From an uncultured Gemmatimonadales bacterium (lineage in GTDB: Bacteria > Gemmatimonadota > Gemmatimonadetes > Longimicrobiales > RSA9), in assembly GCA_963708135.1 (NCBI GenBank), contig OY970192.1, forward strand, positions 96,001-160,000: a stretch of DNA of 64,000 nt, given 5' to 3'. The notes beneath the pieces are model-generated. The model worked only from the letters and a program-made list of their open reading frames with translations. It was not told the origin of the DNA and did no database searches. The position numbers were made by a program, and so were the translations under genes. Each line of letters opens with the position of its first letter. Position 1 is the stretch's first letter. Of this stretch, positions 1 through 64,000 are shown piece after piece.

Positions 1-11698: not shown

Positions 11699-11731
11699 AG
11701 CCCCGCCCGGAGCGTTTCCGGGCGGGGCTTC
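11699..11731 (+). terminator. GC hairpin between the M28 and dipeptidase genes
   Basis: AGCCCCGCCCGGA-loop-TCCGGGCGGGGCT inverted repeat. Confidence 0.5.
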
Positions 11732-11752
11732 GTGCGAAAGAGAGGAGGCGGA

Positions 11753-12922
11753 ATGGAGGCAGCAGGCGAGCGGGAGCGCGCGGACGGAGCGGCGGCGCGG
11801 CCGGGCGAGGGTACGGCAGCGCGCGCCCGAGCGCTGCACGATCGCGCGCTCGTGTGGGACGCGCACATGGACACCCTGCAGCGCGTGCTCGTGCGCGGCG
11901 ACGACCTGGGCGAGCGGATGGGCGAGCAGACGGACCTCCCGAGCTGGCGGGAGGGCGGCTTCGGCGCGCAGGTGTTCGCCGTCTGGATCGACGGCATCTA
12001 CGCCCGCCGGCACGCCGCGCGGCGGGCGCTCCAGCTGATCGACGCCTTCCACGCCCAGCTCGCGCGCCACGCCGACCGGATGGCGCTCGCGCGCACCGCC
12101 GGCGACGTGCGCAGGATCACGGGGGAGGGGAGGCTCGCGGCGCTGCTCTCGATCGAGGGCGGCCTGGCCATCGAGGAGGACCTCGGCGTGCTGCGCAGTT
12201 ACCACCGTCTCGGCGCCACGTGCATGACGCTGACGCATGCCGGCTCGATCTCGTGGGCGGACGCCTCGACGGATGCGCCGCGCTCCGGCGGGCTCTCCGC
12301 CTTCGGCCGGCAGGTGATCGAGGAGATGAACCGGCTCGGCATGGTGGTCAACGTCTCGCACACCTCGGATGCCACCGTGCGGGCGGTGCTCGAGACCAGC
12401 CGCGCGCCGATCATCGCCTCGCACTCCTGCTGCCGCGCGCTGTGCGAGCACCCGCGCAACCTGACGGACGAGCTCATGCGGGCCATCGCGGACCACGGCG
12501 GCGTGATCGGCATCAACTTCTTCTCCGGATTCCTCGACCAGGACTTCCAGCGGGCGATGTTCGAGTCGCACGGCGACGTGCTCGCGGTGATGAAGGAGCC
12601 GGTGGACGTGGCGCCCGAGGCGCTCGACGCTCTGGCCGGGGAGCGGATGGCGGGCTTCTTCCACGGCACGCCGCCGCGGCCACCGTTCGAGCGTATCCTC
12701 GAGCACATCGAGCACGCCGTGCGCGTGGTGGGCGCGGATCACGTAGGCCTCGGCAGCGATCTGGACTCGCCGATGCTGCCGACCCCGGCGGGGATGGACG
12801 GTGTGGCGGACTACCCGAAGATCACCGAGGGGCTGCTGCGACGCGGCATGCGCGAGGCGGATGTCGAGAAGGTGCTCGGCGGGTGCTGGCTGCGGGTCTG
12901 GGGCGAGGTGGTAGGGGCTTAG
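11753..12922 (+). CDS. Membrane dipeptidase (M19) family protein
   Basis: DAHMD, SIEG, LTH, VSH, SHS, HPRNLTDE and GLGSD motifs. GGAGG RBS. Confidence 0.9.
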   Translation: MEAAGERERADGAAARPGEGTAARARALHDRALVWDAHMDTLQRVLVRGDDLGERMGEQTDLPSWREGGFGAQVFAVWIDGIYARRHAARRALQLIDAFHAQLARHADRMALARTAGDVRRITGEGRLAALLSIEGGLAIEEDLGVLRSYHRLGATCMTLTHAGSISWADASTDAPRSGGLSAFGRQVIEEMNRLGMVVNVSHTSDATVRAVLETSRAPIIASHSCCRALCEHPRNLTDELMRAIADHGGVIGINFFSGFLDQDFQRAMFESHGDVLAVMKEPVDVAPEALDALAGERMAGFFHGTPPRPPFERILEHIEHAVRVVGADHVGLGSDLDSPMLPTPAGMDGVADYPKITEGLLRRGMREADVEKVLGGCWLRVWGEVVGA

Positions 12923-12959
12923 GCCGGCGAGCGGACCCACGGCGCGGGCCGGTGCACGA

Positions 12960-14381
12960 TCAGTCGGCGTGGCGGAGGACGCTGAGAGCCGCGTTGTGGC
13001 CGCACATGCCGTGGGCGCCGCCGCCGGGCGGGGTGGAGGCCGAGCAGAGGAAGAGCCCGTGCACGGGGGTGGCGTAGGGGTCGGCGCGGACCGCGGGGCG
13101 GAAGAGGAGCTGGCGCAGGTCGGCGATGCCGCCGTTGATGTCGCCGCCGACGAGGTTGGGATCGTAGTGCTCGGAGGCGGCGGCGGAGCGGGAGGCGCGG
13201 GCGAGGATAACGTCGCGGAACCCGGGGGCGAAGCGCTCGACCTGGGCCTCGATGGCTTCGCTCAGATCGGCGGTGGAGCCGTTGGGGACGTGGCAGTACG
13301 CCCAGGCAATGTGGCGGCCGGCGGGGGCGCGCGAAGGGTCGAAGAGGGTGGGCTGGGCGAGCAGGACGAAGGGCCGCTCGGGGAGGCGGCCCTCCCAGGC
13401 GGCGCGGTTGGAGGCGGCGATCTCCTCGGCCCTGCCGCCGAGATGGACGGTGCCGGCGCGGCGGCAGGCGTCGGCGCGCCAGGGGATCGGCGCGCAGAGG
13501 GCCCAGTCGAGCTTGAAGACGCCGGGCCCGTAGCGCCAGCGCTCGAGCTGGCGGCGGTAGTGGCCGGTGAGGCGGGGCCCGGCGACGGCGAGCACCTGCT
13601 TCGGGGTGAGGTCGAGCACGATGGCCTCGGCGGAGGGGAGCGGATCGAGGGAGCGCACCGGGGAGCCGGTGACGACGGAGCCGCCTCGTCTTTCGAGGAG
13701 TCCGATCAGGGCATCGGCGATGCGCTGGGAGCCGCCGCGGGCGAAGGGCCAGCCGACGCAGTGTCCTGCCACGGCGAGCATGAGGCCGAAGGCGGCGGTA
13801 GGCGGCAGGTCGAGCGGCTCGAGGGTATGGGCGGCGATGCCGGCCAGGAGCGCGCGGGCGCGGGCGCCGTGGAAGCGGGCGCGGCCGAGGCCGAGCGCGG
13901 AGCGCAGGCCGACGCGCCCGAAGCGAGCGATGAGGAGCGGGTGGTCGGGGACGCGGAGCAGCGGGCGCAGGGCGTCGTCGAAGAGGTCGCTCCAGCGCTC
14001 GACGAAGGGGTCCATGAGCTCCTGGTAGGGCTCGACGTCCGCGCGGTCGAGAGAGAGCGCCGTCTCGTGGGTCGAGCGGGCGAGGGTGGCGGCGGTGCCG
14101 TCGTCGAAGGGGTGCGCCATCGGCAGCTCGGGGTGCACCCACTCGAGGCCGTGCTCGGCCATCGGCAGCGCGCGGAAGAACGGCGATGCGGCGCCCATCG
14201 GGTGCACGGCGGAGCAGGTATCGTGGATGAAGCCGGGCAGCGTCAGCTCGGCGGAGCGGGTGCCGCCGCCCGGCCGGTCGGCGGCCTCGTAGACGAGGAC
14301 CTGCCGGCCGGCGCGGGCGAGAGTGACGGCGGCGGCCAGGCCGTTGGGCCCGGCGCCGACGATCACCACACGTGCCACCAT
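12960..14381 (-). CDS. FAD-dependent oxidoreductase, phytoene desaturase-like family
   Basis: VVIVGAGPNGL Rossmann motif, DTCSAVHP, C-terminal CSASTPPGGGAHGMCG. GGAGG RBS before the ATG at 14381. Confidence 0.88.
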   Translation of the reverse strand: MVARVVIVGAGPNGLAAAVTLARAGRQVLVYEAADRPGGGTRSAELTLPGFIHDTCSAVHPMGAASPFFRALPMAEHGLEWVHPELPMAHPFDDGTAATLARSTHETALSLDRADVEPYQELMDPFVERWSDLFDDALRPLLRVPDHPLLIARFGRVGLRSALGLGRARFHGARARALLAGIAAHTLEPLDLPPTAAFGLMLAVAGHCVGWPFARGGSQRIADALIGLLERRGGSVVTGSPVRSLDPLPSAEAIVLDLTPKQVLAVAGPRLTGHYRRQLERWRYGPGVFKLDWALCAPIPWRADACRRAGTVHLGGRAEEIAASNRAAWEGRLPERPFVLLAQPTLFDPSRAPAGRHIAWAYCHVPNGSTADLSEAIEAQVERFAPGFRDVILARASRSAAASEHYDPNLVGGDINGGIADLRQLLFRPAVRADPYATPVHGLFLCSASTPPGGGAHGMCGHNAALSVLRHAD

Positions 14382-14581
14382 CGGGCCTCCTCGGTCCCGG
14401 TCCACCCCGTCGGAGCGCACGTCCCGCACCAGCGCGCCGTCGGCGGGTGAGGCCCGCGCGCTCAGACGCCGCGGCGCGGCCGGCACTGGGCCGGTTTGGG
14501 CGCGGCGGCCGCGTCGCCTATATTGCGCGTGCCGGTCCCGCGCGGCCGGAGCTCGCACCCACCCCCGGTAGGGAGATCATC

Positions 14582-16360
14582 ATGGCAGCCAATCGACGCA
14601 TGCCCGGCGCCCGTATGGGCGCGGCGCTGCTCCTGGCGCTGTGCGTGCCCGCGGCGACGCGCGCGCAGCAGCGGACGGCGGACCTCGTGCTGCGGAACGG
14701 CAGGATCGTGACCGTGGATGCGGCGCGGCCGGAGGCGCAGGCGCTGGCGGTGGTGGGAGACCGGATCGCGGCGGTGGGCAGCGACGCCGAGATCGCGCGC
14801 TGGGTCGGCCCGCGCACGCGCGTGATCGACCTCGGGGGCAAGCTGGCGGTGCCGGGATTCAACGAGTCGCACGGGCACTTCATGGGGCTCGGCGAGTCGC
14901 TGTTGGAGTTGAACCTGACAAAGGCGCGGAGCTGGAACGACATCGTGGCCATGGTGCGGGCGGCGGCGGCCAAGGCGAAGCCGGGCGACTGGATCGTGGG
15001 GCGGGGCTGGCACCAGGAGAAGTGGGACCGGGCGCCGCAGCCGAACGTGGAGGGGCTCCCCTACAATACCTCGCTGAGCGCGGCCTCGCCCGACAACCCG
15101 GTGCTGCTGGTGCACGCGAGCGGGCACGGCGCGTACGGCAACGCGAAGGCGTTCGAGCTGGCGGGGATCGGCCCGAAGACGCCGGACCCGGCTGGCGGCG
15201 AGATCGTGCGGGACGCGAAGGGTGTCGCGATCGGCATGCTGCGCGACAACGCGGTCGGGCTGGTGCGCGCCGCGATGCAGCGCTCGCAGGCGGGCCGCAC
15301 GAGCGCACAGGTGGAGGCGCGGGCGCGGCGTCAGGCGACGCTGGCGGCGGAGGACGCGATCCGGAAGGGGGTGACGAGCTTCCAGGACCAGGGCGAGTCG
15401 TTCCGCACGATCGCCATGCTCCGGGAGATGGCGGCCGAGGGGAAGATGCCGATCCGGCTGTACGCGATGGTGGGCGCCGCGCCGGCGGAGTCGCTGGCGC
15501 TCTACCTGCCGAAGATCCGGGTGGTCGGCTTCGCGAACAACCACTTCACGGTGCGCGCGATCGGCGAGATCACGAGCGACGGCGCGCTCGGCACGCACAG
15601 CGCGTGGTTCCTGAAGCCGTACGATGACGTGCCCACGACCACCGGGCTGAACGTGACGCCGATGGCGCGGATCCGGGCCATGGCGGAGGTCGCGCTCCGG
15701 GACGGCTACCAGGTGGCGGTGCACGCGATCGGCGACCGCGCGAACCACGAGACGCTCGACCTCTACCAGAGCATCTTCCAGGCGCACCCGCAGGCGAAGG
15801 ACCTGCGCTGGCGCATCGAGCACGCGCAGCACCTCGAGCCCTCGGACATCCCGCGCTTCGGCCGCATGCACGTGATCGCCTCGATGCAGGGGATCCACGC
15901 CTGCTCCGACGGCCCGTACGTGGTGAAGCGGCTCGGCGAGCAGCGCGCGCGGGAGGGCGCGTACGTCTGGCAGTCGCTGCTCAGAAGTGGCGCAACCATC
16001 GCCAACGGCACAGACGTGCCGGTCGAGGACGAGGACCCGATCCCGAACTTCGCCTGCTCCGTCTCGCGCACGCTCCGCGACGGCTCGCGCTTCTTCCCCG
16101 CGCAGTCCATGAGCCGCCTCGAGGCGCTCCGCTCCTACACGCTGGACGCGGCGTACACCGAATTCATGGAGAAGGAGAAGGGCTCGCTCACGCCCGCCAA
16201 GCTGGCCGATATCGTCGTTCTCTCGAAGGACATCATGACGGTGCCCGCGGCGGAGATCCCGCAGGCGAAGGTGCTTTACACGATCGTGGGCGGGAAGGTG
16301 CTGTACGAGGCGAAGGACGACGCGGCGGCGGCTGGTCGGGGCGTGGGGCGGGGCAACTGA
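14582..16360 (+). CDS. Secreted amidohydrolase (Amidohydro_3/YtcJ-like)
   Basis: Signal peptide. PGFNESHGH, DGALG, HAIGDRA, RIEHAQ, GTDVPVE and KLADIVVLS motifs. Confidence 0.9.
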   Translation: MAANRRMPGARMGAALLLALCVPAATRAQQRTADLVLRNGRIVTVDAARPEAQALAVVGDRIAAVGSDAEIARWVGPRTRVIDLGGKLAVPGFNESHGHFMGLGESLLELNLTKARSWNDIVAMVRAAAAKAKPGDWIVGRGWHQEKWDRAPQPNVEGLPYNTSLSAASPDNPVLLVHASGHGAYGNAKAFELAGIGPKTPDPAGGEIVRDAKGVAIGMLRDNAVGLVRAAMQRSQAGRTSAQVEARARRQATLAAEDAIRKGVTSFQDQGESFRTIAMLREMAAEGKMPIRLYAMVGAAPAESLALYLPKIRVVGFANNHFTVRAIGEITSDGALGTHSAWFLKPYDDVPTTTGLNVTPMARIRAMAEVALRDGYQVAVHAIGDRANHETLDLYQSIFQAHPQAKDLRWRIEHAQHLEPSDIPRFGRMHVIASMQGIHACSDGPYVVKRLGEQRAREGAYVWQSLLRSGATIANGTDVPVEDEDPIPNFACSVSRTLRDGSRFFPAQSMSRLEALRSYTLDAAYTEFMEKEKGSLTPAKLADIVVLSKDIMTVPAAEIPQAKVLYTIVGGKVLYEAKDDAAAAGRGVGRGN

Positions 16361-16368
16361 AAAGAGGA

Positions 16369-16399
16369 GCCCCGCCCGGTCCGAGGACCGGGACGGGGC
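16369..16399 (-). terminator. Hairpin between convergent genes, probable terminator
   Basis: GCCCCG-CCCGGTCC/GGACCGGG-A-CGGGGC stem. The AAAAGA on its left gives a T-tract on the minus strand. Confidence 0.55.
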
Positions 16400-16430
16400 G
16401 TGCAGCGTCCGGCCGCCGGAGACCGGAGCG

Positions 16431-17087
16431 CTACCTCCTCAGGGCCGCCGCCGCGGGGGCGTGGCCCAGCGTGATCGTCAGCCCTGCCGAGAGCGCCAGG
16501 TCGTGCTGGGCCTGCGACGAGACGTTCTCCAGGCCGCTGTCGAACGAGGACGTGAAGTCACGCGCCTCGAGGCGCAGCGCCACCACCGAGAACAGCTTCG
16601 CGTCCACGCCCGCGCCGAAATTCCAGGCGTAGTCCGTCTCCTTCTTCACGCCCGTGTACTTGTAGTCGTAGGTCTTGTACCCGAAGCCGCCGGCCAGGTA
16701 CGGCTCGAAGCGGTGGTTCACCGGCAGGTACAGCGCGAGGCCGGCGCCGTAGTTCAGGATGTTGACGTCGAACTTGTCGAATGCGGCGCTCTTCGAGTCG
16801 AGGGATGCGGGCGCGTACGAGACCACGCCCTGGACACCCAGGCGTTCGCCGATTCGCACGGTCACATCCCCGCCGTAGGCCAGCGAGCTCTTGAGCTCCG
16901 CATCCGCGAGCTCGATCGGCGTGTCGCCCTGCCCGATCATCGCGAAGCGCGCGGGCAGGCTGCCCGCGAAGAGCATTCCGCCGATCTTCGGCGTGACCTG
17001 AAGGCGCAGCGGCGTCTGTGCCGGCGCCGGCGCCGCGGCCACCACGCCAGCGAGCGCCGCGAGCAGCATCCAGCGTCCGTTCCTCAT
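16431..17087 (-). CDS. Outer membrane beta-barrel protein (small, 8-strand type)
   Basis: Signal peptide, alternating aromatic beta strands (PYLAGGFG, WNFGAGV, LRLEARD), GGAGGAG RBS. Confidence 0.8.
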   Translation of the reverse strand: MRNGRWMLLAALAGVVAAAPAPAQTPLRLQVTPKIGGMLFAGSLPARFAMIGQGDTPIELADAELKSSLAYGGDVTVRIGERLGVQGVVSYAPASLDSKSAAFDKFDVNILNYGAGLALYLPVNHRFEPYLAGGFGYKTYDYKYTGVKKETDYAWNFGAGVDAKLFSVVALRLEARDFTSSFDSGLENVSSQAQHDLALSAGLTITLGHAPAAAALRR

Positions 17088-17374
17088 CCGAATCTCCTCC
17101 GCCCGCACCGGGGCGGTCGTCTGGTTTCGCGCACAGGGCGCGCGCGAGGGCCGCCCCGACCTCCGCGGTGCGGCTCCGCCCGCGACGGGAGCCCCGCGAT
17201 GCGAGGTCGGTGCCGTGCGGAGCGGCGCGCCCGGCGGCGCGTAAGGCAAGTTGCGACAAGGAGTTGCGAAATCGCCCCTTGGAGGGATCGCGGGCGATGC
17301 GGCGGGGCGATGCGCGACGGCGTCGGACGGAACGTCCCAGAGGCGGCAATCCCGTCAAGCCCGGAGGTGGCGGA

Positions 17375-18121
17375 ATGGAAGAGGTGATGCTCGAGCGGAT
17401 GACGTGGCCGGAGGTGGCGGCGGCGCTGGAGTCGGGGAAGCGGACGGCGATCGTCGCCTGCGGGGCGGTCGAGCAGCACGGGCCGCAGCTCCCGCTGCTG
17501 ACCGACGCGGCGCACGCGAGCCGCCTCGCGGTGGAGGTGGCGCGGCGGCTCGGGGATGCGCTGGTGGCGCCGACGATCCGGGTGGGCTGCTCGGAGCACC
17601 ACATGCATTTCCCGGGGACGATCTCCATCCAGGCGACGACGCTCGAGGCGCTCTACCGGGACACCTGCACGAGCCTGGCGCGCCACGGGTTCCGGCGGAT
17701 CTGCGTCTTCTCGGCACACGGCGGCAACTTCGCGCCGCTGGAGGAGATGGTGGAAGGGCTGCGGGAGGCGGTGGGGCCGGACGTCGAGGTGGTGGTGTTC
17801 ACTGACCTGCTGGCGGTGATCGGGATGTGGCGGCGGGTGGTGGAGGAGGAGACGGGGCTGGGCGAGCGGGTCGGCGGCCACGCCGACATCGCGGAGAGCT
17901 CGGTCATGCTGGTGCTGCACCCCGAGCTGGTGCGGGAAGAGCGGGCGGTGGCGGGCTACGTGCCGGCGCTCGAGCGGGGCGCGATCGACGAGATCATCGC
18001 GAGGGGCTTCCACACCGTGTCGCCGACGGGCGTGCTGGGGGATGCGCGTGGCATGACGAGGCGCATCGGGGAGCGCTGCATCGCGGAGATGGTGGAGCTG
18101 CTGGTCGGGGCGTTCGCGTGA
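17375..18121 (+). CDS. Creatininase/MftE family amidohydrolase
   Basis: MTWPEV, GAVEQHGPQLPLLTD, SEHHMHFPGT, HGGN and HADIAESS motifs. Confidence 0.9.
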   Translation: MEEVMLERMTWPEVAAALESGKRTAIVACGAVEQHGPQLPLLTDAAHASRLAVEVARRLGDALVAPTIRVGCSEHHMHFPGTISIQATTLEALYRDTCTSLARHGFRRICVFSAHGGNFAPLEEMVEGLREAVGPDVEVVVFTDLLAVIGMWRRVVEEETGLGERVGGHADIAESSVMLVLHPELVREERAVAGYVPALERGAIDEIIARGFHTVSPTGVLGDARGMTRRIGERCIAEMVELLVGAFA

Positions 18122-18211
18122 TGAGCTCCAGACCGTGGAGCAGGCCGGTGAGGTCGTGATTCTCGGGCGTCCTACCCGTCCTCCGGGGCCGGCGCCGGCG
18201 GCGCCGGCCGG

Positions 18212-18240
18212 TTGATGGGCCCGGCGGAGGGGTGTAGATT
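18212..18240 (+). promoter_or_regulatory. Putative sigma70-type promoter of tRNA-Ile copy 2
   Basis: TTGATG-N17-TAGATT ending 23 nt before the tRNA. Confidence 0.6.
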
Positions 18241-18263
18241 CCGGGTCCGGAGCAGGATCGGAC

Positions 18264-18337
<74 letters not shown>

Positions 18338-18347
18338 TGGAAGGAAA

Positions 18348-18393
18348 GCACAGAGCCCCGCTCTTCGCCTCACGGCCGAGCGGGGCTCTGTGC
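18348..18393. terminator. Inverted repeat between the tRNA and the convergent S9 peptidase gene
   Basis: Perfect 16-bp stem GCACAGAGCCCCGCTC / GAGCGGGGCTCTGTGC. Confidence 0.65.
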
Positions 18394-18412
18394 GTGGTCG
18401 CCCGGTGGCCCG

Positions 18413-20575
18413 TTAGCGGGTGCCTTGCGTCTGGATCGCCTTCCCCTTCATCAGCGTGCGGTCGAAGAAGTCGCCGGTCTCCCGGAACACCTCCACCCAG
18501 GTGCGCCAGAGCAGCGAGTCGTGCACCTCGTCCGGCAGCACGGTGAGCTCGAAGGGCACGTGGTGGGCGCGCAGGAGATGCACCAGGTCGATGGTCTGCG
18601 CGAACGGCACGTTGCGGTCGTCGTCGGCCTGGATCAGCAGCACCGGAGAGGTCCACTTGTCGATGGAGGCGACCGGCGACGACTCGTAGGCGGTCTTCCT
18701 CGCCTGCTCCGAGGCTGTGGGGCCGCGTCCGCCCCGGCCGAAGAACGCGGTCCAGTCGTGCACGCCGGCGTAGTCCACGCCAGCCTTGAAGATGTCGGAG
18801 TTCCGGGCCAGCCCCATCGCCGTGAGGTACCCGCCGTACGAGCCGCCCCACAGGCCGATCCTGTTCGGATCGACGTAGGGCAGCGACTGCAGGTACTTGG
18901 CGCCCGCGACGACGTCCTGGTACTCGGATGCGCCCCGCGGTCCTGCGTCCGCCGGCTCGCGGAACTTCCGGCCATACATGATGCCCAGCCGGTAGTTGAC
19001 CGACAGCACCACGTAGCCCCGGCTGGCCAGGTACTGGTTGGCCGCGTACATGAAGTTGTACGCGTCCATGGGGTGGAATCCCAGGAGCATCTGCCTGGAG
19101 GGCCCCCCATGCGTGAAGATCAGCGCCGGCCCAGGCTTCGTACGCCCGCGCGGGACGAAGAGCTGGCCGTGGATCTCCAGTCCGTCCAGGCTCTTGAACA
19201 CCACCTGCTTCGGCGTCACGAGCTGCGCCGACGGATAGTCCGCCGGCAGCTCGCTCGCGGCGATCTCGTCCAGGCCGCTCCTGGTGATACGGTAGGGCAT
19301 GGCCGGCTTCGTGGCCGTCGAGCCCAGGCACAGCACGAAGCGCCCGTCACCGGTGACCACCGGCGTCCATTCGATGGACGCGCCGTGGGTCAGCGCCACC
19401 GGCTTGGCGCTTTCCACCCCCACCCGCCAAATGTGGCGGCGGTCAATGTCCCCCTCGTTCGAGGAGTACACCAGCTCCTTTCCATCGGGCGTCAGCGCGA
19501 CGCCCTGGAACGAGGAGTTGCCCGGGGTGAGGAGCAGCGGCTCACCGCCGTCGGCGGAGATGGAATAGATGTGCGCCCAGCCGTCCGCCTGCGACGCGAA
19601 CACAATGCGACCGCCGGCGGCGAACCGAAACGCATCCTCCTCCCAGCCGCCTCCCCCCGGGTAGGAGCCGTTCGCGTCCTGGGTGCTCTTCCAGACCAGC
19701 TTCCCTTTCCCGCTGGCCACGTCCCACACCCGGATCTCCCACGGCTGGGTGCCGCCGGCGAAGAAACCGCCGCCTCCACCCGTCAGTCGGATGAACGCCA
19801 GCTTCGATCCATCCGGCGACCAACGCGGTAGCCGGTCGCGATCCACGCCCGGGTCCGCGTAGCGCAGCGTCTGGCTGCCGAAATCGTAGATCCCGATCAA
19901 CGCGTGCGTGCCCCGGTTGCTCACGAACGCGATCTTCCTGCTGTCGGGCGACCACTGCGGCTGGGAGTTGCTCCCGCGGATGTAGGCGAGCTTCCGCGCC
20001 GGCTCCTTCCCCGACACCGGCGCGAGCCACAGGTCGTGCCCGCTGCTCCACACCGCGTACCGCCCGTCCGGAGAGATCTGGATGTCCTCGCAGCCCTCGA
20101 ACGGGCAGTTCATGGTCCCGAGGAGCCAGGGTTGACCACCCGATACCGCCGCTGCCCACACCTTTTGCTCGGGCCGCTTCACGTTGCTGGTCGGGTCGGC
20201 CACCTCGCCCTGGTCGTTCGTCTCGCTGCCGCGCGCGTACACGACGGTGTCGCCGCCCGGCGTCAGGCGCAGGCTGGAGATGGGCATGCCGTCGTCGCCG
20301 GTGTAGTGCGTGACCTGACGGCCCACGAAGTCGGGCCCCTCGGCCACCCACACGTTGCGGGCTCCGCGGACGTCGAAGACCCAGGCGATCCGGTCGCCGT
20401 GAGTGGCCGCTGTCAGGCCGTAGGGATACGGGTAGCTCAACGCCTGTTCGAGGCTGAACCCCTGTGTCTGCCCCTGTGCCCGCTGCGGCGGCGCGGCCAA
20501 CGCAAGTGCGCACAGGAGCGCGCCGTAGATCACCTCGCTCGACCCTGCAACCGGGGCTCTGCCCGTCCGTTTCAT
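18413..20575 (-). CDS. Secreted S9 (prolyl oligopeptidase family) peptidase with beta-propeller
   Basis: WSPD/PD40-like repeats, HGGP, nucleophile GGSYG, DDRNV and DEVH catalytic motifs. Confidence 0.92.
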   Translation of the reverse strand: MKRTGRAPVAGSSEVIYGALLCALALAAPPQRAQGQTQGFSLEQALSYPYPYGLTAATHGDRIAWVFDVRGARNVWVAEGPDFVGRQVTHYTGDDGMPISSLRLTPGGDTVVYARGSETNDQGEVADPTSNVKRPEQKVWAAAVSGGQPWLLGTMNCPFEGCEDIQISPDGRYAVWSSGHDLWLAPVSGKEPARKLAYIRGSNSQPQWSPDSRKIAFVSNRGTHALIGIYDFGSQTLRYADPGVDRDRLPRWSPDGSKLAFIRLTGGGGGFFAGGTQPWEIRVWDVASGKGKLVWKSTQDANGSYPGGGGWEEDAFRFAAGGRIVFASQADGWAHIYSISADGGEPLLLTPGNSSFQGVALTPDGKELVYSSNEGDIDRRHIWRVGVESAKPVALTHGASIEWTPVVTGDGRFVLCLGSTATKPAMPYRITRSGLDEIAASELPADYPSAQLVTPKQVVFKSLDGLEIHGQLFVPRGRTKPGPALIFTHGGPSRQMLLGFHPMDAYNFMYAANQYLASRGYVVLSVNYRLGIMYGRKFREPADAGPRGASEYQDVVAGAKYLQSLPYVDPNRIGLWGGSYGGYLTAMGLARNSDIFKAGVDYAGVHDWTAFFGRGGRGPTASEQARKTAYESSPVASIDKWTSPVLLIQADDDRNVPFAQTIDLVHLLRAHHVPFELTVLPDEVHDSLLWRTWVEVFRETGDFFDRTLMKGKAIQTQGTR

Positions 20576-20713
20576 CGAGATCCCTCCGTGTGACCCACAG
20601 GAAGCGCAACCGCCCGTGTTCGCCCGGCGAGCACGGTAGACTGCGGATCAATGAGTGGCAAGCCGGGCGGTCGATCCGGCCTGCACGCTGCTCGTGGCGG
20701 CGACGTTCCCGGT

Positions 20714-22888
20714 CTAGCTCCAGCTGAGGTCCGTGTTCCGCAGCGGCAGCTCACGGACCCGCTTGCCCGTGGCCTGGAAGATGGCGCCGCAGAGCGCGGG
20801 CGGGGCGGGCGGCAGCGCCGGCTCCCCCATGCCGGTGGGGGGGAAGTCGGTGAGGCTGAAGTGTACCTCGACGGCGGCGGGCGTCTGCGCGAGCCGGAGC
20901 AGGGGGAAGCCGCCGAAGTTGCCCTGGACGACGCGGCCGCTCTCGATGGTGATCTCCTGGCCGAGCGCCTCGGCAAGGCCGTCGAGGACGGCACCCTGCA
21001 CGTTGTTCTCGGCGTTCAGCGGGTTCACGATCTGGCTGCCGACGTCTCCGGCGACCCAGACCCTGTCCACCTTCACCTTCCCGGCGCGGCTGACGGTGGC
21101 CTGCACGACTTCGGCGAAGTGGCCGCGGTGGCTGAAGTGAAACGCCACGCCCATGCCGGTGCCGCGGGGCAGCCTCGAGCGATTCTTCCACCCGGACTTC
21201 TGGGCCACGAGCTCGAGCACGCCACGCATGCGGGCCGGGTCCAACGCGGCGCCCTCCATGGCGCCGGCGAGCAGGTCGAGGCGGAACTCCAGCGGGTCGC
21301 GGCCGGCGGCGTGGGCCAGCTCGTCAATGAAGCTCTGCATGGCGAACGCGAGCCCGTTGCTGCCTGGGGCGCGCAGCGCGCCGGTCGGCACGCCGAGCGG
21401 GATCAGCGAGGCGCCGAGCTCGAAGTTCGGGACGAAGCGTGCGGGGAACTCGGTGTCGCCGATGCCGGCGCTCGATGCGAACTTGCCGTTCTCGCCGAAG
21501 GAGACGAAGTGATTGCGCCACGCCACGAGCTTCCCGCGCGCGTCCACCCCGCCCGAGAGGTAGTGGTAGCCGGCGGGCCGGTAGAAGTCGTGGCGCATGT
21601 CGTCCTCGCGCGTCCACAGCAGCTTGATCGGGACGCCGGGGACCCGGCGGGCGATCCAGGCGGCCTCGACCGCGTAGTCCGCCTGCAAGCGCCGGCCGAA
21701 GCCGCCGCCCATGCGCATCATGTGCACCGTGATGGCGGTCTGCGGGATGCCCAGCGTCTCGGCGACCATCGCACGTGCGCGCTCCGGCGTCTGCGAGGGC
21801 GCCCAGATCTCGCATCGGCCGTTCTCGAAGCGAGCCGTGCAGTTCTGCGGCTCGAGCGGAGCGTGCGCGATGAACGGGTAGCGGTAGGTGGCCGTGACGG
21901 TCTTCGCGGCGGACCTCATGGCCGCGGCGACGTCGCCGTCGGAGCGGAGCGAGCGCTGGGGCGCAGCCTTCGACAGCTCGTCGGCGCGGGAGCGGAACGC
22001 CGCGGTGCCCTGCTGCGCGGTCGCGCCCTCGTCCCAGGCGACGTCGAGCTTCGTGCGCGCCGTGCTGACGGCCCACCAGCTGTCGGCCACGATGGCGACG
22101 CCGCCGAGCAGTCCCGCCAGCCCCTCGCGGCCCTCGACGACGGAGGCGTGCTTCACACCGGGCAGCGCGCGCACCTCGTCGAGGTTCGCGCTCCGCACCT
22201 TGCCGCCGAAGACCGGGCACTTCTCGAACTGGGCGTAGAGCATTCCCGGAAGCTCGAGGTCGATGCCGAAGAGCGGCTTGCCGGTGACGATGGCATGGTT
22301 GTCGACGCCGCGGATGGGCGTGCCAATGATGCGGAATTCCTTCGGGTCCTTGAGCCGCACCGTCTCGAGGTCGGGGACCGGCAGCTTCGCCGCGTCGGCG
22401 AGCAGGCTGCCGTAGGCGAGGGTACGGCCCGTGGCGGGGTGGCGGACCACGCCCGGCCGCGTGTCGAGCTCCGTGGCCGGCACGCCCCAGCGCCGGGCCG
22501 CGGCGGCCAGGAGCATGGCGCGCCCCGCAGCGCCGACCCGGCGCATCGGCGTCCAGTTGGTGGGCGTCGCGGTCGAGCCGCCGGCGAACTGCCGCTCGTA
22601 CTTCTCCGTGTCGAGGTCGGCCTGCTCGACGCGCACCTTCTCCCAGGGCACGTCGAGCTCATCGGCGATGATCATCGGGAGCATGGTCTTCACGCCCTGC
22701 CCGAGCTCCGGGTTCTTGGCGATGATGGTCGCCGTGCCATCGGGCGCGAGGCGGATGAAGGCGTTCGGGACGAAGTCCGCCGAACCTTCGGCGGCGAGGT
22801 CGTCGCCGGCCAGGAAATCGAACCGGCCGGCGAGGAGCAGCCCGCCGCCCACGGTGGCGGAGACGCGCAGGAACTGTCGGCGTTCCAT
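20714..22888 (-). CDS. iorB: Xanthine dehydrogenase family molybdopterin subunit (isoquinoline 1-oxidoreductase beta-like), Tat-exported
   Basis: MERRQFL Tat signal. [17 protein letters not shown] and TGMGEP motifs. Confidence 0.88.
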
Positions 22889-22898
22889 ATCGGCCTCC

Positions 22899-23390
22899 TC
22901 AGCGGTTGGAGCGGCCGGGAGCGGCCGCTTCGACGGAGGTGGCGCCCGCGGCGCGATGGATCGCGCGACGGATGCGCAGGTAGGTCGCGCAGCGGCAGAG
23001 ATTGCCGTTCATGGCGGCGTCGATCTGCGCGTCGGTCGGGCTGGGGTGGCGCTCCAGCAGCGCGGCGGCGGACATGATCTGGCCGGCCTGGCAGTAGCCG
23101 CACTGCGGCACGTCGAGCTCCTCCCAGGCGCGCTGGAGCGGGTGCGACCCGTCGGGCGAGAGCCCCTCGATGGTCACGATCTCCGCGCCTTCGACGGCCG
23201 AGGCGGGGATCTGGCACGAGCGGACGGGCGCGCCGTTCACGTGCACCGTGCAGGCGCCGCACTGCGCCACGCCGCAGCCGTACTTCGTGCCCTTCAGGTC
23301 GAGCGCACCCCTCAGCACCCACAGAAGCGGCATGTCGGGCGCGACGTCGAGCGTCGCGGCCCTGCCGTTCACGGTGAAGGAAACCGTCAT
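22899..23390 (-). CDS. iorA: 2x[2Fe-2S] small subunit (IorA/CoxS-like)
   Basis: [25 protein letters not shown] and NLCRC motifs. Confidence 0.92.
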
Positions 23391-23621
23391 CGTGCACCTC
23401 CGGGATGAGACCGGCATCGGTGAACTGGCGGTGCTGCCGCCAGGCCATGTCAGTTATATGGGGCGGGTGCCGCCGTGCGGCAAGCGCAGGAGGATGCAGG
23501 ATGCAGTATCCGCGAGTTCGGGATGCGGGGCGCGAGCCGCTCCTGGCGCGGCGGGGCGCCGTGCAGGACGCCCGGCCGTCCCGAAGGATCATGGCGGGCC
23601 AACCGGGGTGTAGCATCTTTC

Positions 23622-25145
23622 ATGGACGCTCATCTGCCACCGCTGCTCGGGCGCTGCCTGGTCAGGCCGGCCGGCGGGCTGCTGCTCTCGGTCCTGGCGG
23701 CGTGCGCCGGGAGGTCCGCTCCGGGTGCACCCGGGCCCGCCGCGGATCGCTGTGACCTGGCCGTTCCGGGGCAGGGCCCCCGGGCGGCGGCCATCTCTCC
23801 GGTCGCCGCGGCGGGCAGGGCGGGCGGCACCGCTGAAGGGCCGCATCGGCGCGACGTGGGCCAGCCGGGCCTGGTGGTGGCGCTGTCCGGCGCGGTCGAG
23901 CCCGGCGACGCGCCGGTGGCGCGGAACGAGGCCGAGCGGCTGGTCTTCGGGCAGCTGTACGAGACCCTGGTGCGGGTCGACTGCCGCGGCGAGGCGCGGC
24001 CGCTTCTCGCCGCCTCGTGGGACACGGCCGGAGCCGGGCGGCGCTGGACCTTTCATCTTCGGCCCGCTGCGCGGGACTGGGACGGTGCCCTCGTCGGGGC
24101 GGCGGAGGTCGTGCGGAGCTGGCTGCTCGGGCCGGGTGCGGCGGATGTGGGAGCTCTCACCGTGGTGGACGACAGCACGCTCCTGGTGGAGCTTCCCCAT
24201 CAGGTGGGAGCGGCCTTCTTCGCTCGGCCGGAGCTGGCCGTCGCACTTCCGGGCAGCCCGGGCGCCTGGCCGGCCGGGACCGGCCCCTACCGTCCAGACT
24301 CCACGCTCGCGGTGCCGGGCAGGCTGGTCCTGGTGCCCGCGGCCGGCGGCGGGCCTGTCGAGATCCGCACGATGACCGGCGATCCGCGGAACGCCCTGGA
24401 CAGTGGAGTGGACCTCCTGGTCACCAGGGACCCGGCGGCGCTGGACTACGCCGCCGCGTCGGGGAGCTACGGCCAGGTGCCGCTGTCCTGGGACCGCGTC
24501 TACCTGCTCGCGGTGCCGGCAGGGCCGGGCGAGCGCGGCGTTGGCGCGCCCCCGCCCGCGGAGCTACGGGCGCTGGCGCGCGATGCCGTTCGCGTCGAGG
24601 CGCGGGCCGCCGAGGCGACGTCGGCCGGGCTGGCCACATGCGCGGCCGGCGCGACCCCGAACGCGATCGGGGATCCGGCCGCCCCGCCTGGGGATCGGCT
24701 CGTCGGCGGGGACGCGCTCGCCGAGGCTTCCCGTTCCCCGCGCGTCATCTACCCGGAGCGGGATGCCGCCGCCGCCGGGCTGGCCCAGCGCGTAGTGGCG
24801 CTGGCGCGCGCCGGAGGCAGCTCAGCGTGGCTCGTTCCCCTGCCCACCGCAGGCGGCGCCGGCATCAGCGCCCACGGGCTTTCCGATCCGGTCTTCGCGC
24901 AGGCCCTCCGCACGGGCGATGCGGCGGTCTTCATCTTCCCCGTGGCCAGGACGGTGGACGGCGGGGCGTGCGAGCTGCTCGCGCGGGCGCGTCGCCGGGC
25001 GTCGTGGCTGCGGCCGTCGGAGCTGGTGCCCCTGGTGGAAACGCGGCCTACCGCCGTCGTGCGCGCGGGCGTATCCGGCATCCGGGTGGATGGCACCGGC
25101 ACGCTCCTGCTCGGCGCAGCCCGGGCGGCGGGGAGGCGGCGGTGA
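23622..25145 (+). CDS. Family 5 (DppA/OppA-like) extracellular solute-binding-like lipoprotein, degenerate
   Basis: Lipobox LAAC. LYETLV..PLLAASW..WTFHLR and GTGPY motifs of SBP family 5. C-terminal half divergent. Confidence 0.65.
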   Translation: MDAHLPPLLGRCLVRPAGGLLLSVLAACAGRSAPGAPGPAADRCDLAVPGQGPRAAAISPVAAAGRAGGTAEGPHRRDVGQPGLVVALSGAVEPGDAPVARNEAERLVFGQLYETLVRVDCRGEARPLLAASWDTAGAGRRWTFHLRPAARDWDGALVGAAEVVRSWLLGPGAADVGALTVVDDSTLLVELPHQVGAAFFARPELAVALPGSPGAWPAGTGPYRPDSTLAVPGRLVLVPAAGGGPVEIRTMTGDPRNALDSGVDLLVTRDPAALDYAAASGSYGQVPLSWDRVYLLAVPAGPGERGVGAPPPAELRALARDAVRVEARAAEATSAGLATCAAGATPNAIGDPAAPPGDRLVGGDALAEASRSPRVIYPERDAAAAGLAQRVVALARAGGSSAWLVPLPTAGGAGISAHGLSDPVFAQALRTGDAAVFIFPVARTVDGGACELLARARRRASWLRPSELVPLVETRPTAVVRAGVSGIRVDGTGTLLLGAARAAGRRR

Positions 25146-26904
25146 GCTTCCGCACGCGAATCCTGGTCGCGGGACTCCTCCTGGCGGTGGGCCCGCTGGC
25201 GTTCTTCGGCCTGCGCGCGCGGCGCGAGGTGGCAACGCGGCTCCGGGCGCTGGACGAGCGGCGGGTGTCCGGGCTGGCGGCGGTCATCCAGGAGGAGCTC
25301 GGGCGACAGTCGGACGCCATCGGGACGCGGCTGGACCGGCTGGCCGAGGCCATGGCGGACGACAACCGCCTGCGCCTGGCCGTGCGGGGCGACGCCCCGG
25401 ATCGCGGCTATCTGCTGGACTACGCCGCCCACGCCATGCGCCTCTCCGGGCTCGATCTGCTGCGCGTCGAGGCCGAGGACGGGCGGATCCTCAGCTCCGG
25501 CCAGTTCCGCAACGAGTACGACACCGTGGACCCCGAGCTTCCGGAGGCCCTGCGCAAGGCCAGCCAGGCGGCCGCACTCGTCTCCATGCCGACCGCGTCC
25601 GGCTCCATGCTCGCGCTGGCCCGTACCCGGGTGGTGCACCTGGGCGTCCGCCGCCTCACCCTGGTCGGCGGCACGCGCGTGGACCGCGCCTTCCTCGATC
25701 GCCTGGGCCGGGGGACCGGCCTGGACGTGCGTCTGCTGGACGCGCCCGGCGTGGCCGCCCGCCCCGGGGACACGGCTGCCGCTCGGGCCGGCATGGGCGC
25801 TTCTCGCGCCGGCGGCCCTGGCGGCTACGTGCTCGCGGTGCCCGTCCCGGCCGTGGGCGACGCGGATGGCGCGGACGGCGTCGCCCGCATCGAGGTGCGC
25901 GCGTCCACGGCGCCGCTCGCGGCGGTGCTGCGCGGCCTCGACCGCTGGCTGATGGCGACGCTGGCCGCCGCGGCGGCGCTGGCGCTTTTGCTGGCGCTCC
26001 TCGCCTCCGCCCGGCTGAGCGGGCCGGTGGCCGCGCTCGCGGACAAGGCCGAGCGGCTGGACCTGGATCGGCTCGACGTGCCGTTCGCGACGGACCGAGA
26101 CGACGAGATCGGCACGCTCTCGCGCGTGCTGGACCGCATGGCCGCGCGGCTGCGCGCGGGCGCGGGCCGGCTGCGTGAGGCGGAGCGCCGCGCCACGATC
26201 GGCGAGGTGGCGCGGCAGGTCAACCACGACGTGCGCAACGGCCTCATTCCGATCCGGAACGTGGTGGGCCACCTGGCGCAGTTGGCGCGTGAGCGGCCGG
26301 ACGAGCTGGCGGCGGTGTTCCGCGAGCGGCAGGAGACCCTCGAATCCAGCATCGGCTACCTGCAGGCGCTGGCCGCCAACTACGCCCGGCTGTCGCCTCG
26401 CGCGGAGCGGCGCCCGTGCGACCTCAACGGGATCGTCCGCGAGGTGGCGCGGGAGACGCGGCCGGAGCGGGAGTCGGCAGGGCCACGCGCCGTCGCCCTC
26501 GACCTTCAGCCCGGACTTGCGCCGGTGCAGGCCGACCCGGTGGCCCTGCGGCGCATCGTCGAGAACCTGGTGGTGAACGCGCTGGAGAGCCTGGAGGACG
26601 GCAACGCCCGGGTGAGGGTGTCCACGCGCGCGGTCGGCGATACCCTGGTGCTGGACGTGGCGGACACCGGGCGGGGGATCGAGGCGGTGGAGCGGGCGCG
26701 CATCTTCGACGACTTCTACACGACCAAGCCGCAGGGCACGGGCCTCGGGCTCTCGATCGTGCGGCGGCTGGTCAACGATCTGGGTGGCCGCATCGGCCTC
26801 GAGAGCACGCCGGGCGTCGGCACGCGCTTCACGGTCGAGTTGCCGCGCGCGCCGGGAGCGGAGCGGGTGGCCGGGCCGGCGGGCCGCAGCGGGGAGGTGA
26901 AGAC

Positions 26905-26908
<4 letters not shown>
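25142..26908 (+). CDS. Membrane sensor histidine kinase (HAMP-HisKA-HATPase, NtrY-like)
   Basis: Two TM segments, DEIG HAMP motif, H-box VNHDVRN, N-box NLVVNA, DTGRGI, FYTTK and GTGLGL. Confidence 0.92.
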
Positions 26909-28287
<1,379 letters not shown>

Positions 28288-28349
28288 GTGAGGCTGGTGC
28301 CTGCCGGCAGGTCGGCCGTGAGAGCCTCCTTCGCGTCAACCAGGACCGT

Positions 28350-28500
28350 GTGTCCCTTCGGACACGGTCGCCCTGTTCCGGCGTGTCCGTCCGGATACGA
28401 TCCTTGCTCGAATGGCGCTGTCGTCATCGCTGTAAGTCCTTGCTGCACAGTGCATTAGGGACAATCGCCACAGCGCTCGCCCCCTCGGCCGCGCGCTTGC
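28350..28500 (+). promoter_or_regulatory. Putative sigma54 promoter with two upstream palindromic activator sites
   Basis: GTGTCC-N4-GGACAC (28350-28365), GTGTCC-N4-GGATAC (28383-28398), IHF-like CAA-N4-TTA on the minus strand (28433-28442), and GG-N8-TTGC (28487-28500). Confidence 0.6.
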
Positions 28501-28565
28501 CCTTCCTCCCCGTCGAAGCGAACGACCCGCGCCGGGCAAGCGGCGCACGACAAGAGGAGGACATC

Positions 28566-29597
28566 ATGATGCGGATCCGAGGCGGAACGGGGGCACTCGC
28601 GGCGGGGCTGACGGTCGCGGTGCTGGTGGGGTGCGGCGACGGGGCGGTGAAGTCGCGCGAGACGAGGACGGCGAAGGCCGCGCCCGAGAAGGTCGGTGCG
28701 GTGGCCATGGCCTCGGCGGCGGACCCGGCGCCGGCCGGTGGGGTGAGGGGAGCGCGGGCGGCCAGCGCCGCGACGTCGCCGTCGAACGTGACGTACGGCG
28801 ACGCCGAGCGGGTGTACCGGGCCGGGCGGTACGGTGAGGCGGCGGACCTGTTCGAGGGGTACGCGGCGCGGCGGCCGGGCAACCCGTGGGGGACCTACAT
28901 GCTCGGGATTTCGGCGTGGAAGGCCGGGGATCACGCGCGGGCGGAGGCCGCGCTGCGGCGTACGCTGCAGGTGGCCCCGGATCACGAGAAGGCGCTCCTG
29001 AACCTTGCCCGGGTGCTGCTGGAGGAGGGCAGGGCGTCGGACGCGCTGGATCCGGCCGAGCAGGTCGTGGGGCTGGACTCGACATCGGGCGAGGCGTGGC
29101 GGGTGCTCGGCAACGCGCGGTCGGATCTGGGAATGGTCGAGGAGGCGGTCTCGGCTTATCGGCGGGCACTGGTCCTCGACCACCGGGACGCCTGGACGAT
29201 GAACAACCTGGGGCTGCTCATGATCCGCGAGGGCCGCTACGAGGAGGCGCTACCTCCGCTGGCGCGTGCGACGGAGCTGCGCCCCGAGCAGGCGGTGTTT
29301 CAGAACAATCTGGGCGTGGCGCTGGAGCGCAGCGGGCACACGGACCAGGCCGCCGTCGCCTTCCAGGCGGCGCTGGACGCGAAGCCGGGCTACGAGAACG
29401 CCCGCGTGAGCCTGGAGCGGGCGCAGGCCCGGCAAGGAGCCGTCCCCGCTCCGCTGGACCTCACGACGCTTGCCGGGTCGTTTGCCGATGAGGTGAGCGG
29501 GTGGCGAGAGGAGCAGGAGGCCAGGGCGGCGCGGCCCGACACGGCGGCGCCGGACGAGACCAGCAAGGCGCCCGCGCCGGTGTCGCCCCACCATTGA
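28566..29597 (+). CDS. Tetratricopeptide repeat lipoprotein
   Basis: GAGGAGG RBS, lipobox LVGC, multiple TPR units (AWRVLGNA, TMNNLGLL, FQNNLGVA). Confidence 0.88.
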   Translation: MMRIRGGTGALAAGLTVAVLVGCGDGAVKSRETRTAKAAPEKVGAVAMASAADPAPAGGVRGARAASAATSPSNVTYGDAERVYRAGRYGEAADLFEGYAARRPGNPWGTYMLGISAWKAGDHARAEAALRRTLQVAPDHEKALLNLARVLLEEGRASDALDPAEQVVGLDSTSGEAWRVLGNARSDLGMVEEAVSAYRRALVLDHRDAWTMNNLGLLMIREGRYEEALPPLARATELRPEQAVFQNNLGVALERSGHTDQAAVAFQAALDAKPGYENARVSLERAQARQGAVPAPLDLTTLAGSFADEVSGWREEQEARAARPDTAAPDETSKAPAPVSPHH

Positions 29598-29611
29598 AAG
29601 AAGCGCTCGGG

Positions 29612-29637
29612 CGGGCGGGCACTTCCGTGCCCGCCCG
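29612..29637. terminator. Hairpin between convergent TPR and SDR genes
   Basis: CGGGCGGGCAC-TTCC-GTGCCCGCCCG, an 11-bp perfect stem. Confidence 0.55.
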
Positions 29638-29719
29638 GCCCCCTCCCGGAACTTCAGACCGAGCTTTCCTGCCGTGACGGACATGGTGCCGGTGGCGCCG
29701 CGCATGGTGACCCCGGCGT

Positions 29720-30514
29720 TCAGCCGCCGTGCATGAAGGAGGGGAAGTCGGTCATGCCGCCATCCACGAACACGGTGGTGCCGGTCACGTAGGCGGCGGC
29801 ATCGGAGAGCAGGACGACGGCCATGCGGGCCACGTCCTCGACCTCGCCGATGCGGCCGAGGGGGATCTTGGTGAGGAGGTCGGCCATCCCCTCACGGTCG
29901 CTCCAGACGGCCTGGTTGATCGGGGTGCGGATGGCGCCGGGGGCGAGGGCGAGGACGCGCACGCCGTGGGGCGCGCCCTCCTGCGCGAGGGTGCGGGTGA
30001 GCATCGAGAGGCCGGCCTTGGCGGCCGTATAGGCGCTGTAGCCGGACCAGGCGATGCGCTCGTGCACGGAGGTGATGCTCAGAATGACGCCGGCGCGGGC
30101 GGGGACCATGCGGCGGAGCGCCTCCCGGGCGCAGTAGAAGGCGCCGAAGAGGTCCACGCGGAGCACCTTCTCCCAGGCGGCGGGATCGGCCTCCCACGCG
30201 AGCTGGTGCGGCCCGTCGATGCCGGCGTTGTTGACGAGCAGGTCGATCCCGCCCCAGGCGCGGTCCAGCGTCTCGAACATCGAGGCGACGGCGGCGACGT
30301 CCGATACATCCGCCTCGATCGCCATCGCCTCCGCGCCGGCGGCCTCCAGCTCGGCGACGGCCGCCCGCGCGACGTCGGCGCCGCCGAGATGGTTCACCGC
30401 GACGCGGGCTCCCGCGGCCGCGGCCGCGGCCGCGATGCCGCCGCCGATCCCGGAACTGCCGCCGGTGACGAGGAGCCGCTTGCCGGCTAGTGTCGCTTCG
30501 GTCTTGCGCTGCAT
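29720..30514 (-). CDS. Short-chain dehydrogenase, glucose 1-dehydrogenase-like
   Basis: TGGSSGIG, NNAG, SVHE, YTAAK and PGAIRTPIN motifs. Confidence 0.88.
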   Translation of the reverse strand: MQRKTEATLAGKRLLVTGGSSGIGGGIAAAAAAAGARVAVNHLGGADVARAAVAELEAAGAEAMAIEADVSDVAAVASMFETLDRAWGGIDLLVNNAGIDGPHQLAWEADPAAWEKVLRVDLFGAFYCAREALRRMVPARAGVILSITSVHERIAWSGYSAYTAAKAGLSMLTRTLAQEGAPHGVRVLALAPGAIRTPINQAVWSDREGMADLLTKIPLGRIGEVEDVARMAVVLLSDAAAYVTGTTVFVDGGMTDFPSFMHGG

Positions 30515-30634
30515 TTCGGACCCCCTAATGATGAACCGTCCCCAAACATGGGGAGCGCGGGCGCGTCGCGCAGCCCGCACCCTGTCCCCCAGTACGGCGC
30601 CGTCCGGGAGCGGACGGCGCGGAAGGAGGCTCAC

Positions 30635-31489
30635 GTGTCGCTGTCGAAGTCACTGCTGGCCGCGATTCCCGCGGCGGCGCTCATCGCTCTCCCGGCGCTG
30701 TCGGCGCCGGCCCCTGCCGGTCCGGTGGTCACGGTGGTGGCGACGGACTACCATCTGGCGCTGCCGGCGAGTCTGCCGGCGGGCGCGACGACGTTCCAGC
30801 TGGTGAACCACGGGCACGAGCTGCATCAGATGATGGTTGTCCGGCTCGAGCAGGGGAAGACGGAGGCGGACTTCATGGCCGCGCTCCGGAAGGCGGGGCC
30901 GAGCGGGCAGCTGCCGGCGTGGGCCGTCGGGGTCGGTGGTCCCAACGGCACGAGTCCGGGCGAGACATCGATCGCCACGACGGTGACGCTCCAGCCGGGC
31001 CACTACGTGGCGATGTGTGTGATCCCGAGCCCGGGCGGCACGCCGCACTTCATGAAGGGCATGATCACGCCGTTCACCGTGACGGCGGCACGGACGGCCA
31101 AGGCCGCACCGATGCCCGCGCCGGATGAGACGATCAAGCTGGTGGACTACACGTTCCAGTTCTCGAAGCCGCTGGCGGCGGGGCGACACGTGATCCGCGT
31201 GGTGAACGCGGGGACGCAGTGGCACGAGCTGGAGCTGGTCCGGCTGAATCCCGGCAAGACGGTGAAGGATCTGGAGGCGTGGGAGGGTGCGGTGGAGGCC
31301 GGCAAGCCGGCCGGCCCGCCGCCGGCGGACGCGCTGGGCGGCGTCGCCCCGCTGGATCCGGGGCACTCGGCCACCATGACCGTGGACCTCGCCCCCGGCC
31401 GCTACGGCATGCTCTGCTTCCTGCCCGCGAAGGCGGACGGCAAGCCGCACTTCATGCACGGAATGGCGATGGACGTTGATGTGAAGTAG
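30635..31489 (+). CDS. Secreted protein with two cupredoxin-like repeats
   Basis: AAGGAGG RBS and signal peptide. Two repeats ending C-x-x-P-x(5-6)-P-H-F-M-x-G-M, each with an upstream His. Confidence 0.7.
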   Translation: MSLSKSLLAAIPAAALIALPALSAPAPAGPVVTVVATDYHLALPASLPAGATTFQLVNHGHELHQMMVVRLEQGKTEADFMAALRKAGPSGQLPAWAVGVGGPNGTSPGETSIATTVTLQPGHYVAMCVIPSPGGTPHFMKGMITPFTVTAARTAKAAPMPAPDETIKLVDYTFQFSKPLAAGRHVIRVVNAGTQWHELELVRLNPGKTVKDLEAWEGAVEAGKPAGPPPADALGGVAPLDPGHSATMTVDLAPGRYGMLCFLPAKADGKPHFMHGMAMDVDVK

Positions 31490-31566
31490 GGGCTCCGGCC
31501 TTGCGCGGGGCTCCGCGGGTCTCAACTTGGGGAGACCCCAGGAGCCCCTCTCGCGCTGGAGGACGC

Positions 31567-33573
31567 ATGGCCACGACGGTGCCCGGCAAGACGGAACCGT
31601 TCGTCCCCGCCGCGCAGTCGCTGCCGGAGATCACGGTCAAAGCGCTGGTCCTGGGCGTGATCCTGGCCGTGGTGCTGGCGGGGGCGAACGCGTATCTGGG
31701 GCTGTTCGCGGGGATGACGGTCTCGGCGTCGATCCCCGCGGCGGTCATCTCGATGGGCGTGCTGCGGCTCTTCAAGCGCTCGAACATCCTCGAAAACAAC
31801 ATCGTGCAGACGTGCGCCAGCGCGGGCGAGTCGCTGGCGGCGGGCGTGATCTTCACGCTGCCGGCGCTGGTCCTGCTCGGCCGCTGGGGGCACTTCGCCT
31901 TCTTCCAGACGATGCTGATCGCCGGGTTCGGCGGCGTGCTCGGCGTGTTGTTCACGGTGCCGCTGCGGCGGGCGCTCATCGTGGAGCAGAACCTCCAGTT
32001 CCCGGAGGGGATCGCCTGCGCGGAGGTGCTGGAGACGGGCGAGCGGGGCGGGGCGGGGGTGAAGTACATCGTGGGCGCGGGGCTGGTAGCGGCCGCGTTC
32101 AAGTTCGCGCAGACGGGGCTCCGGCTGTGGTCGGAGACGTGGGAGGCGGCCACGACGGTGGGCGGCCGGAAGAGCATCGCCTACGTCGGCACGAACCTGT
32201 CCCCGGCGCTGCTGGCCGTGGGCTACATCGTGGGGCTCAACATCGCCGTGCTGGTGTTCCTCGGCGGCGCGCTCAACTGGTGGGTGGCGATCCCGATCCT
32301 CACGTCGATGCACGGCGGCGTGCCGGCCGGGCAGACGGCGGCCGCCTACGCGGGAGAGCTGTGGTCCACCCAGACGCGCTACCTGGGCGTGGGCGCCATG
32401 GTGGTGGGCGGGCTGTGGGCGCTGGTGCGCATGGGCGGCAGCGTGTTCGCGGGGATCCGCAGCGGCCTCGACGCGTATCGCGCGGTGCGGGAGGGCGGGG
32501 CGGAGGCGCAAGCGAGGACGGAGCGCGACATGCCGATGCAATGGGTGATCGGCGCGATCGTGCTCTCGATCGTGCCTCTCTTCTTCCTCTACCACTTCCT
32601 CGTCGGCCACTGGGGCATGAGCGTGGCCATGGCCGTGATCATGGTCGTGGCCGGCTTCCTCTTCTCCGCCGTGTCGGGCTACATGACCGGGCTCGTCGGC
32701 TCCTCGAACAACCCGATCTCGGGCGTCACCATTGCCACGATCCTCTTCGCGTCCCTGCTGCTGCTCGTGCTCTTCGGCCGGGAAGGCGACGTCGGCCCCG
32801 GCGCCGCCATCATGATCGGCGGCGTCGTCGCGTGCGCGGCGGCCATCGCGGGCGACAACCTGCACGACCTCAAGACCGGCTATCTGGTCGGCTCCACGCC
32901 GTGGAAACAGCAGGTCATGCTCATCGTGGGCACGGTGGTCTCCGCGCTGGTCATCGCGCCCGTGCTCAACCTGCTGCTCGCCGCCTACGGCATCGGCCCG
33001 CAGACGCCGGCGCACCCGCAGTCGCTGACGGCGCCGCAGGCTACCCTCATGGCCGCCGTGGCGCGCGGCGTCTTCCACGGCGGCCTGCCGTGGGGGATCA
33101 TCTTCATCGGCATGGGCGTGGCCGCCGCGATCATCGTCTTCGACCTCTGGCTCGAGGCCCGGAAGGCGAGCTTCCGCGCGCCCGTCCTGGCCGTGGCCGT
33201 CGGGATCTACCTGCCCTTCGAGCTCTCCACGCCGATCCTCATCGGCGGTCTCGTGGCGTGGGCGGTCAAGCGCTCGCTCGCGCGCCGCGCCGCGACGGCG
33301 GGCGGCGCGCTCGGCGCGGCGCAAGGCGAGAGCGGCGCGGCCGCGGAGCCCGGCGTCACCACCGCCGGCGAGGTCGAGCAGCGCGGGCTGCTGCTCGCGT
33401 CCGGCTTCATCACGGGCGAGGCACTGGTCGGGATCGGGATGGCGATCCCGATCGTCATCGCGCAGCGCGCGGACGTGTTCGCCTTCTGGGGCGTGCACGA
33501 GGCGGCGTGGCCGGGGCTCGTCATCCTGGCTGTCATCGTGTACGGGCTGTACCGGGTGGGACGGGGCCGCTGA
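31567..33573 (+). CDS. OPT family oligopeptide transporter
   Basis: ANAYLGL, SASIPAAVI, ENNIVQT, FPEG, GSSNNPISG, DLKTGYLVG and APQA motifs. Confidence 0.93.
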   Translation: MATTVPGKTEPFVPAAQSLPEITVKALVLGVILAVVLAGANAYLGLFAGMTVSASIPAAVISMGVLRLFKRSNILENNIVQTCASAGESLAAGVIFTLPALVLLGRWGHFAFFQTMLIAGFGGVLGVLFTVPLRRALIVEQNLQFPEGIACAEVLETGERGGAGVKYIVGAGLVAAAFKFAQTGLRLWSETWEAATTVGGRKSIAYVGTNLSPALLAVGYIVGLNIAVLVFLGGALNWWVAIPILTSMHGGVPAGQTAAAYAGELWSTQTRYLGVGAMVVGGLWALVRMGGSVFAGIRSGLDAYRAVREGGAEAQARTERDMPMQWVIGAIVLSIVPLFFLYHFLVGHWGMSVAMAVIMVVAGFLFSAVSGYMTGLVGSSNNPISGVTIATILFASLLLLVLFGREGDVGPGAAIMIGGVVACAAAIAGDNLHDLKTGYLVGSTPWKQQVMLIVGTVVSALVIAPVLNLLLAAYGIGPQTPAHPQSLTAPQATLMAAVARGVFHGGLPWGIIFIGMGVAAAIIVFDLWLEARKASFRAPVLAVAVGIYLPFELSTPILIGGLVAWAVKRSLARRAATAGGALGAAQGESGAAAEPGVTTAGEVEQRGLLLASGFITGEALVGIGMAIPIVIAQRADVFAFWGVHEAAWPGLVILAVIVYGLYRVGRGR

Positions 33574-33632
33574 GGACGTCCTCGCATGCGCATGCGGGCA
33601 CGCATGCGTTCACCAACGAGACGGAGCGGGCG

Positions 33633-35270
33633 ATGGTGAAGGTGACGCGGACGGGCACGGGCAAAGGCACGGGGACACGCACGGGGGCACGCACACGCAC
33701 ACGGGTGCTCGTGGCGCTCGTCGGCTGCTGGATCACGGTCCGGGGGCCGGGGCCGCTCGGGGCCCAGGGGGCGGCGGACGTGCCGGCGGCGGCGGTGCAC
33801 GCGTGGGTAGGCGCGCACGAGCACGCCGTCGTCGATGAGCTCGTCAAGCTGCTGAAGCTCCCGAACGTGGCGGTGGACCAGGCGGACATCCAGCGCAACG
33901 TGACGCTCATCCGACAGATGATGGAGCGGCGGGGGATCCGGACCCGGCTGCTGGAGACGGGGCCGGGGACATCGCCGGTGATCTACGGCGAGCTGCCGTC
34001 GCCGGGGGCGCGCTCGACGCTGCTGATCTACGCGCACTATGACGGGCAGCCGGTGGACAGCGCGAAGTGGGTCGGGAGCGGACCGTTCGACCCGGTGCTC
34101 CGGGCGGGGCCGCTGGACCGCTCGCCGGACATCCTGCCCTGGCCGGCGGCGGGGCAGGCGTACGACCCGGAGTGGCGGGTGTTCGCGCGCTCGGCGTCGG
34201 ACGACAAGGCGCCGATCGTGGCGATGCTCGCGGCACTGGACGCGCTGAAGGCGGCGGGCACGCGGCCGGCGGCGAACCTGAAGTTCGTGTTCGAGGGTGA
34301 GGAGGAGGCGGGCTCGCCGCGGCTCCGGGAGACGCTGGAGAAGAACGCGGCGCTGCTCGCGGCCGACGTCGCCATCGTGGCGGACGGGCCGGTCTACCCG
34401 TCGAACGCGCCCACGCTCTCGTTCGGCGCGCGCGGGATCGTGAGCGTGCAGCTGACCGCGTACGGCCCGGCGCACCCGCTGCACAGCGGACATTACGGCA
34501 ACTGGGCGCCGAACCCGGCGGAGCGGCTGGCGGCGCTGCTGGGCTCGATGCAGGACGCGGACGGGCGGGTCGCGATCCCGGGATGGTACGACGACGTCGT
34601 ACCGCCGGGGCCGGCGGACAACGCGGCGCTGCGGGTGCTCGACGCGATGCCCGAGAACGAGGCGGAGCGCAGGTCGCTGCTGGTGGCGGCCCCCGAGGGC
34701 GGGGGCCGCAGCCGGTGGGCGATGGTGATGCTGCCGTCGCTGAACATCGATGGGTTGGCGAGTGGCTGGGTGGGCGGCGCGGCGCGGACGATCATCCCGG
34801 ACAGCGCCACGGCCAACCTGGACCTGCGGCTGGTGCCGGACGTGCTGCCGGCGGCGCAGGTGAAGCGCCTCGTCGCCTTCATCGAGAAGCGGGGCTGGAC
34901 CGTGACGGGGGACGCACCGGATGCGGCCATGCGCCTCGCCCACGACCGGCTGATCCGGGTCCAGTCGGGCGAGGGGTACCCGGCGGTGCGGACGTCGCTG
35001 GACGATCCGGCGGCGCGGGCGCTCATCGCGGCGCTGCGCACCGTAGCGGGGAAGGATCTGGTGGTGATCCCGACCATGGGCGGCAGCGTGCCGGGCTACG
35101 TCTTCCCGCGCTACACGGGCGCGACGTTCGTGGGCATGCCGATCGTGAACCCGGACAACAACCAGCACTCGCCCAACGAGAACCTGCGGCTGGGCAACCT
35201 GTTCCGCGGCGTCGAGCTGTTCGCCGCGGCCATGCGCATGCAGGTGCCCCGAAAGGCGACGCTGCCGTGA
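33633..35270 (+). CDS. M20/M25/M40 family metallo-hydrolase, secreted
   Basis: YAHYDGQP, RSASDDKA, EGEEEAGS, LHSGHYG and NQHSPNENL motifs. Start uncertain because the N-terminus contains an ACGGGC-type repeat. Confidence 0.88.
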   Translation: MVKVTRTGTGKGTGTRTGARTRTRVLVALVGCWITVRGPGPLGAQGAADVPAAAVHAWVGAHEHAVVDELVKLLKLPNVAVDQADIQRNVTLIRQMMERRGIRTRLLETGPGTSPVIYGELPSPGARSTLLIYAHYDGQPVDSAKWVGSGPFDPVLRAGPLDRSPDILPWPAAGQAYDPEWRVFARSASDDKAPIVAMLAALDALKAAGTRPAANLKFVFEGEEEAGSPRLRETLEKNAALLAADVAIVADGPVYPSNAPTLSFGARGIVSVQLTAYGPAHPLHSGHYGNWAPNPAERLAALLGSMQDADGRVAIPGWYDDVVPPGPADNAALRVLDAMPENEAERRSLLVAAPEGGGRSRWAMVMLPSLNIDGLASGWVGGAARTIIPDSATANLDLRLVPDVLPAAQVKRLVAFIEKRGWTVTGDAPDAAMRLAHDRLIRVQSGEGYPAVRTSLDDPAARALIAALRTVAGKDLVVIPTMGGSVPGYVFPRYTGATFVGMPIVNPDNNQHSPNENLRLGNLFRGVELFAAAMRMQVPRKATLP

Positions 35271-36574
35271 TCAGCTCCCCCCTCGCCCTGGCCGCGGTCA
35301 TCGCGGGCGTAACGTGGCTCGGCTTCTTCCTCGAGCGGAGAGTGCCGGCGCTCTCGCGCGTGGGCGCGTCGCTGCTGATCCTGGCCATGGGCGCCATCAT
35401 CTCCAACGCGGGGCTCGCGCCGGTGAAGTCGCCGGTCTACGACGCCGTGGTCGGGCCGGTCACGTCGCTGGCGATCGTGTGGCTGCTGCTGTCGGTGCAT
35501 CTCGGCGACCTGCGGCGCGCCGGCGGCCGCATGCTCGGCGCGTTCGCGCTCTCGTGCCTGGGCACGCTGGTCGGGGCCGCCGTGGCCACGTTCGTCCTCG
35601 CCACCACCTTCGGTGACGAGACCTGGCGCCTGGCCGGCGCCTTCGTGGGCACCTACACCGGCGGCTCGGTCAACTTCGTGGCGGTGGGCCGCGGCCTCGA
35701 GATCCCGGGGACGCTGTTCGCGGGCGCGAATGCGGCGGACGCTCTGACGACCGGCATCTGGATGGGCGCGTGCCTGCTGCTGCCGATCTGGCTGAGGCGC
35801 TGGTATCCGACGCCGGTGCTGGAGGAGGAGACGCAAGGGCAAGCGCAAGGGCAAGCGCAAACGCAAACGCAAACGCAAACGCAAGCGCAAACGCAAGCGG
35901 GAGACGACCGTGCGCGGGTTGCGGCCGGCGCGGCGGGGGGGGCGGGGCTCGCCGAGATCGGCGGGGGAGCTTCGGCGGCGGTCGTGGCGGAGGCCGCGGC
36001 GGCGGGCGAGGCGGAGGCGGCGCCGGAACGGCATCCGTTCTTCGAGACGGCGCCGGTGTCGGTGCTGTCGCTCTCGTTCCTGCTGGCGCTCGGGCTGGTG
36101 CTGCTGGTGGCCGCGGGATGGCTCGGCGATCGGGTGCCGGCGGTGCCCGCCGTGCTGTGGCTGACCACGCTGGCGCTCATCGTGGGACACATCCCGGGGC
36201 TCACGCGCATGCAGGGCGCCTCGCAGCTCGGCAACCTGGCGCTGAACCTCTTCTTCGTGGTGATCGGCATCTTCTCGCGCGTGGCCGACATCCTGGCCGT
36301 GGGGGTGGCGGTCTTCTTCTTCACCGCCATCACCGTGGCCATCCACGGCCTTATCACGTTCGGCATCGGCAAGCTCGCGAAGCTCGACCTGGGCAGCCTG
36401 TCCGTGGCATCGCAGGCCGCGGTGGGCGGGCCGTCGAGCGCGCTGGCCGTGGCCGTGGCGCGGGACTGGCCGGCGCTCGTGCTGCCCGGGATCATCGTGG
36501 GGCTGCTCGGCTACGCGGTGGGGAACTATCTGGGGTTCGGGGCGGCGTACGCGTTGAGGGGGTTGCTGCACTGA
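35267..36574 (+). CDS. DUF819 family membrane protein
   Basis: Polytopic. GTYTGGSVNF and ASQAAVGGPSSA motifs. GTGA overlap with the M20 gene. Confidence 0.8.
   Translation: MISSPLALAAVIAGVTWLGFFLERRVPALSRVGASLLILAMGAIISNAGLAPVKSPVYDAVVGPVTSLAIVWLLLSVHLGDLRRAGGRMLGAFALSCLGTLVGAAVATFVLATTFGDETWRLAGAFVGTYTGGSVNFVAVGRGLEIPGTLFAGANAADALTTGIWMGACLLLPIWLRRWYPTPVLEEETQGQAQGQAQTQTQTQTQAQTQAGDDRARVAAGAAGGAGLAEIGGGASAAVVAEAAAAGEAEAAPERHPFFETAPVSVLSLSFLLALGLVLLVAAGWLGDRVPAVPAVLWLTTLALIVGHIPGLTRMQGASQLGNLALNLFFVVIGIFSRVADILAVGVAVFFFTAITVAIHGLITFGIGKLAKLDLGSLSVASQAAVGGPSSALAVAVARDWPALVLPGIIVGLLGYAVGNYLGFGAAYALRGLLH
35831..35899 (+). repeat. In-frame NNGCAA hexamer tandem repeat (TQGQAQGQAQTQTQTQTQAQTQA)
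   Basis: About 11 consecutive ACGCAA/GGGCAA/GCGCAA units inside the DUF819 central loop. Confidence 0.9.
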
Positions 36575-36652
36575 ACGGCCGAACGCCGCGCGCGGCGCGT
36601 TCGGGCTCCGCGAGCCGCATACGGATGGTGTCCCGTCCCCGGGCCGCGGCAC

Positions 36653-36668
36653 TGGCACGAAAACCGCA
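36653..36668 (+). promoter_or_regulatory. Putative sigma54 promoter
   Basis: TGGCACG-AAAA-CCGCA with GG-N10-GC spacing, about 95 bp upstream of the ATG at 36764. Confidence 0.5.
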
Positions 36669-36763
36669 CTCGCTGCCGGGCACCCACGCCTCGGGCTGGC
36701 GAGACGGGAGTCGCAGGATGGGGAGGAGCGGCATGGGAGAGTCGAGACGCCGCGGAGGCAGCC

Positions 36764-37330
36764 ATGCTGGCGCAGGTTCTCAGACGCATCGATGAGCCGG
36801 TGGCCGGCCCGGACGGCGCCGACTACGCCGCGGTGGTTTGTGGCGGCCAACGGGCGGATGGACGCTGGGAGGCGTGGCTGGAGTTCGTCCCGCGCGGCGG
36901 CGGGCTGGTGCTCCGCTCGGTGCGCGAGACCACGCAGCCCGATCTGCTGCTGCTTCAGCACTGGGCCGACCTGCTGAGCCGGATCTACGTCCAGGGGGCG
37001 CTGGAACGGACGGTGAATCTGCAGCGCCCCCGGCGCCTCGCGGCCACGGCGCCGCCGCGAACCGGGCACCCCCACTTCGACGGGCCGTGTCCGGACCCGG
37101 TGCTCGGGCAACGTCCCGCCCCGGACGACGCGGCGCTGAATCCCATTCTGCTGTACCGGCAGGGCCTCGACCAGCTGCGCGAGCGGCTGGTGAGGCTCTC
37201 CGTGTACGAGCTGCGCCTGATCGCGCGTGCCTTCCGCTTCGATCGCGAGACCGCGCTGTCCCTGAACGGGCAGTCGGCGGCGGCACTCGTCCGGCTGATC
37301 CTCACCGGCACCGCCAGGCGCATGGAGTAG
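36764..37330 (+). CDS. Hypothetical protein
   Basis: GGAGG RBS. 188 aa with globular-looking N-domain DGRWEAWLEFVP..RETTQPD. Confidence 0.7.
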   Translation: MLAQVLRRIDEPVAGPDGADYAAVVCGGQRADGRWEAWLEFVPRGGGLVLRSVRETTQPDLLLLQHWADLLSRIYVQGALERTVNLQRPRRLAATAPPRTGHPHFDGPCPDPVLGQRPAPDDAALNPILLYRQGLDQLRERLVRLSVYELRLIARAFRFDRETALSLNGQSAAALVRLILTGTARRME

Positions 37331-37434
37331 ACCCGTGCGGCGACGCCGCTGCCCGGGCGCCGTTTGCCCTTCAGGCGGCCGGCGGGGCCGAGGCCGGCGG
37401 TGGCGCCGACCGGGCAGCTCACTATCATTCGACC

Positions 37435-39702
37435 ATGCAACCCATTCAGCCGACGTCACCCCGGGCCGCCCCACGGCTGGCCGCGACGCGACTCGCCGCA
37501 GCGCTCCTCGCCGGTCTCGCGCTCGCCAGCGCACCGCTCCAGGCGCAGAAGAAGCCGGCGCCGCGGCGGGCGCACGCGGCCGCGCCGGCCGACACCGTCC
37601 CGACCGTGATCCCGAAACGCGGGCTGGTCATCACCCGATCGGTCCGCATCGCGCCCGGTACGTTCCGGCTTCCGGTGCCGCCGGACTCGGCGCTGCTCAC
37701 GATCCGGGGCGACGACATCACGGTGGACTTCGCGGGCGCGACGCTGGAGGGGATCCCGCCGGCTACGGACCCGGACCGGGCGGCGGGCATCGCCGTCCGG
37801 ATCGACGGCGGGACGAACGTGCGCGTCGAGCACGCGGTGATCCGCGGCTACGAGGTGGGGATTCTCGCGCGGGGGACGCGCGGGCTGGCGCTCGTCGCCA
37901 ACGACCTGAGCTACAACTGGAAGCCGCGGCTCTTCAGCGGGATCGAGCACGAGAGCCTCGTGGACTGGCTCAGCCACCACCACAACGAGAAGGATGAGTG
38001 GCTGCGCTTCGGGGCGGCGGCATACCTGGAGGACGTGCGCGGGGGCGAGCTCCGCGGCAACCGGATCGAGCAGGGGATGGAGGGGCTCATGCTCACGCGC
38101 TGCGACAGCGTGCGCATCGTGGGCAACACCATCGCGTTCAACTCGGGGGTGGGGATCGGGCTGTATCGCTCGAGCGGGAACGTGATCACCGGCAACCACG
38201 TGGACTTCAACGTGCGCGGCACGAGCCCCGGCTTCTACCTGCGCGGCCAGGACTCGGCGGACCTGCTGCTGTACGAGCAGAGCTCGGGCAACGTCGTCGC
38301 CTTCAACTCGGTGACGCACGGCGGCGACGGGCTCTTCCTGTGGGCGGGGCAGTCCACGATGGACACGGGCGCGGGCGGCGCGAACGATAACCTGTTCTAT
38401 CGCAACGACTTCAGCTATGCGCCGACGAACGCCATGGAGGCGACGTTCGCGCGCAACACGTTCCTGGAGAACCGCGCGGACGGCTCGACCTACGGCCTGT
38501 GGGGCGGCTACAGCTACGGCTCGTGGATCGTGCGCAACCACTTCGGCGGCGACCGCACGGGCGTGGCGATCGAGCACGGGCAGGAGAACGTGATCGCGGG
38601 CAACACGTTCGAGGACGACTCGACCGCGATCAACCTGTGGGCGAACCCCGTCGAGCGGTCCGACTGGGGCTACCCGAAGCACCACGACACGCGGAGCCGC
38701 GACTACCGGATCTACGACGACACGCTGCGGCGGGTGCGCGTCGGCCTCCGTGTCGCGAACACGAACGGCGTGCGCTTCGCGCGCATCGAGGCAGGCGACG
38801 TCGATACGCTCGTCGCCGGCGACACCGCGGGCGTCGCGGCGACGGACAGCGCCGTGGCGCTCCCGGACCTCACGCTGCCGGAGCCGGACTCGGCCGGGCT
38901 GGATCCCGGGAAGGACCCGCTGGCCCGCCTGCCGCGCTCGGCGATCCTCGTGGACGCGTGGGGCCCGTACGACTTCCGCTCCCCCAAGCTCTGGCCGGTG
39001 GGCGGCCCGCACGCGGTGCCGCTGCCGCTCAGGGTGCTGGGTCCGCGCGGCCTCTGGCGGGTGGTGGAGCAGCGGGGCGTGGCGTCGCTCTCCGACACCA
39101 CGGGCACCACCGGCGACACGGTGGTGGTCACGCCCGCCGAGGGGTCCGAGGGCGACTGGGCGCTCACGCTCGAGTACCGGGGCGCCGCGGTGGTCTCGCC
39201 GCGCGGAAGGACGTGGCGGAAGGGCGAGCCGGTGCGCTTCGGCTACCAGGAGTTCGAGCCGGTCCTGCCGTGGGACGTGCGCTTCTTCGCCTGGTCGGAC
39301 CACACCGACCCGCGCACGCACCCGAAGGAGTTCCAGGCGCTCATCGAGGGGAAGCCCGCCGTGGAGGTCAGGGCGCCGCGGCTGGACTACCTCTGGTACC
39401 GGCCGACGGTCGAGGGGGTGCCGCAGTCGAAGTTCGCGGTGCTCGCGCGCAGCACCGTGACGCTCGGCCCCGGCTTCTACACGCTGCGCGCGATCAGCGA
39501 CGACGCCGTGCGCGTCTGGATCGACGGCAAGCTGGCCATCAACGACTGGGCGCCCCACGAGGCGCGGGTCGACCATGCGCCGATCGGCCCCGGCGAGCAC
39601 CGGCTACGCGTGGAGTACTACCAGGTGGAGGGGTGGACGGACCTGGAGGTGGTGGTGGTCCGGGGGGTCGAGCGGTCGAGGGGCTCGCCCGGCCCGCACT
39701 AG
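37435..39702 (+). CDS. Secreted right-handed beta-helix (NosD/pectin-lyase-like) protein with C-terminal PA14-like domain
   Basis: Signal peptide, repeated I/V-x-G-N-x-I/F coils, C-terminal SDDAVRVWIDGKLAINDW..HRLRVEYYQ. Confidence 0.78.
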   Translation: MQPIQPTSPRAAPRLAATRLAAALLAGLALASAPLQAQKKPAPRRAHAAAPADTVPTVIPKRGLVITRSVRIAPGTFRLPVPPDSALLTIRGDDITVDFAGATLEGIPPATDPDRAAGIAVRIDGGTNVRVEHAVIRGYEVGILARGTRGLALVANDLSYNWKPRLFSGIEHESLVDWLSHHHNEKDEWLRFGAAAYLEDVRGGELRGNRIEQGMEGLMLTRCDSVRIVGNTIAFNSGVGIGLYRSSGNVITGNHVDFNVRGTSPGFYLRGQDSADLLLYEQSSGNVVAFNSVTHGGDGLFLWAGQSTMDTGAGGANDNLFYRNDFSYAPTNAMEATFARNTFLENRADGSTYGLWGGYSYGSWIVRNHFGGDRTGVAIEHGQENVIAGNTFEDDSTAINLWANPVERSDWGYPKHHDTRSRDYRIYDDTLRRVRVGLRVANTNGVRFARIEAGDVDTLVAGDTAGVAATDSAVALPDLTLPEPDSAGLDPGKDPLARLPRSAILVDAWGPYDFRSPKLWPVGGPHAVPLPLRVLGPRGLWRVVEQRGVASLSDTTGTTGDTVVVTPAEGSEGDWALTLEYRGAAVVSPRGRTWRKGEPVRFGYQEFEPVLPWDVRFFAWSDHTDPRTHPKEFQALIEGKPAVEVRAPRLDYLWYRPTVEGVPQSKFAVLARSTVTLGPGFYTLRAISDDAVRVWIDGKLAINDWAPHEARVDHAPIGPGEHRLRVEYYQVEGWTDLEVVVVRGVERSRGSPGPH

Positions 39703-39804
39703 CCGCCGCCGAATTCGAGAGTGGGCGAGTGGGCGAGTGGGGGCGCGGCGGCCCTCGCGGCTCGCCGCGGAGCCCCGGGCGCGGAGCGGCTCGCCGCGTG
39801 CGCG

Positions 39805-39898
39805 CTCTCCCTCTCCCTCTCCCTCTGCTCACCCCAATCCCAATCCACACCCTCCCCCTCCCCCTCACCCTCCCTCGCCCACGCCCTTCCCCTCTCCC
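39805..39898 (+). repeat. C-rich degenerate hexamer repeat tract
   Basis: CTCTCC/CTCCCC/CTCACC/CCAATC units. Inverted homolog of 1630-1730. Confidence 0.8.
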
Positions 39899-40644
39899 TT
39901 CGGAGGGCGAGGGCGGATGTAGCGGATGGCCATGATGACCAGCACGACCGAGAAGACGATCCGCAGCGTCGGCGCGGGGAGGCCGAGCGCGGTATGCCCG
40001 CCCAGGAGTGAGCCGAGGACGATCCCGGCCAGGAGTCCGGGCAGGAGGCCGTGGCGGACGCGGCCGGCGCGGTGGTGGATCAGGCTGCCGGTGATGCCAG
40101 CGGGGACCATGGCGGCGAGAGAAGTGCCCTGGGCGATGTGCTGGTCGAGGCCGACGAGGAGGGCGAGGACGGGGACGAGCAGCACGCCGCCGCCGATACC
40201 GAGCAGGCCCGAGAGCGTCCCCACGATGAGGCCGGTCGCGAGCAGCACGGCCAGGGCGAAGGGGGTGGGGAGCGGCGGGATCGCCGGCAGGTACGATTTG
40301 AGGGGGAGCAGCACGGCCGCGAACAGCAGGAAGGTGCCGAACCCCCGCCGGAGCGAGGCCGCGGAGACACGCCCGGCGTAGTCCGCGGCGATCTGCGCGG
40401 CGGCGACGGACCCGACGGAGATCATGAAGGCGGCGCGCCAGTCCACGGCGTCGCCGGTGGCATAGACCCAGCTGCCGACGAGGCCGGTGAAGACGACGGC
40501 CGAGAGGCTGGTGCCGTGGGCCTCGTGCTGACTGACGTGAGCCCAGCCGGTGAGAAGCGGGACCATGATGACGCCGCCGCCGAGCCCGACCAGCCCGCCG
40601 AAGAAGCCCGCGGCGAGCCCGATGAGGAGAGGGAGCAGGATCAT
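39865..40644 (-). CDS. Sulfite exporter TauE/SafE family
   Basis: Duplicated GLVGLGGG / GLLGIGGG and A(H/Q)GTSL motifs, about 8 TM segments. ATGA overlap with the upstream gene. Confidence 0.92.
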   Translation of the reverse strand: MILLPLLIGLAAGFFGGLVGLGGGVIMVPLLTGWAHVSQHEAHGTSLSAVVFTGLVGSWVYATGDAVDWRAAFMISVGSVAAAQIAADYAGRVSAASLRRGFGTFLLFAAVLLPLKSYLPAIPPLPTPFALAVLLATGLIVGTLSGLLGIGGGVLLVPVLALLVGLDQHIAQGTSLAAMVPAGITGSLIHHRAGRVRHGLLPGLLAGIVLGSLLGGHTALGLPAPTLRIVFSVVLVIMAIRYIRPRPPKGEGKGVGEGG

Positions 40645-41261
40645 GCCTGCGGCGCGGCGCCCTTCTCGACCGCGTAGCCGCGGGCGAGCCAGTCGGTCAT
40701 CCCGCCGAGCACGAGGCGGACCTCGCGGCCGTCGCGCTGCAGGAGCGAGGCGAGGGCGGCGCTGCGCACCTCGTCGCCGCAGATGACGGCGAGCGGCCGG
40801 CCCGGCGGTACCGTGGCCGTCTTCCCCCACGCCTCGGTGTAGGGGAGCAGCGCGGCGCCCGGGATGTGGCCGTACCTGTACTCGAAGGGCTCGCGCGCGT
40901 CGACGACCAGCACGTCCGGGAGGTGGCTCTCGAGCTCGTCCACGGAGATCGGCTCGATGGCGGCCGTGGGCAGGCCAGCCGCGGTCCAGGCGGCGAGGCC
41001 GCCCTCGAGTTGGCCGCGCACGTCGTAGCCGGCGTCGGTCAGGATGCGGGCGGCGATTTTCGCGATCGGCTGCGGCTCTGCGTGGATGACGAGCGGCACG
41101 TCCTTCGGCAGCATCATCTCGGTGCGCTCGGCCAGGTCGGCCCGGTTGAACTGGAGGTTCACCGCGCCGGGGATGTGCGCTGCCGCGAAGGGGCGGGGCG
41201 TGCGCAGATCGATGAGCAGCGCGCCGTCCTCCACGGCGGCGTGGACGTCTGCGGGACTCAT
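40641..41261 (-). CDS. Tandem rhodanese-domain sulfurtransferase (inactive first domain, Cys-containing second domain)
   Basis: IDLR..F..AHIPGA / VDAR..EY..GHIPGA and LEGGLAAW / LGGMTDW. Active loop CGDEVRS only in domain 2. Confidence 0.9.
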   Translation of the reverse strand: MSPADVHAAVEDGALLIDLRTPRPFAAAHIPGAVNLQFNRADLAERTEMMLPKDVPLVIHAEPQPIAKIAARILTDAGYDVRGQLEGGLAAWTAAGLPTAAIEPISVDELESHLPDVLVVDAREPFEYRYGHIPGAALLPYTEAWGKTATVPPGRPLAVICGDEVRSAALASLLQRDGREVRLVLGGMTDWLARGYAVEKGAAPQA

Positions 41262-42046
41262 GCGGGCACCTCCTGGCCGGGGGCGGGGAGTCCGAGGTTG
41301 GCGGCCTTGATGCGCTCGAAGTCCTTGGGGAACGGCTTGGCCGACTCCTTCACGAACGCGGCGAAGCTCTCGGCGTCCGGCTGGCGCATGGCCAGGTTGA
41401 AGCGGCGCTCGAAGCCAATGGTGGAGCTGACCTTGCCGCTCATGTTGACGCCGCCGCAGGCGGAGGCGCCGTAGTGGTTCGGGTAGATCTCGACGTGGTC
41501 GGGGAGCGAGAACAGCTTGCCGCGGATGGACTCCCACTGGGTGCGCGCCCGCTCGCCCTGGTCGATCATGTCGATGGCCTGGTCGCCGAGCAGAAGATCG
41601 GGGCGGCCGACGTCGCCGACGAAGAGCGAGTCGCCGGTGAGCACGAGCCACGGCTCGTCGGTGCGGGCGTGGTCGGTCACCAGGAAGGCGGTATGCTCGG
41701 GCGTGTGGCCGGGCGTGTGGACCGCCTTGACCTCGACCTCGCCGATGCGCAGCGCCTGGCCGTCCTCGAGCGGCGTGAACGGATACTTCACGGGCGCCGA
41801 GGCGTGCAGGTAGTGCGGGGCGCCCGCCATCTCGGCGAGCTCGCGCGCGCAGGAGATGAAGTCCGCGTGCACGTGCGTCTCGAGCACGCCGACGATGGCC
41901 AGGTTGAGGTCCGCGGCCTCCAGCACGTAGAACTCGGTGCCGAGGTTGGCGATCGGATCCACGACGAGGCCCTCCTTCGCGCGCATGCAGCCGATGATGT
42001 AGGAGGCCTGCGCCAGCGGCTCGTAGCGGATCTGCTTGAAGATCAC
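41258..42046 (-). CDS. MBL-fold persulfide dioxygenase-like protein (CstB/Blh type)
   Basis: ETHVHADF, TPGHTPEH, TGDSLFVGDVGRPDL and YPNHYGASACG motifs. GTG start overlaps the tusA stop. Confidence 0.88.
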   Translation of the reverse strand: MIFKQIRYEPLAQASYIIGCMRAKEGLVVDPIANLGTEFYVLEAADLNLAIVGVLETHVHADFISCARELAEMAGAPHYLHASAPVKYPFTPLEDGQALRIGEVEVKAVHTPGHTPEHTAFLVTDHARTDEPWLVLTGDSLFVGDVGRPDLLLGDQAIDMIDQGERARTQWESIRGKLFSLPDHVEIYPNHYGASACGGVNMSGKVSSTIGFERRFNLAMRQPDAESFAAFVKESAKPFPKDFERIKAANLGLPAPGQEVPA

Positions 42047-42291
42047 GGCTCCTCCTCGCCGCAGCGGACGTAGAACACGAAGCAGCCGCCCTCCTCGCCG
42101 GAATGAAGCAGCTCGTTGCCGGTGTCCTCCGCCCAGGCGGGGAAATCGGCCACCGAGCCGCGGTCGGTGGCGAGGATCTTCAGCACCTGTCCCGGGGCCA
42201 GGCCCTTGATGGCCTTCGAGGCCTTCACGATGGGCATCGGGCAGAGTAGCCCGCGGGCGTCCAGCACCTGGTCTTCGCGGAAATCGGCCAC
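42043..42291 (-). CDS. tusA: TusA family sulfur carrier
   Basis: LDARGLLCPMP (CPxP), ILATDRGS..DFPAW. Confidence 0.92.
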   Translation of the reverse strand: MADFREDQVLDARGLLCPMPIVKASKAIKGLAPGQVLKILATDRGSVADFPAWAEDTGNELLHSGEEGGCFVFYVRCGEEEP

Positions 42292-42361
42292 GATTCCCTC
42301 CTCGCTCGGGTCCACCGCCGGGCGCGGCCGGACGCCCGGCCGCGCGCGGCACCGGCCGTCT

Positions 42362-42967
42362 CTAGACGAACAGCGTCACGTGCGCGCGCCTTGCCTCCGA
42401 CAGGAAGGCGGCCGCGCCGGCGAACTCGACGCCGGGCAGGAAGTCGCGCTCCGTGAAGCCGAACACCTCCATGGTCATCTGGCAGGCGATGAGGCGGACC
42501 CCGGTTTCGCGCGCGGCGTCGAGCAGCTCGCGGATCGTGGCCACCCCCTTGCCCCTGAACATCGATTTCATCATGGACGTCGCCATGGTCTGCATCCCCG
42601 GCATGGCCGTGAGCAGGTCCGGCATCGGAACGGGCATCGGCATGGCGGGATTGCCCACCGGCGAGACCCGCAGCCGCTTCTCGAAGTCGCGGTGGATGAT
42701 GTTCAGCCCGTAGAAGGTGAAGAACACCGCCGTCTCCATCCCCGCCGCCGCGGCCGCCGTGGCCAGGATCAGCGGCGGGTAGGCGAAGTCGAGGGTGCCC
42801 TTCGAGGCGATGATGCAGGTCTTGCGGGCGGCCGGGTCCTTCCGAAACGCACGCGCCACCTCCTCGCGCACGATGCGCCGCACGTCCTCCTCGGTGAGCG
42901 CGGCCGCCTGGGTGGCGATGCCGCCTCCGGCGACGCCGCCGTTGCCCGGATCCTTGCGCTCAGGCAT
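42362..42967 (-). CDS. DsrE/DsrF/DrsH-like (DsrE2-type) sulfurtransferase
   Basis: SKGTLD, FFTFYGL, IACQMTM, GAAAFL and C-terminal TLFV. Confidence 0.9.
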   Translation of the reverse strand: MPERKDPGNGGVAGGGIATQAAALTEEDVRRIVREEVARAFRKDPAARKTCIIASKGTLDFAYPPLILATAAAAAGMETAVFFTFYGLNIIHRDFEKRLRVSPVGNPAMPMPVPMPDLLTAMPGMQTMATSMMKSMFRGKGVATIRELLDAARETGVRLIACQMTMEVFGFTERDFLPGVEFAGAAAFLSEARRAHVTLFV

Positions 42968-43856
42968 GGCTCGGCTCCCTCCTCTCGTCCTCTCGTGCCC
43001 GGCGCGACGCCCGGCGCAGGCCGCCGAGCGCGCGTGTCGTCTGCATGGCGCGGTTGCGCCAGAACGCCGCGATCGGCCCCAGCGCCCGGGGCGCCGTCGT
43101 GTAGCGATCGGCCCGGCGGGCGGCCTCCTCCGCGAACCAGCGGAGCGTGGCCACCGCATCCTGCCGGAGCATGCTCTCGAGCGCGTAGCGCCGCTCGGCC
43201 ACCCGCAGCCCCAGCCCGAGAGCGCGGGCGCCCCGGGCCAGGTCGGCGCGGGCGAGCACCAGCCCGCTCCGCGCCGGCGCGAGCAGGGCGGCCGTCAGCT
43301 CGTGCAGCGAGCCGGCCAGGACGCCCGCGTCGAGCGGCGGCGTCTCGCGCAGGTGGATCGGCAGCGTCTCGGGCGGGCCGAGGCGCTCGGCCTCGGCGAC
43401 GAGGGCGTCCCGGAGCAGCGCGCCCCACGCCGCGTAGCACGGCGGGCCGAGCGCCTCCACGCGCTCCAGGTACGGGATCAGCCAGGAGGCGAGGTGCTCC
43501 CAGAGGAGCGCGTGGCGGGCGCGGCGCCGCAGCGCGCGGCGGGCGGCGTCGCCTTCCGCATTCTCCGCCTCGGCCAGCGCCGCGGCGAGCGAGAGCAGCG
43601 CGGCCAGGTGATCCGGCTCCGCGGGCGGCACGGCGCCGATGGCGCGCCAGAAGCCGGCCACGCGCCCGGCCGCCTCGCCGCCCATCATCCCCTCCGGCCC
43701 GAGGTAGATCGAGGCGTACGGCTGGAGCTGCAGCACGAACAGCGCGGTGTGCGCCTCCGCGTCAGGCAGCGGCGGCAGGCGCAGCAGCCGGGCCACGCGT
43801 CGGCGCTCCCGGTCGGGCGGCTCGGCCAGCGCGCCGAGGGCGCGGAGCAGCTCCAT
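42960..43856 (-). CDS. TorD/DmsD family molybdoenzyme maturation chaperone
   Basis: PYASIY, EPDHLA and EHLASW motifs. Stop/start overlap with the catalytic subunit gene. Confidence 0.85.
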   Translation of the reverse strand: MELLRALGALAEPPDRERRRVARLLRLPPLPDAEAHTALFVLQLQPYASIYLGPEGMMGGEAAGRVAGFWRAIGAVPPAEPDHLAALLSLAAALAEAENAEGDAARRALRRRARHALLWEHLASWLIPYLERVEALGPPCYAAWGALLRDALVAEAERLGPPETLPIHLRETPPLDAGVLAGSLHELTAALLAPARSGLVLARADLARGARALGLGLRVAERRYALESMLRQDAVATLRWFAEEAARRADRYTTAPRALGPIAAFWRNRAMQTTRALGGLRRASRRAREDERREPSHA

Positions 43857-46798
43857 CAGCGCGGCTCCTTCCCGGCGCCGGCGAAGGCCACGGGCTCGGG
43901 CAGCCGGTACGCCTCGCGGGTCGGGCGGAGCGGGCGCATGAGCCACCAGGGCCGGCGCGAGCCGTCGGGCGAGACGGCGCCGGCGGGGCGCGCGTGGCCG
44001 AGCCAGCGGCGGTAGACGTCGTGGGCGCGGGCCGTGTCCACGGCGATGTCGCCTGCGGCATCGCCGGGTTCAGCCCTGCGCACGCGCACGGCCTGGTGCC
44101 AGCAGTGGGCGCCGGACACGGGGTCGGGCTGCACGGCAAAGGTCAGGTTCTGGTGGACCCCCACGTCCGTCCACCAGATGCGCAGCGTGTCCGGGTCGGC
44201 GGAGGCGAAGGGGCCGACGCCGGCGCGGCGGTGCAGCGCCCACGCGTCGCCGGTGTGCTCCAGGCCGACGGTGGCCATGCTCTGGCGCTGCCCGGGGCCA
44301 GCCAGCTTCCAGCGGCCCATGTGGTGGCTGCACGCGACGACGCCCGGCCGGATCCCCTCGGTGACCCAGACCTTCACGACGAAATGACCGATCTCCGTCT
44401 CGACCCGCGCGAGGTCCCCCGTACGGAGGCCGAGGCGCTCGGCGTCCCGGGTGTGCAGCCAGAGCGGGTTCGTGTGCGCGATCTCGTCCAGCCACTTGGC
44501 GTTTCCGCTGCGGGTGTGGATCTGGACGGGGACGCGGAACGTGGAGATCAGCGGCATCTGGTCCGGCTCGAGCGCGTCGGGATGAATATGGCTTCGAATG
44601 TAGGTGGGGAGCGCGTACTCCGGCCAGCCCCACGCCACGAGCGTCGGGGAGTAGAACTCGAGGCGGCCGCTCGGGGTGGGGAAGCCGCGCAGCAGCCGGC
44701 CATCGACCTCGACGCCGACGGGGCGGCGGCCTTCCGCGTCCGGCTCCGGCGCGGGCTGTGGCACGATGTTGGGCGAGTCCGGCTTCGGCGCCCGGGTGTA
44801 GGCGCGGCCGTGGCGGCCGACGTGCACGTCGTCGCGCTCCGATGCCGGCACCTCCTGCTCGTGGAGCGGCCCGACCCCCTTCGTCACCTCGAAGGCGCCG
44901 TAGCGGCGCATGTACTCGAGCGGGGTGAGGCCCTCGGCGGCGGCCTTCTCGGGAAGGCCCGGGACGGAGTTCTCGAACATCCAGCCGTAGTACTCGTCGA
45001 CGGTCAGCTTCTCGCCGGGACGGGCGCGGGACTCAAACCAGCGGCGGATGCCGAGGGAGCCGTCGGGGTCGATGCGCCAGGAGAGCTCGATCCAGAACTC
45101 GTTCTCCTCCCATACCTCGCCCGGGTTCACGTCCCGCGTGTCGGCGATGCGCTCGCCGGCGCGCTCCCGCGCCGCGCGCAGCACCGGCTGGCGGAATCCG
45201 ATCCACTGCCCGTCGTACTGCTCGTAGGAGTGGACGTCGTGGCGCTCGGAGCCGAGGCCCATGGGCAGGATGAGGTCGGCGAAGTAGGCGGTCTCGTTCC
45301 ACGTGGGGGTGAGCGCCACGTGCAGCCCGATCTTCGAGGTGTCCGTCAGCATCTCGACCCAGGAGAAGCCGTCCGGGTTCGTCCAGACCGGGTTGTAGAC
45401 GCGCGTGATGTAGACGTCGAGCCGGCCGCGGCCATCCTTCACGAGGTGCGGCAGCAGGAAGGACATCTCGAACATGCCGAGCGGGTACTCCGCGGGCCAG
45501 GAGAGGTCGTTCCAGACGTCGGGGTGCGGCGGCAGATGGATCGGCCGCGGCACGAACTTGTTCCAGCCGTTGGGATAGGTCGATCCGGGCACGGCCACGG
45601 CGCCCATGAGCGCGCTCAGCATGAAGAGCGCGCGCGAGACCTGCCAGCCGCCGAGGTTGCCGGCCGCGGCGCTCCTCCAGTTGTGAGTGGCCAGGCGGGT
45701 CCCGGCCGAGGCGACGAGGTCGGCGACCTGCTCGAGCACCGCGGCGTCCACGCCGCTCTCGCGCGCGGCGAAGTCGAAGGTGTAGTCCTGGTAGATCTCG
45801 GCCAGCACGGTCTCGAAACGGTGGAACGAGGCCTCGAGCCCCGGCTGCTCGTGCTCGAGGTACTCGGCCCAGTTCCACCAGCGGCGCACGAACTCGCGGT
45901 CGTAGCGGCGGCCGACGATCAGGTGGCGCGCGATGGCCAGGAAAATGGCGGCCTCGGAGCCGGGATACGGCGCCAGCCAGTGGTCGGCGTGGGTGGCGGT
46001 GTTGGAGAGGCGGGTATCGAGGACGACGAGCCTGGCGCCCTTCTCCCTCGCCTCGATGATCCGCTGCGCGTGGGGGTTGAAGTAGTGGCCGGCCTCGAGA
46101 TGGCTGCTCACGAGCAGGATCACGCGGGCCTCCGCGTGGTCCGGGCTGGGCCGGTCGAGGCCCATCCAGTAGTGGTAGCCGGCGCGCGCGCCAGCGGAGC
46201 AGACGTTGGTGTGCGAGTTGTGGGCGTCGAGCCCCCAGGCGGCCAGGACGCGCTCGGTGAAGCCGTCCTCGCCCGGCCGGCCCACATGGTACATCACCTC
46301 GCCCTGGCGCTCCTCGAGGATGGCGGCGCGGATCCGGCCGGCGAGCGTGTCGAGCGCCTCGTCCCAGGTCGTGCGTACCCAGCGTCCCTCGCCGCGTGCG
46401 CCGGCGCGCTTGAGCGGGAAGAGGATGCGGTCCGGATCGGTGACCTGGTTCAACGTGGCCGGCCCCTTGGCGCAGTTGCGGCCGCGCGAGCCCGGGTGCT
46501 CCGGGTTCCCCTCGAAGCGGCGTACCTGGAGCGTCTCGCGGTCGACGTAGGCCAGGAGCCCGCACGCGGACTCGCAGTTGAAGCAGGTGGTCGGCACGAG
46601 GGCGTAGCGCCGCTCGACGCGGCGCGGCCAGGCCCTGGAATCGAGCTCGACCCAGTCGTCCCAGCGCTCCTTCGGCGGGAACGCCGCCAGGTGGACACGG
46701 CTGGGCCCGGGATAGAACGTCTCCCCGCGCGCCTCGACCTCCGCGCGCGCCGCGGAGACCCGCTCGTTCAGTCGGTCGAGATCGGCTGGCCTGGTCAT
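43856..46798 (-). CDS. Bis-MGD molybdopterin oxidoreductase catalytic subunit (Psr/Phs/Arr/Ttr-like), no Tat peptide
   Basis: FS0 motif CFNCESAC..CAKG, DPDRILFPLKR, predicted Mo-ligand region SHTNVCS, ETAYFADLILP, C-terminal Molydop_binding domain. AGAAGGA RBS. Confidence 0.92.
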   Translation of the reverse strand: MTRPADLDRLNERVSAARAEVEARGETFYPGPSRVHLAAFPPKERWDDWVELDSRAWPRRVERRYALVPTTCFNCESACGLLAYVDRETLQVRRFEGNPEHPGSRGRNCAKGPATLNQVTDPDRILFPLKRAGARGEGRWVRTTWDEALDTLAGRIRAAILEERQGEVMYHVGRPGEDGFTERVLAAWGLDAHNSHTNVCSAGARAGYHYWMGLDRPSPDHAEARVILLVSSHLEAGHYFNPHAQRIIEAREKGARLVVLDTRLSNTATHADHWLAPYPGSEAAIFLAIARHLIVGRRYDREFVRRWWNWAEYLEHEQPGLEASFHRFETVLAEIYQDYTFDFAARESGVDAAVLEQVADLVASAGTRLATHNWRSAAAGNLGGWQVSRALFMLSALMGAVAVPGSTYPNGWNKFVPRPIHLPPHPDVWNDLSWPAEYPLGMFEMSFLLPHLVKDGRGRLDVYITRVYNPVWTNPDGFSWVEMLTDTSKIGLHVALTPTWNETAYFADLILPMGLGSERHDVHSYEQYDGQWIGFRQPVLRAARERAGERIADTRDVNPGEVWEENEFWIELSWRIDPDGSLGIRRWFESRARPGEKLTVDEYYGWMFENSVPGLPEKAAAEGLTPLEYMRRYGAFEVTKGVGPLHEQEVPASERDDVHVGRHGRAYTRAPKPDSPNIVPQPAPEPDAEGRRPVGVEVDGRLLRGFPTPSGRLEFYSPTLVAWGWPEYALPTYIRSHIHPDALEPDQMPLISTFRVPVQIHTRSGNAKWLDEIAHTNPLWLHTRDAERLGLRTGDLARVETEIGHFVVKVWVTEGIRPGVVACSHHMGRWKLAGPGQRQSMATVGLEHTGDAWALHRRAGVGPFASADPDTLRIWWTDVGVHQNLTFAVQPDPVSGAHCWHQAVRVRRAEPGDAAGDIAVDTARAHDVYRRWLGHARPAGAVSPDGSRRPWWLMRPLRPTREAYRLPEPVAFAGAGKEPR

Positions 46799-46877
46799 CG
46801 CTTCCTTCTCCCGGCGCGGCCGGTCCGGCCGGCGCGGTGGGTCATGGCGTGCGTCATCGATCCCTCTCCCGGCCCGG

Positions 46878-48401
46878 TCACGCCAGCGGCACGGCCTGGC
46901 CCGCCTGCACGTAGGCGTGCTCGTAGGCCAGCACGCCGGCGAGGGCGGCGGCGGCGGTCCACGCGCCGAGCCACGGCGCGCCGATGGCGACGAGCGAGAG
47001 CACGAGCCCCGCGCGGTACCAGAGCGCGTACCGTCCGCTGGTGAGCTCGTGCGCCGCGAGGGCCGCGTGGGCGCTCGCGTGCGGCAGGGCGTGCTCCGCG
47101 AGCAGGAGGAGCAGGTGCGCGAGCGCGCCGCCGCCCACGACGCGCAGGAGCGCCGGCGTCGCGGCCGGTTCGAGCGCGAGCGCCACGGGCACCAGCGCCG
47201 CGGCGCCGAGCAGCACGGCCTGCGCCAGCAGGTGCACGGGAGCGAGCGGGCTCTGCCAGAGGTCGCGGCCCCGCGCCTGCGCGAACAGGAACGCGGTATA
47301 GGCGGCGGTGGCGGCCGCGAGCGGACCGCCGAGCGCCGCGAGCGGCCCTGCCCATCCGGGCGCCCCCGCCAGGGCCGCGACGAAGTGGGCGAGCAGCACG
47401 AGCGCGTAGGCGCCGATGATGAAGCCGCCGCGCACCAGCCAGCTGCGCCACTGCGGGCGGGTGAACAGGTAGTGGAACCGCTCCGGGTGCTCGAGGTCCA
47501 AGATGAGGATCGCGCCCGTGGCGGCCAGGAAGGCGCCGGCCAGCACGGGAGCGGCCCACAGCCAGAGCGGATCGCGGCCGCCGAGGGCGCCCGCCAGCAC
47601 GAGCAGCAGGGGCACGAGGTAGGCGCCCGCGGCGATCCCCTTGGTCCACGTGTAGAGGCCGACGCGCCAGTCCCAGGGCGCGCGGTGGGCCACGTCGTAG
47701 CTGAGCAGCGCCGCCGCCGAGCTGTTCGGCCGGCCCGGATGGCCGGCGGGCACCACGTGCGCGCCGGCCGGCTGCTCGGCCCACATGTACAGCCCGCCGT
47801 CGGGGCGGCGCGCCGCGAGCGGGTCGAGCGTGGCCTGGTGGGCGCCGCGGTAGAACAGCTTCGGGCGCGTCCCTTTCTCCGGGCGCCTGACCTGGACGGC
47901 ATCGCGCTGCACGATGGCCGCCACCTTCGAGCGCGGATCGTCCAGGTCCCCGACCAGGATGGCCTCCGCCGGGCACACCACGACGCAGGCCGGCTCGAGC
48001 CCCACCTCCAGCCGGTGCGCGCACAGGTTGCATTTCTCGGCCGCGTGGTCGTCGGGGTTGATGAAGATCGCGTCGTAGGGGCAGGCTGCGATGCACGCCT
48101 TGCAGCCGATGCAGATGGACTTGTCGAAGTCCACGATGCCGTCGGGCCGCTGGTGCATGGCGGCCGTCGGGCAGGCGGCCACGCACGGCGCGTCCTCGCA
48201 CTGGTTGCAGCGCGTGACCTGGAAGGCGCGGCGCGCCTCCGGGAAGACGCCCACGTCCACGTACTTCACGTACGTGCGGGTCACCGACAGCGGAACGCGG
48301 TTCTCGGACCTGCACGCCGTCGTGCACGCGTGGCAGCCGATGCAGCGGGTCTGGTCGATAACCTTCCCCCAGCGGACCGTCGGCGCGGCCGCGGCTTCCA
48401 T
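46878..48401 (-). CDS. Fusion of a 4x[4Fe-4S] ferredoxin subunit and a NrfD/PsrC membrane anchor
   Basis: CIGCHACTTAC, CNQCEDAPCVAACP, CIGCKACIAACP and CNLC..PACVVVCP, followed in frame by WDWRVGLYTWTKG, DLEHPERF and multiple TM helices. Confidence 0.9.
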   Translation of the reverse strand: MEAAAAPTVRWGKVIDQTRCIGCHACTTACRSENRVPLSVTRTYVKYVDVGVFPEARRAFQVTRCNQCEDAPCVAACPTAAMHQRPDGIVDFDKSICIGCKACIAACPYDAIFINPDDHAAEKCNLCAHRLEVGLEPACVVVCPAEAILVGDLDDPRSKVAAIVQRDAVQVRRPEKGTRPKLFYRGAHQATLDPLAARRPDGGLYMWAEQPAGAHVVPAGHPGRPNSSAAALLSYDVAHRAPWDWRVGLYTWTKGIAAGAYLVPLLLVLAGALGGRDPLWLWAAPVLAGAFLAATGAILILDLEHPERFHYLFTRPQWRSWLVRGGFIIGAYALVLLAHFVAALAGAPGWAGPLAALGGPLAAATAAYTAFLFAQARGRDLWQSPLAPVHLLAQAVLLGAAALVPVALALEPAATPALLRVVGGGALAHLLLLLAEHALPHASAHAALAAHELTSGRYALWYRAGLVLSLVAIGAPWLGAWTAAAALAGVLAYEHAYVQAGQAVPLA

Positions 48402-48719
48402 TCCCGACTCCTCTCCTGGGGGGCGTCTCACGGGTGTGGGGATGCGACACCGCCGCCGCGTCTTCGGAGGCGGGGAAGTCGGCGTCCGGGCCGGAATGGT
48501 CACGGTCGCGCGCTCGTTTGTCAAACCCGGGGCGGCGACCTCCGGCAGCGGGCCGGCGCGGCGGCCGCTGGCATGGCCCCTGCACCCTGCCATCGTTCGC
48601 TCGCCCAACGCTTTCCAGGAGGCTCTCACGATGCGCACGATGCCGCCGGACCCAGCCGGGCGGGAGGGCGCGCCCCCGCTCCGCCGCCGGCCCGGCCGGG
48701 GCGGGGAAGGCGTGGCGTG

Positions 48720-49415
48720 ATGCCGCCGCTGTTCCGCGACCGGACGGACGCCGGCCGCCGCCTGGCCGCCGCGCTGTCGGAGTATGCCCGGCGGCCGGAC
48801 GTGATCGTGCTCGGGCTGCCCCGCGGCGGCGTGCCGGTGGCGTACGAGGTCGCGCGCGAGCTGGGCGCGCCGATGGACGTCTTTCTCGTGCGCAAGCTCG
48901 GCACGCCCGGTCACGAGGAGCTGGCGCTCGGCGCCATCGCATCGGGCGGCGTGCGGGTGCTGAACCGCCGGGTCATCGACATGCTGGCCATCCCGGAGCG
49001 CACCGTCGCGGCCGTGGCGGCGCAGGAGCAGCAGGAGCTGGAGCGGCGCGAGCGGGAGTACCGGGACGGGCGGCCGGTGCCGGACCTGGTCGGGCGCACG
49101 GCGATCCTGGTGGATGATGGCCTTGCCACCGGCTCGACCATGCGGGCGGCGGCCGCGGCCGTGCGGGCGCAGGGTCCGGCCCGGACGGTCGTGGCGGTGC
49201 CGGTGGCGGCGCCCGAGACGTGCGAAGCGCTGCGCGGCGAGGTCGACGAGGTGATCTGCGCGGCGACGCCCGAGCCGTTCCGGGCCGTCGGCTTCTGGTA
49301 CGAGCAGTTCGAGCAGACGAGTGACGCGGAGGTCAGGGAGCTGCTCGAGCGGGCCCGGCGCGAGAGGTCGGCGGACGACGCGCGGTCCCCGGGCGCGTCG
49401 GGGCCGCCAGGCTAG
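48720..49415 (+). CDS. Phosphoribosyltransferase family protein
   Basis: FRDRTDAG, GLPRGGVPVA and PRPP loop VDDGLATGST. Confidence 0.9.
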   Translation: MPPLFRDRTDAGRRLAAALSEYARRPDVIVLGLPRGGVPVAYEVARELGAPMDVFLVRKLGTPGHEELALGAIASGGVRVLNRRVIDMLAIPERTVAAVAAQEQQELERREREYRDGRPVPDLVGRTAILVDDGLATGSTMRAAAAAVRAQGPARTVVAVPVAAPETCEALRGEVDEVICAATPEPFRAVGFWYEQFEQTSDAEVRELLERARRERSADDARSPGASGPPG

Positions 49416-49674
49416 TCGAGCGGACCGCTCCCGGGTCCGGTGAGCACCGGGTGCCGTCCGACCTCGACCGGGCGTGCCTCCCGATTCCCGGCGTGGCTCT
49501 CTCTCGCGCAGGCGCGGAGGTTTCGCGGAGGCGCCAAGGCGCCGGTGCGAGAGAAGAGGTACGCCGGCGAGTCCGGGCCCGCCGGGCCCGCGCCCGGCCC
49601 AACAGCCCGGATCGGCCGCATTCTGGCCTGCTTCTTGATCCTCCGCGCCCCCGGAGAGGAGGGTTGCCGCACGG

Positions 49675-50118
49675 ATGCAGGAGTTTTTCCGCAGGTTCGC
49701 GCAGCGCACCTCACGGCTGGTGGGCACGCCGTGGGCGTTTCTCATCGCGCTGGCCGCGATCGTGGCGTGGGCGATCACCGGCCCGCTGTTCCACTACAGC
49801 GACACCTGGCAGCTCATCATCAACACCGCCACGACGGTGGTCACGTTCCTGATGGTGTTCCTCATCCAGAACACGCAGAACCGGGACGCGCGCGCGGTGC
49901 ACCTCAAGCTGGACGAGCTGGTGCGCGCGGTGCACGAGGCGCGCACGGGCATGATCGATGTCGAGAACCTGTCGGACGAGGCACTGGAGCGGCTGCACGA
50001 GGAGTTCCAGGAGCTGCGCCGCCACAAGGAGCTCGAGTCGCGGCTGGCGGTGAGCGGCAGCGACCGGCGGGCCGGCGGGCGGCGCGTGGAGGACCGGGTC
50101 CGCGCCGACGACGAGTGA
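49675..50118 (+). CDS. Low-affinity iron permease (Fet4) family small membrane protein
   Basis: SDTWQLIINTATTVVTFLMVFLIQNTQNRD..KLDEL. Confidence 0.88.
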   Translation: MQEFFRRFAQRTSRLVGTPWAFLIALAAIVAWAITGPLFHYSDTWQLIINTATTVVTFLMVFLIQNTQNRDARAVHLKLDELVRAVHEARTGMIDVENLSDEALERLHEEFQELRRHKELESRLAVSGSDRRAGGRRVEDRVRADDE

Positions 50119-50265
50119 CGGCGCGGGCGCTGGCGGCCCCGGGCGCACCCGGCGCCGGGCGGGACGCGGCGTCGCATCCCGGGGACGAGGTGGCGGGGAA
50201 GCGCCGACGCGCCTAACGTACGGCGTCCGCGCGGGGGTTGGCAGATCACGAGTGGGGGGCGGAAT

Positions 50266-51942
50266 TTGGCGGAGGACCGACAGCAGCAACGCCGGCTGAT
50301 CCTGGACACGATCTTTCTGGGCGTGGCCGGCGCCCTGGCCGCGCAGGTGTTCACGTTCATGGTCCGGCTCGCCGACCGGGTCTTCCTCGGCCACATCGCG
50401 TTTTACACACCGCCCGGCATCCCCGCGGAAGGGGGCGCCGCGCAGCAGGTGATCGGGCCGTACGGGCTGTGGCTGGTCCCGCTCGCGACGACGCTCGGCG
50501 GGCTTATCGTCGGGATCCTGATCGAGCGCGTCGCGCCCGAGGCGGAGGGGCACGGGACCGGCACGGTGGTACGCTCGTTCCACCGCGCGGAGGGCTTCCT
50601 GCGGGCGCGCGTGCCGCCGGTCAAGACGCTGGCCTCGGCGATCACGATCGGCTCGGGCGGCTCGGCCGGCCGCGAGGGGCCGATCGCGCTGATCACGGCC
50701 GGCCTCGGCTCCTGGTACGCCACGGCGACGCGCCGCCCGGACTCCGAGCGGCGCCTCCTGCTGCTGATCGGCATGGCGGCCGGCCTGGCGGCGATCTTCC
50801 GCTCACCCGTCGGAACGGCGCTCTTCGCCATCGAGGTGCTCTACTCCGACATGGTCTTCGAGACCGGCGCACTGCTCTACACGATGCTCGCGTCGATCAT
50901 CGCCTATGCCGTGAACGGCATCTTCGTCGGCTACCGCCCACTCTTCCTCGTCCCCGCCAACATCTCGCTCGCCGGCGCGCTGGACTACGCGGGGTACGTG
51001 CTGCTCGGCGTGGCGGCCGGGCTCATGGCGATCCTGATCCCGGTCGTCTTCTACGGCACCCGGGACCTGTTCCGCCGGTTGCCGATCCGCCGCTTTCTGA
51101 AGCCTGCGCTCGGCGGGCTGGGGCTCGGCCTGCTGGCCATCGCGTTTCCACAGGTGATCGGCGGCGGCTACGGCTGGATGCAGATGGCGATCGACGGCCG
51201 GCTCACGCTGCTGACCATGCTGCTGCTCATGTTCGCCAAGCTGGTCGGGCTGAGCCTGACGGTCTCCTCGGGCGGCTCCGGCGGCGTGTTCGCGCCCACC
51301 CTGTTCGTGGGGGCCATGCTGGGAGGGTTCCTCGCGGCGGTGCTGCACGAGCCCGCGGCGCCCTTCGTGGTGGTGGGGATGGGCGCGGTCTTCGGCGGCG
51401 CCGCGCACGTGCCGATCGCCACGCTCATGATGGTCACGGAGATGACCGGCGGCTACACGCTGCTCGTCCCCGGCGCCCTGGCGATCATGATCAGCTACCT
51501 CGTGCAGACCCGCTTCTCCGGCCGGCTCCGCTACCGCAGCCTGTACGAGGCGCAGGTGCCGAGCCGCGCGGACTCGCCCGCACACCATGCCGAGCACCTG
51601 CAGATCGCGCTCAGGATCCTGAAGGAGCGCGGCGTCTCCAACACGCCCGAGATGGGCCAGTTCGACCTGCTCTCCTTGCTGCGCTCCGGGATCCCGGCCG
51701 AGCTGCCCGGAGACCGGCGCCTCACCATCGGCGTGCTCAAGGCGGACAGCCCCTACGCCGGCAAGCCGATCCCGGGCGAGGGTGGCCAGCTGGACCCCGA
51801 CAGCTCGATCCTCGCCATCATCCGCGGCGAGCACATGATGGCCCCCCGGCCGGACACGGTGCTCGAGCCGGGGGACCGGCTCTTCGTCGTGACGACCGCG
51901 GAGGGGCTGGAGCGGCTCAGCGAGCACATGGACCGCTGGTAG
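50266..51942 (+). CDS. ClC chloride channel/antiporter with C-terminal RCK_C (TrkA-C)-like domain
   Basis: GHG, GGSAGREGP, FAIE, GGVFAP and EMTG motifs. C-terminal SPYAGK..AIIRG..P.PDTVLEPGDRL. TTG start uncertain. Confidence 0.9.
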   Translation: MAEDRQQQRRLILDTIFLGVAGALAAQVFTFMVRLADRVFLGHIAFYTPPGIPAEGGAAQQVIGPYGLWLVPLATTLGGLIVGILIERVAPEAEGHGTGTVVRSFHRAEGFLRARVPPVKTLASAITIGSGGSAGREGPIALITAGLGSWYATATRRPDSERRLLLLIGMAAGLAAIFRSPVGTALFAIEVLYSDMVFETGALLYTMLASIIAYAVNGIFVGYRPLFLVPANISLAGALDYAGYVLLGVAAGLMAILIPVVFYGTRDLFRRLPIRRFLKPALGGLGLGLLAIAFPQVIGGGYGWMQMAIDGRLTLLTMLLLMFAKLVGLSLTVSSGGSGGVFAPTLFVGAMLGGFLAAVLHEPAAPFVVVGMGAVFGGAAHVPIATLMMVTEMTGGYTLLVPGALAIMISYLVQTRFSGRLRYRSLYEAQVPSRADSPAHHAEHLQIALRILKERGVSNTPEMGQFDLLSLLRSGIPAELPGDRRLTIGVLKADSPYAGKPIPGEGGQLDPDSSILAIIRGEHMMAPRPDTVLEPGDRLFVVTTAEGLERLSEHMDRW

Positions 51943-52036
51943 CGCGCCGCCCCGACGCGCCGCGGGGGCCTGAGAGGCGTCGGCGGAGGTGCGTCGGGGG
52001 ACGGCATCCGGGGGGATGGGCGTGGCGTGCGCGGGC

Positions 52037-52324
52037 TCAGCCCACGATCTGCTTGCGGGGGACCAGGGGCTTCGAGTCGGAGAGGCGCTCCATGAACTGG
52101 AGGCGGTCCTCGATGCGGTCCATCCGGCTGTCGAGCTGCTCGAGCACCGTGTTGATCCGCGTCCACTGCGCGTCGGAGAGCTGCGAGGCGGCACCGCCCT
52201 GCGCGAGGCTGGTGCGCTCGCGCGCGAGCGCCTCCAGCAGCACGCCCAGGCGCTTCGTGACCGGCCGCAGGATCGCCACCGCGGCCACGGAGAGGAAGAA
52301 GAAGATCGGGACGAGCGCGTCCAT
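52037..52324 (-). CDS. Small single-TM coiled-coil hypothetical protein (PspB-like layout)
   Basis: N-terminal TM segment, then LDSRMDRIEDRLQFMERL. AAGGA RBS. Confidence 0.7.
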   Translation of the reverse strand: MDALVPIFFFLSVAAVAILRPVTKRLGVLLEALARERTSLAQGGAASQLSDAQWTRINTVLEQLDSRMDRIEDRLQFMERLSDSKPLVPRKQIVG

Positions 52325-52405
52325 GGCGTACCGTTCCTTTGCCGGGTCGACCTGCCCGGACCCTACGCGCCGCCCCCCGCGCGGGTTTCGCAGGCCGGTC
52401 CGCGC

Positions 52406-52846
52406 TCACGCCTCCGGGTCGATGAGGTCGAGTCCCGTGGTCTCATCCTTCCGCCGTCGCAGCGCTGCCGGGTCCTCCGTGAGCATCAACTCCAGCGTCG
52501 GCCGGACGTGCGCCTCCAGCAGGTGCCCGCCCATGGCGCTGCCGTCGCGGCGGGCCACGACCACGTGCGCGTGGACCATGGCCGAGCCGTCCTCCTTGCG
52601 CGCCACGTTGCCGACGAGGGAGACCACCTCGACCTGCTCATCGACGGGGTTCTCCTCGTAGCTCCTGGTGTCCCAGTTCCAGTAGCCGAGCTTCGCATCC
52701 CGGAAGGCCCCCAGGGCCGTGAAGTGGGCGCCGTCGAGGTCGTTCTCCTCGGCGAAGCGGGTGAGGGTGTCGTTCACCTCGTCGCCGATCTCGAAGATGA
52801 GCGCGTAGGTGCGCTCCGTGCCACTGTCGAGCAGCTTGGACTTCAT
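52406..52846 (-). CDS. DUF296 / PPC domain protein
   Basis: EVVSLVGNV, HAHVVV and GGHL motifs. ATGA overlap. Confidence 0.88.
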   Translation of the reverse strand: MKSKLLDSGTERTYALIFEIGDEVNDTLTRFAEENDLDGAHFTALGAFRDAKLGYWNWDTRSYEENPVDEQVEVVSLVGNVARKEDGSAMVHAHVVVARRDGSAMGGHLLEAHVRPTLELMLTEDPAALRRRKDETTGLDLIDPEA

Positions 52847-55800
52847 CGGTCCTTCCCGTTCCTCTTCATCAGCCAGGTGATCCCGCCCGCCAGGGCGAGC
52901 GTCGCGCCGACGCCGATGGCGAGGGCGGCGGGGGAGCGCGTCGAGCGCCGCACCTGCGGCGGCGTGAGCCGGTCGAGGCGCCGCTCGGGCGGCTCGCCGG
53001 CCGCGGGCAGGCGCTGCCGGTTCATGCCGAGCCGGATCAGCTCGGCCAGGTGAAGCGGACGGCGTCCGGCGCCCTCCATCACCTGCTCGCGGCAGCTGAA
53101 GCCGTCCGCCACCAGCACGGTGTCGCGGTCGGCGTTCCGGGCGGCGGGGAGCAGCACCTGCTCGCCGATGGCCATGGAGACGTCGTAGTGGCCCTGCTCG
53201 AACCCGAAGGAGCCGGCCAGTCCGCAGCAGCCCGACTGGAGCTCCTCGAAATCGAGGCCGAGCGCGTTCAGCACCTTCTTCTCCGGGCCCATCTTCATGA
53301 TGGCCTTGTGGTGGCAGTGCCCGTGCACGATGGCGCGCATCCCCTCCATGTTCGGGAGCGAGAAGCTCTCGGGCGCACGCTCCGTCAGGAACTCGGCCAG
53401 CGTGCAGGTCTGGTCGCGCAGGCGCTTGGCGTCCTCGTCGTGCGGGAGCATGCCGATCAACTCGTCGCGGAATACGGAGGTGCAGCTCGGCTCGAGCCCC
53501 ACGACGCGCACGCCGGAACGGATGGCGGGGCGCAGCTCGTCCACAATGCGCTCGAGAAACCGCTTCGCCAGGTCGAGCATGCCGTAGTCGTAGAGGGGGC
53601 GGCCGCAGCACAGCTGCGCCTTCGGCACGATGACCTGGAACCCGGCCGACTCGAGCACCTCCGTGGCGGCGATCAGCGTCTCGGGGAAGAAGTGGTTGTT
53701 GAAGGTGTCGGGCCAGAGGATCACGGGCACGTGCCCCTGGTTCACGGGCGCGCGCTCGCCGAACCAGTCGCGGAAGGTATGGTCGGCGAACATCGGGATC
53801 TGGCGCTCCGGCGTGATCCCGGCCACCGCGTGCGCGACTCGCTTGAGCCCGGGCGCGTGGGTGAGGAAGTTGACCAGGCGCGGGATCCGCTTCGCGATGC
53901 GCGCCCACACCATGATCAGCCCGAAGGCGTAGGCGTAGCGGGGGCGTAGCCGCCCCTCGTAGTAGTGCGAGAGGAACTCGGCCTTGTAGGTGGCGATGTC
54001 CACGTTCACGGGGCAGTCGCCCTTGCACCCCTTGCACGCGAGACACAGGTCGAGCGAGTCCTTCACCTCCTCGCTCTTCCAGCCGTCCGTGATCACCTCG
54101 CCCTGGAGCATCTCGAAGAGCAGGTGGGCGCGGCCGCGCGTCGTGTCCTTCTCCTCCATCGTCACCTGATAGCTCGGGCACATCGTTCCGCCGCCCTTGC
54201 GCCGGCACTTGCCCACGCCCACGCAGCGCAGCGTCGCGTGCGCGAAGCTGCCCTGGTCCTGTGGGAAGCTGAAGTGCGTCTCCGGCGTCCACGGCGCGTA
54301 GTCCTCGCCCAGCCGCAGGTTCTGCACGCGCGCGTACGGGTCCACGACCTTGCCGGGGTTCATCTTCCAGTCGGGGTCCCAGGTGCGCTTGAAGTCGCGG
54401 AACGCCTGCACCAGCCGGGGCCCGTACATGACATCGAGCAGGTCGCCGCGCGCCTGGCCGTCGCCGTGCTCGCCGGAGAGCGAGCCGCCGTACTTGTGGA
54501 CGACGAGCTCGGCCGCCTCGCGGGTGAACGCCTGATAGCGCTCGATGCCGTCGGCGGAGGTCAGGTCGAAGTCGATGCGCGTGTGGATGCAGCCCTGCCC
54601 GAAGTGGCCGTAGAGCGAGCACTGGTAGCCGTACTTGTCGAAGAGCTGGCGCAGGTCGCGCAGGTACGGCGCGACGCTGTCCACCGGCACGGCGGAGTCC
54701 TCCCAGCCCGGCCAGGTGTCGGGGTCGCCCGGGATGAACGCGGTCGCGCCGAGCCCGGACTCGCGCACCTCCCAGACCTTCGACTCCTTCTCGTCGTCGT
54801 CGTAGAGGCGCATGGCGGGCGGGTTCTTCTCCGCCTCCAACGCGGCCATGCAGGCGCGGGCGCTGGTGTCCGCCTCCTCCTTGGTGTCGCCGCGAAACTC
54901 GACCAGCAGCCAGCCGTTGCCGTCGGGGAGCAGGTCGAGGTCCTCCACCCGCAGCCCCTTCTCCTTCATGTCGTTGATGAGGTTGTCGTCGATGCCCTCG
55001 AGCCCGATCGGCTTGAAGTCGCGGATGCGGGTCACGTGGCTCGCGGCGTCGTAGACATCGTCGTAGCCCATGACCACCAGGCTGCGCGCGCGCGGGTTCT
55101 CAATGAGCGTGACCCTGGCCTCCAGCACGAAGACGCACGTGCCCTCGGTGCCGACCAGCGCGCGCGCCACGTTGAAGCCGTTCTCCGGCAGCAGCCAGTA
55201 CAGGTTGTAGCCCGAGACGCGGCGCAGGATGTCAGGATAGCCGGTGCGGATGTCCTCGGCGTAGCGGTCGCGCAGGTCGCGCAGGTCGCGGTAGATCTCG
55301 CCCTTCCGCCCGCCCGCGGCGATGATGCGCTCGAGCTCGTCCTCCGCGGTGGGGCCGACCCTCATGCGCACGCCGTCGTAGGTCAGCACCTCGAGCTCGA
55401 GCACCTGGTGCTCGGTGCGCGGGCCGGGCCCGTAGAACTCGGCCATGACCGAGTGGATGCCGCACGAGTTGTTGCCGATCATGCCGCCCAGCACGCAATG
55501 GTTGTGCGTGGCCGGATCCGGCCCGTAGGTGAGGCCGTGCTCGCCCGCCGCGTCGCGCAGGTCGTCCAGGATCGTGCCCGGCTGCACGCGCGCCCAGCGC
55601 TCCTTCGCGTTCACCTCCAGCACGTCGTTCACGTATTTCGAGGTGTCGATCACCACGGCATGGTTGCAGCACTGGCCGCCCAGGCTGGTGCCGCCGCCGC
55701 GCGGCAGCACGGGCGCGCCATGGCGGTGCGCGATCCGGACGGCCTCGACGATGTCCTCCACATCGCGCGGCAGCACCACGCCGATCGGCGGCTGGCGGTA

Positions 55801-55983
55801 GTTCGAGGCGTCCGCGGCCCACAGCGCACGGTCGCCGTCGCCGAAGCGGACTTCGCCGCGCAGCGTGGCCGAGAGCTCCGCCTCGAGCGCGGCGACATCG
55901 ACCTCGGCCGCGCCGGCCCGGGGCGCCGGGCCCACGCCCAGCATCCGCCCGCGCCGCCGCTGGGCCGCCCCGGGGAGGCTCAT
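52843..55983 (-). CDS. FAD-binding and Fe-S-binding oxidoreductase (YdiJ / fused D-lactate/glycolate dehydrogenase-like)
   Basis: DASNY, RGGGTS, GGMIGNNSCG, GTEG, SGEHGDG, CVGVGKC, CLACKGCKGDCP and two CCG domains. Confidence 0.92.
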   Translation of the reverse strand: MSLPGAAQRRRGRMLGVGPAPRAGAAEVDVAALEAELSATLRGEVRFGDGDRALWAADASNYRQPPIGVVLPRDVEDIVEAVRIAHRHGAPVLPRGGGTSLGGQCCNHAVVIDTSKYVNDVLEVNAKERWARVQPGTILDDLRDAAGEHGLTYGPDPATHNHCVLGGMIGNNSCGIHSVMAEFYGPGPRTEHQVLELEVLTYDGVRMRVGPTAEDELERIIAAGGRKGEIYRDLRDLRDRYAEDIRTGYPDILRRVSGYNLYWLLPENGFNVARALVGTEGTCVFVLEARVTLIENPRARSLVVMGYDDVYDAASHVTRIRDFKPIGLEGIDDNLINDMKEKGLRVEDLDLLPDGNGWLLVEFRGDTKEEADTSARACMAALEAEKNPPAMRLYDDDEKESKVWEVRESGLGATAFIPGDPDTWPGWEDSAVPVDSVAPYLRDLRQLFDKYGYQCSLYGHFGQGCIHTRIDFDLTSADGIERYQAFTREAAELVVHKYGGSLSGEHGDGQARGDLLDVMYGPRLVQAFRDFKRTWDPDWKMNPGKVVDPYARVQNLRLGEDYAPWTPETHFSFPQDQGSFAHATLRCVGVGKCRRKGGGTMCPSYQVTMEEKDTTRGRAHLLFEMLQGEVITDGWKSEEVKDSLDLCLACKGCKGDCPVNVDIATYKAEFLSHYYEGRLRPRYAYAFGLIMVWARIAKRIPRLVNFLTHAPGLKRVAHAVAGITPERQIPMFADHTFRDWFGERAPVNQGHVPVILWPDTFNNHFFPETLIAATEVLESAGFQVIVPKAQLCCGRPLYDYGMLDLAKRFLERIVDELRPAIRSGVRVVGLEPSCTSVFRDELIGMLPHDEDAKRLRDQTCTLAEFLTERAPESFSLPNMEGMRAIVHGHCHHKAIMKMGPEKKVLNALGLDFEELQSGCCGLAGSFGFEQGHYDVSMAIGEQVLLPAARNADRDTVLVADGFSCREQVMEGAGRRPLHLAELIRLGMNRQRLPAAGEPPERRLDRLTPPQVRRSTRSPAALAIGVGATLALAGGITWLMKRNGKDR

Positions 55984-57782
55984 CAGGACTCCTCCCCGCC
56001 GCCGTGGGGGAGGTAGCTCTCGACCATGTCCTTGGTGGACTGCTTCAGCACGCGCCAGCGGTGCGGGTCGCCCTTGGCCATGGAAACCACGAAGCCGCGG
56101 GCCTGCTTGAAGGTGATGTGCGGCGGCAGCGGCGGAACCTCGGGGTCCGTGGTCACGGCGACGACGCACGGCCGGTCCGCGGCGAGCGCCTCGCGCAGCC
56201 CGGGCCCGATGTCGGCGGGCTTCTCGATCGAGATGCCCTTGAGGCCGAGCCGCTCGGCGAAGCCGGCGAAGTCCACGTAGGGCAGATCCTGCGAGCCCTC
56301 GAACTTCGGGTCGCCGGACATGACGCGCTGCTCCCAGGTGACCTGGTTCAGGTCCAGGTTGACCAGGATCACGATCATGAGTCGCGGGTCCTTCCACGTC
56401 TTCCAGTACTTGGCGATGGTGATCAGCCCGTTGATGCCGTTCATCTGCATGGCGCCGTCGCCGACACAGGCGATGACGGGGCGGTCCGGGTGCGCGAACT
56501 TGGCGCCGATCGAATACGGCACGCCGGGCCCCATGGTGGCCAGGTTGCCGGAGAGCGAGGCCATCATGCCGCGCCGGACCTTCAGGTCGCGCGCCCACCA
56601 GTTGGCGGCCGAGCCGGAGTCGGAGGCCAGGATCGCGTCGTCGGGGAGCAGCGGACTGAGCTCCCAGAAGACGCGCTGCGGGTTGATCGGGTCGGCGCTG
56701 TTCATCGCGCGCGCCTCCAGCACCTCCCACCAGTCCTTCACTCCGCCCTCGATCTTGTCGCGCCAGGAGCGGTCCTCCTTCCGGTCGAGCATCGGGACGA
56801 GCGCGCGCAGCGTCGGGGCGGCGTCGCCGCACAGGTTCACGTCCATCGGGAAGCGCAGCCCCAGCATGCGCGGCTTGATGTCGATCTGCACGCCCTTCGC
56901 CTGCCCCTCCTGCGGCAGGAACTCCGCGTAGGGGAAGCCGGAGCCGATCATGAACAGCGTGTCGCAGTCCATCATCAGGTCCCAACTCGGCTTCGTGCCC
57001 AGCAGCCCGATGGCGCCCGTGCAGTAGGGCAGCGCATCCGGGATCACCGCCTTGCCGAGCAGCGCCTTGGCGACGCCGGCGCCGAGAAGCTCGGCGACCT
57101 CCTCCACCTCCCTCGAGGCGCCGAGGGCGCCCGCGCCGACCAGCATCGCCACCTTCTGCCCCTGGTTCAGGATGTCCGCCGCGCGGCGCAGGTCCGCCTC
57201 TTCAGGCACCACGCGCGGGAAGGAGTAGCCAACCCCCGTGAAGGTGTTGCCGTGCGCGCGGCTCGGCTCCGTGTAATCCATCTCCTGCACGTCGTTCGGG
57301 AAGATGATCGTCGTGACGCAGCGCTCGGCCTTGGCAATGCGGATGGCGCGGTCCACCAGCTGGCGCGCCTGCGCGGGCGTCGAGCACATGTGCACGTACG
57401 GGCCCGCGACATCCTTGAAGAGCGAGATCAGGTCCACCTCCTGCTGGTAGTCCGCGCCCAGCGCCGTGGTGGCCTGCTGGCCCACGATGGCGACGACGGA
57501 CTGGTGGTCCATCTTCGCGTCGTAGAGGCCGTTCAGCAGGTGGATCGCGCCCGGGCCCGACGTGGCCATGCACACGCCGACCTCGCCCGAGAACTTCGAG
57601 TGGGCGCACGCCTGGAAGGCCGCCAGCTCCTCGTGCCGCGGCTGTACGAACTGGATGGCGTCGCCGGCCCGCTCGATGGCGCCGATGATCCCGTTGATCC
57701 CGTCGCCGGGGTAGCCGAAGATGCGGTGGATGCCCCACTGCTGGAGGCGCTCGATGACGAAGTCGCCGACGGTCTGGCCCAT
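55983..57782 (-). CDS. Thiamine pyrophosphate-requiring enzyme (pyruvate oxidase-like)
   Basis: GYPGDG, RHEE, TSGPGAIHLLNGLYDA, SGNLATMG and TPP motif GDGAMQMNG..N. Confidence 0.92.
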   Translation of the reverse strand: MGQTVGDFVIERLQQWGIHRIFGYPGDGINGIIGAIERAGDAIQFVQPRHEELAAFQACAHSKFSGEVGVCMATSGPGAIHLLNGLYDAKMDHQSVVAIVGQQATTALGADYQQEVDLISLFKDVAGPYVHMCSTPAQARQLVDRAIRIAKAERCVTTIIFPNDVQEMDYTEPSRAHGNTFTGVGYSFPRVVPEEADLRRAADILNQGQKVAMLVGAGALGASREVEEVAELLGAGVAKALLGKAVIPDALPYCTGAIGLLGTKPSWDLMMDCDTLFMIGSGFPYAEFLPQEGQAKGVQIDIKPRMLGLRFPMDVNLCGDAAPTLRALVPMLDRKEDRSWRDKIEGGVKDWWEVLEARAMNSADPINPQRVFWELSPLLPDDAILASDSGSAANWWARDLKVRRGMMASLSGNLATMGPGVPYSIGAKFAHPDRPVIACVGDGAMQMNGINGLITIAKYWKTWKDPRLMIVILVNLDLNQVTWEQRVMSGDPKFEGSQDLPYVDFAGFAERLGLKGISIEKPADIGPGLREALAADRPCVVAVTTDPEVPPLPPHITFKQARGFVVSMAKGDPHRWRVLKQSTKDMVESYLPHGGGEES

Positions 57783-57839
57783 GGGTTCTCCTCTTCCCTG
57801 ATTCGCCGCAGATCCCTGGTTCGCGTCTGTTCCATCGTC

Positions 57840-57854
57840 GCATCCCCTGTGCCA
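57840..57854 (-). promoter_or_regulatory. Putative sigma54 promoter of the TPP-enzyme operon
   Basis: Minus strand TGGCAC-AGGGG-ATGC (GG-N10-GC), about 58 bp upstream of the ATG. Confidence 0.55.
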
Positions 57855-57927
57855 TGGATCCCTGGCTCGGATGCGGATCGGCCGGCCCGTCCTGCGCCCC
57901 GGACGCGGCCGCGCGCGCGGCGACCAT

Positions 57928-57943
57928 CGGATCGCTTCTTGCA
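57928..57943 (+). promoter_or_regulatory. Possible sigma54 promoter of the act operon
   Basis: CGGATC-GCTTC-TTGCA (GG-N10-GC with a canonical TTGCA -12 element, weak -24 element). Confidence 0.4.
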
Positions 57944-58039
57944 ATCCGGCAGCGCCGCCTCGAATGGACATTGAAGAAGAAGGAGAAACGAAGGGCCCGG
58001 GCAGCGCATGGCGGCGCGCCCGCGGCGCCGAGAATCTGC

Positions 58040-58690
58040 ATGCCCCAACTATTCTCCCGCACTTCCAACTCCGCGATTCGCGTCGTCCTGTTCGTGGGCA
58101 TTGTCGGTGCGCTGGCCACTCCGGTCATCCTCATGGGCTGGGCCCGCACGCCGTACTACACGGGGCAGGATGATCCCGTCGAGCAGCCGATCCCCTTCGA
58201 CCACCGGCACCACGTCCGCGACGACGGCATCGACTGCATGTACTGCCACTACCTGGCGAAGAGCACGCCGTACGCGGGCGTCCCGCCGACCTCCGTCTGC
58301 CTCAACTGCCACGCCCAGATCTGGAGCCAGTCGGCCTTCCTGCAGCCGGTGTGGAACAGCTACCTGACCGGCCGGCCGATTCGCTGGCGGCGGATCAACA
58401 GCGTGCCGGACTTCGTCTACTTCGACCACTCGATCCACGTGCGGAAGGGCGTCGGCTGCGAGACGTGCCACGGGCGGGTCGATCTGATGGGCCGCGTCTA
58501 CCAGGCCAGGCCTCTGAACATGGGGTGGTGCCTGGAGTGCCACCGTGACCCGGCCAAGTACCTGCGGCCGGTCGAGGATGTGACGGAGATGGGCTACGAG
58601 CCAGCGCGGCCCCAGTCCGTGCTGGGGCCCATGCTGATGAAGAAATACAACGTACGGAGCAGGACCGACTGCACGACGTGTCACCGCTGA
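58040..58690 (+). CDS. actA: Alternative complex III pentaheme cytochrome c subunit
   Basis: One TM segment, QPIPFDHRHH, five CxxCH motifs, PDFVYFDH, LNMGWC. Confidence 0.93.
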   Translation: MPQLFSRTSNSAIRVVLFVGIVGALATPVILMGWARTPYYTGQDDPVEQPIPFDHRHHVRDDGIDCMYCHYLAKSTPYAGVPPTSVCLNCHAQIWSQSAFLQPVWNSYLTGRPIRWRRINSVPDFVYFDHSIHVRKGVGCETCHGRVDLMGRVYQARPLNMGWCLECHRDPAKYLRPVEDVTEMGYEPARPQSVLGPMLMKKYNVRSRTDCTTCHR

Positions 58691-58700
58691 GGTGGAGCCA

Positions 58701-61700
58701 ATGGGGGACGTGAGGGAGGACTGGAAAGAGGCGCTGGACGGCAAGCACCGGGAGGCGTACTGGCGTGGTCTCGACGAGCTGCTGAAGAGTCCGGACTTCC
58801 GGGAGCGCGCCCGCCGGGAGTTCCCGCCGGGGGTGGACGAGAGCCTGGTCCAGCTGGACGGCTTCTCGCGCCGCACGTTCCTCAAGCTGCTGGGCGCGAG
58901 CATGGCGCTCGCGGGCGTGGCGGGCTGCGCGCAGGCCCCGCGCGACGACATCCTGCCCTACGTCAAGCAGCCGCCCGAGCTGCGTCCCGGCGACGCGCTG
59001 CACTACGCCACCACCATGACGCTCGCCGGCTACGGCACGGGCCTCCTCGTGGAGGGCCATGCCGGCAGGCCGACCAAGGTCGAGGGCAACCCGGAGCACC
59101 CCGCGAGCCTCGGCGCCGCCGGCGTCTTCGAGCAGGCGTCCGTGCTCCAGCTCTACAACCCGCGGCGCGCGCGCGGCATCCGCCGCGACACGGACCCCGC
59201 GCTGTGGAGCGACTTCGCCCGCGCCCTCTCGACGGGAGGCGGGCCGGGGGCCGGCACCGGCCTGCACTTCCTGCTCGAGCCGACGGCCTCGCCGCTGCAC
59301 GCCGCGCTCATCGGGAGGATCCGCGCCCGCCTGCCCGGCGCCCGCTTCCACTTCTACGCGCCGCTCTCGCCGAACCACGCGTGGGAGGGCGCGCGCGCCG
59401 CCGTGGGCCAGCCGCTCCAGCCGGTCTACGCCTTCGACCGCGCGGCCGTCGTGCTCTCGCTGGACGCGGACTTCATGGCCTCGGGTCCCTATCACCTGCG
59501 CTACGCTCGCGACTTCGCCGACGGCCGCCGCATAGCGGGGCCCGACGCGACCATGAACCGGCTCTACCAGGCGGAGTCGATGCTCACGCCCACGGGCACC
59601 ATGGCCGACCACCGGCTGCGCCTCCGCACCGGCGAGGTGCCGGCGCTGGCCGCCGCCGTGCTGGCCGCGCTCGGCGGCGCGGGCGCCGGCGTCCCCGCCA
59701 CGCTCGGCGCCGCGCTGCAGCGATTCCGCGCCGCCCCGCGCGCGGCGGAATGGGTGCGCGCCTGTGCCCACGATCTTGCCGCCGCGCGCGGCCGGGGCCT
59801 CGTGGTGGCGGGCGAGCGCCAGCCGCCGGTGGTCCACGCGCTCGCGCACGCCATGAACGCCGCGCTCGGCAGCATCGGCGGCACCGTCCGCTACGTCCCG
59901 TCGCCGCTCGTCAATGCCGGCCAGGCGAGCCACGGCCTCGAGGCGCTGGTGGGCGAGCTCCGCGCCGGACAGGTCGACACGCTCGTCGTGCTCGAGGGCA
60001 ATCCGGCGTACGCGGCGCCCGCGGACCTCGAGGTGGGTCAGGCGCTCGGACGCGCGCGCCGCGTCGCCTACGTGGGCCTCTTCGAGAACGAGACCGCCGC
60101 GCACGCGCACTGGTTCATCCCCGCCAGGCACTACCTCGAGACGTGGGGCGACGCCCGCGCCTACGATGGCACCGCCTCCATCGTGCAGCCGCTGATCCGT
60201 CCGATGTACGGCGGCCGGTCCGTGGCCGAGGTGCTGGCGTTCTTCGCAGGCGAGCCGGAGGCCACCGACTACGCGCTCGTGCGCGGCCTGTGGCGGCAGG
60301 GCCGCGGGGGCTCCGCCTCCGACGCGTACTGGGACGAGGCGCTGCAGCACGGGATCCTGCCCGAGCAGGGCAGCGGGGGCGGGGGTGCAGCGGCGGGAGT
60401 CAGCGGCGGGCCCGGGCAGGCCGCGGCGGCGCCGTCGCCGGCGGGGCAGGGGAGCGTCGCCTGGGATGCCATCGGCCGCGCGCTCCAGGGAGTGGCGAGC
60501 GAGCCGCCGCGGAAGGGCGCCGTCGAGGTGACCCTGCGCGGTGATCCCGGCGTCTACGACGGCCGCTTCGCGGACAACGCGTGGCTCCAGGAGCTGCCGG
60601 ACCCGATGACGAAGGTGACCTGGGACAACGCGGCGGTGCTCGGCCCGAAGACCGCGGACGCCTTCGGTGTCGCCACGGATGACGTGGTCGAGCTCGACGC
60701 GGGCGGACGCAAGCTCCGGCTGCCGGTGTTCGTGCTGCCCGGGCACGCGGACAATGCGGTGACGGTGAGCCTCGGCTACGGGCGGGACGGCGCGGAGCAG
60801 CTGGCGGGCGGGATCGGCGGGAACGCCTACGCGCTCATGACCACGCGCGCGCCGTTCGCGGTGCCCGACGTCAGGCTCACGCCGGTGCTGGAGGAGCACG
60901 GCGCGCACGCGAAGCACGTGCTGGCGACGACGCAGACGCACTGGGCCATGCACGGCCGGCCGATCGTGCTCGGCGCCACGCTCGGCGAGTACCGCGCGAA
61001 GCCGGATTTCACGAAGGAGCATCGCGGCCCCGTCGCCGAGCTCTACGATTCGTTCGCGTACAAGAGTGGCGACCAGTGGGCGATGAACGTGGACCTCTCG
61101 CTGTGCAGCGGCTGCAACGCGTGCGTGGTGGCGTGCCAGGCGGAGAACAACATCCCGGTGGTCGGGCGGGTGGGCGTGCACAACCGGCGCGAGATGTACT
61201 GGTTGCGCATCGACCGCTACTTCAGCGGCGGGGCGGAGGACCCGGACGTGGTGATGCAGCCGATGCTGTGCCAGCACTGCGAGACGGCGCCGTGCGAGTA
61301 CGTCTGCCCGGTGAACGCCACGGTGCACAGCTCGGACGGGCTGAACGAGAATGATCTACAACCGCTGCGTCGGCACCCGCTTCTGCAACAACAACTGCCC
61401 CTACAAGGTGCGCCGCTTCAACTGGTTCGACTACAACCAGAACAAGCCCGAGTCCGAGAAGCTGGAGGAGAACCCGGACGTGACCGTGCGCGAGCGCGGC
61501 GTCATGGAGAAGTGCACCTACTGCGTGCAGCGGATCCGGCGCGCGCAGATCCGGGCGCAGGAGGAGAACCGCGAGCTCGGGGCGGGCGAGGTGTGGACGG
61601 CGTGCCAGCAGGCGTGTCCCACGCGCGCGCTGACCTTCGGCTCGCTCACGAACCCGGAGGCGGATGTGGTGAAGCAGCGGCGCGACCCCCGCCTCTACGC

Positions 61701-61842
61701 GGTGCTGCACGACCTGGGCACGCGGCCGCGCACGATGTACCTGGCGCGCATCGCGAACCCGAACCCCGCGCTGAAGAAGACCTCGGCCGGCCGCTCCGTG
61801 GAGCAGCTCGAGGGCGAGCAGAACACGCGCGAGGAGTACTAG
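58701..61842 (+). CDS. actB: Alternative complex III ActB (molybdopterin-oxidoreductase-like plus Fe-S domain), frameshifted near 61350
   Basis: YWRGLDEL, Tat [36 protein letters not shown] and [14 protein letters not shown]. Continues in another frame as [33 protein letters not shown]. Confidence 0.92.
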
Positions 61843-61843
61843 C

Positions 61844-63250
61844 GTGAGCGAGGCCGTCCGCTACCACGAGAAGCCGGCGCCGGGCCGGAGCTATGCGCGC
61901 AGCTTCGGCGAGCACCCGATCCTGCTCGGCCGGCCCGGCTACGGCGAGCTCGGCGCCGAGCTGATCGACCCGGTGCTCAGCCCCACCCGCAAATGGTGGC
62001 TCCTCTTCCTCCCCGCGCTGGCCGGCACCGGGCTGTTCGTGCTCCTCGTGAGCTACACGGTCATCACCGGGATCGGCGTCTGGGGCAACAACATCCCGGT
62101 CGCGTGGGGCTTCGCCATCATCAACTTCGTCTGGTGGATCGGGATCGGCCACGCGGGCACCTTCATCTCCGCGTTCCTGCTCCTGCTCGAGCAGCAGTGG
62201 CGCACCTCGATCAACCGGCTCGCCGAGGCGATGACCCTCTTCGCGCTCGTGCAGGCGGCGCTCTTCCCGATGATGCACCTCGGCCGCCCCTGGTTCGGCT
62301 ACTGGCTGATCCCGTACCCGGCCACCATGGGCGTGTGGCCCAATTTCAAGAGCTCGCTGCCCTGGGACGCCGCCGCGGTCTTCACCTACTTCACCATCTC
62401 GCTGCTCTTCTGGTACCTCGGCCTCGTGCCGGACCTCGCGGAGGCCCGCGACCGCTGCGTCTCGCGCGTGAAGAAGAAGCTCTACGGCATCTTCGCCCTC
62501 GGCTGGCGCGGCTCCGCGCGCCACTGGCACCACTACGAGTTCGCCTACGGCATCCTGGCCGGCCTGGCCACGCCGCTCGTGATCTCCGTCCACAGCGTGG
62601 TCTCGCTCGACTTCGCCATCGCGCAGCTGCCCGGCTGGCACTCGACCATCTTCCCGCCCTACTTCGTGGTCGGCGCCATCTACTCGGGGTTCGCCATGGT
62701 GCTGATCCTCGCCATCCCGATCCGCTGGATGTACGGCATCCAGAACGTCATCACCGAGAACCACCTCGACAACTGCGCCAAGCTGCTGCTCGTCATGAGC
62801 GTCTTCATGACCTACAGCTACGTGGTCGAGCCGTTCATCGCCTGGTACAGCGGCAGCCCCTACGAGCGCTACATGGCGCTGACCGCCCGCTGGACCGGCC
62901 CCTACATGGGCGTCTACTGGTTCACGATGTTCGCCAACATCGTCCCCGCCCAGCTGCTCTGGATCAAGAAGCTGCGCACCAACACCTGGTACCTCTTCAT
63001 CGCCAGCGTGCTGATCCTCACCGCGATGTGGACGGAGCGCTTCATGCTCATCGTCACCTCGCTGAACCGCGACTTCCTGCCCTCGAGCTGGCACCTGTAC
63101 TGGCCGAGCTGGGTGGACTGGGGGATCCTGACCGGCTCCATCTGCTTCTTCTTCGCCCTGTTCCTGATCTTCATCCGCTACACGCCGTTCGTGGCCGTGG
63201 CGGAGGTCAAGAAGCTCGCCTACGTGCAGCGGAAGGAGCCGATCCTGTGA
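61844..63250 (+). CDS. actC: Alternative complex III ActC (NrfD family)
   Basis: [33 protein letters not shown] and [11 protein letters not shown] motifs. Confidence 0.94.
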
Positions 63251-63807
63251 GCCGCGTCGCCCCGCGCGAGTCGCTCCACGACGGCGTCTTCGCCGAGTTC
63301 GATGACCCGGACGAGCTGCTCCACGCCATCGAGCACGTGCGCGGCCTCGGCTATACCGACCTCGATGCCTTCACGCCGTTCCCTGTGCCCGGCGCGAGCG
63401 AGAAGCTCGGCTTCCCGCGCTCGAAGCTGCCGTGGTACGCCTTCGGCGCGGGGCTCGGCGGCGCCGTGTTCGCCTACTTCATCCAGTGGTTCACGGTGGC
63501 CTACAACTTCCCGATCAACGTCGGCAACCGGCCGCCGCACTCGCCGCCGTCGTTCGTGCCGATCACCTTCGAGACCATGGTGCTGTGGGCCGGCTGGATG
63601 GTCTTCATCGCCTTCTTCTTCTTCGTCCGACTGCCGGAGCCGTGGAACCCGGTGTTCGAGATCCCGGGCTTCGAGCGCGCCACGCAGGACCGTTTCTGGC
63701 TGGCCATCGGCAGCGCCGACCCGCGCTTCGAGGCGGAGCGCACGGCCCGGGAGCTGGAGGAGCTCGCGCCGCTGCGCGTCGTGCGGCTGGAGGGACGGGA
63801 CACGTGA
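63247..63807 (+). CDS. actD: Alternative complex III ActD (DUF3341)
   Basis: [27 protein letters not shown] and two TM segments. GTGA overlap. Confidence 0.9.
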
Positions 63808-64000
63808 CGGGCCGCCAGGCGACGTCTCCCGCCGCGGCCCTCGCCGCGCTCCTCCTCGCGCTCGGCGCCGCCGGCTGCCGGGGCGTCAACATCGGCTGGG
63901 ACGTCGGCCTCGAGCGCATGCTGGCCCAGCCCAGCTACCGCGCCTTCCGCACCGGCGTCTTCTTCGAGGACCGCGCCGTGCTCCAGCCGCCGCCGACCGG
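63804..64000 (+). CDS. actE: Alternative complex III ActE monoheme lipoprotein, N-terminal part (runs off the right edge)
   Basis: GTG start overlapping the actD stop. Lipobox AAGC, then M-x-x-QPSY..FFED..PP. Position matches the act operon order. Heme motif lies beyond the window. Confidence 0.75.
   Translation, partial: MTGRQATSPAAALAALLLALGAAGCRGVNIGWDVGLERMLAQPSYRAFRTGVFFEDRAVLQPPPT

What the first reader, a model, noticed from the sequence alone, without database searches (positions are those of the whole stretch)
39865..48401. Candidate new sulfur-processing system: cst-like persulfide module wired to a Tat-less Psr/Arr-family molybdoenzyme instead of SQR
Seen: eight co-oriented genes in the order FeS-NrfD fusion, bis-MGD catalytic subunit, TorD-like chaperone, DsrE2, TusA, MBL-fold dioxygenase, tandem rhodanese, TauE. 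Five of the seven junctions have overlapping stop/start codons (43856, 42960-42967, 42043-42046, 41258-41261, 40641-40644). Known: the Staphylococcus aureus cst operon combines TauE, CstA (rhodanese-TusA-DsrE/TusD), CstB (persulfide dioxygenase-pseudorhodanese-rhodanese) and SQR. The same domain set is present here, but no SQR gene is seen in the window. Inference: a quinone-linked molybdoenzyme fills that slot. It could run as a sulfide/polysulfide:quinone oxidoreductase feeding persulfides to TusA/DsrE, oxidise the sulfite made by the dioxygenase (SoeABC-like), or reduce thiosulfate. Any of these would link cytoplasmic sulfane-sulfur handling to respiration in a probable Gemmatimonadota heterotroph.
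Basis: partly seen in the sequence, partly recalled or inferred. Interest (0 to 1): 0.82.

Follow-up and report, generated by a model that had tools for sequence, protein, structure and literature searches.

The report
Persulfide-to-sulfate operon with inward molybdoenzyme
Eight tightly packed genes most likely turn reactive sulfur inside the cell into sulfite and then sulfate, using a very widespread but never tested membrane molybdenum enzyme that faces the cell interior; it is a compact example of a gene layout already seen, not a new kind of system.

Summary
Eight co-oriented minus-strand genes (39865-48401) have the stated domains, and five of seven junctions overlap.

The molybdoenzyme lacks a Tat signal. 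Its FeS subunit is fused to an eight-helix NrfD anchor, so it faces the cytoplasm.

It belongs to a highly conserved family, 70-81% identical across Gemmatimonadota, Actinomycetota, Chloroflexota and Acidobacteriota. In 49 related loci with full flanks the commonest neighbours are:
- a SulP sulfate-type permease (22);
- a CstB-like persulfide dioxygenase (13);
- DsrE2 (8) and TusA (8).

SulP replaces TauE in two near-identical operons. A type II SQR sits in the same gene row in L018.

The enzyme therefore probably oxidises sulfite to sulfate and passes the electrons to quinone, like SoeABC. It does not replace SQR.

The fused psrBC-psrA, Tat-less layout was published for green sulfur bacteria and others, with sulfite oxidation proposed (PMC3906813). 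This scan has noted the family on other DNA many times.

I could not place it against a real SoeA sequence, and no activity has been shown. Verdict: a new variant of a known kind, moderate interest.

The parts
46878..48401 (-). FeS-NrfD fusion (507 aa). An N-terminal four-cluster ferredoxin domain equivalent to PsrB/SoeB is joined to an eight-helix NrfD/PsrC-type quinone anchor. It has no signal peptide.
   Evidence: Pfam Fer4_11 and NrfD. 16 Cys in four motifs. AlphaFold model with eight helices between residues 245 and 502; most 10-residue blocks of the NrfD part score pLDDT 85 or more, while the FeS part is poorly modelled. Foldseek finds 2vpw_B (46% identity) for the FeS part and 2vpw_C (TM 0.76 on the target) for the anchor. 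K+R count in loops is 6 on the FeS side against 1 on the other side.
43856..46798 (-). bis-MGD catalytic subunit (980 aa), Tat-less. It has the FS0 motif C72-x2-C75-x3-C79...C108 and Cys200 as the likely Mo ligand.
   Evidence: Pfam. NCBIfam best hit is PhsA at 177 bits against a 694 cut-off. Best solved relatives are PsrA 2vpw_A (114 bits) and ArrA (98 bits), and Cys200 aligns with their active-site Cys. The family clade has SH-aLRT 100.
42960..43856 (-). TorD/NarJ-family maturation chaperone (298 aa). Only residues 34-126 match the family.
   Evidence: Pfam Nitrate_red_del, E 1e-10. A homolog was detected in 70 of 80 related loci, and in the rows printed it lies just after the MoA gene.
42362..42967 (-). 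DsrE2-type sulfur carrier (201 aa).
   Evidence: Pfam DrsE_2, E 6e-51. NCBIfam SulfCarrDsrE2 199.7 bits against a 210 cut-off.
42043..42315 (-). TusA sulfur carrier (90 aa) with a CPMP cysteine motif. The GTG start is the longest reading and is not certain.
   Evidence: Pfam TusA, E 1e-22. Sequence.
41258..42046 (-). CstB-type (type III-like) persulfide dioxygenase domain as a separate 262-aa protein.
   Evidence: PDB sequence hits 3tp9 (165 bits), 3r2u (138 bits), and the PDOs 4ysb, 4chl and 5ve3. The HxHADF motif is shared with 3tp9 and 3r2u in the printed alignments.
40641..41261 (-). Tandem rhodanese (206 aa). The first domain has no active-site Cys; the second has a CGDEVRS loop. It corresponds to the C-terminal half of CstB.
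   Evidence: Pfam shows two rhodanese stretches. It hits residues 282-473 of 3tp9. The split from the MBL gene is also seen in L013, L062 and L068.
39865..40644 (-). TauE/SafE-family anion exporter (259 aa).
   Evidence: Pfam TauE, E 8e-46. A SulP permease holds the same last position in L062 and L068.
48402..48719 (.). 318-bp divergent intergenic region upstream of the first gene; presumed promoter region. It holds no regulator gene, unlike L013, where an ArsR gene sits here.
   Evidence: Sequence. The consensus scan found no promoter-like site. ArsR lies upstream in L013, L015, L046, L056, L061 and L065.

Best explanation
The eight genes form one operon for a cytoplasmic route from sulfane sulfur to sulfate.

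Proposed steps:
1. The rhodanese, TusA and DsrE2 pick up persulfide sulfur and pass it on.
2. The CstB-like non-heme-iron dioxygenase, here split from its two rhodanese domains, oxidises the persulfide with O2 to sulfite. Some of this may be trapped as thiosulfate.
3. The Tat-less bis-MGD enzyme oxidises sulfite to sulfate on the cytoplasmic face. A TorD-like chaperone matures this enzyme.
4. The electrons pass through FS0 and the four clusters of the fused FeS domain to menaquinone in the eight-helix NrfD anchor, as in SoeABC.
5. TauE exports the anionic end product.

Shown here: gene content, order and coupling; cytoplasmic orientation; the fused B-C architecture; a conserved Cys at the Mo-ligand position; recurrence of the neighbourhood.

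Inferred: the substrate (sulfite), the direction of electron flow, the quinone type, what TauE carries, and co-transcription.
For: 1. Orientation and architecture. Neither MoA nor the FeS protein has a Tat signal. The FeS domain is fused directly in front of helix 1 of an eight-helix NrfD domain. Loop K+R is 6 on the FeS side against 1 on the other.

2. Neighbours in 80 related loci from many phyla. Counts are for the 49 loci with at least 5 kb on both sides, with all 80 in brackets:
- SulP sulfate-type permease: 22 (30).
- CstB-like PDO: 13 (22).
- DsrE2: 8 (15).
- TusA: 8 (13).
- TauE: 3 (3).
- Type II SQR: 3 (3).
- ArsR: 7 (11).
- CsoR-like: 3 (3).
- Any of SulP, PDO, DsrE2, TusA, TauE or SQR: 31 of 49.

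3. SulP lies within 2.5 kb downstream of the TorD gene on the same strand in 22 of the 28 loci that have both.

4. L013 has ArsR plus the same eight genes. L062 and L068 have the same row with SulP in TauE's position. The own genome has no SulP.

5. L018 reads SQR, PDO-Rhd, FeS-NrfD, MoA, TorD, SulP in one direction. This puts the Mo enzyme after the dioxygenase rather than in the SQR step.

6. More distant relatives keep the sulfur context. R. jostii RHA1 pRHL3 (59%) has DsrE-TusA-fusedBC-MoA with MBL genes, ArsR genes and trxA nearby. T. roseum (62%) has a CsoR-family regulator next to fusedBC-MoA.

7. No DsrA was found in the own genome, and no SoxB above cut-off, so this operon is the only dedicated sulfane-oxidising gene set found.

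8. Literature:
- SoeABC is a cytoplasm-facing sulfite:quinone oxidoreductase (passages of PMC8076601).
- Tat-less PsrA with fused psrBC in B-C-A order is described for green sulfur bacteria, Marine Group A, Haladaptatus and Caldilinea, and was proposed to oxidise sulfite (passages of PMC3906813; PMC9324843).
Against: - No enzyme of this family has been assayed, and no paper found in my searches reports one.
- I could not obtain any characterised SoeA sequence, so the placement relative to SoeA is untested.
- Published KEGG-type surveys report SoeC only in Proteobacteria, three Clostridia and five Aquificae. One reports soeABC as absent from Sulfopaludibacter SbA3, although L006, a MAG of that name, has a 71% homolog. 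The family is therefore not what annotation calls Soe.
- 34 of 49 loci have no PDO, DsrE2 or TusA nearby, and 18 of 49 have no sulfur-related neighbour at all.
- In the phylum sample, 9 of 30 genomes with the Mo enzyme lack a CstB-like PDO. PDO is nearly as common without the enzyme, at 70 of 121 genomes; that count includes the unpublished genomes G357 and G397.
- CstB-type enzymes are reported to release thiosulfate rather than free sulfite (recalled, Shen et al. 2015).
- SulP and TauE carry many anions.
- The own genome also has one sulfite-oxidase-fold gene.
- The 80 loci are the best-scoring 80 of 693 and include close kin, so the counts are descriptive only.
Confidence: 0.57

Rival explanations
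1. The molybdoenzyme takes the place of SQR. It oxidises sulfide or polysulfide at the cytoplasmic face, reduces quinone, and hands sulfane sulfur to TusA/DsrE2.
For: No SQR or FCSD homolog was found in the own genome with a type II SQR query. In the phylum sample, 21 of 30 genomes with the Mo enzyme have no SQR-like hit, including all 14 of family f2. The closest solved relative is a polysulfide-reductase-type enzyme, 2vpw. DsrE2 and TusA follow the TorD gene directly here and in at least 9 of the loci printed.
Against: SQR and the Mo enzyme sit in one gene row in L018 and within 8 kb in L008 and L025. All 5 other sampled genomes with the close split dioxygenase on the Mo enzyme's contig also have an SQR-like gene. 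The commonest neighbour is an anion permease, not a sulfur carrier. Only one SQR type was used as the query, so other types could have been missed.
Confidence: 0.08
2. The enzyme handles another inorganic sulfur anion on the cytoplasmic side. Examples are thiosulfate made by the CstB-like enzyme (oxidised, or formed from sulfide plus sulfite in a reverse Phs reaction), or tetrathionate or polysulfide reduction with quinol.
For: The best NCBIfam hit is PhsA, and the best solved relatives are PsrA and ArrA. CstB-type enzymes release thiosulfate (recalled). TauE and SulP would suit any sulfur oxyanion.
Against: PhsA scores 177 bits, far under its 694 cut-off. In the tree the family lies apart from the named PhsA and from the Tat-bearing Psr-like clade; the superclade has SH-aLRT 100. 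A quinol-driven reductase facing the cytoplasm would not conserve energy, which is an inference. The carriers are mostly aerobic soil lineages by their record titles.
Confidence: 0.15
3. The substrate is not a sulfur compound (an organic acid, a metalloid oxyanion or an N/S-oxide), and the sulfur genes are only frequent neighbours.
For: 18 of 49 loci have no sulfur-related neighbour. Longimicrobiales loci instead carry M20 peptidase, gamma-glutamyltranspeptidase, cupin and NUDIX genes. Earlier notes of this scan report look-alike inward-facing enzymes read as PadBCD-like (untested leads).
Against: Sulfur-linked neighbours recur across Gemmatimonadota, Actinomycetota and Chloroflexota, and in the more distant RHA1 and T. 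roseum clades. Stop-start overlaps couple TorD to dsrE2 here.
Confidence: 0.08

Closest known systems
SoeABC sulfite:quinone oxidoreductase (Allochromatium vinosum, Aquifex aeolicus, Ruegeria pomeroyi)
   Same: A three-module complex iron-sulfur molybdoenzyme: a bis-MGD subunit with FS0 and a Cys ligand, a four-cluster FeS module and an eight-helix NrfD anchor. There are no Tat signals, so the active site is on the cytoplasmic side. It lies downstream of a sulfite-producing step.
   Different: The B and C modules are one polypeptide encoded upstream of A. A TorD-like chaperone gene is attached. The carriers are Gemmatimonadota, Actinomycetota, Chloroflexota and Acidobacteriota, which published SoeC surveys do not list. 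Sequence relatedness to SoeA was not measured here, and activity is untested.
[quoted passage not shown] 2011; Wright et al. 2014)
   Same: Fused psrBC, Tat-less PsrA, B-C-A gene order, spread across phyla and into haloarchaea, and a proposed sulfite-oxidising role (passages of PMC3906813). My superclade likewise holds Natrinema and Thermomicrobium fused forms.
   Different: No sequence from those organisms was compared here, so membership of the same clade is inferred from layout and taxa only. Those complexes are discussed next to Dsr, not next to a persulfide dioxygenase, TusA, DsrE2 and TauE.
Staphylococcus aureus cst operon (CstR, CstA, CstB, SQR, TauE)
   Same: TauE; a CstB-like dioxygenase with pseudo-rhodanese and rhodanese domains (3r2u, 138 bits; that 3r2u is CstB is recalled); TusA and DsrE-family domains.
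   Different: CstB is split into two genes. The CstA domains are separate proteins: DsrE2, TusA, and the rhodanese sits with the CstB half. There is no CstR in the window and no SQR in the genome. A respiratory molybdoenzyme is added.
rhd-tusA-dsrE2 sulfur-relay gene set of sulfur oxidisers (A. vinosum; recalled, Stockdreher et al. 2014)
   Same: The same three carrier families lie side by side.
   Different: Here they would feed a dioxygenase, not rDsr or sHdr. No DsrA was found in the genome.
PsrABC polysulfide reductase of Thermus thermophilus (2VPW-2VPZ)
   Same: It is the closest solved structure for all three modules.
   Different: PsrA is Tat-exported and periplasmic, and B and C are separate chains. 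The catalytic subunit shares only 114 bits over residues 70-315.

Membership tests
SoeABC sulfite:quinone oxidoreductase | DMSO-reductase-family bis-MGD catalytic subunit with an N-terminal [4Fe-4S] (FS0) motif and a Cys Mo ligand | tested here: met
   Three Pfam domains. The C72/C75/C79/C108 motif, and Cys200 aligned to the active-site Cys of PsrA and ArrA. That this Cys is the Mo ligand in PsrA is recalled.
SoeABC sulfite:quinone oxidoreductase | No Tat signal on A or B; the peripheral subunits are on the cytoplasmic (N) side | tested here: met
   N-termini read directly and compared with Tat-bearing relatives. The fusion topology and the K+R bias of 6 against 1 agree.
SoeABC sulfite:quinone oxidoreductase | Three separate subunits: SoeA, SoeB and SoeC | tested here: not met
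   B and C are one 507-aa protein here, and a full-length FeS-NrfD match was found in 70 of the 80 related loci.
SoeABC sulfite:quinone oxidoreductase | Catalytic subunit falls in the SoeA clade | not testable with these tools
   No SoeA sequence could be fetched. Published surveys do not list these phyla for SoeC.
SoeABC sulfite:quinone oxidoreductase | Sulfite-dependent quinone reduction | not testable with these tools
   This needs a biochemical assay.
PsrABC / PhsABC polysulfide or thiosulfate reductase | Tat-exported catalytic subunit, periplasmic active site | tested here: not met
   No twin-arginine signal.
PsrABC / PhsABC polysulfide or thiosulfate reductase | Scores above the curated PhsA model cut-off, or groups with named PhsA | tested here: not met
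   NF012032 scores 177 bits against a 694 cut-off. In the tree the named PhsA lies outside the 26-row group that holds the family (SH-aLRT 80), and the family's own 20-row superclade is separated at SH-aLRT 100. This was a quick tree, and PhsA sits on a long branch.
Fused psrBC-psrA cytoplasmic PSR (PSRLC3-type) | psrBC gene fusion, Tat-less PsrA, B-C-A order | tested here: met
   against the description in passages of PMC3906813.
Fused psrBC-psrA cytoplasmic PSR (PSRLC3-type) | Sequence clade shared with the green-sulfur-bacterial, Marine Group A and Haladaptatus proteins | not tested
Fused haloarchaeal (Natrinema) and Thermomicrobium forms do fall in the same superclade.
cst operon (S. aureus type) | CstB: persulfide dioxygenase with pseudo-rhodanese and rhodanese domains | tested here: met
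   It is split into two genes. 3tp9 and 3r2u hit the MBL part, and the C-terminal half of 3tp9 hits the rhodanese gene. The first rhodanese domain lacks the Cys.
cst operon (S. aureus type) | SQR and the CstR (CsoR-family) repressor in the operon | tested here: not met
   No SQR homolog was found in the genome, and no regulator lies in the flanks. The only CsoR-like hit lies far away, at genome position 3.94 Mb.

The most novel reading that the evidence does not exclude
The bis-MGD enzyme does not act on free sulfite. Instead it acts on sulfur still bound to the carriers encoded right after its chaperone gene (TusA or DsrE2 persulfide) and oxidises it stepwise by oxygen-atom transfer from water, passing the electrons to quinone. 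That would make it a cytoplasmic, O2-independent 'sulfane dehydrogenase', analogous in logic to SoxCD (recalled). It would give these aerobes an anoxic bypass of the O2-dependent dioxygenase. Nothing here excludes this. The dsrE2-tusA pair follows the TorD gene directly in this window and in at least 9 of the loci printed, and precedes the fused gene in RHA1. Against it, most loci have the enzyme without these carriers nearby.
Probability: 0.08. Interest if true: 0.85.

Novelty: new variant of a known kind. Interest (0 to 1): 0.42.

Why it matters
Close homologs of this enzyme are very common.
- They occur in at least 693 species-representative genomes.
- They occur in 122 of 301 sampled genomes of one Gemmatimonadota class. 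I equate that class with the window's own because the hit coordinates repeat in the phylum search.
- All 8000 scored protein clusters matched.

Source annotations give only generic names, and sulfur-cycle surveys do not report these phyla as carrying Soe.

If the enzyme is a sulfite:quinone oxidoreductase, then soil and sediment heterotrophs have a respiratory sulfite sink that current metagenome annotation misses. Sulfur-oxidation budgets such as 'SoeABC not detected' (PMC12345210) would then need re-reading.

This operon, and the SQR-containing L018 version, are compact, testable statements of the whole route from persulfide (or sulfide) to sulfate.

Tried and rejected
1. All of these failed:
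- NCBIfam has no SoeA model that hits.
- The names among 120 + 120 listed homologs are generic.
- Cluster look-up of 10 representatives gave no useful name.
- The ESM Atlas gave generic names.
- PLSDB tblastn found only 9 full-length relatives, none from a known Soe organism.
- The A. vinosum plasmid record opened only the plasmid, handle W01, with no match.
- P0122 (48% identity, Tat-less) turned out to be a lone divergent member and not SoeA.

2. The 'class of G001' search was meant to sample Gammaproteobacteria. It sampled the window's own class instead, because the MAG labelled Gammaproteobacteria groups there.

3. RNA evidence: no RNA holder was listed.

4. The promoter/terminator consensus scan found 0 promoter-like sites and 1 terminator-like site inside the MoA gene, no more than in the shuffles. 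It is uninformative at 72% G+C.

It was redone on a GC3-filtered set. That filter sometimes picks the antisense frame, so the neighbour counts were redone by tblastn.

6. Gregersen et al. 2011 is not held. Only one small supplementary file of Wells et al. 2023 is held as text, with no hit; its other supplements may list the taxa of the 'bSreA/SoeA' lineage.

7. The FeS domain of the model is poorly folded (pLDDT under 50 for most of residues 1-242). Only the NrfD part and the sequence-level match to PsrB are used.

8. The genome-wide association between the Mo enzyme and PDO is weak: 21 of 30 genomes with the enzyme against 70 of 121 without. It is not used as support.

Full report
**What is there**

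Eight genes lie on the minus strand between 39865 and 48401. Pfam and NCBIfam give the following.

| Window coordinates | Size | Identity |
|---|---|---|
| 48401-46878 | 507 aa | ferredoxin domain with 16 Cys in four cluster motifs, joined to an NrfD domain |
| 46798-43856 | 980 aa | molybdopterin oxidoreductase: Fe4S4, Molybdopterin and Molydop_binding domains |
| 43856-42960 | 298 aa | TorD/NarJ-family protein |
| 42967-42362 | 201 aa | DsrE2 (199.7 bits, cut-off 210) |
| 42315-42043 | 90 aa | TusA |
| 42046-41258 | 262 aa | MBL-fold protein |
| 41261-40641 | 206 aa | two-domain rhodanese |
| 40644-39865 | 259 aa | TauE |

Five junctions overlap: TGATG, ATGCCTGA, GTGA, ATGA and ATGA. The other two are gaps of 79 and 46 nt.

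The neighbours on both sides are on the other strand and unrelated. One side has a NosD/beta-helix protein. The other has a phosphoribosyltransferase, an iron permease and a CLC channel. The window holds no regulator gene next to the cluster.

**The molybdoenzyme faces inward**

Its N-terminus (MTRPADLDRLNERVS...) has no twin-arginine motif and no hydrophobic stretch. More distant relatives (P0125, P0143, P0175) begin with RRxFLK-type signals.

The FeS protein starts directly with its first cluster motif. An AlphaFold model built on 34 sequences gives eight helices between residues 245 and 502. Most 10-residue blocks of this part score pLDDT 85 or more. The FeS half is poorly modelled.

Foldseek matches the FeS half to PsrB (2vpw_B, 46% identity). 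It matches the anchor to PsrC (2vpw_C, TM 0.76 on the target) and to ActC of alternative complex III.

Loops on the FeS side hold 6 Lys+Arg, against 1 on the other side. Because the FeS domain has no signal and is fused in front of helix 1, it must be cytoplasmic.

Cys200 aligns with the active-site Cys of PsrA and ArrA, and the FS0 motif is present.

**The family**

- All 8000 scored candidates matched. The best 120 are 72-81% identical and carry only generic names.
- In species-representative genomes, 693 of 698 pattern hits encode a relative. The best 80 are 70-81% identical. They come from Gemmatimonadota, Actinomycetota (including a Mycobacterium and a Micromonospora), Chloroflexota/Dormibacterota, Acidobacteriota, Planctomycetota, Eremiobacterota and Bacillota MAGs.
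- In an even sample of the window's class, 122 of 301 genomes have a homolog of 58-77% identity.
- In a phylum sample with completeness of at least 80%, 30 of 151 genomes have it. The distribution is patchy: family f2 14 of 16, f4 11 of 72, f5 1 of 31.
- More distant fused forms are on the T. roseum megaplasmid (62%), R. jostii RHA1 pRHL3 (59%) and haloarchaeal plasmids (49-53%).

I built a quick maximum-likelihood tree of 29 rows.
- The family is one clade (SH-aLRT 100).
- It sits inside a superclade (SH-aLRT 100) with those fused forms and three Tat-bearing proteins.
- That superclade lies apart from a Tat-bearing Psr-like clade and from named PhsA, DmsA and NapA.
- PhsA, DmsA and NapA sit on long branches.
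- No SoeA, TtrA, ArrA or PsrA sequence was in the tree.

**Neighbours**

I searched the 80 loci with the window's eight proteins and with representatives of the recurrent neighbour families. FeS-NrfD was found in 73 of 80 loci and TorD in 70 of 80.

| Neighbour | 49 loci with at least 5 kb on both sides | All 80 loci |
|---|---|---|
| SulP permease with STAS domain | 22 | 30 |
| CstB-like PDO | 13 | 22 |
| DsrE2 | 8 | 15 |
| TusA | 8 | 13 |
| TauE | 3 | 3 |
| Type II SQR | 3 | 3 |
| CsoR-like | 3 | 3 |
| ArsR | 7 | 11 |
| LysR | 6 | 8 |

In the 49 loci, 31 have at least one of SulP, PDO, DsrE2, TusA, TauE or SQR, and 15 have PDO, DsrE2 or TusA.

SulP lies just after the TorD gene on the same strand in 22 of the 28 loci that have both.

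Gene orders are telling:
- L013 (81% identity) is ArsR plus the window's eight genes.
- L062 and L068 are the same row with SulP where TauE stands.
- Several actinobacterial loci read SulP-PDO/Rhd, then divergently ArsR-FeSNrfD-MoA-TorD-DsrE2-TusA.
- L018 reads SQR-PDO/Rhd-FeSNrfD-MoA-TorD-SulP in one direction.

The L018 flavoprotein is a type II SQR (372 bits to human SQOR).

These 80 loci are the top-scoring ones and include close kin, so the counts describe and do not test.

**The sulfur half**

- The MBL protein matches 3tp9 (165 bits) and 3r2u (138 bits) over its whole length and shares their HxHADF motif. It also hits known persulfide dioxygenases (4ysb, 4chl, 5ve3).
- The rhodanese gene matches the C-terminal half of 3tp9. 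Its first domain lacks the catalytic Cys, and its second has it.
- Together the two genes are a split CstB-type enzyme. The split is shared by L013, L062 and L068.
- TusA has the CPMP motif.

**The whole genome**

- No SQR or FCSD homolog was found with the L018 query.
- No SulP.
- No DsrA.
- No SoxB above cut-off.
- One sulfite-oxidase-fold gene.

**SQR slot or sulfite step?**

In the phylum sample, 9 of 30 genomes with the Mo enzyme have an SQR-like gene, against 23 of 121 without it. So many carriers lack SQR.

However, all five other genomes with a close (67-70%) split dioxygenase on the Mo enzyme's contig do have an SQR-like gene elsewhere. These are G412, G363, G409 and G449, where it lies 1.5-2 kb away, and G324, where it lies 7 kb away. 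L018 has SQR in the same row.

The enzyme also occurs without any CstB-like PDO in 9 of 30 genomes. The PDO counts include the unpublished genomes G357 and G397.

The enzyme is therefore an independent module. Its most constant partner is an anion permease, and in the fullest operons it stands after the dioxygenase. That fits sulfite to sulfate better than sulfide to sulfane.

**Literature**

- SoeABC is described as a sulfite:quinone oxidoreductase with its AB subunits on the N-side. SoeC is reported only in Proteobacteria, three Clostridia and five Aquificae (passages of PMC8076601).
- Wells et al. describe bSreA/SoeA as a large lineage that nearly vanishes on 50% clustering (passages of PMC10100899). 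That resembles this family's conservation but proves nothing.
- Wright et al. describe Tat-less PsrA with a psrBC fusion in B-C-A order in green sulfur bacteria, Marine Group A, Marine Group II, Haladaptatus and Caldilinea. They cite the proposal that the cytoplasmic complex oxidises sulfite (passages of PMC3906813; also PMC9324843).
- For the dioxygenase-plus-SoeABC route in Beggiatoa I saw only the search listing and the start of the abstract (PMC11507549).
- Dahl et al. 2013, Gregersen et al. 2011, Frigaard and Bryant 2008, Shen et al. 2015 and Stockdreher et al. 2014 were not seen. They are cited through other papers or recalled.
- None of my nine literature searches turned up an assay of this family.

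**Earlier notes of this scan**

Searches show that the same fused, inward-facing family was noted on other genomes many times. One word search alone returned 22 findings. The notes usually read it as a probable sulfite oxidiser that is not canonical SoeABC. They pointed me to the psrBC literature, which I then read myself. They are leads, not evidence.

**Verdict**

Most likely (about 0.57) this is a single operon for cytoplasmic oxidation of persulfide sulfur to sulfite and then sulfate:
1. Rhodanese, TusA and DsrE2 relay the sulfur.
2. The split CstB-type dioxygenase makes sulfite.
3. A Soe-like, fused-anchor molybdoenzyme passes two electrons to quinone.
4. TauE exports the product.

The substrate, the direction of electron flow and co-transcription are inferred.

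Main gaps: no comparison with a real SoeA, no expression data and no biochemistry.

It is a new variant of a known kind. It matters mainly because the enzyme family is so common and so poorly annotated.

Noticed in passing
outside the window: genome C1:1816764-1817375 (locus L120 8765-9382): A second tandem-rhodanese gene, 75% identical to the operon's, lies alone among IS91-type and DDE transposase genes. A further 42-residue fragment (83% identical) lies at 1821244-1821369.
   Followed up: partly
outside the window: genome C1, about 5311552-5312271 (locus L121 5552-6271): One open frame joins an ArsR-type HTH to a rhodanese domain. It may be a sulfane-sulfur-sensing regulator, and it could control the regulator-less operon in trans.
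   Followed up: partly
L013 5937, L004 1842, L015 6091, L061 6028, L065 6104: ArsR genes lie directly upstream of the fused FeS-NrfD gene. The Gemmatimonadota type has a Cys in the 'IKCLGHP' helix and a C-terminal CIRSC. The actinobacterial type has only a C-terminal CxxC-like pair. Thiol-based sensing like SqrR/BigR is plausible; that comparison is recalled.
   Followed up: partly
window 39700-39864: A G/A-rich low-complexity stretch (GGGAGAGGGAGAGGGAGAG and similar) lies just downstream of TauE. The TauE C-terminus itself ends in a Gly/Glu/Lys-rich tail.
   Followed up: no
L020 / G001: A MAG whose record title says Gammaproteobacteria groups with the window's own Gemmatimonadota class in the genome tool. 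The same hit coordinates recur under different handles.
   Followed up: partly
window 52846-57201 (-): A long open frame (1452 aa from stop to stop) carries FAD-oxidase, 4Fe-4S and CCG domains. It looks like a GlcD-GlcF-type fusion. The real start was not determined.
   Followed up: no
L082 (R. jostii RHA1 pRHL3) and L115 (Natrinema halophilum plasmid): In the more distant fused clades, an Mrp/NBP35-family ATPase gene follows the catalytic subunit gene where the TorD-like gene stands in this family.
   Followed up: no
Longimicrobiales loci L033, L036, L037, L039, L041, L044, L054: Here the three-gene core sits among M20 peptidase, gamma-glutamyltranspeptidase, cupin, NUDIX and LVIVD-repeat genes, not among sulfur carriers. 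This may link the enzyme to glutathione or cysteine breakdown.
   Followed up: no
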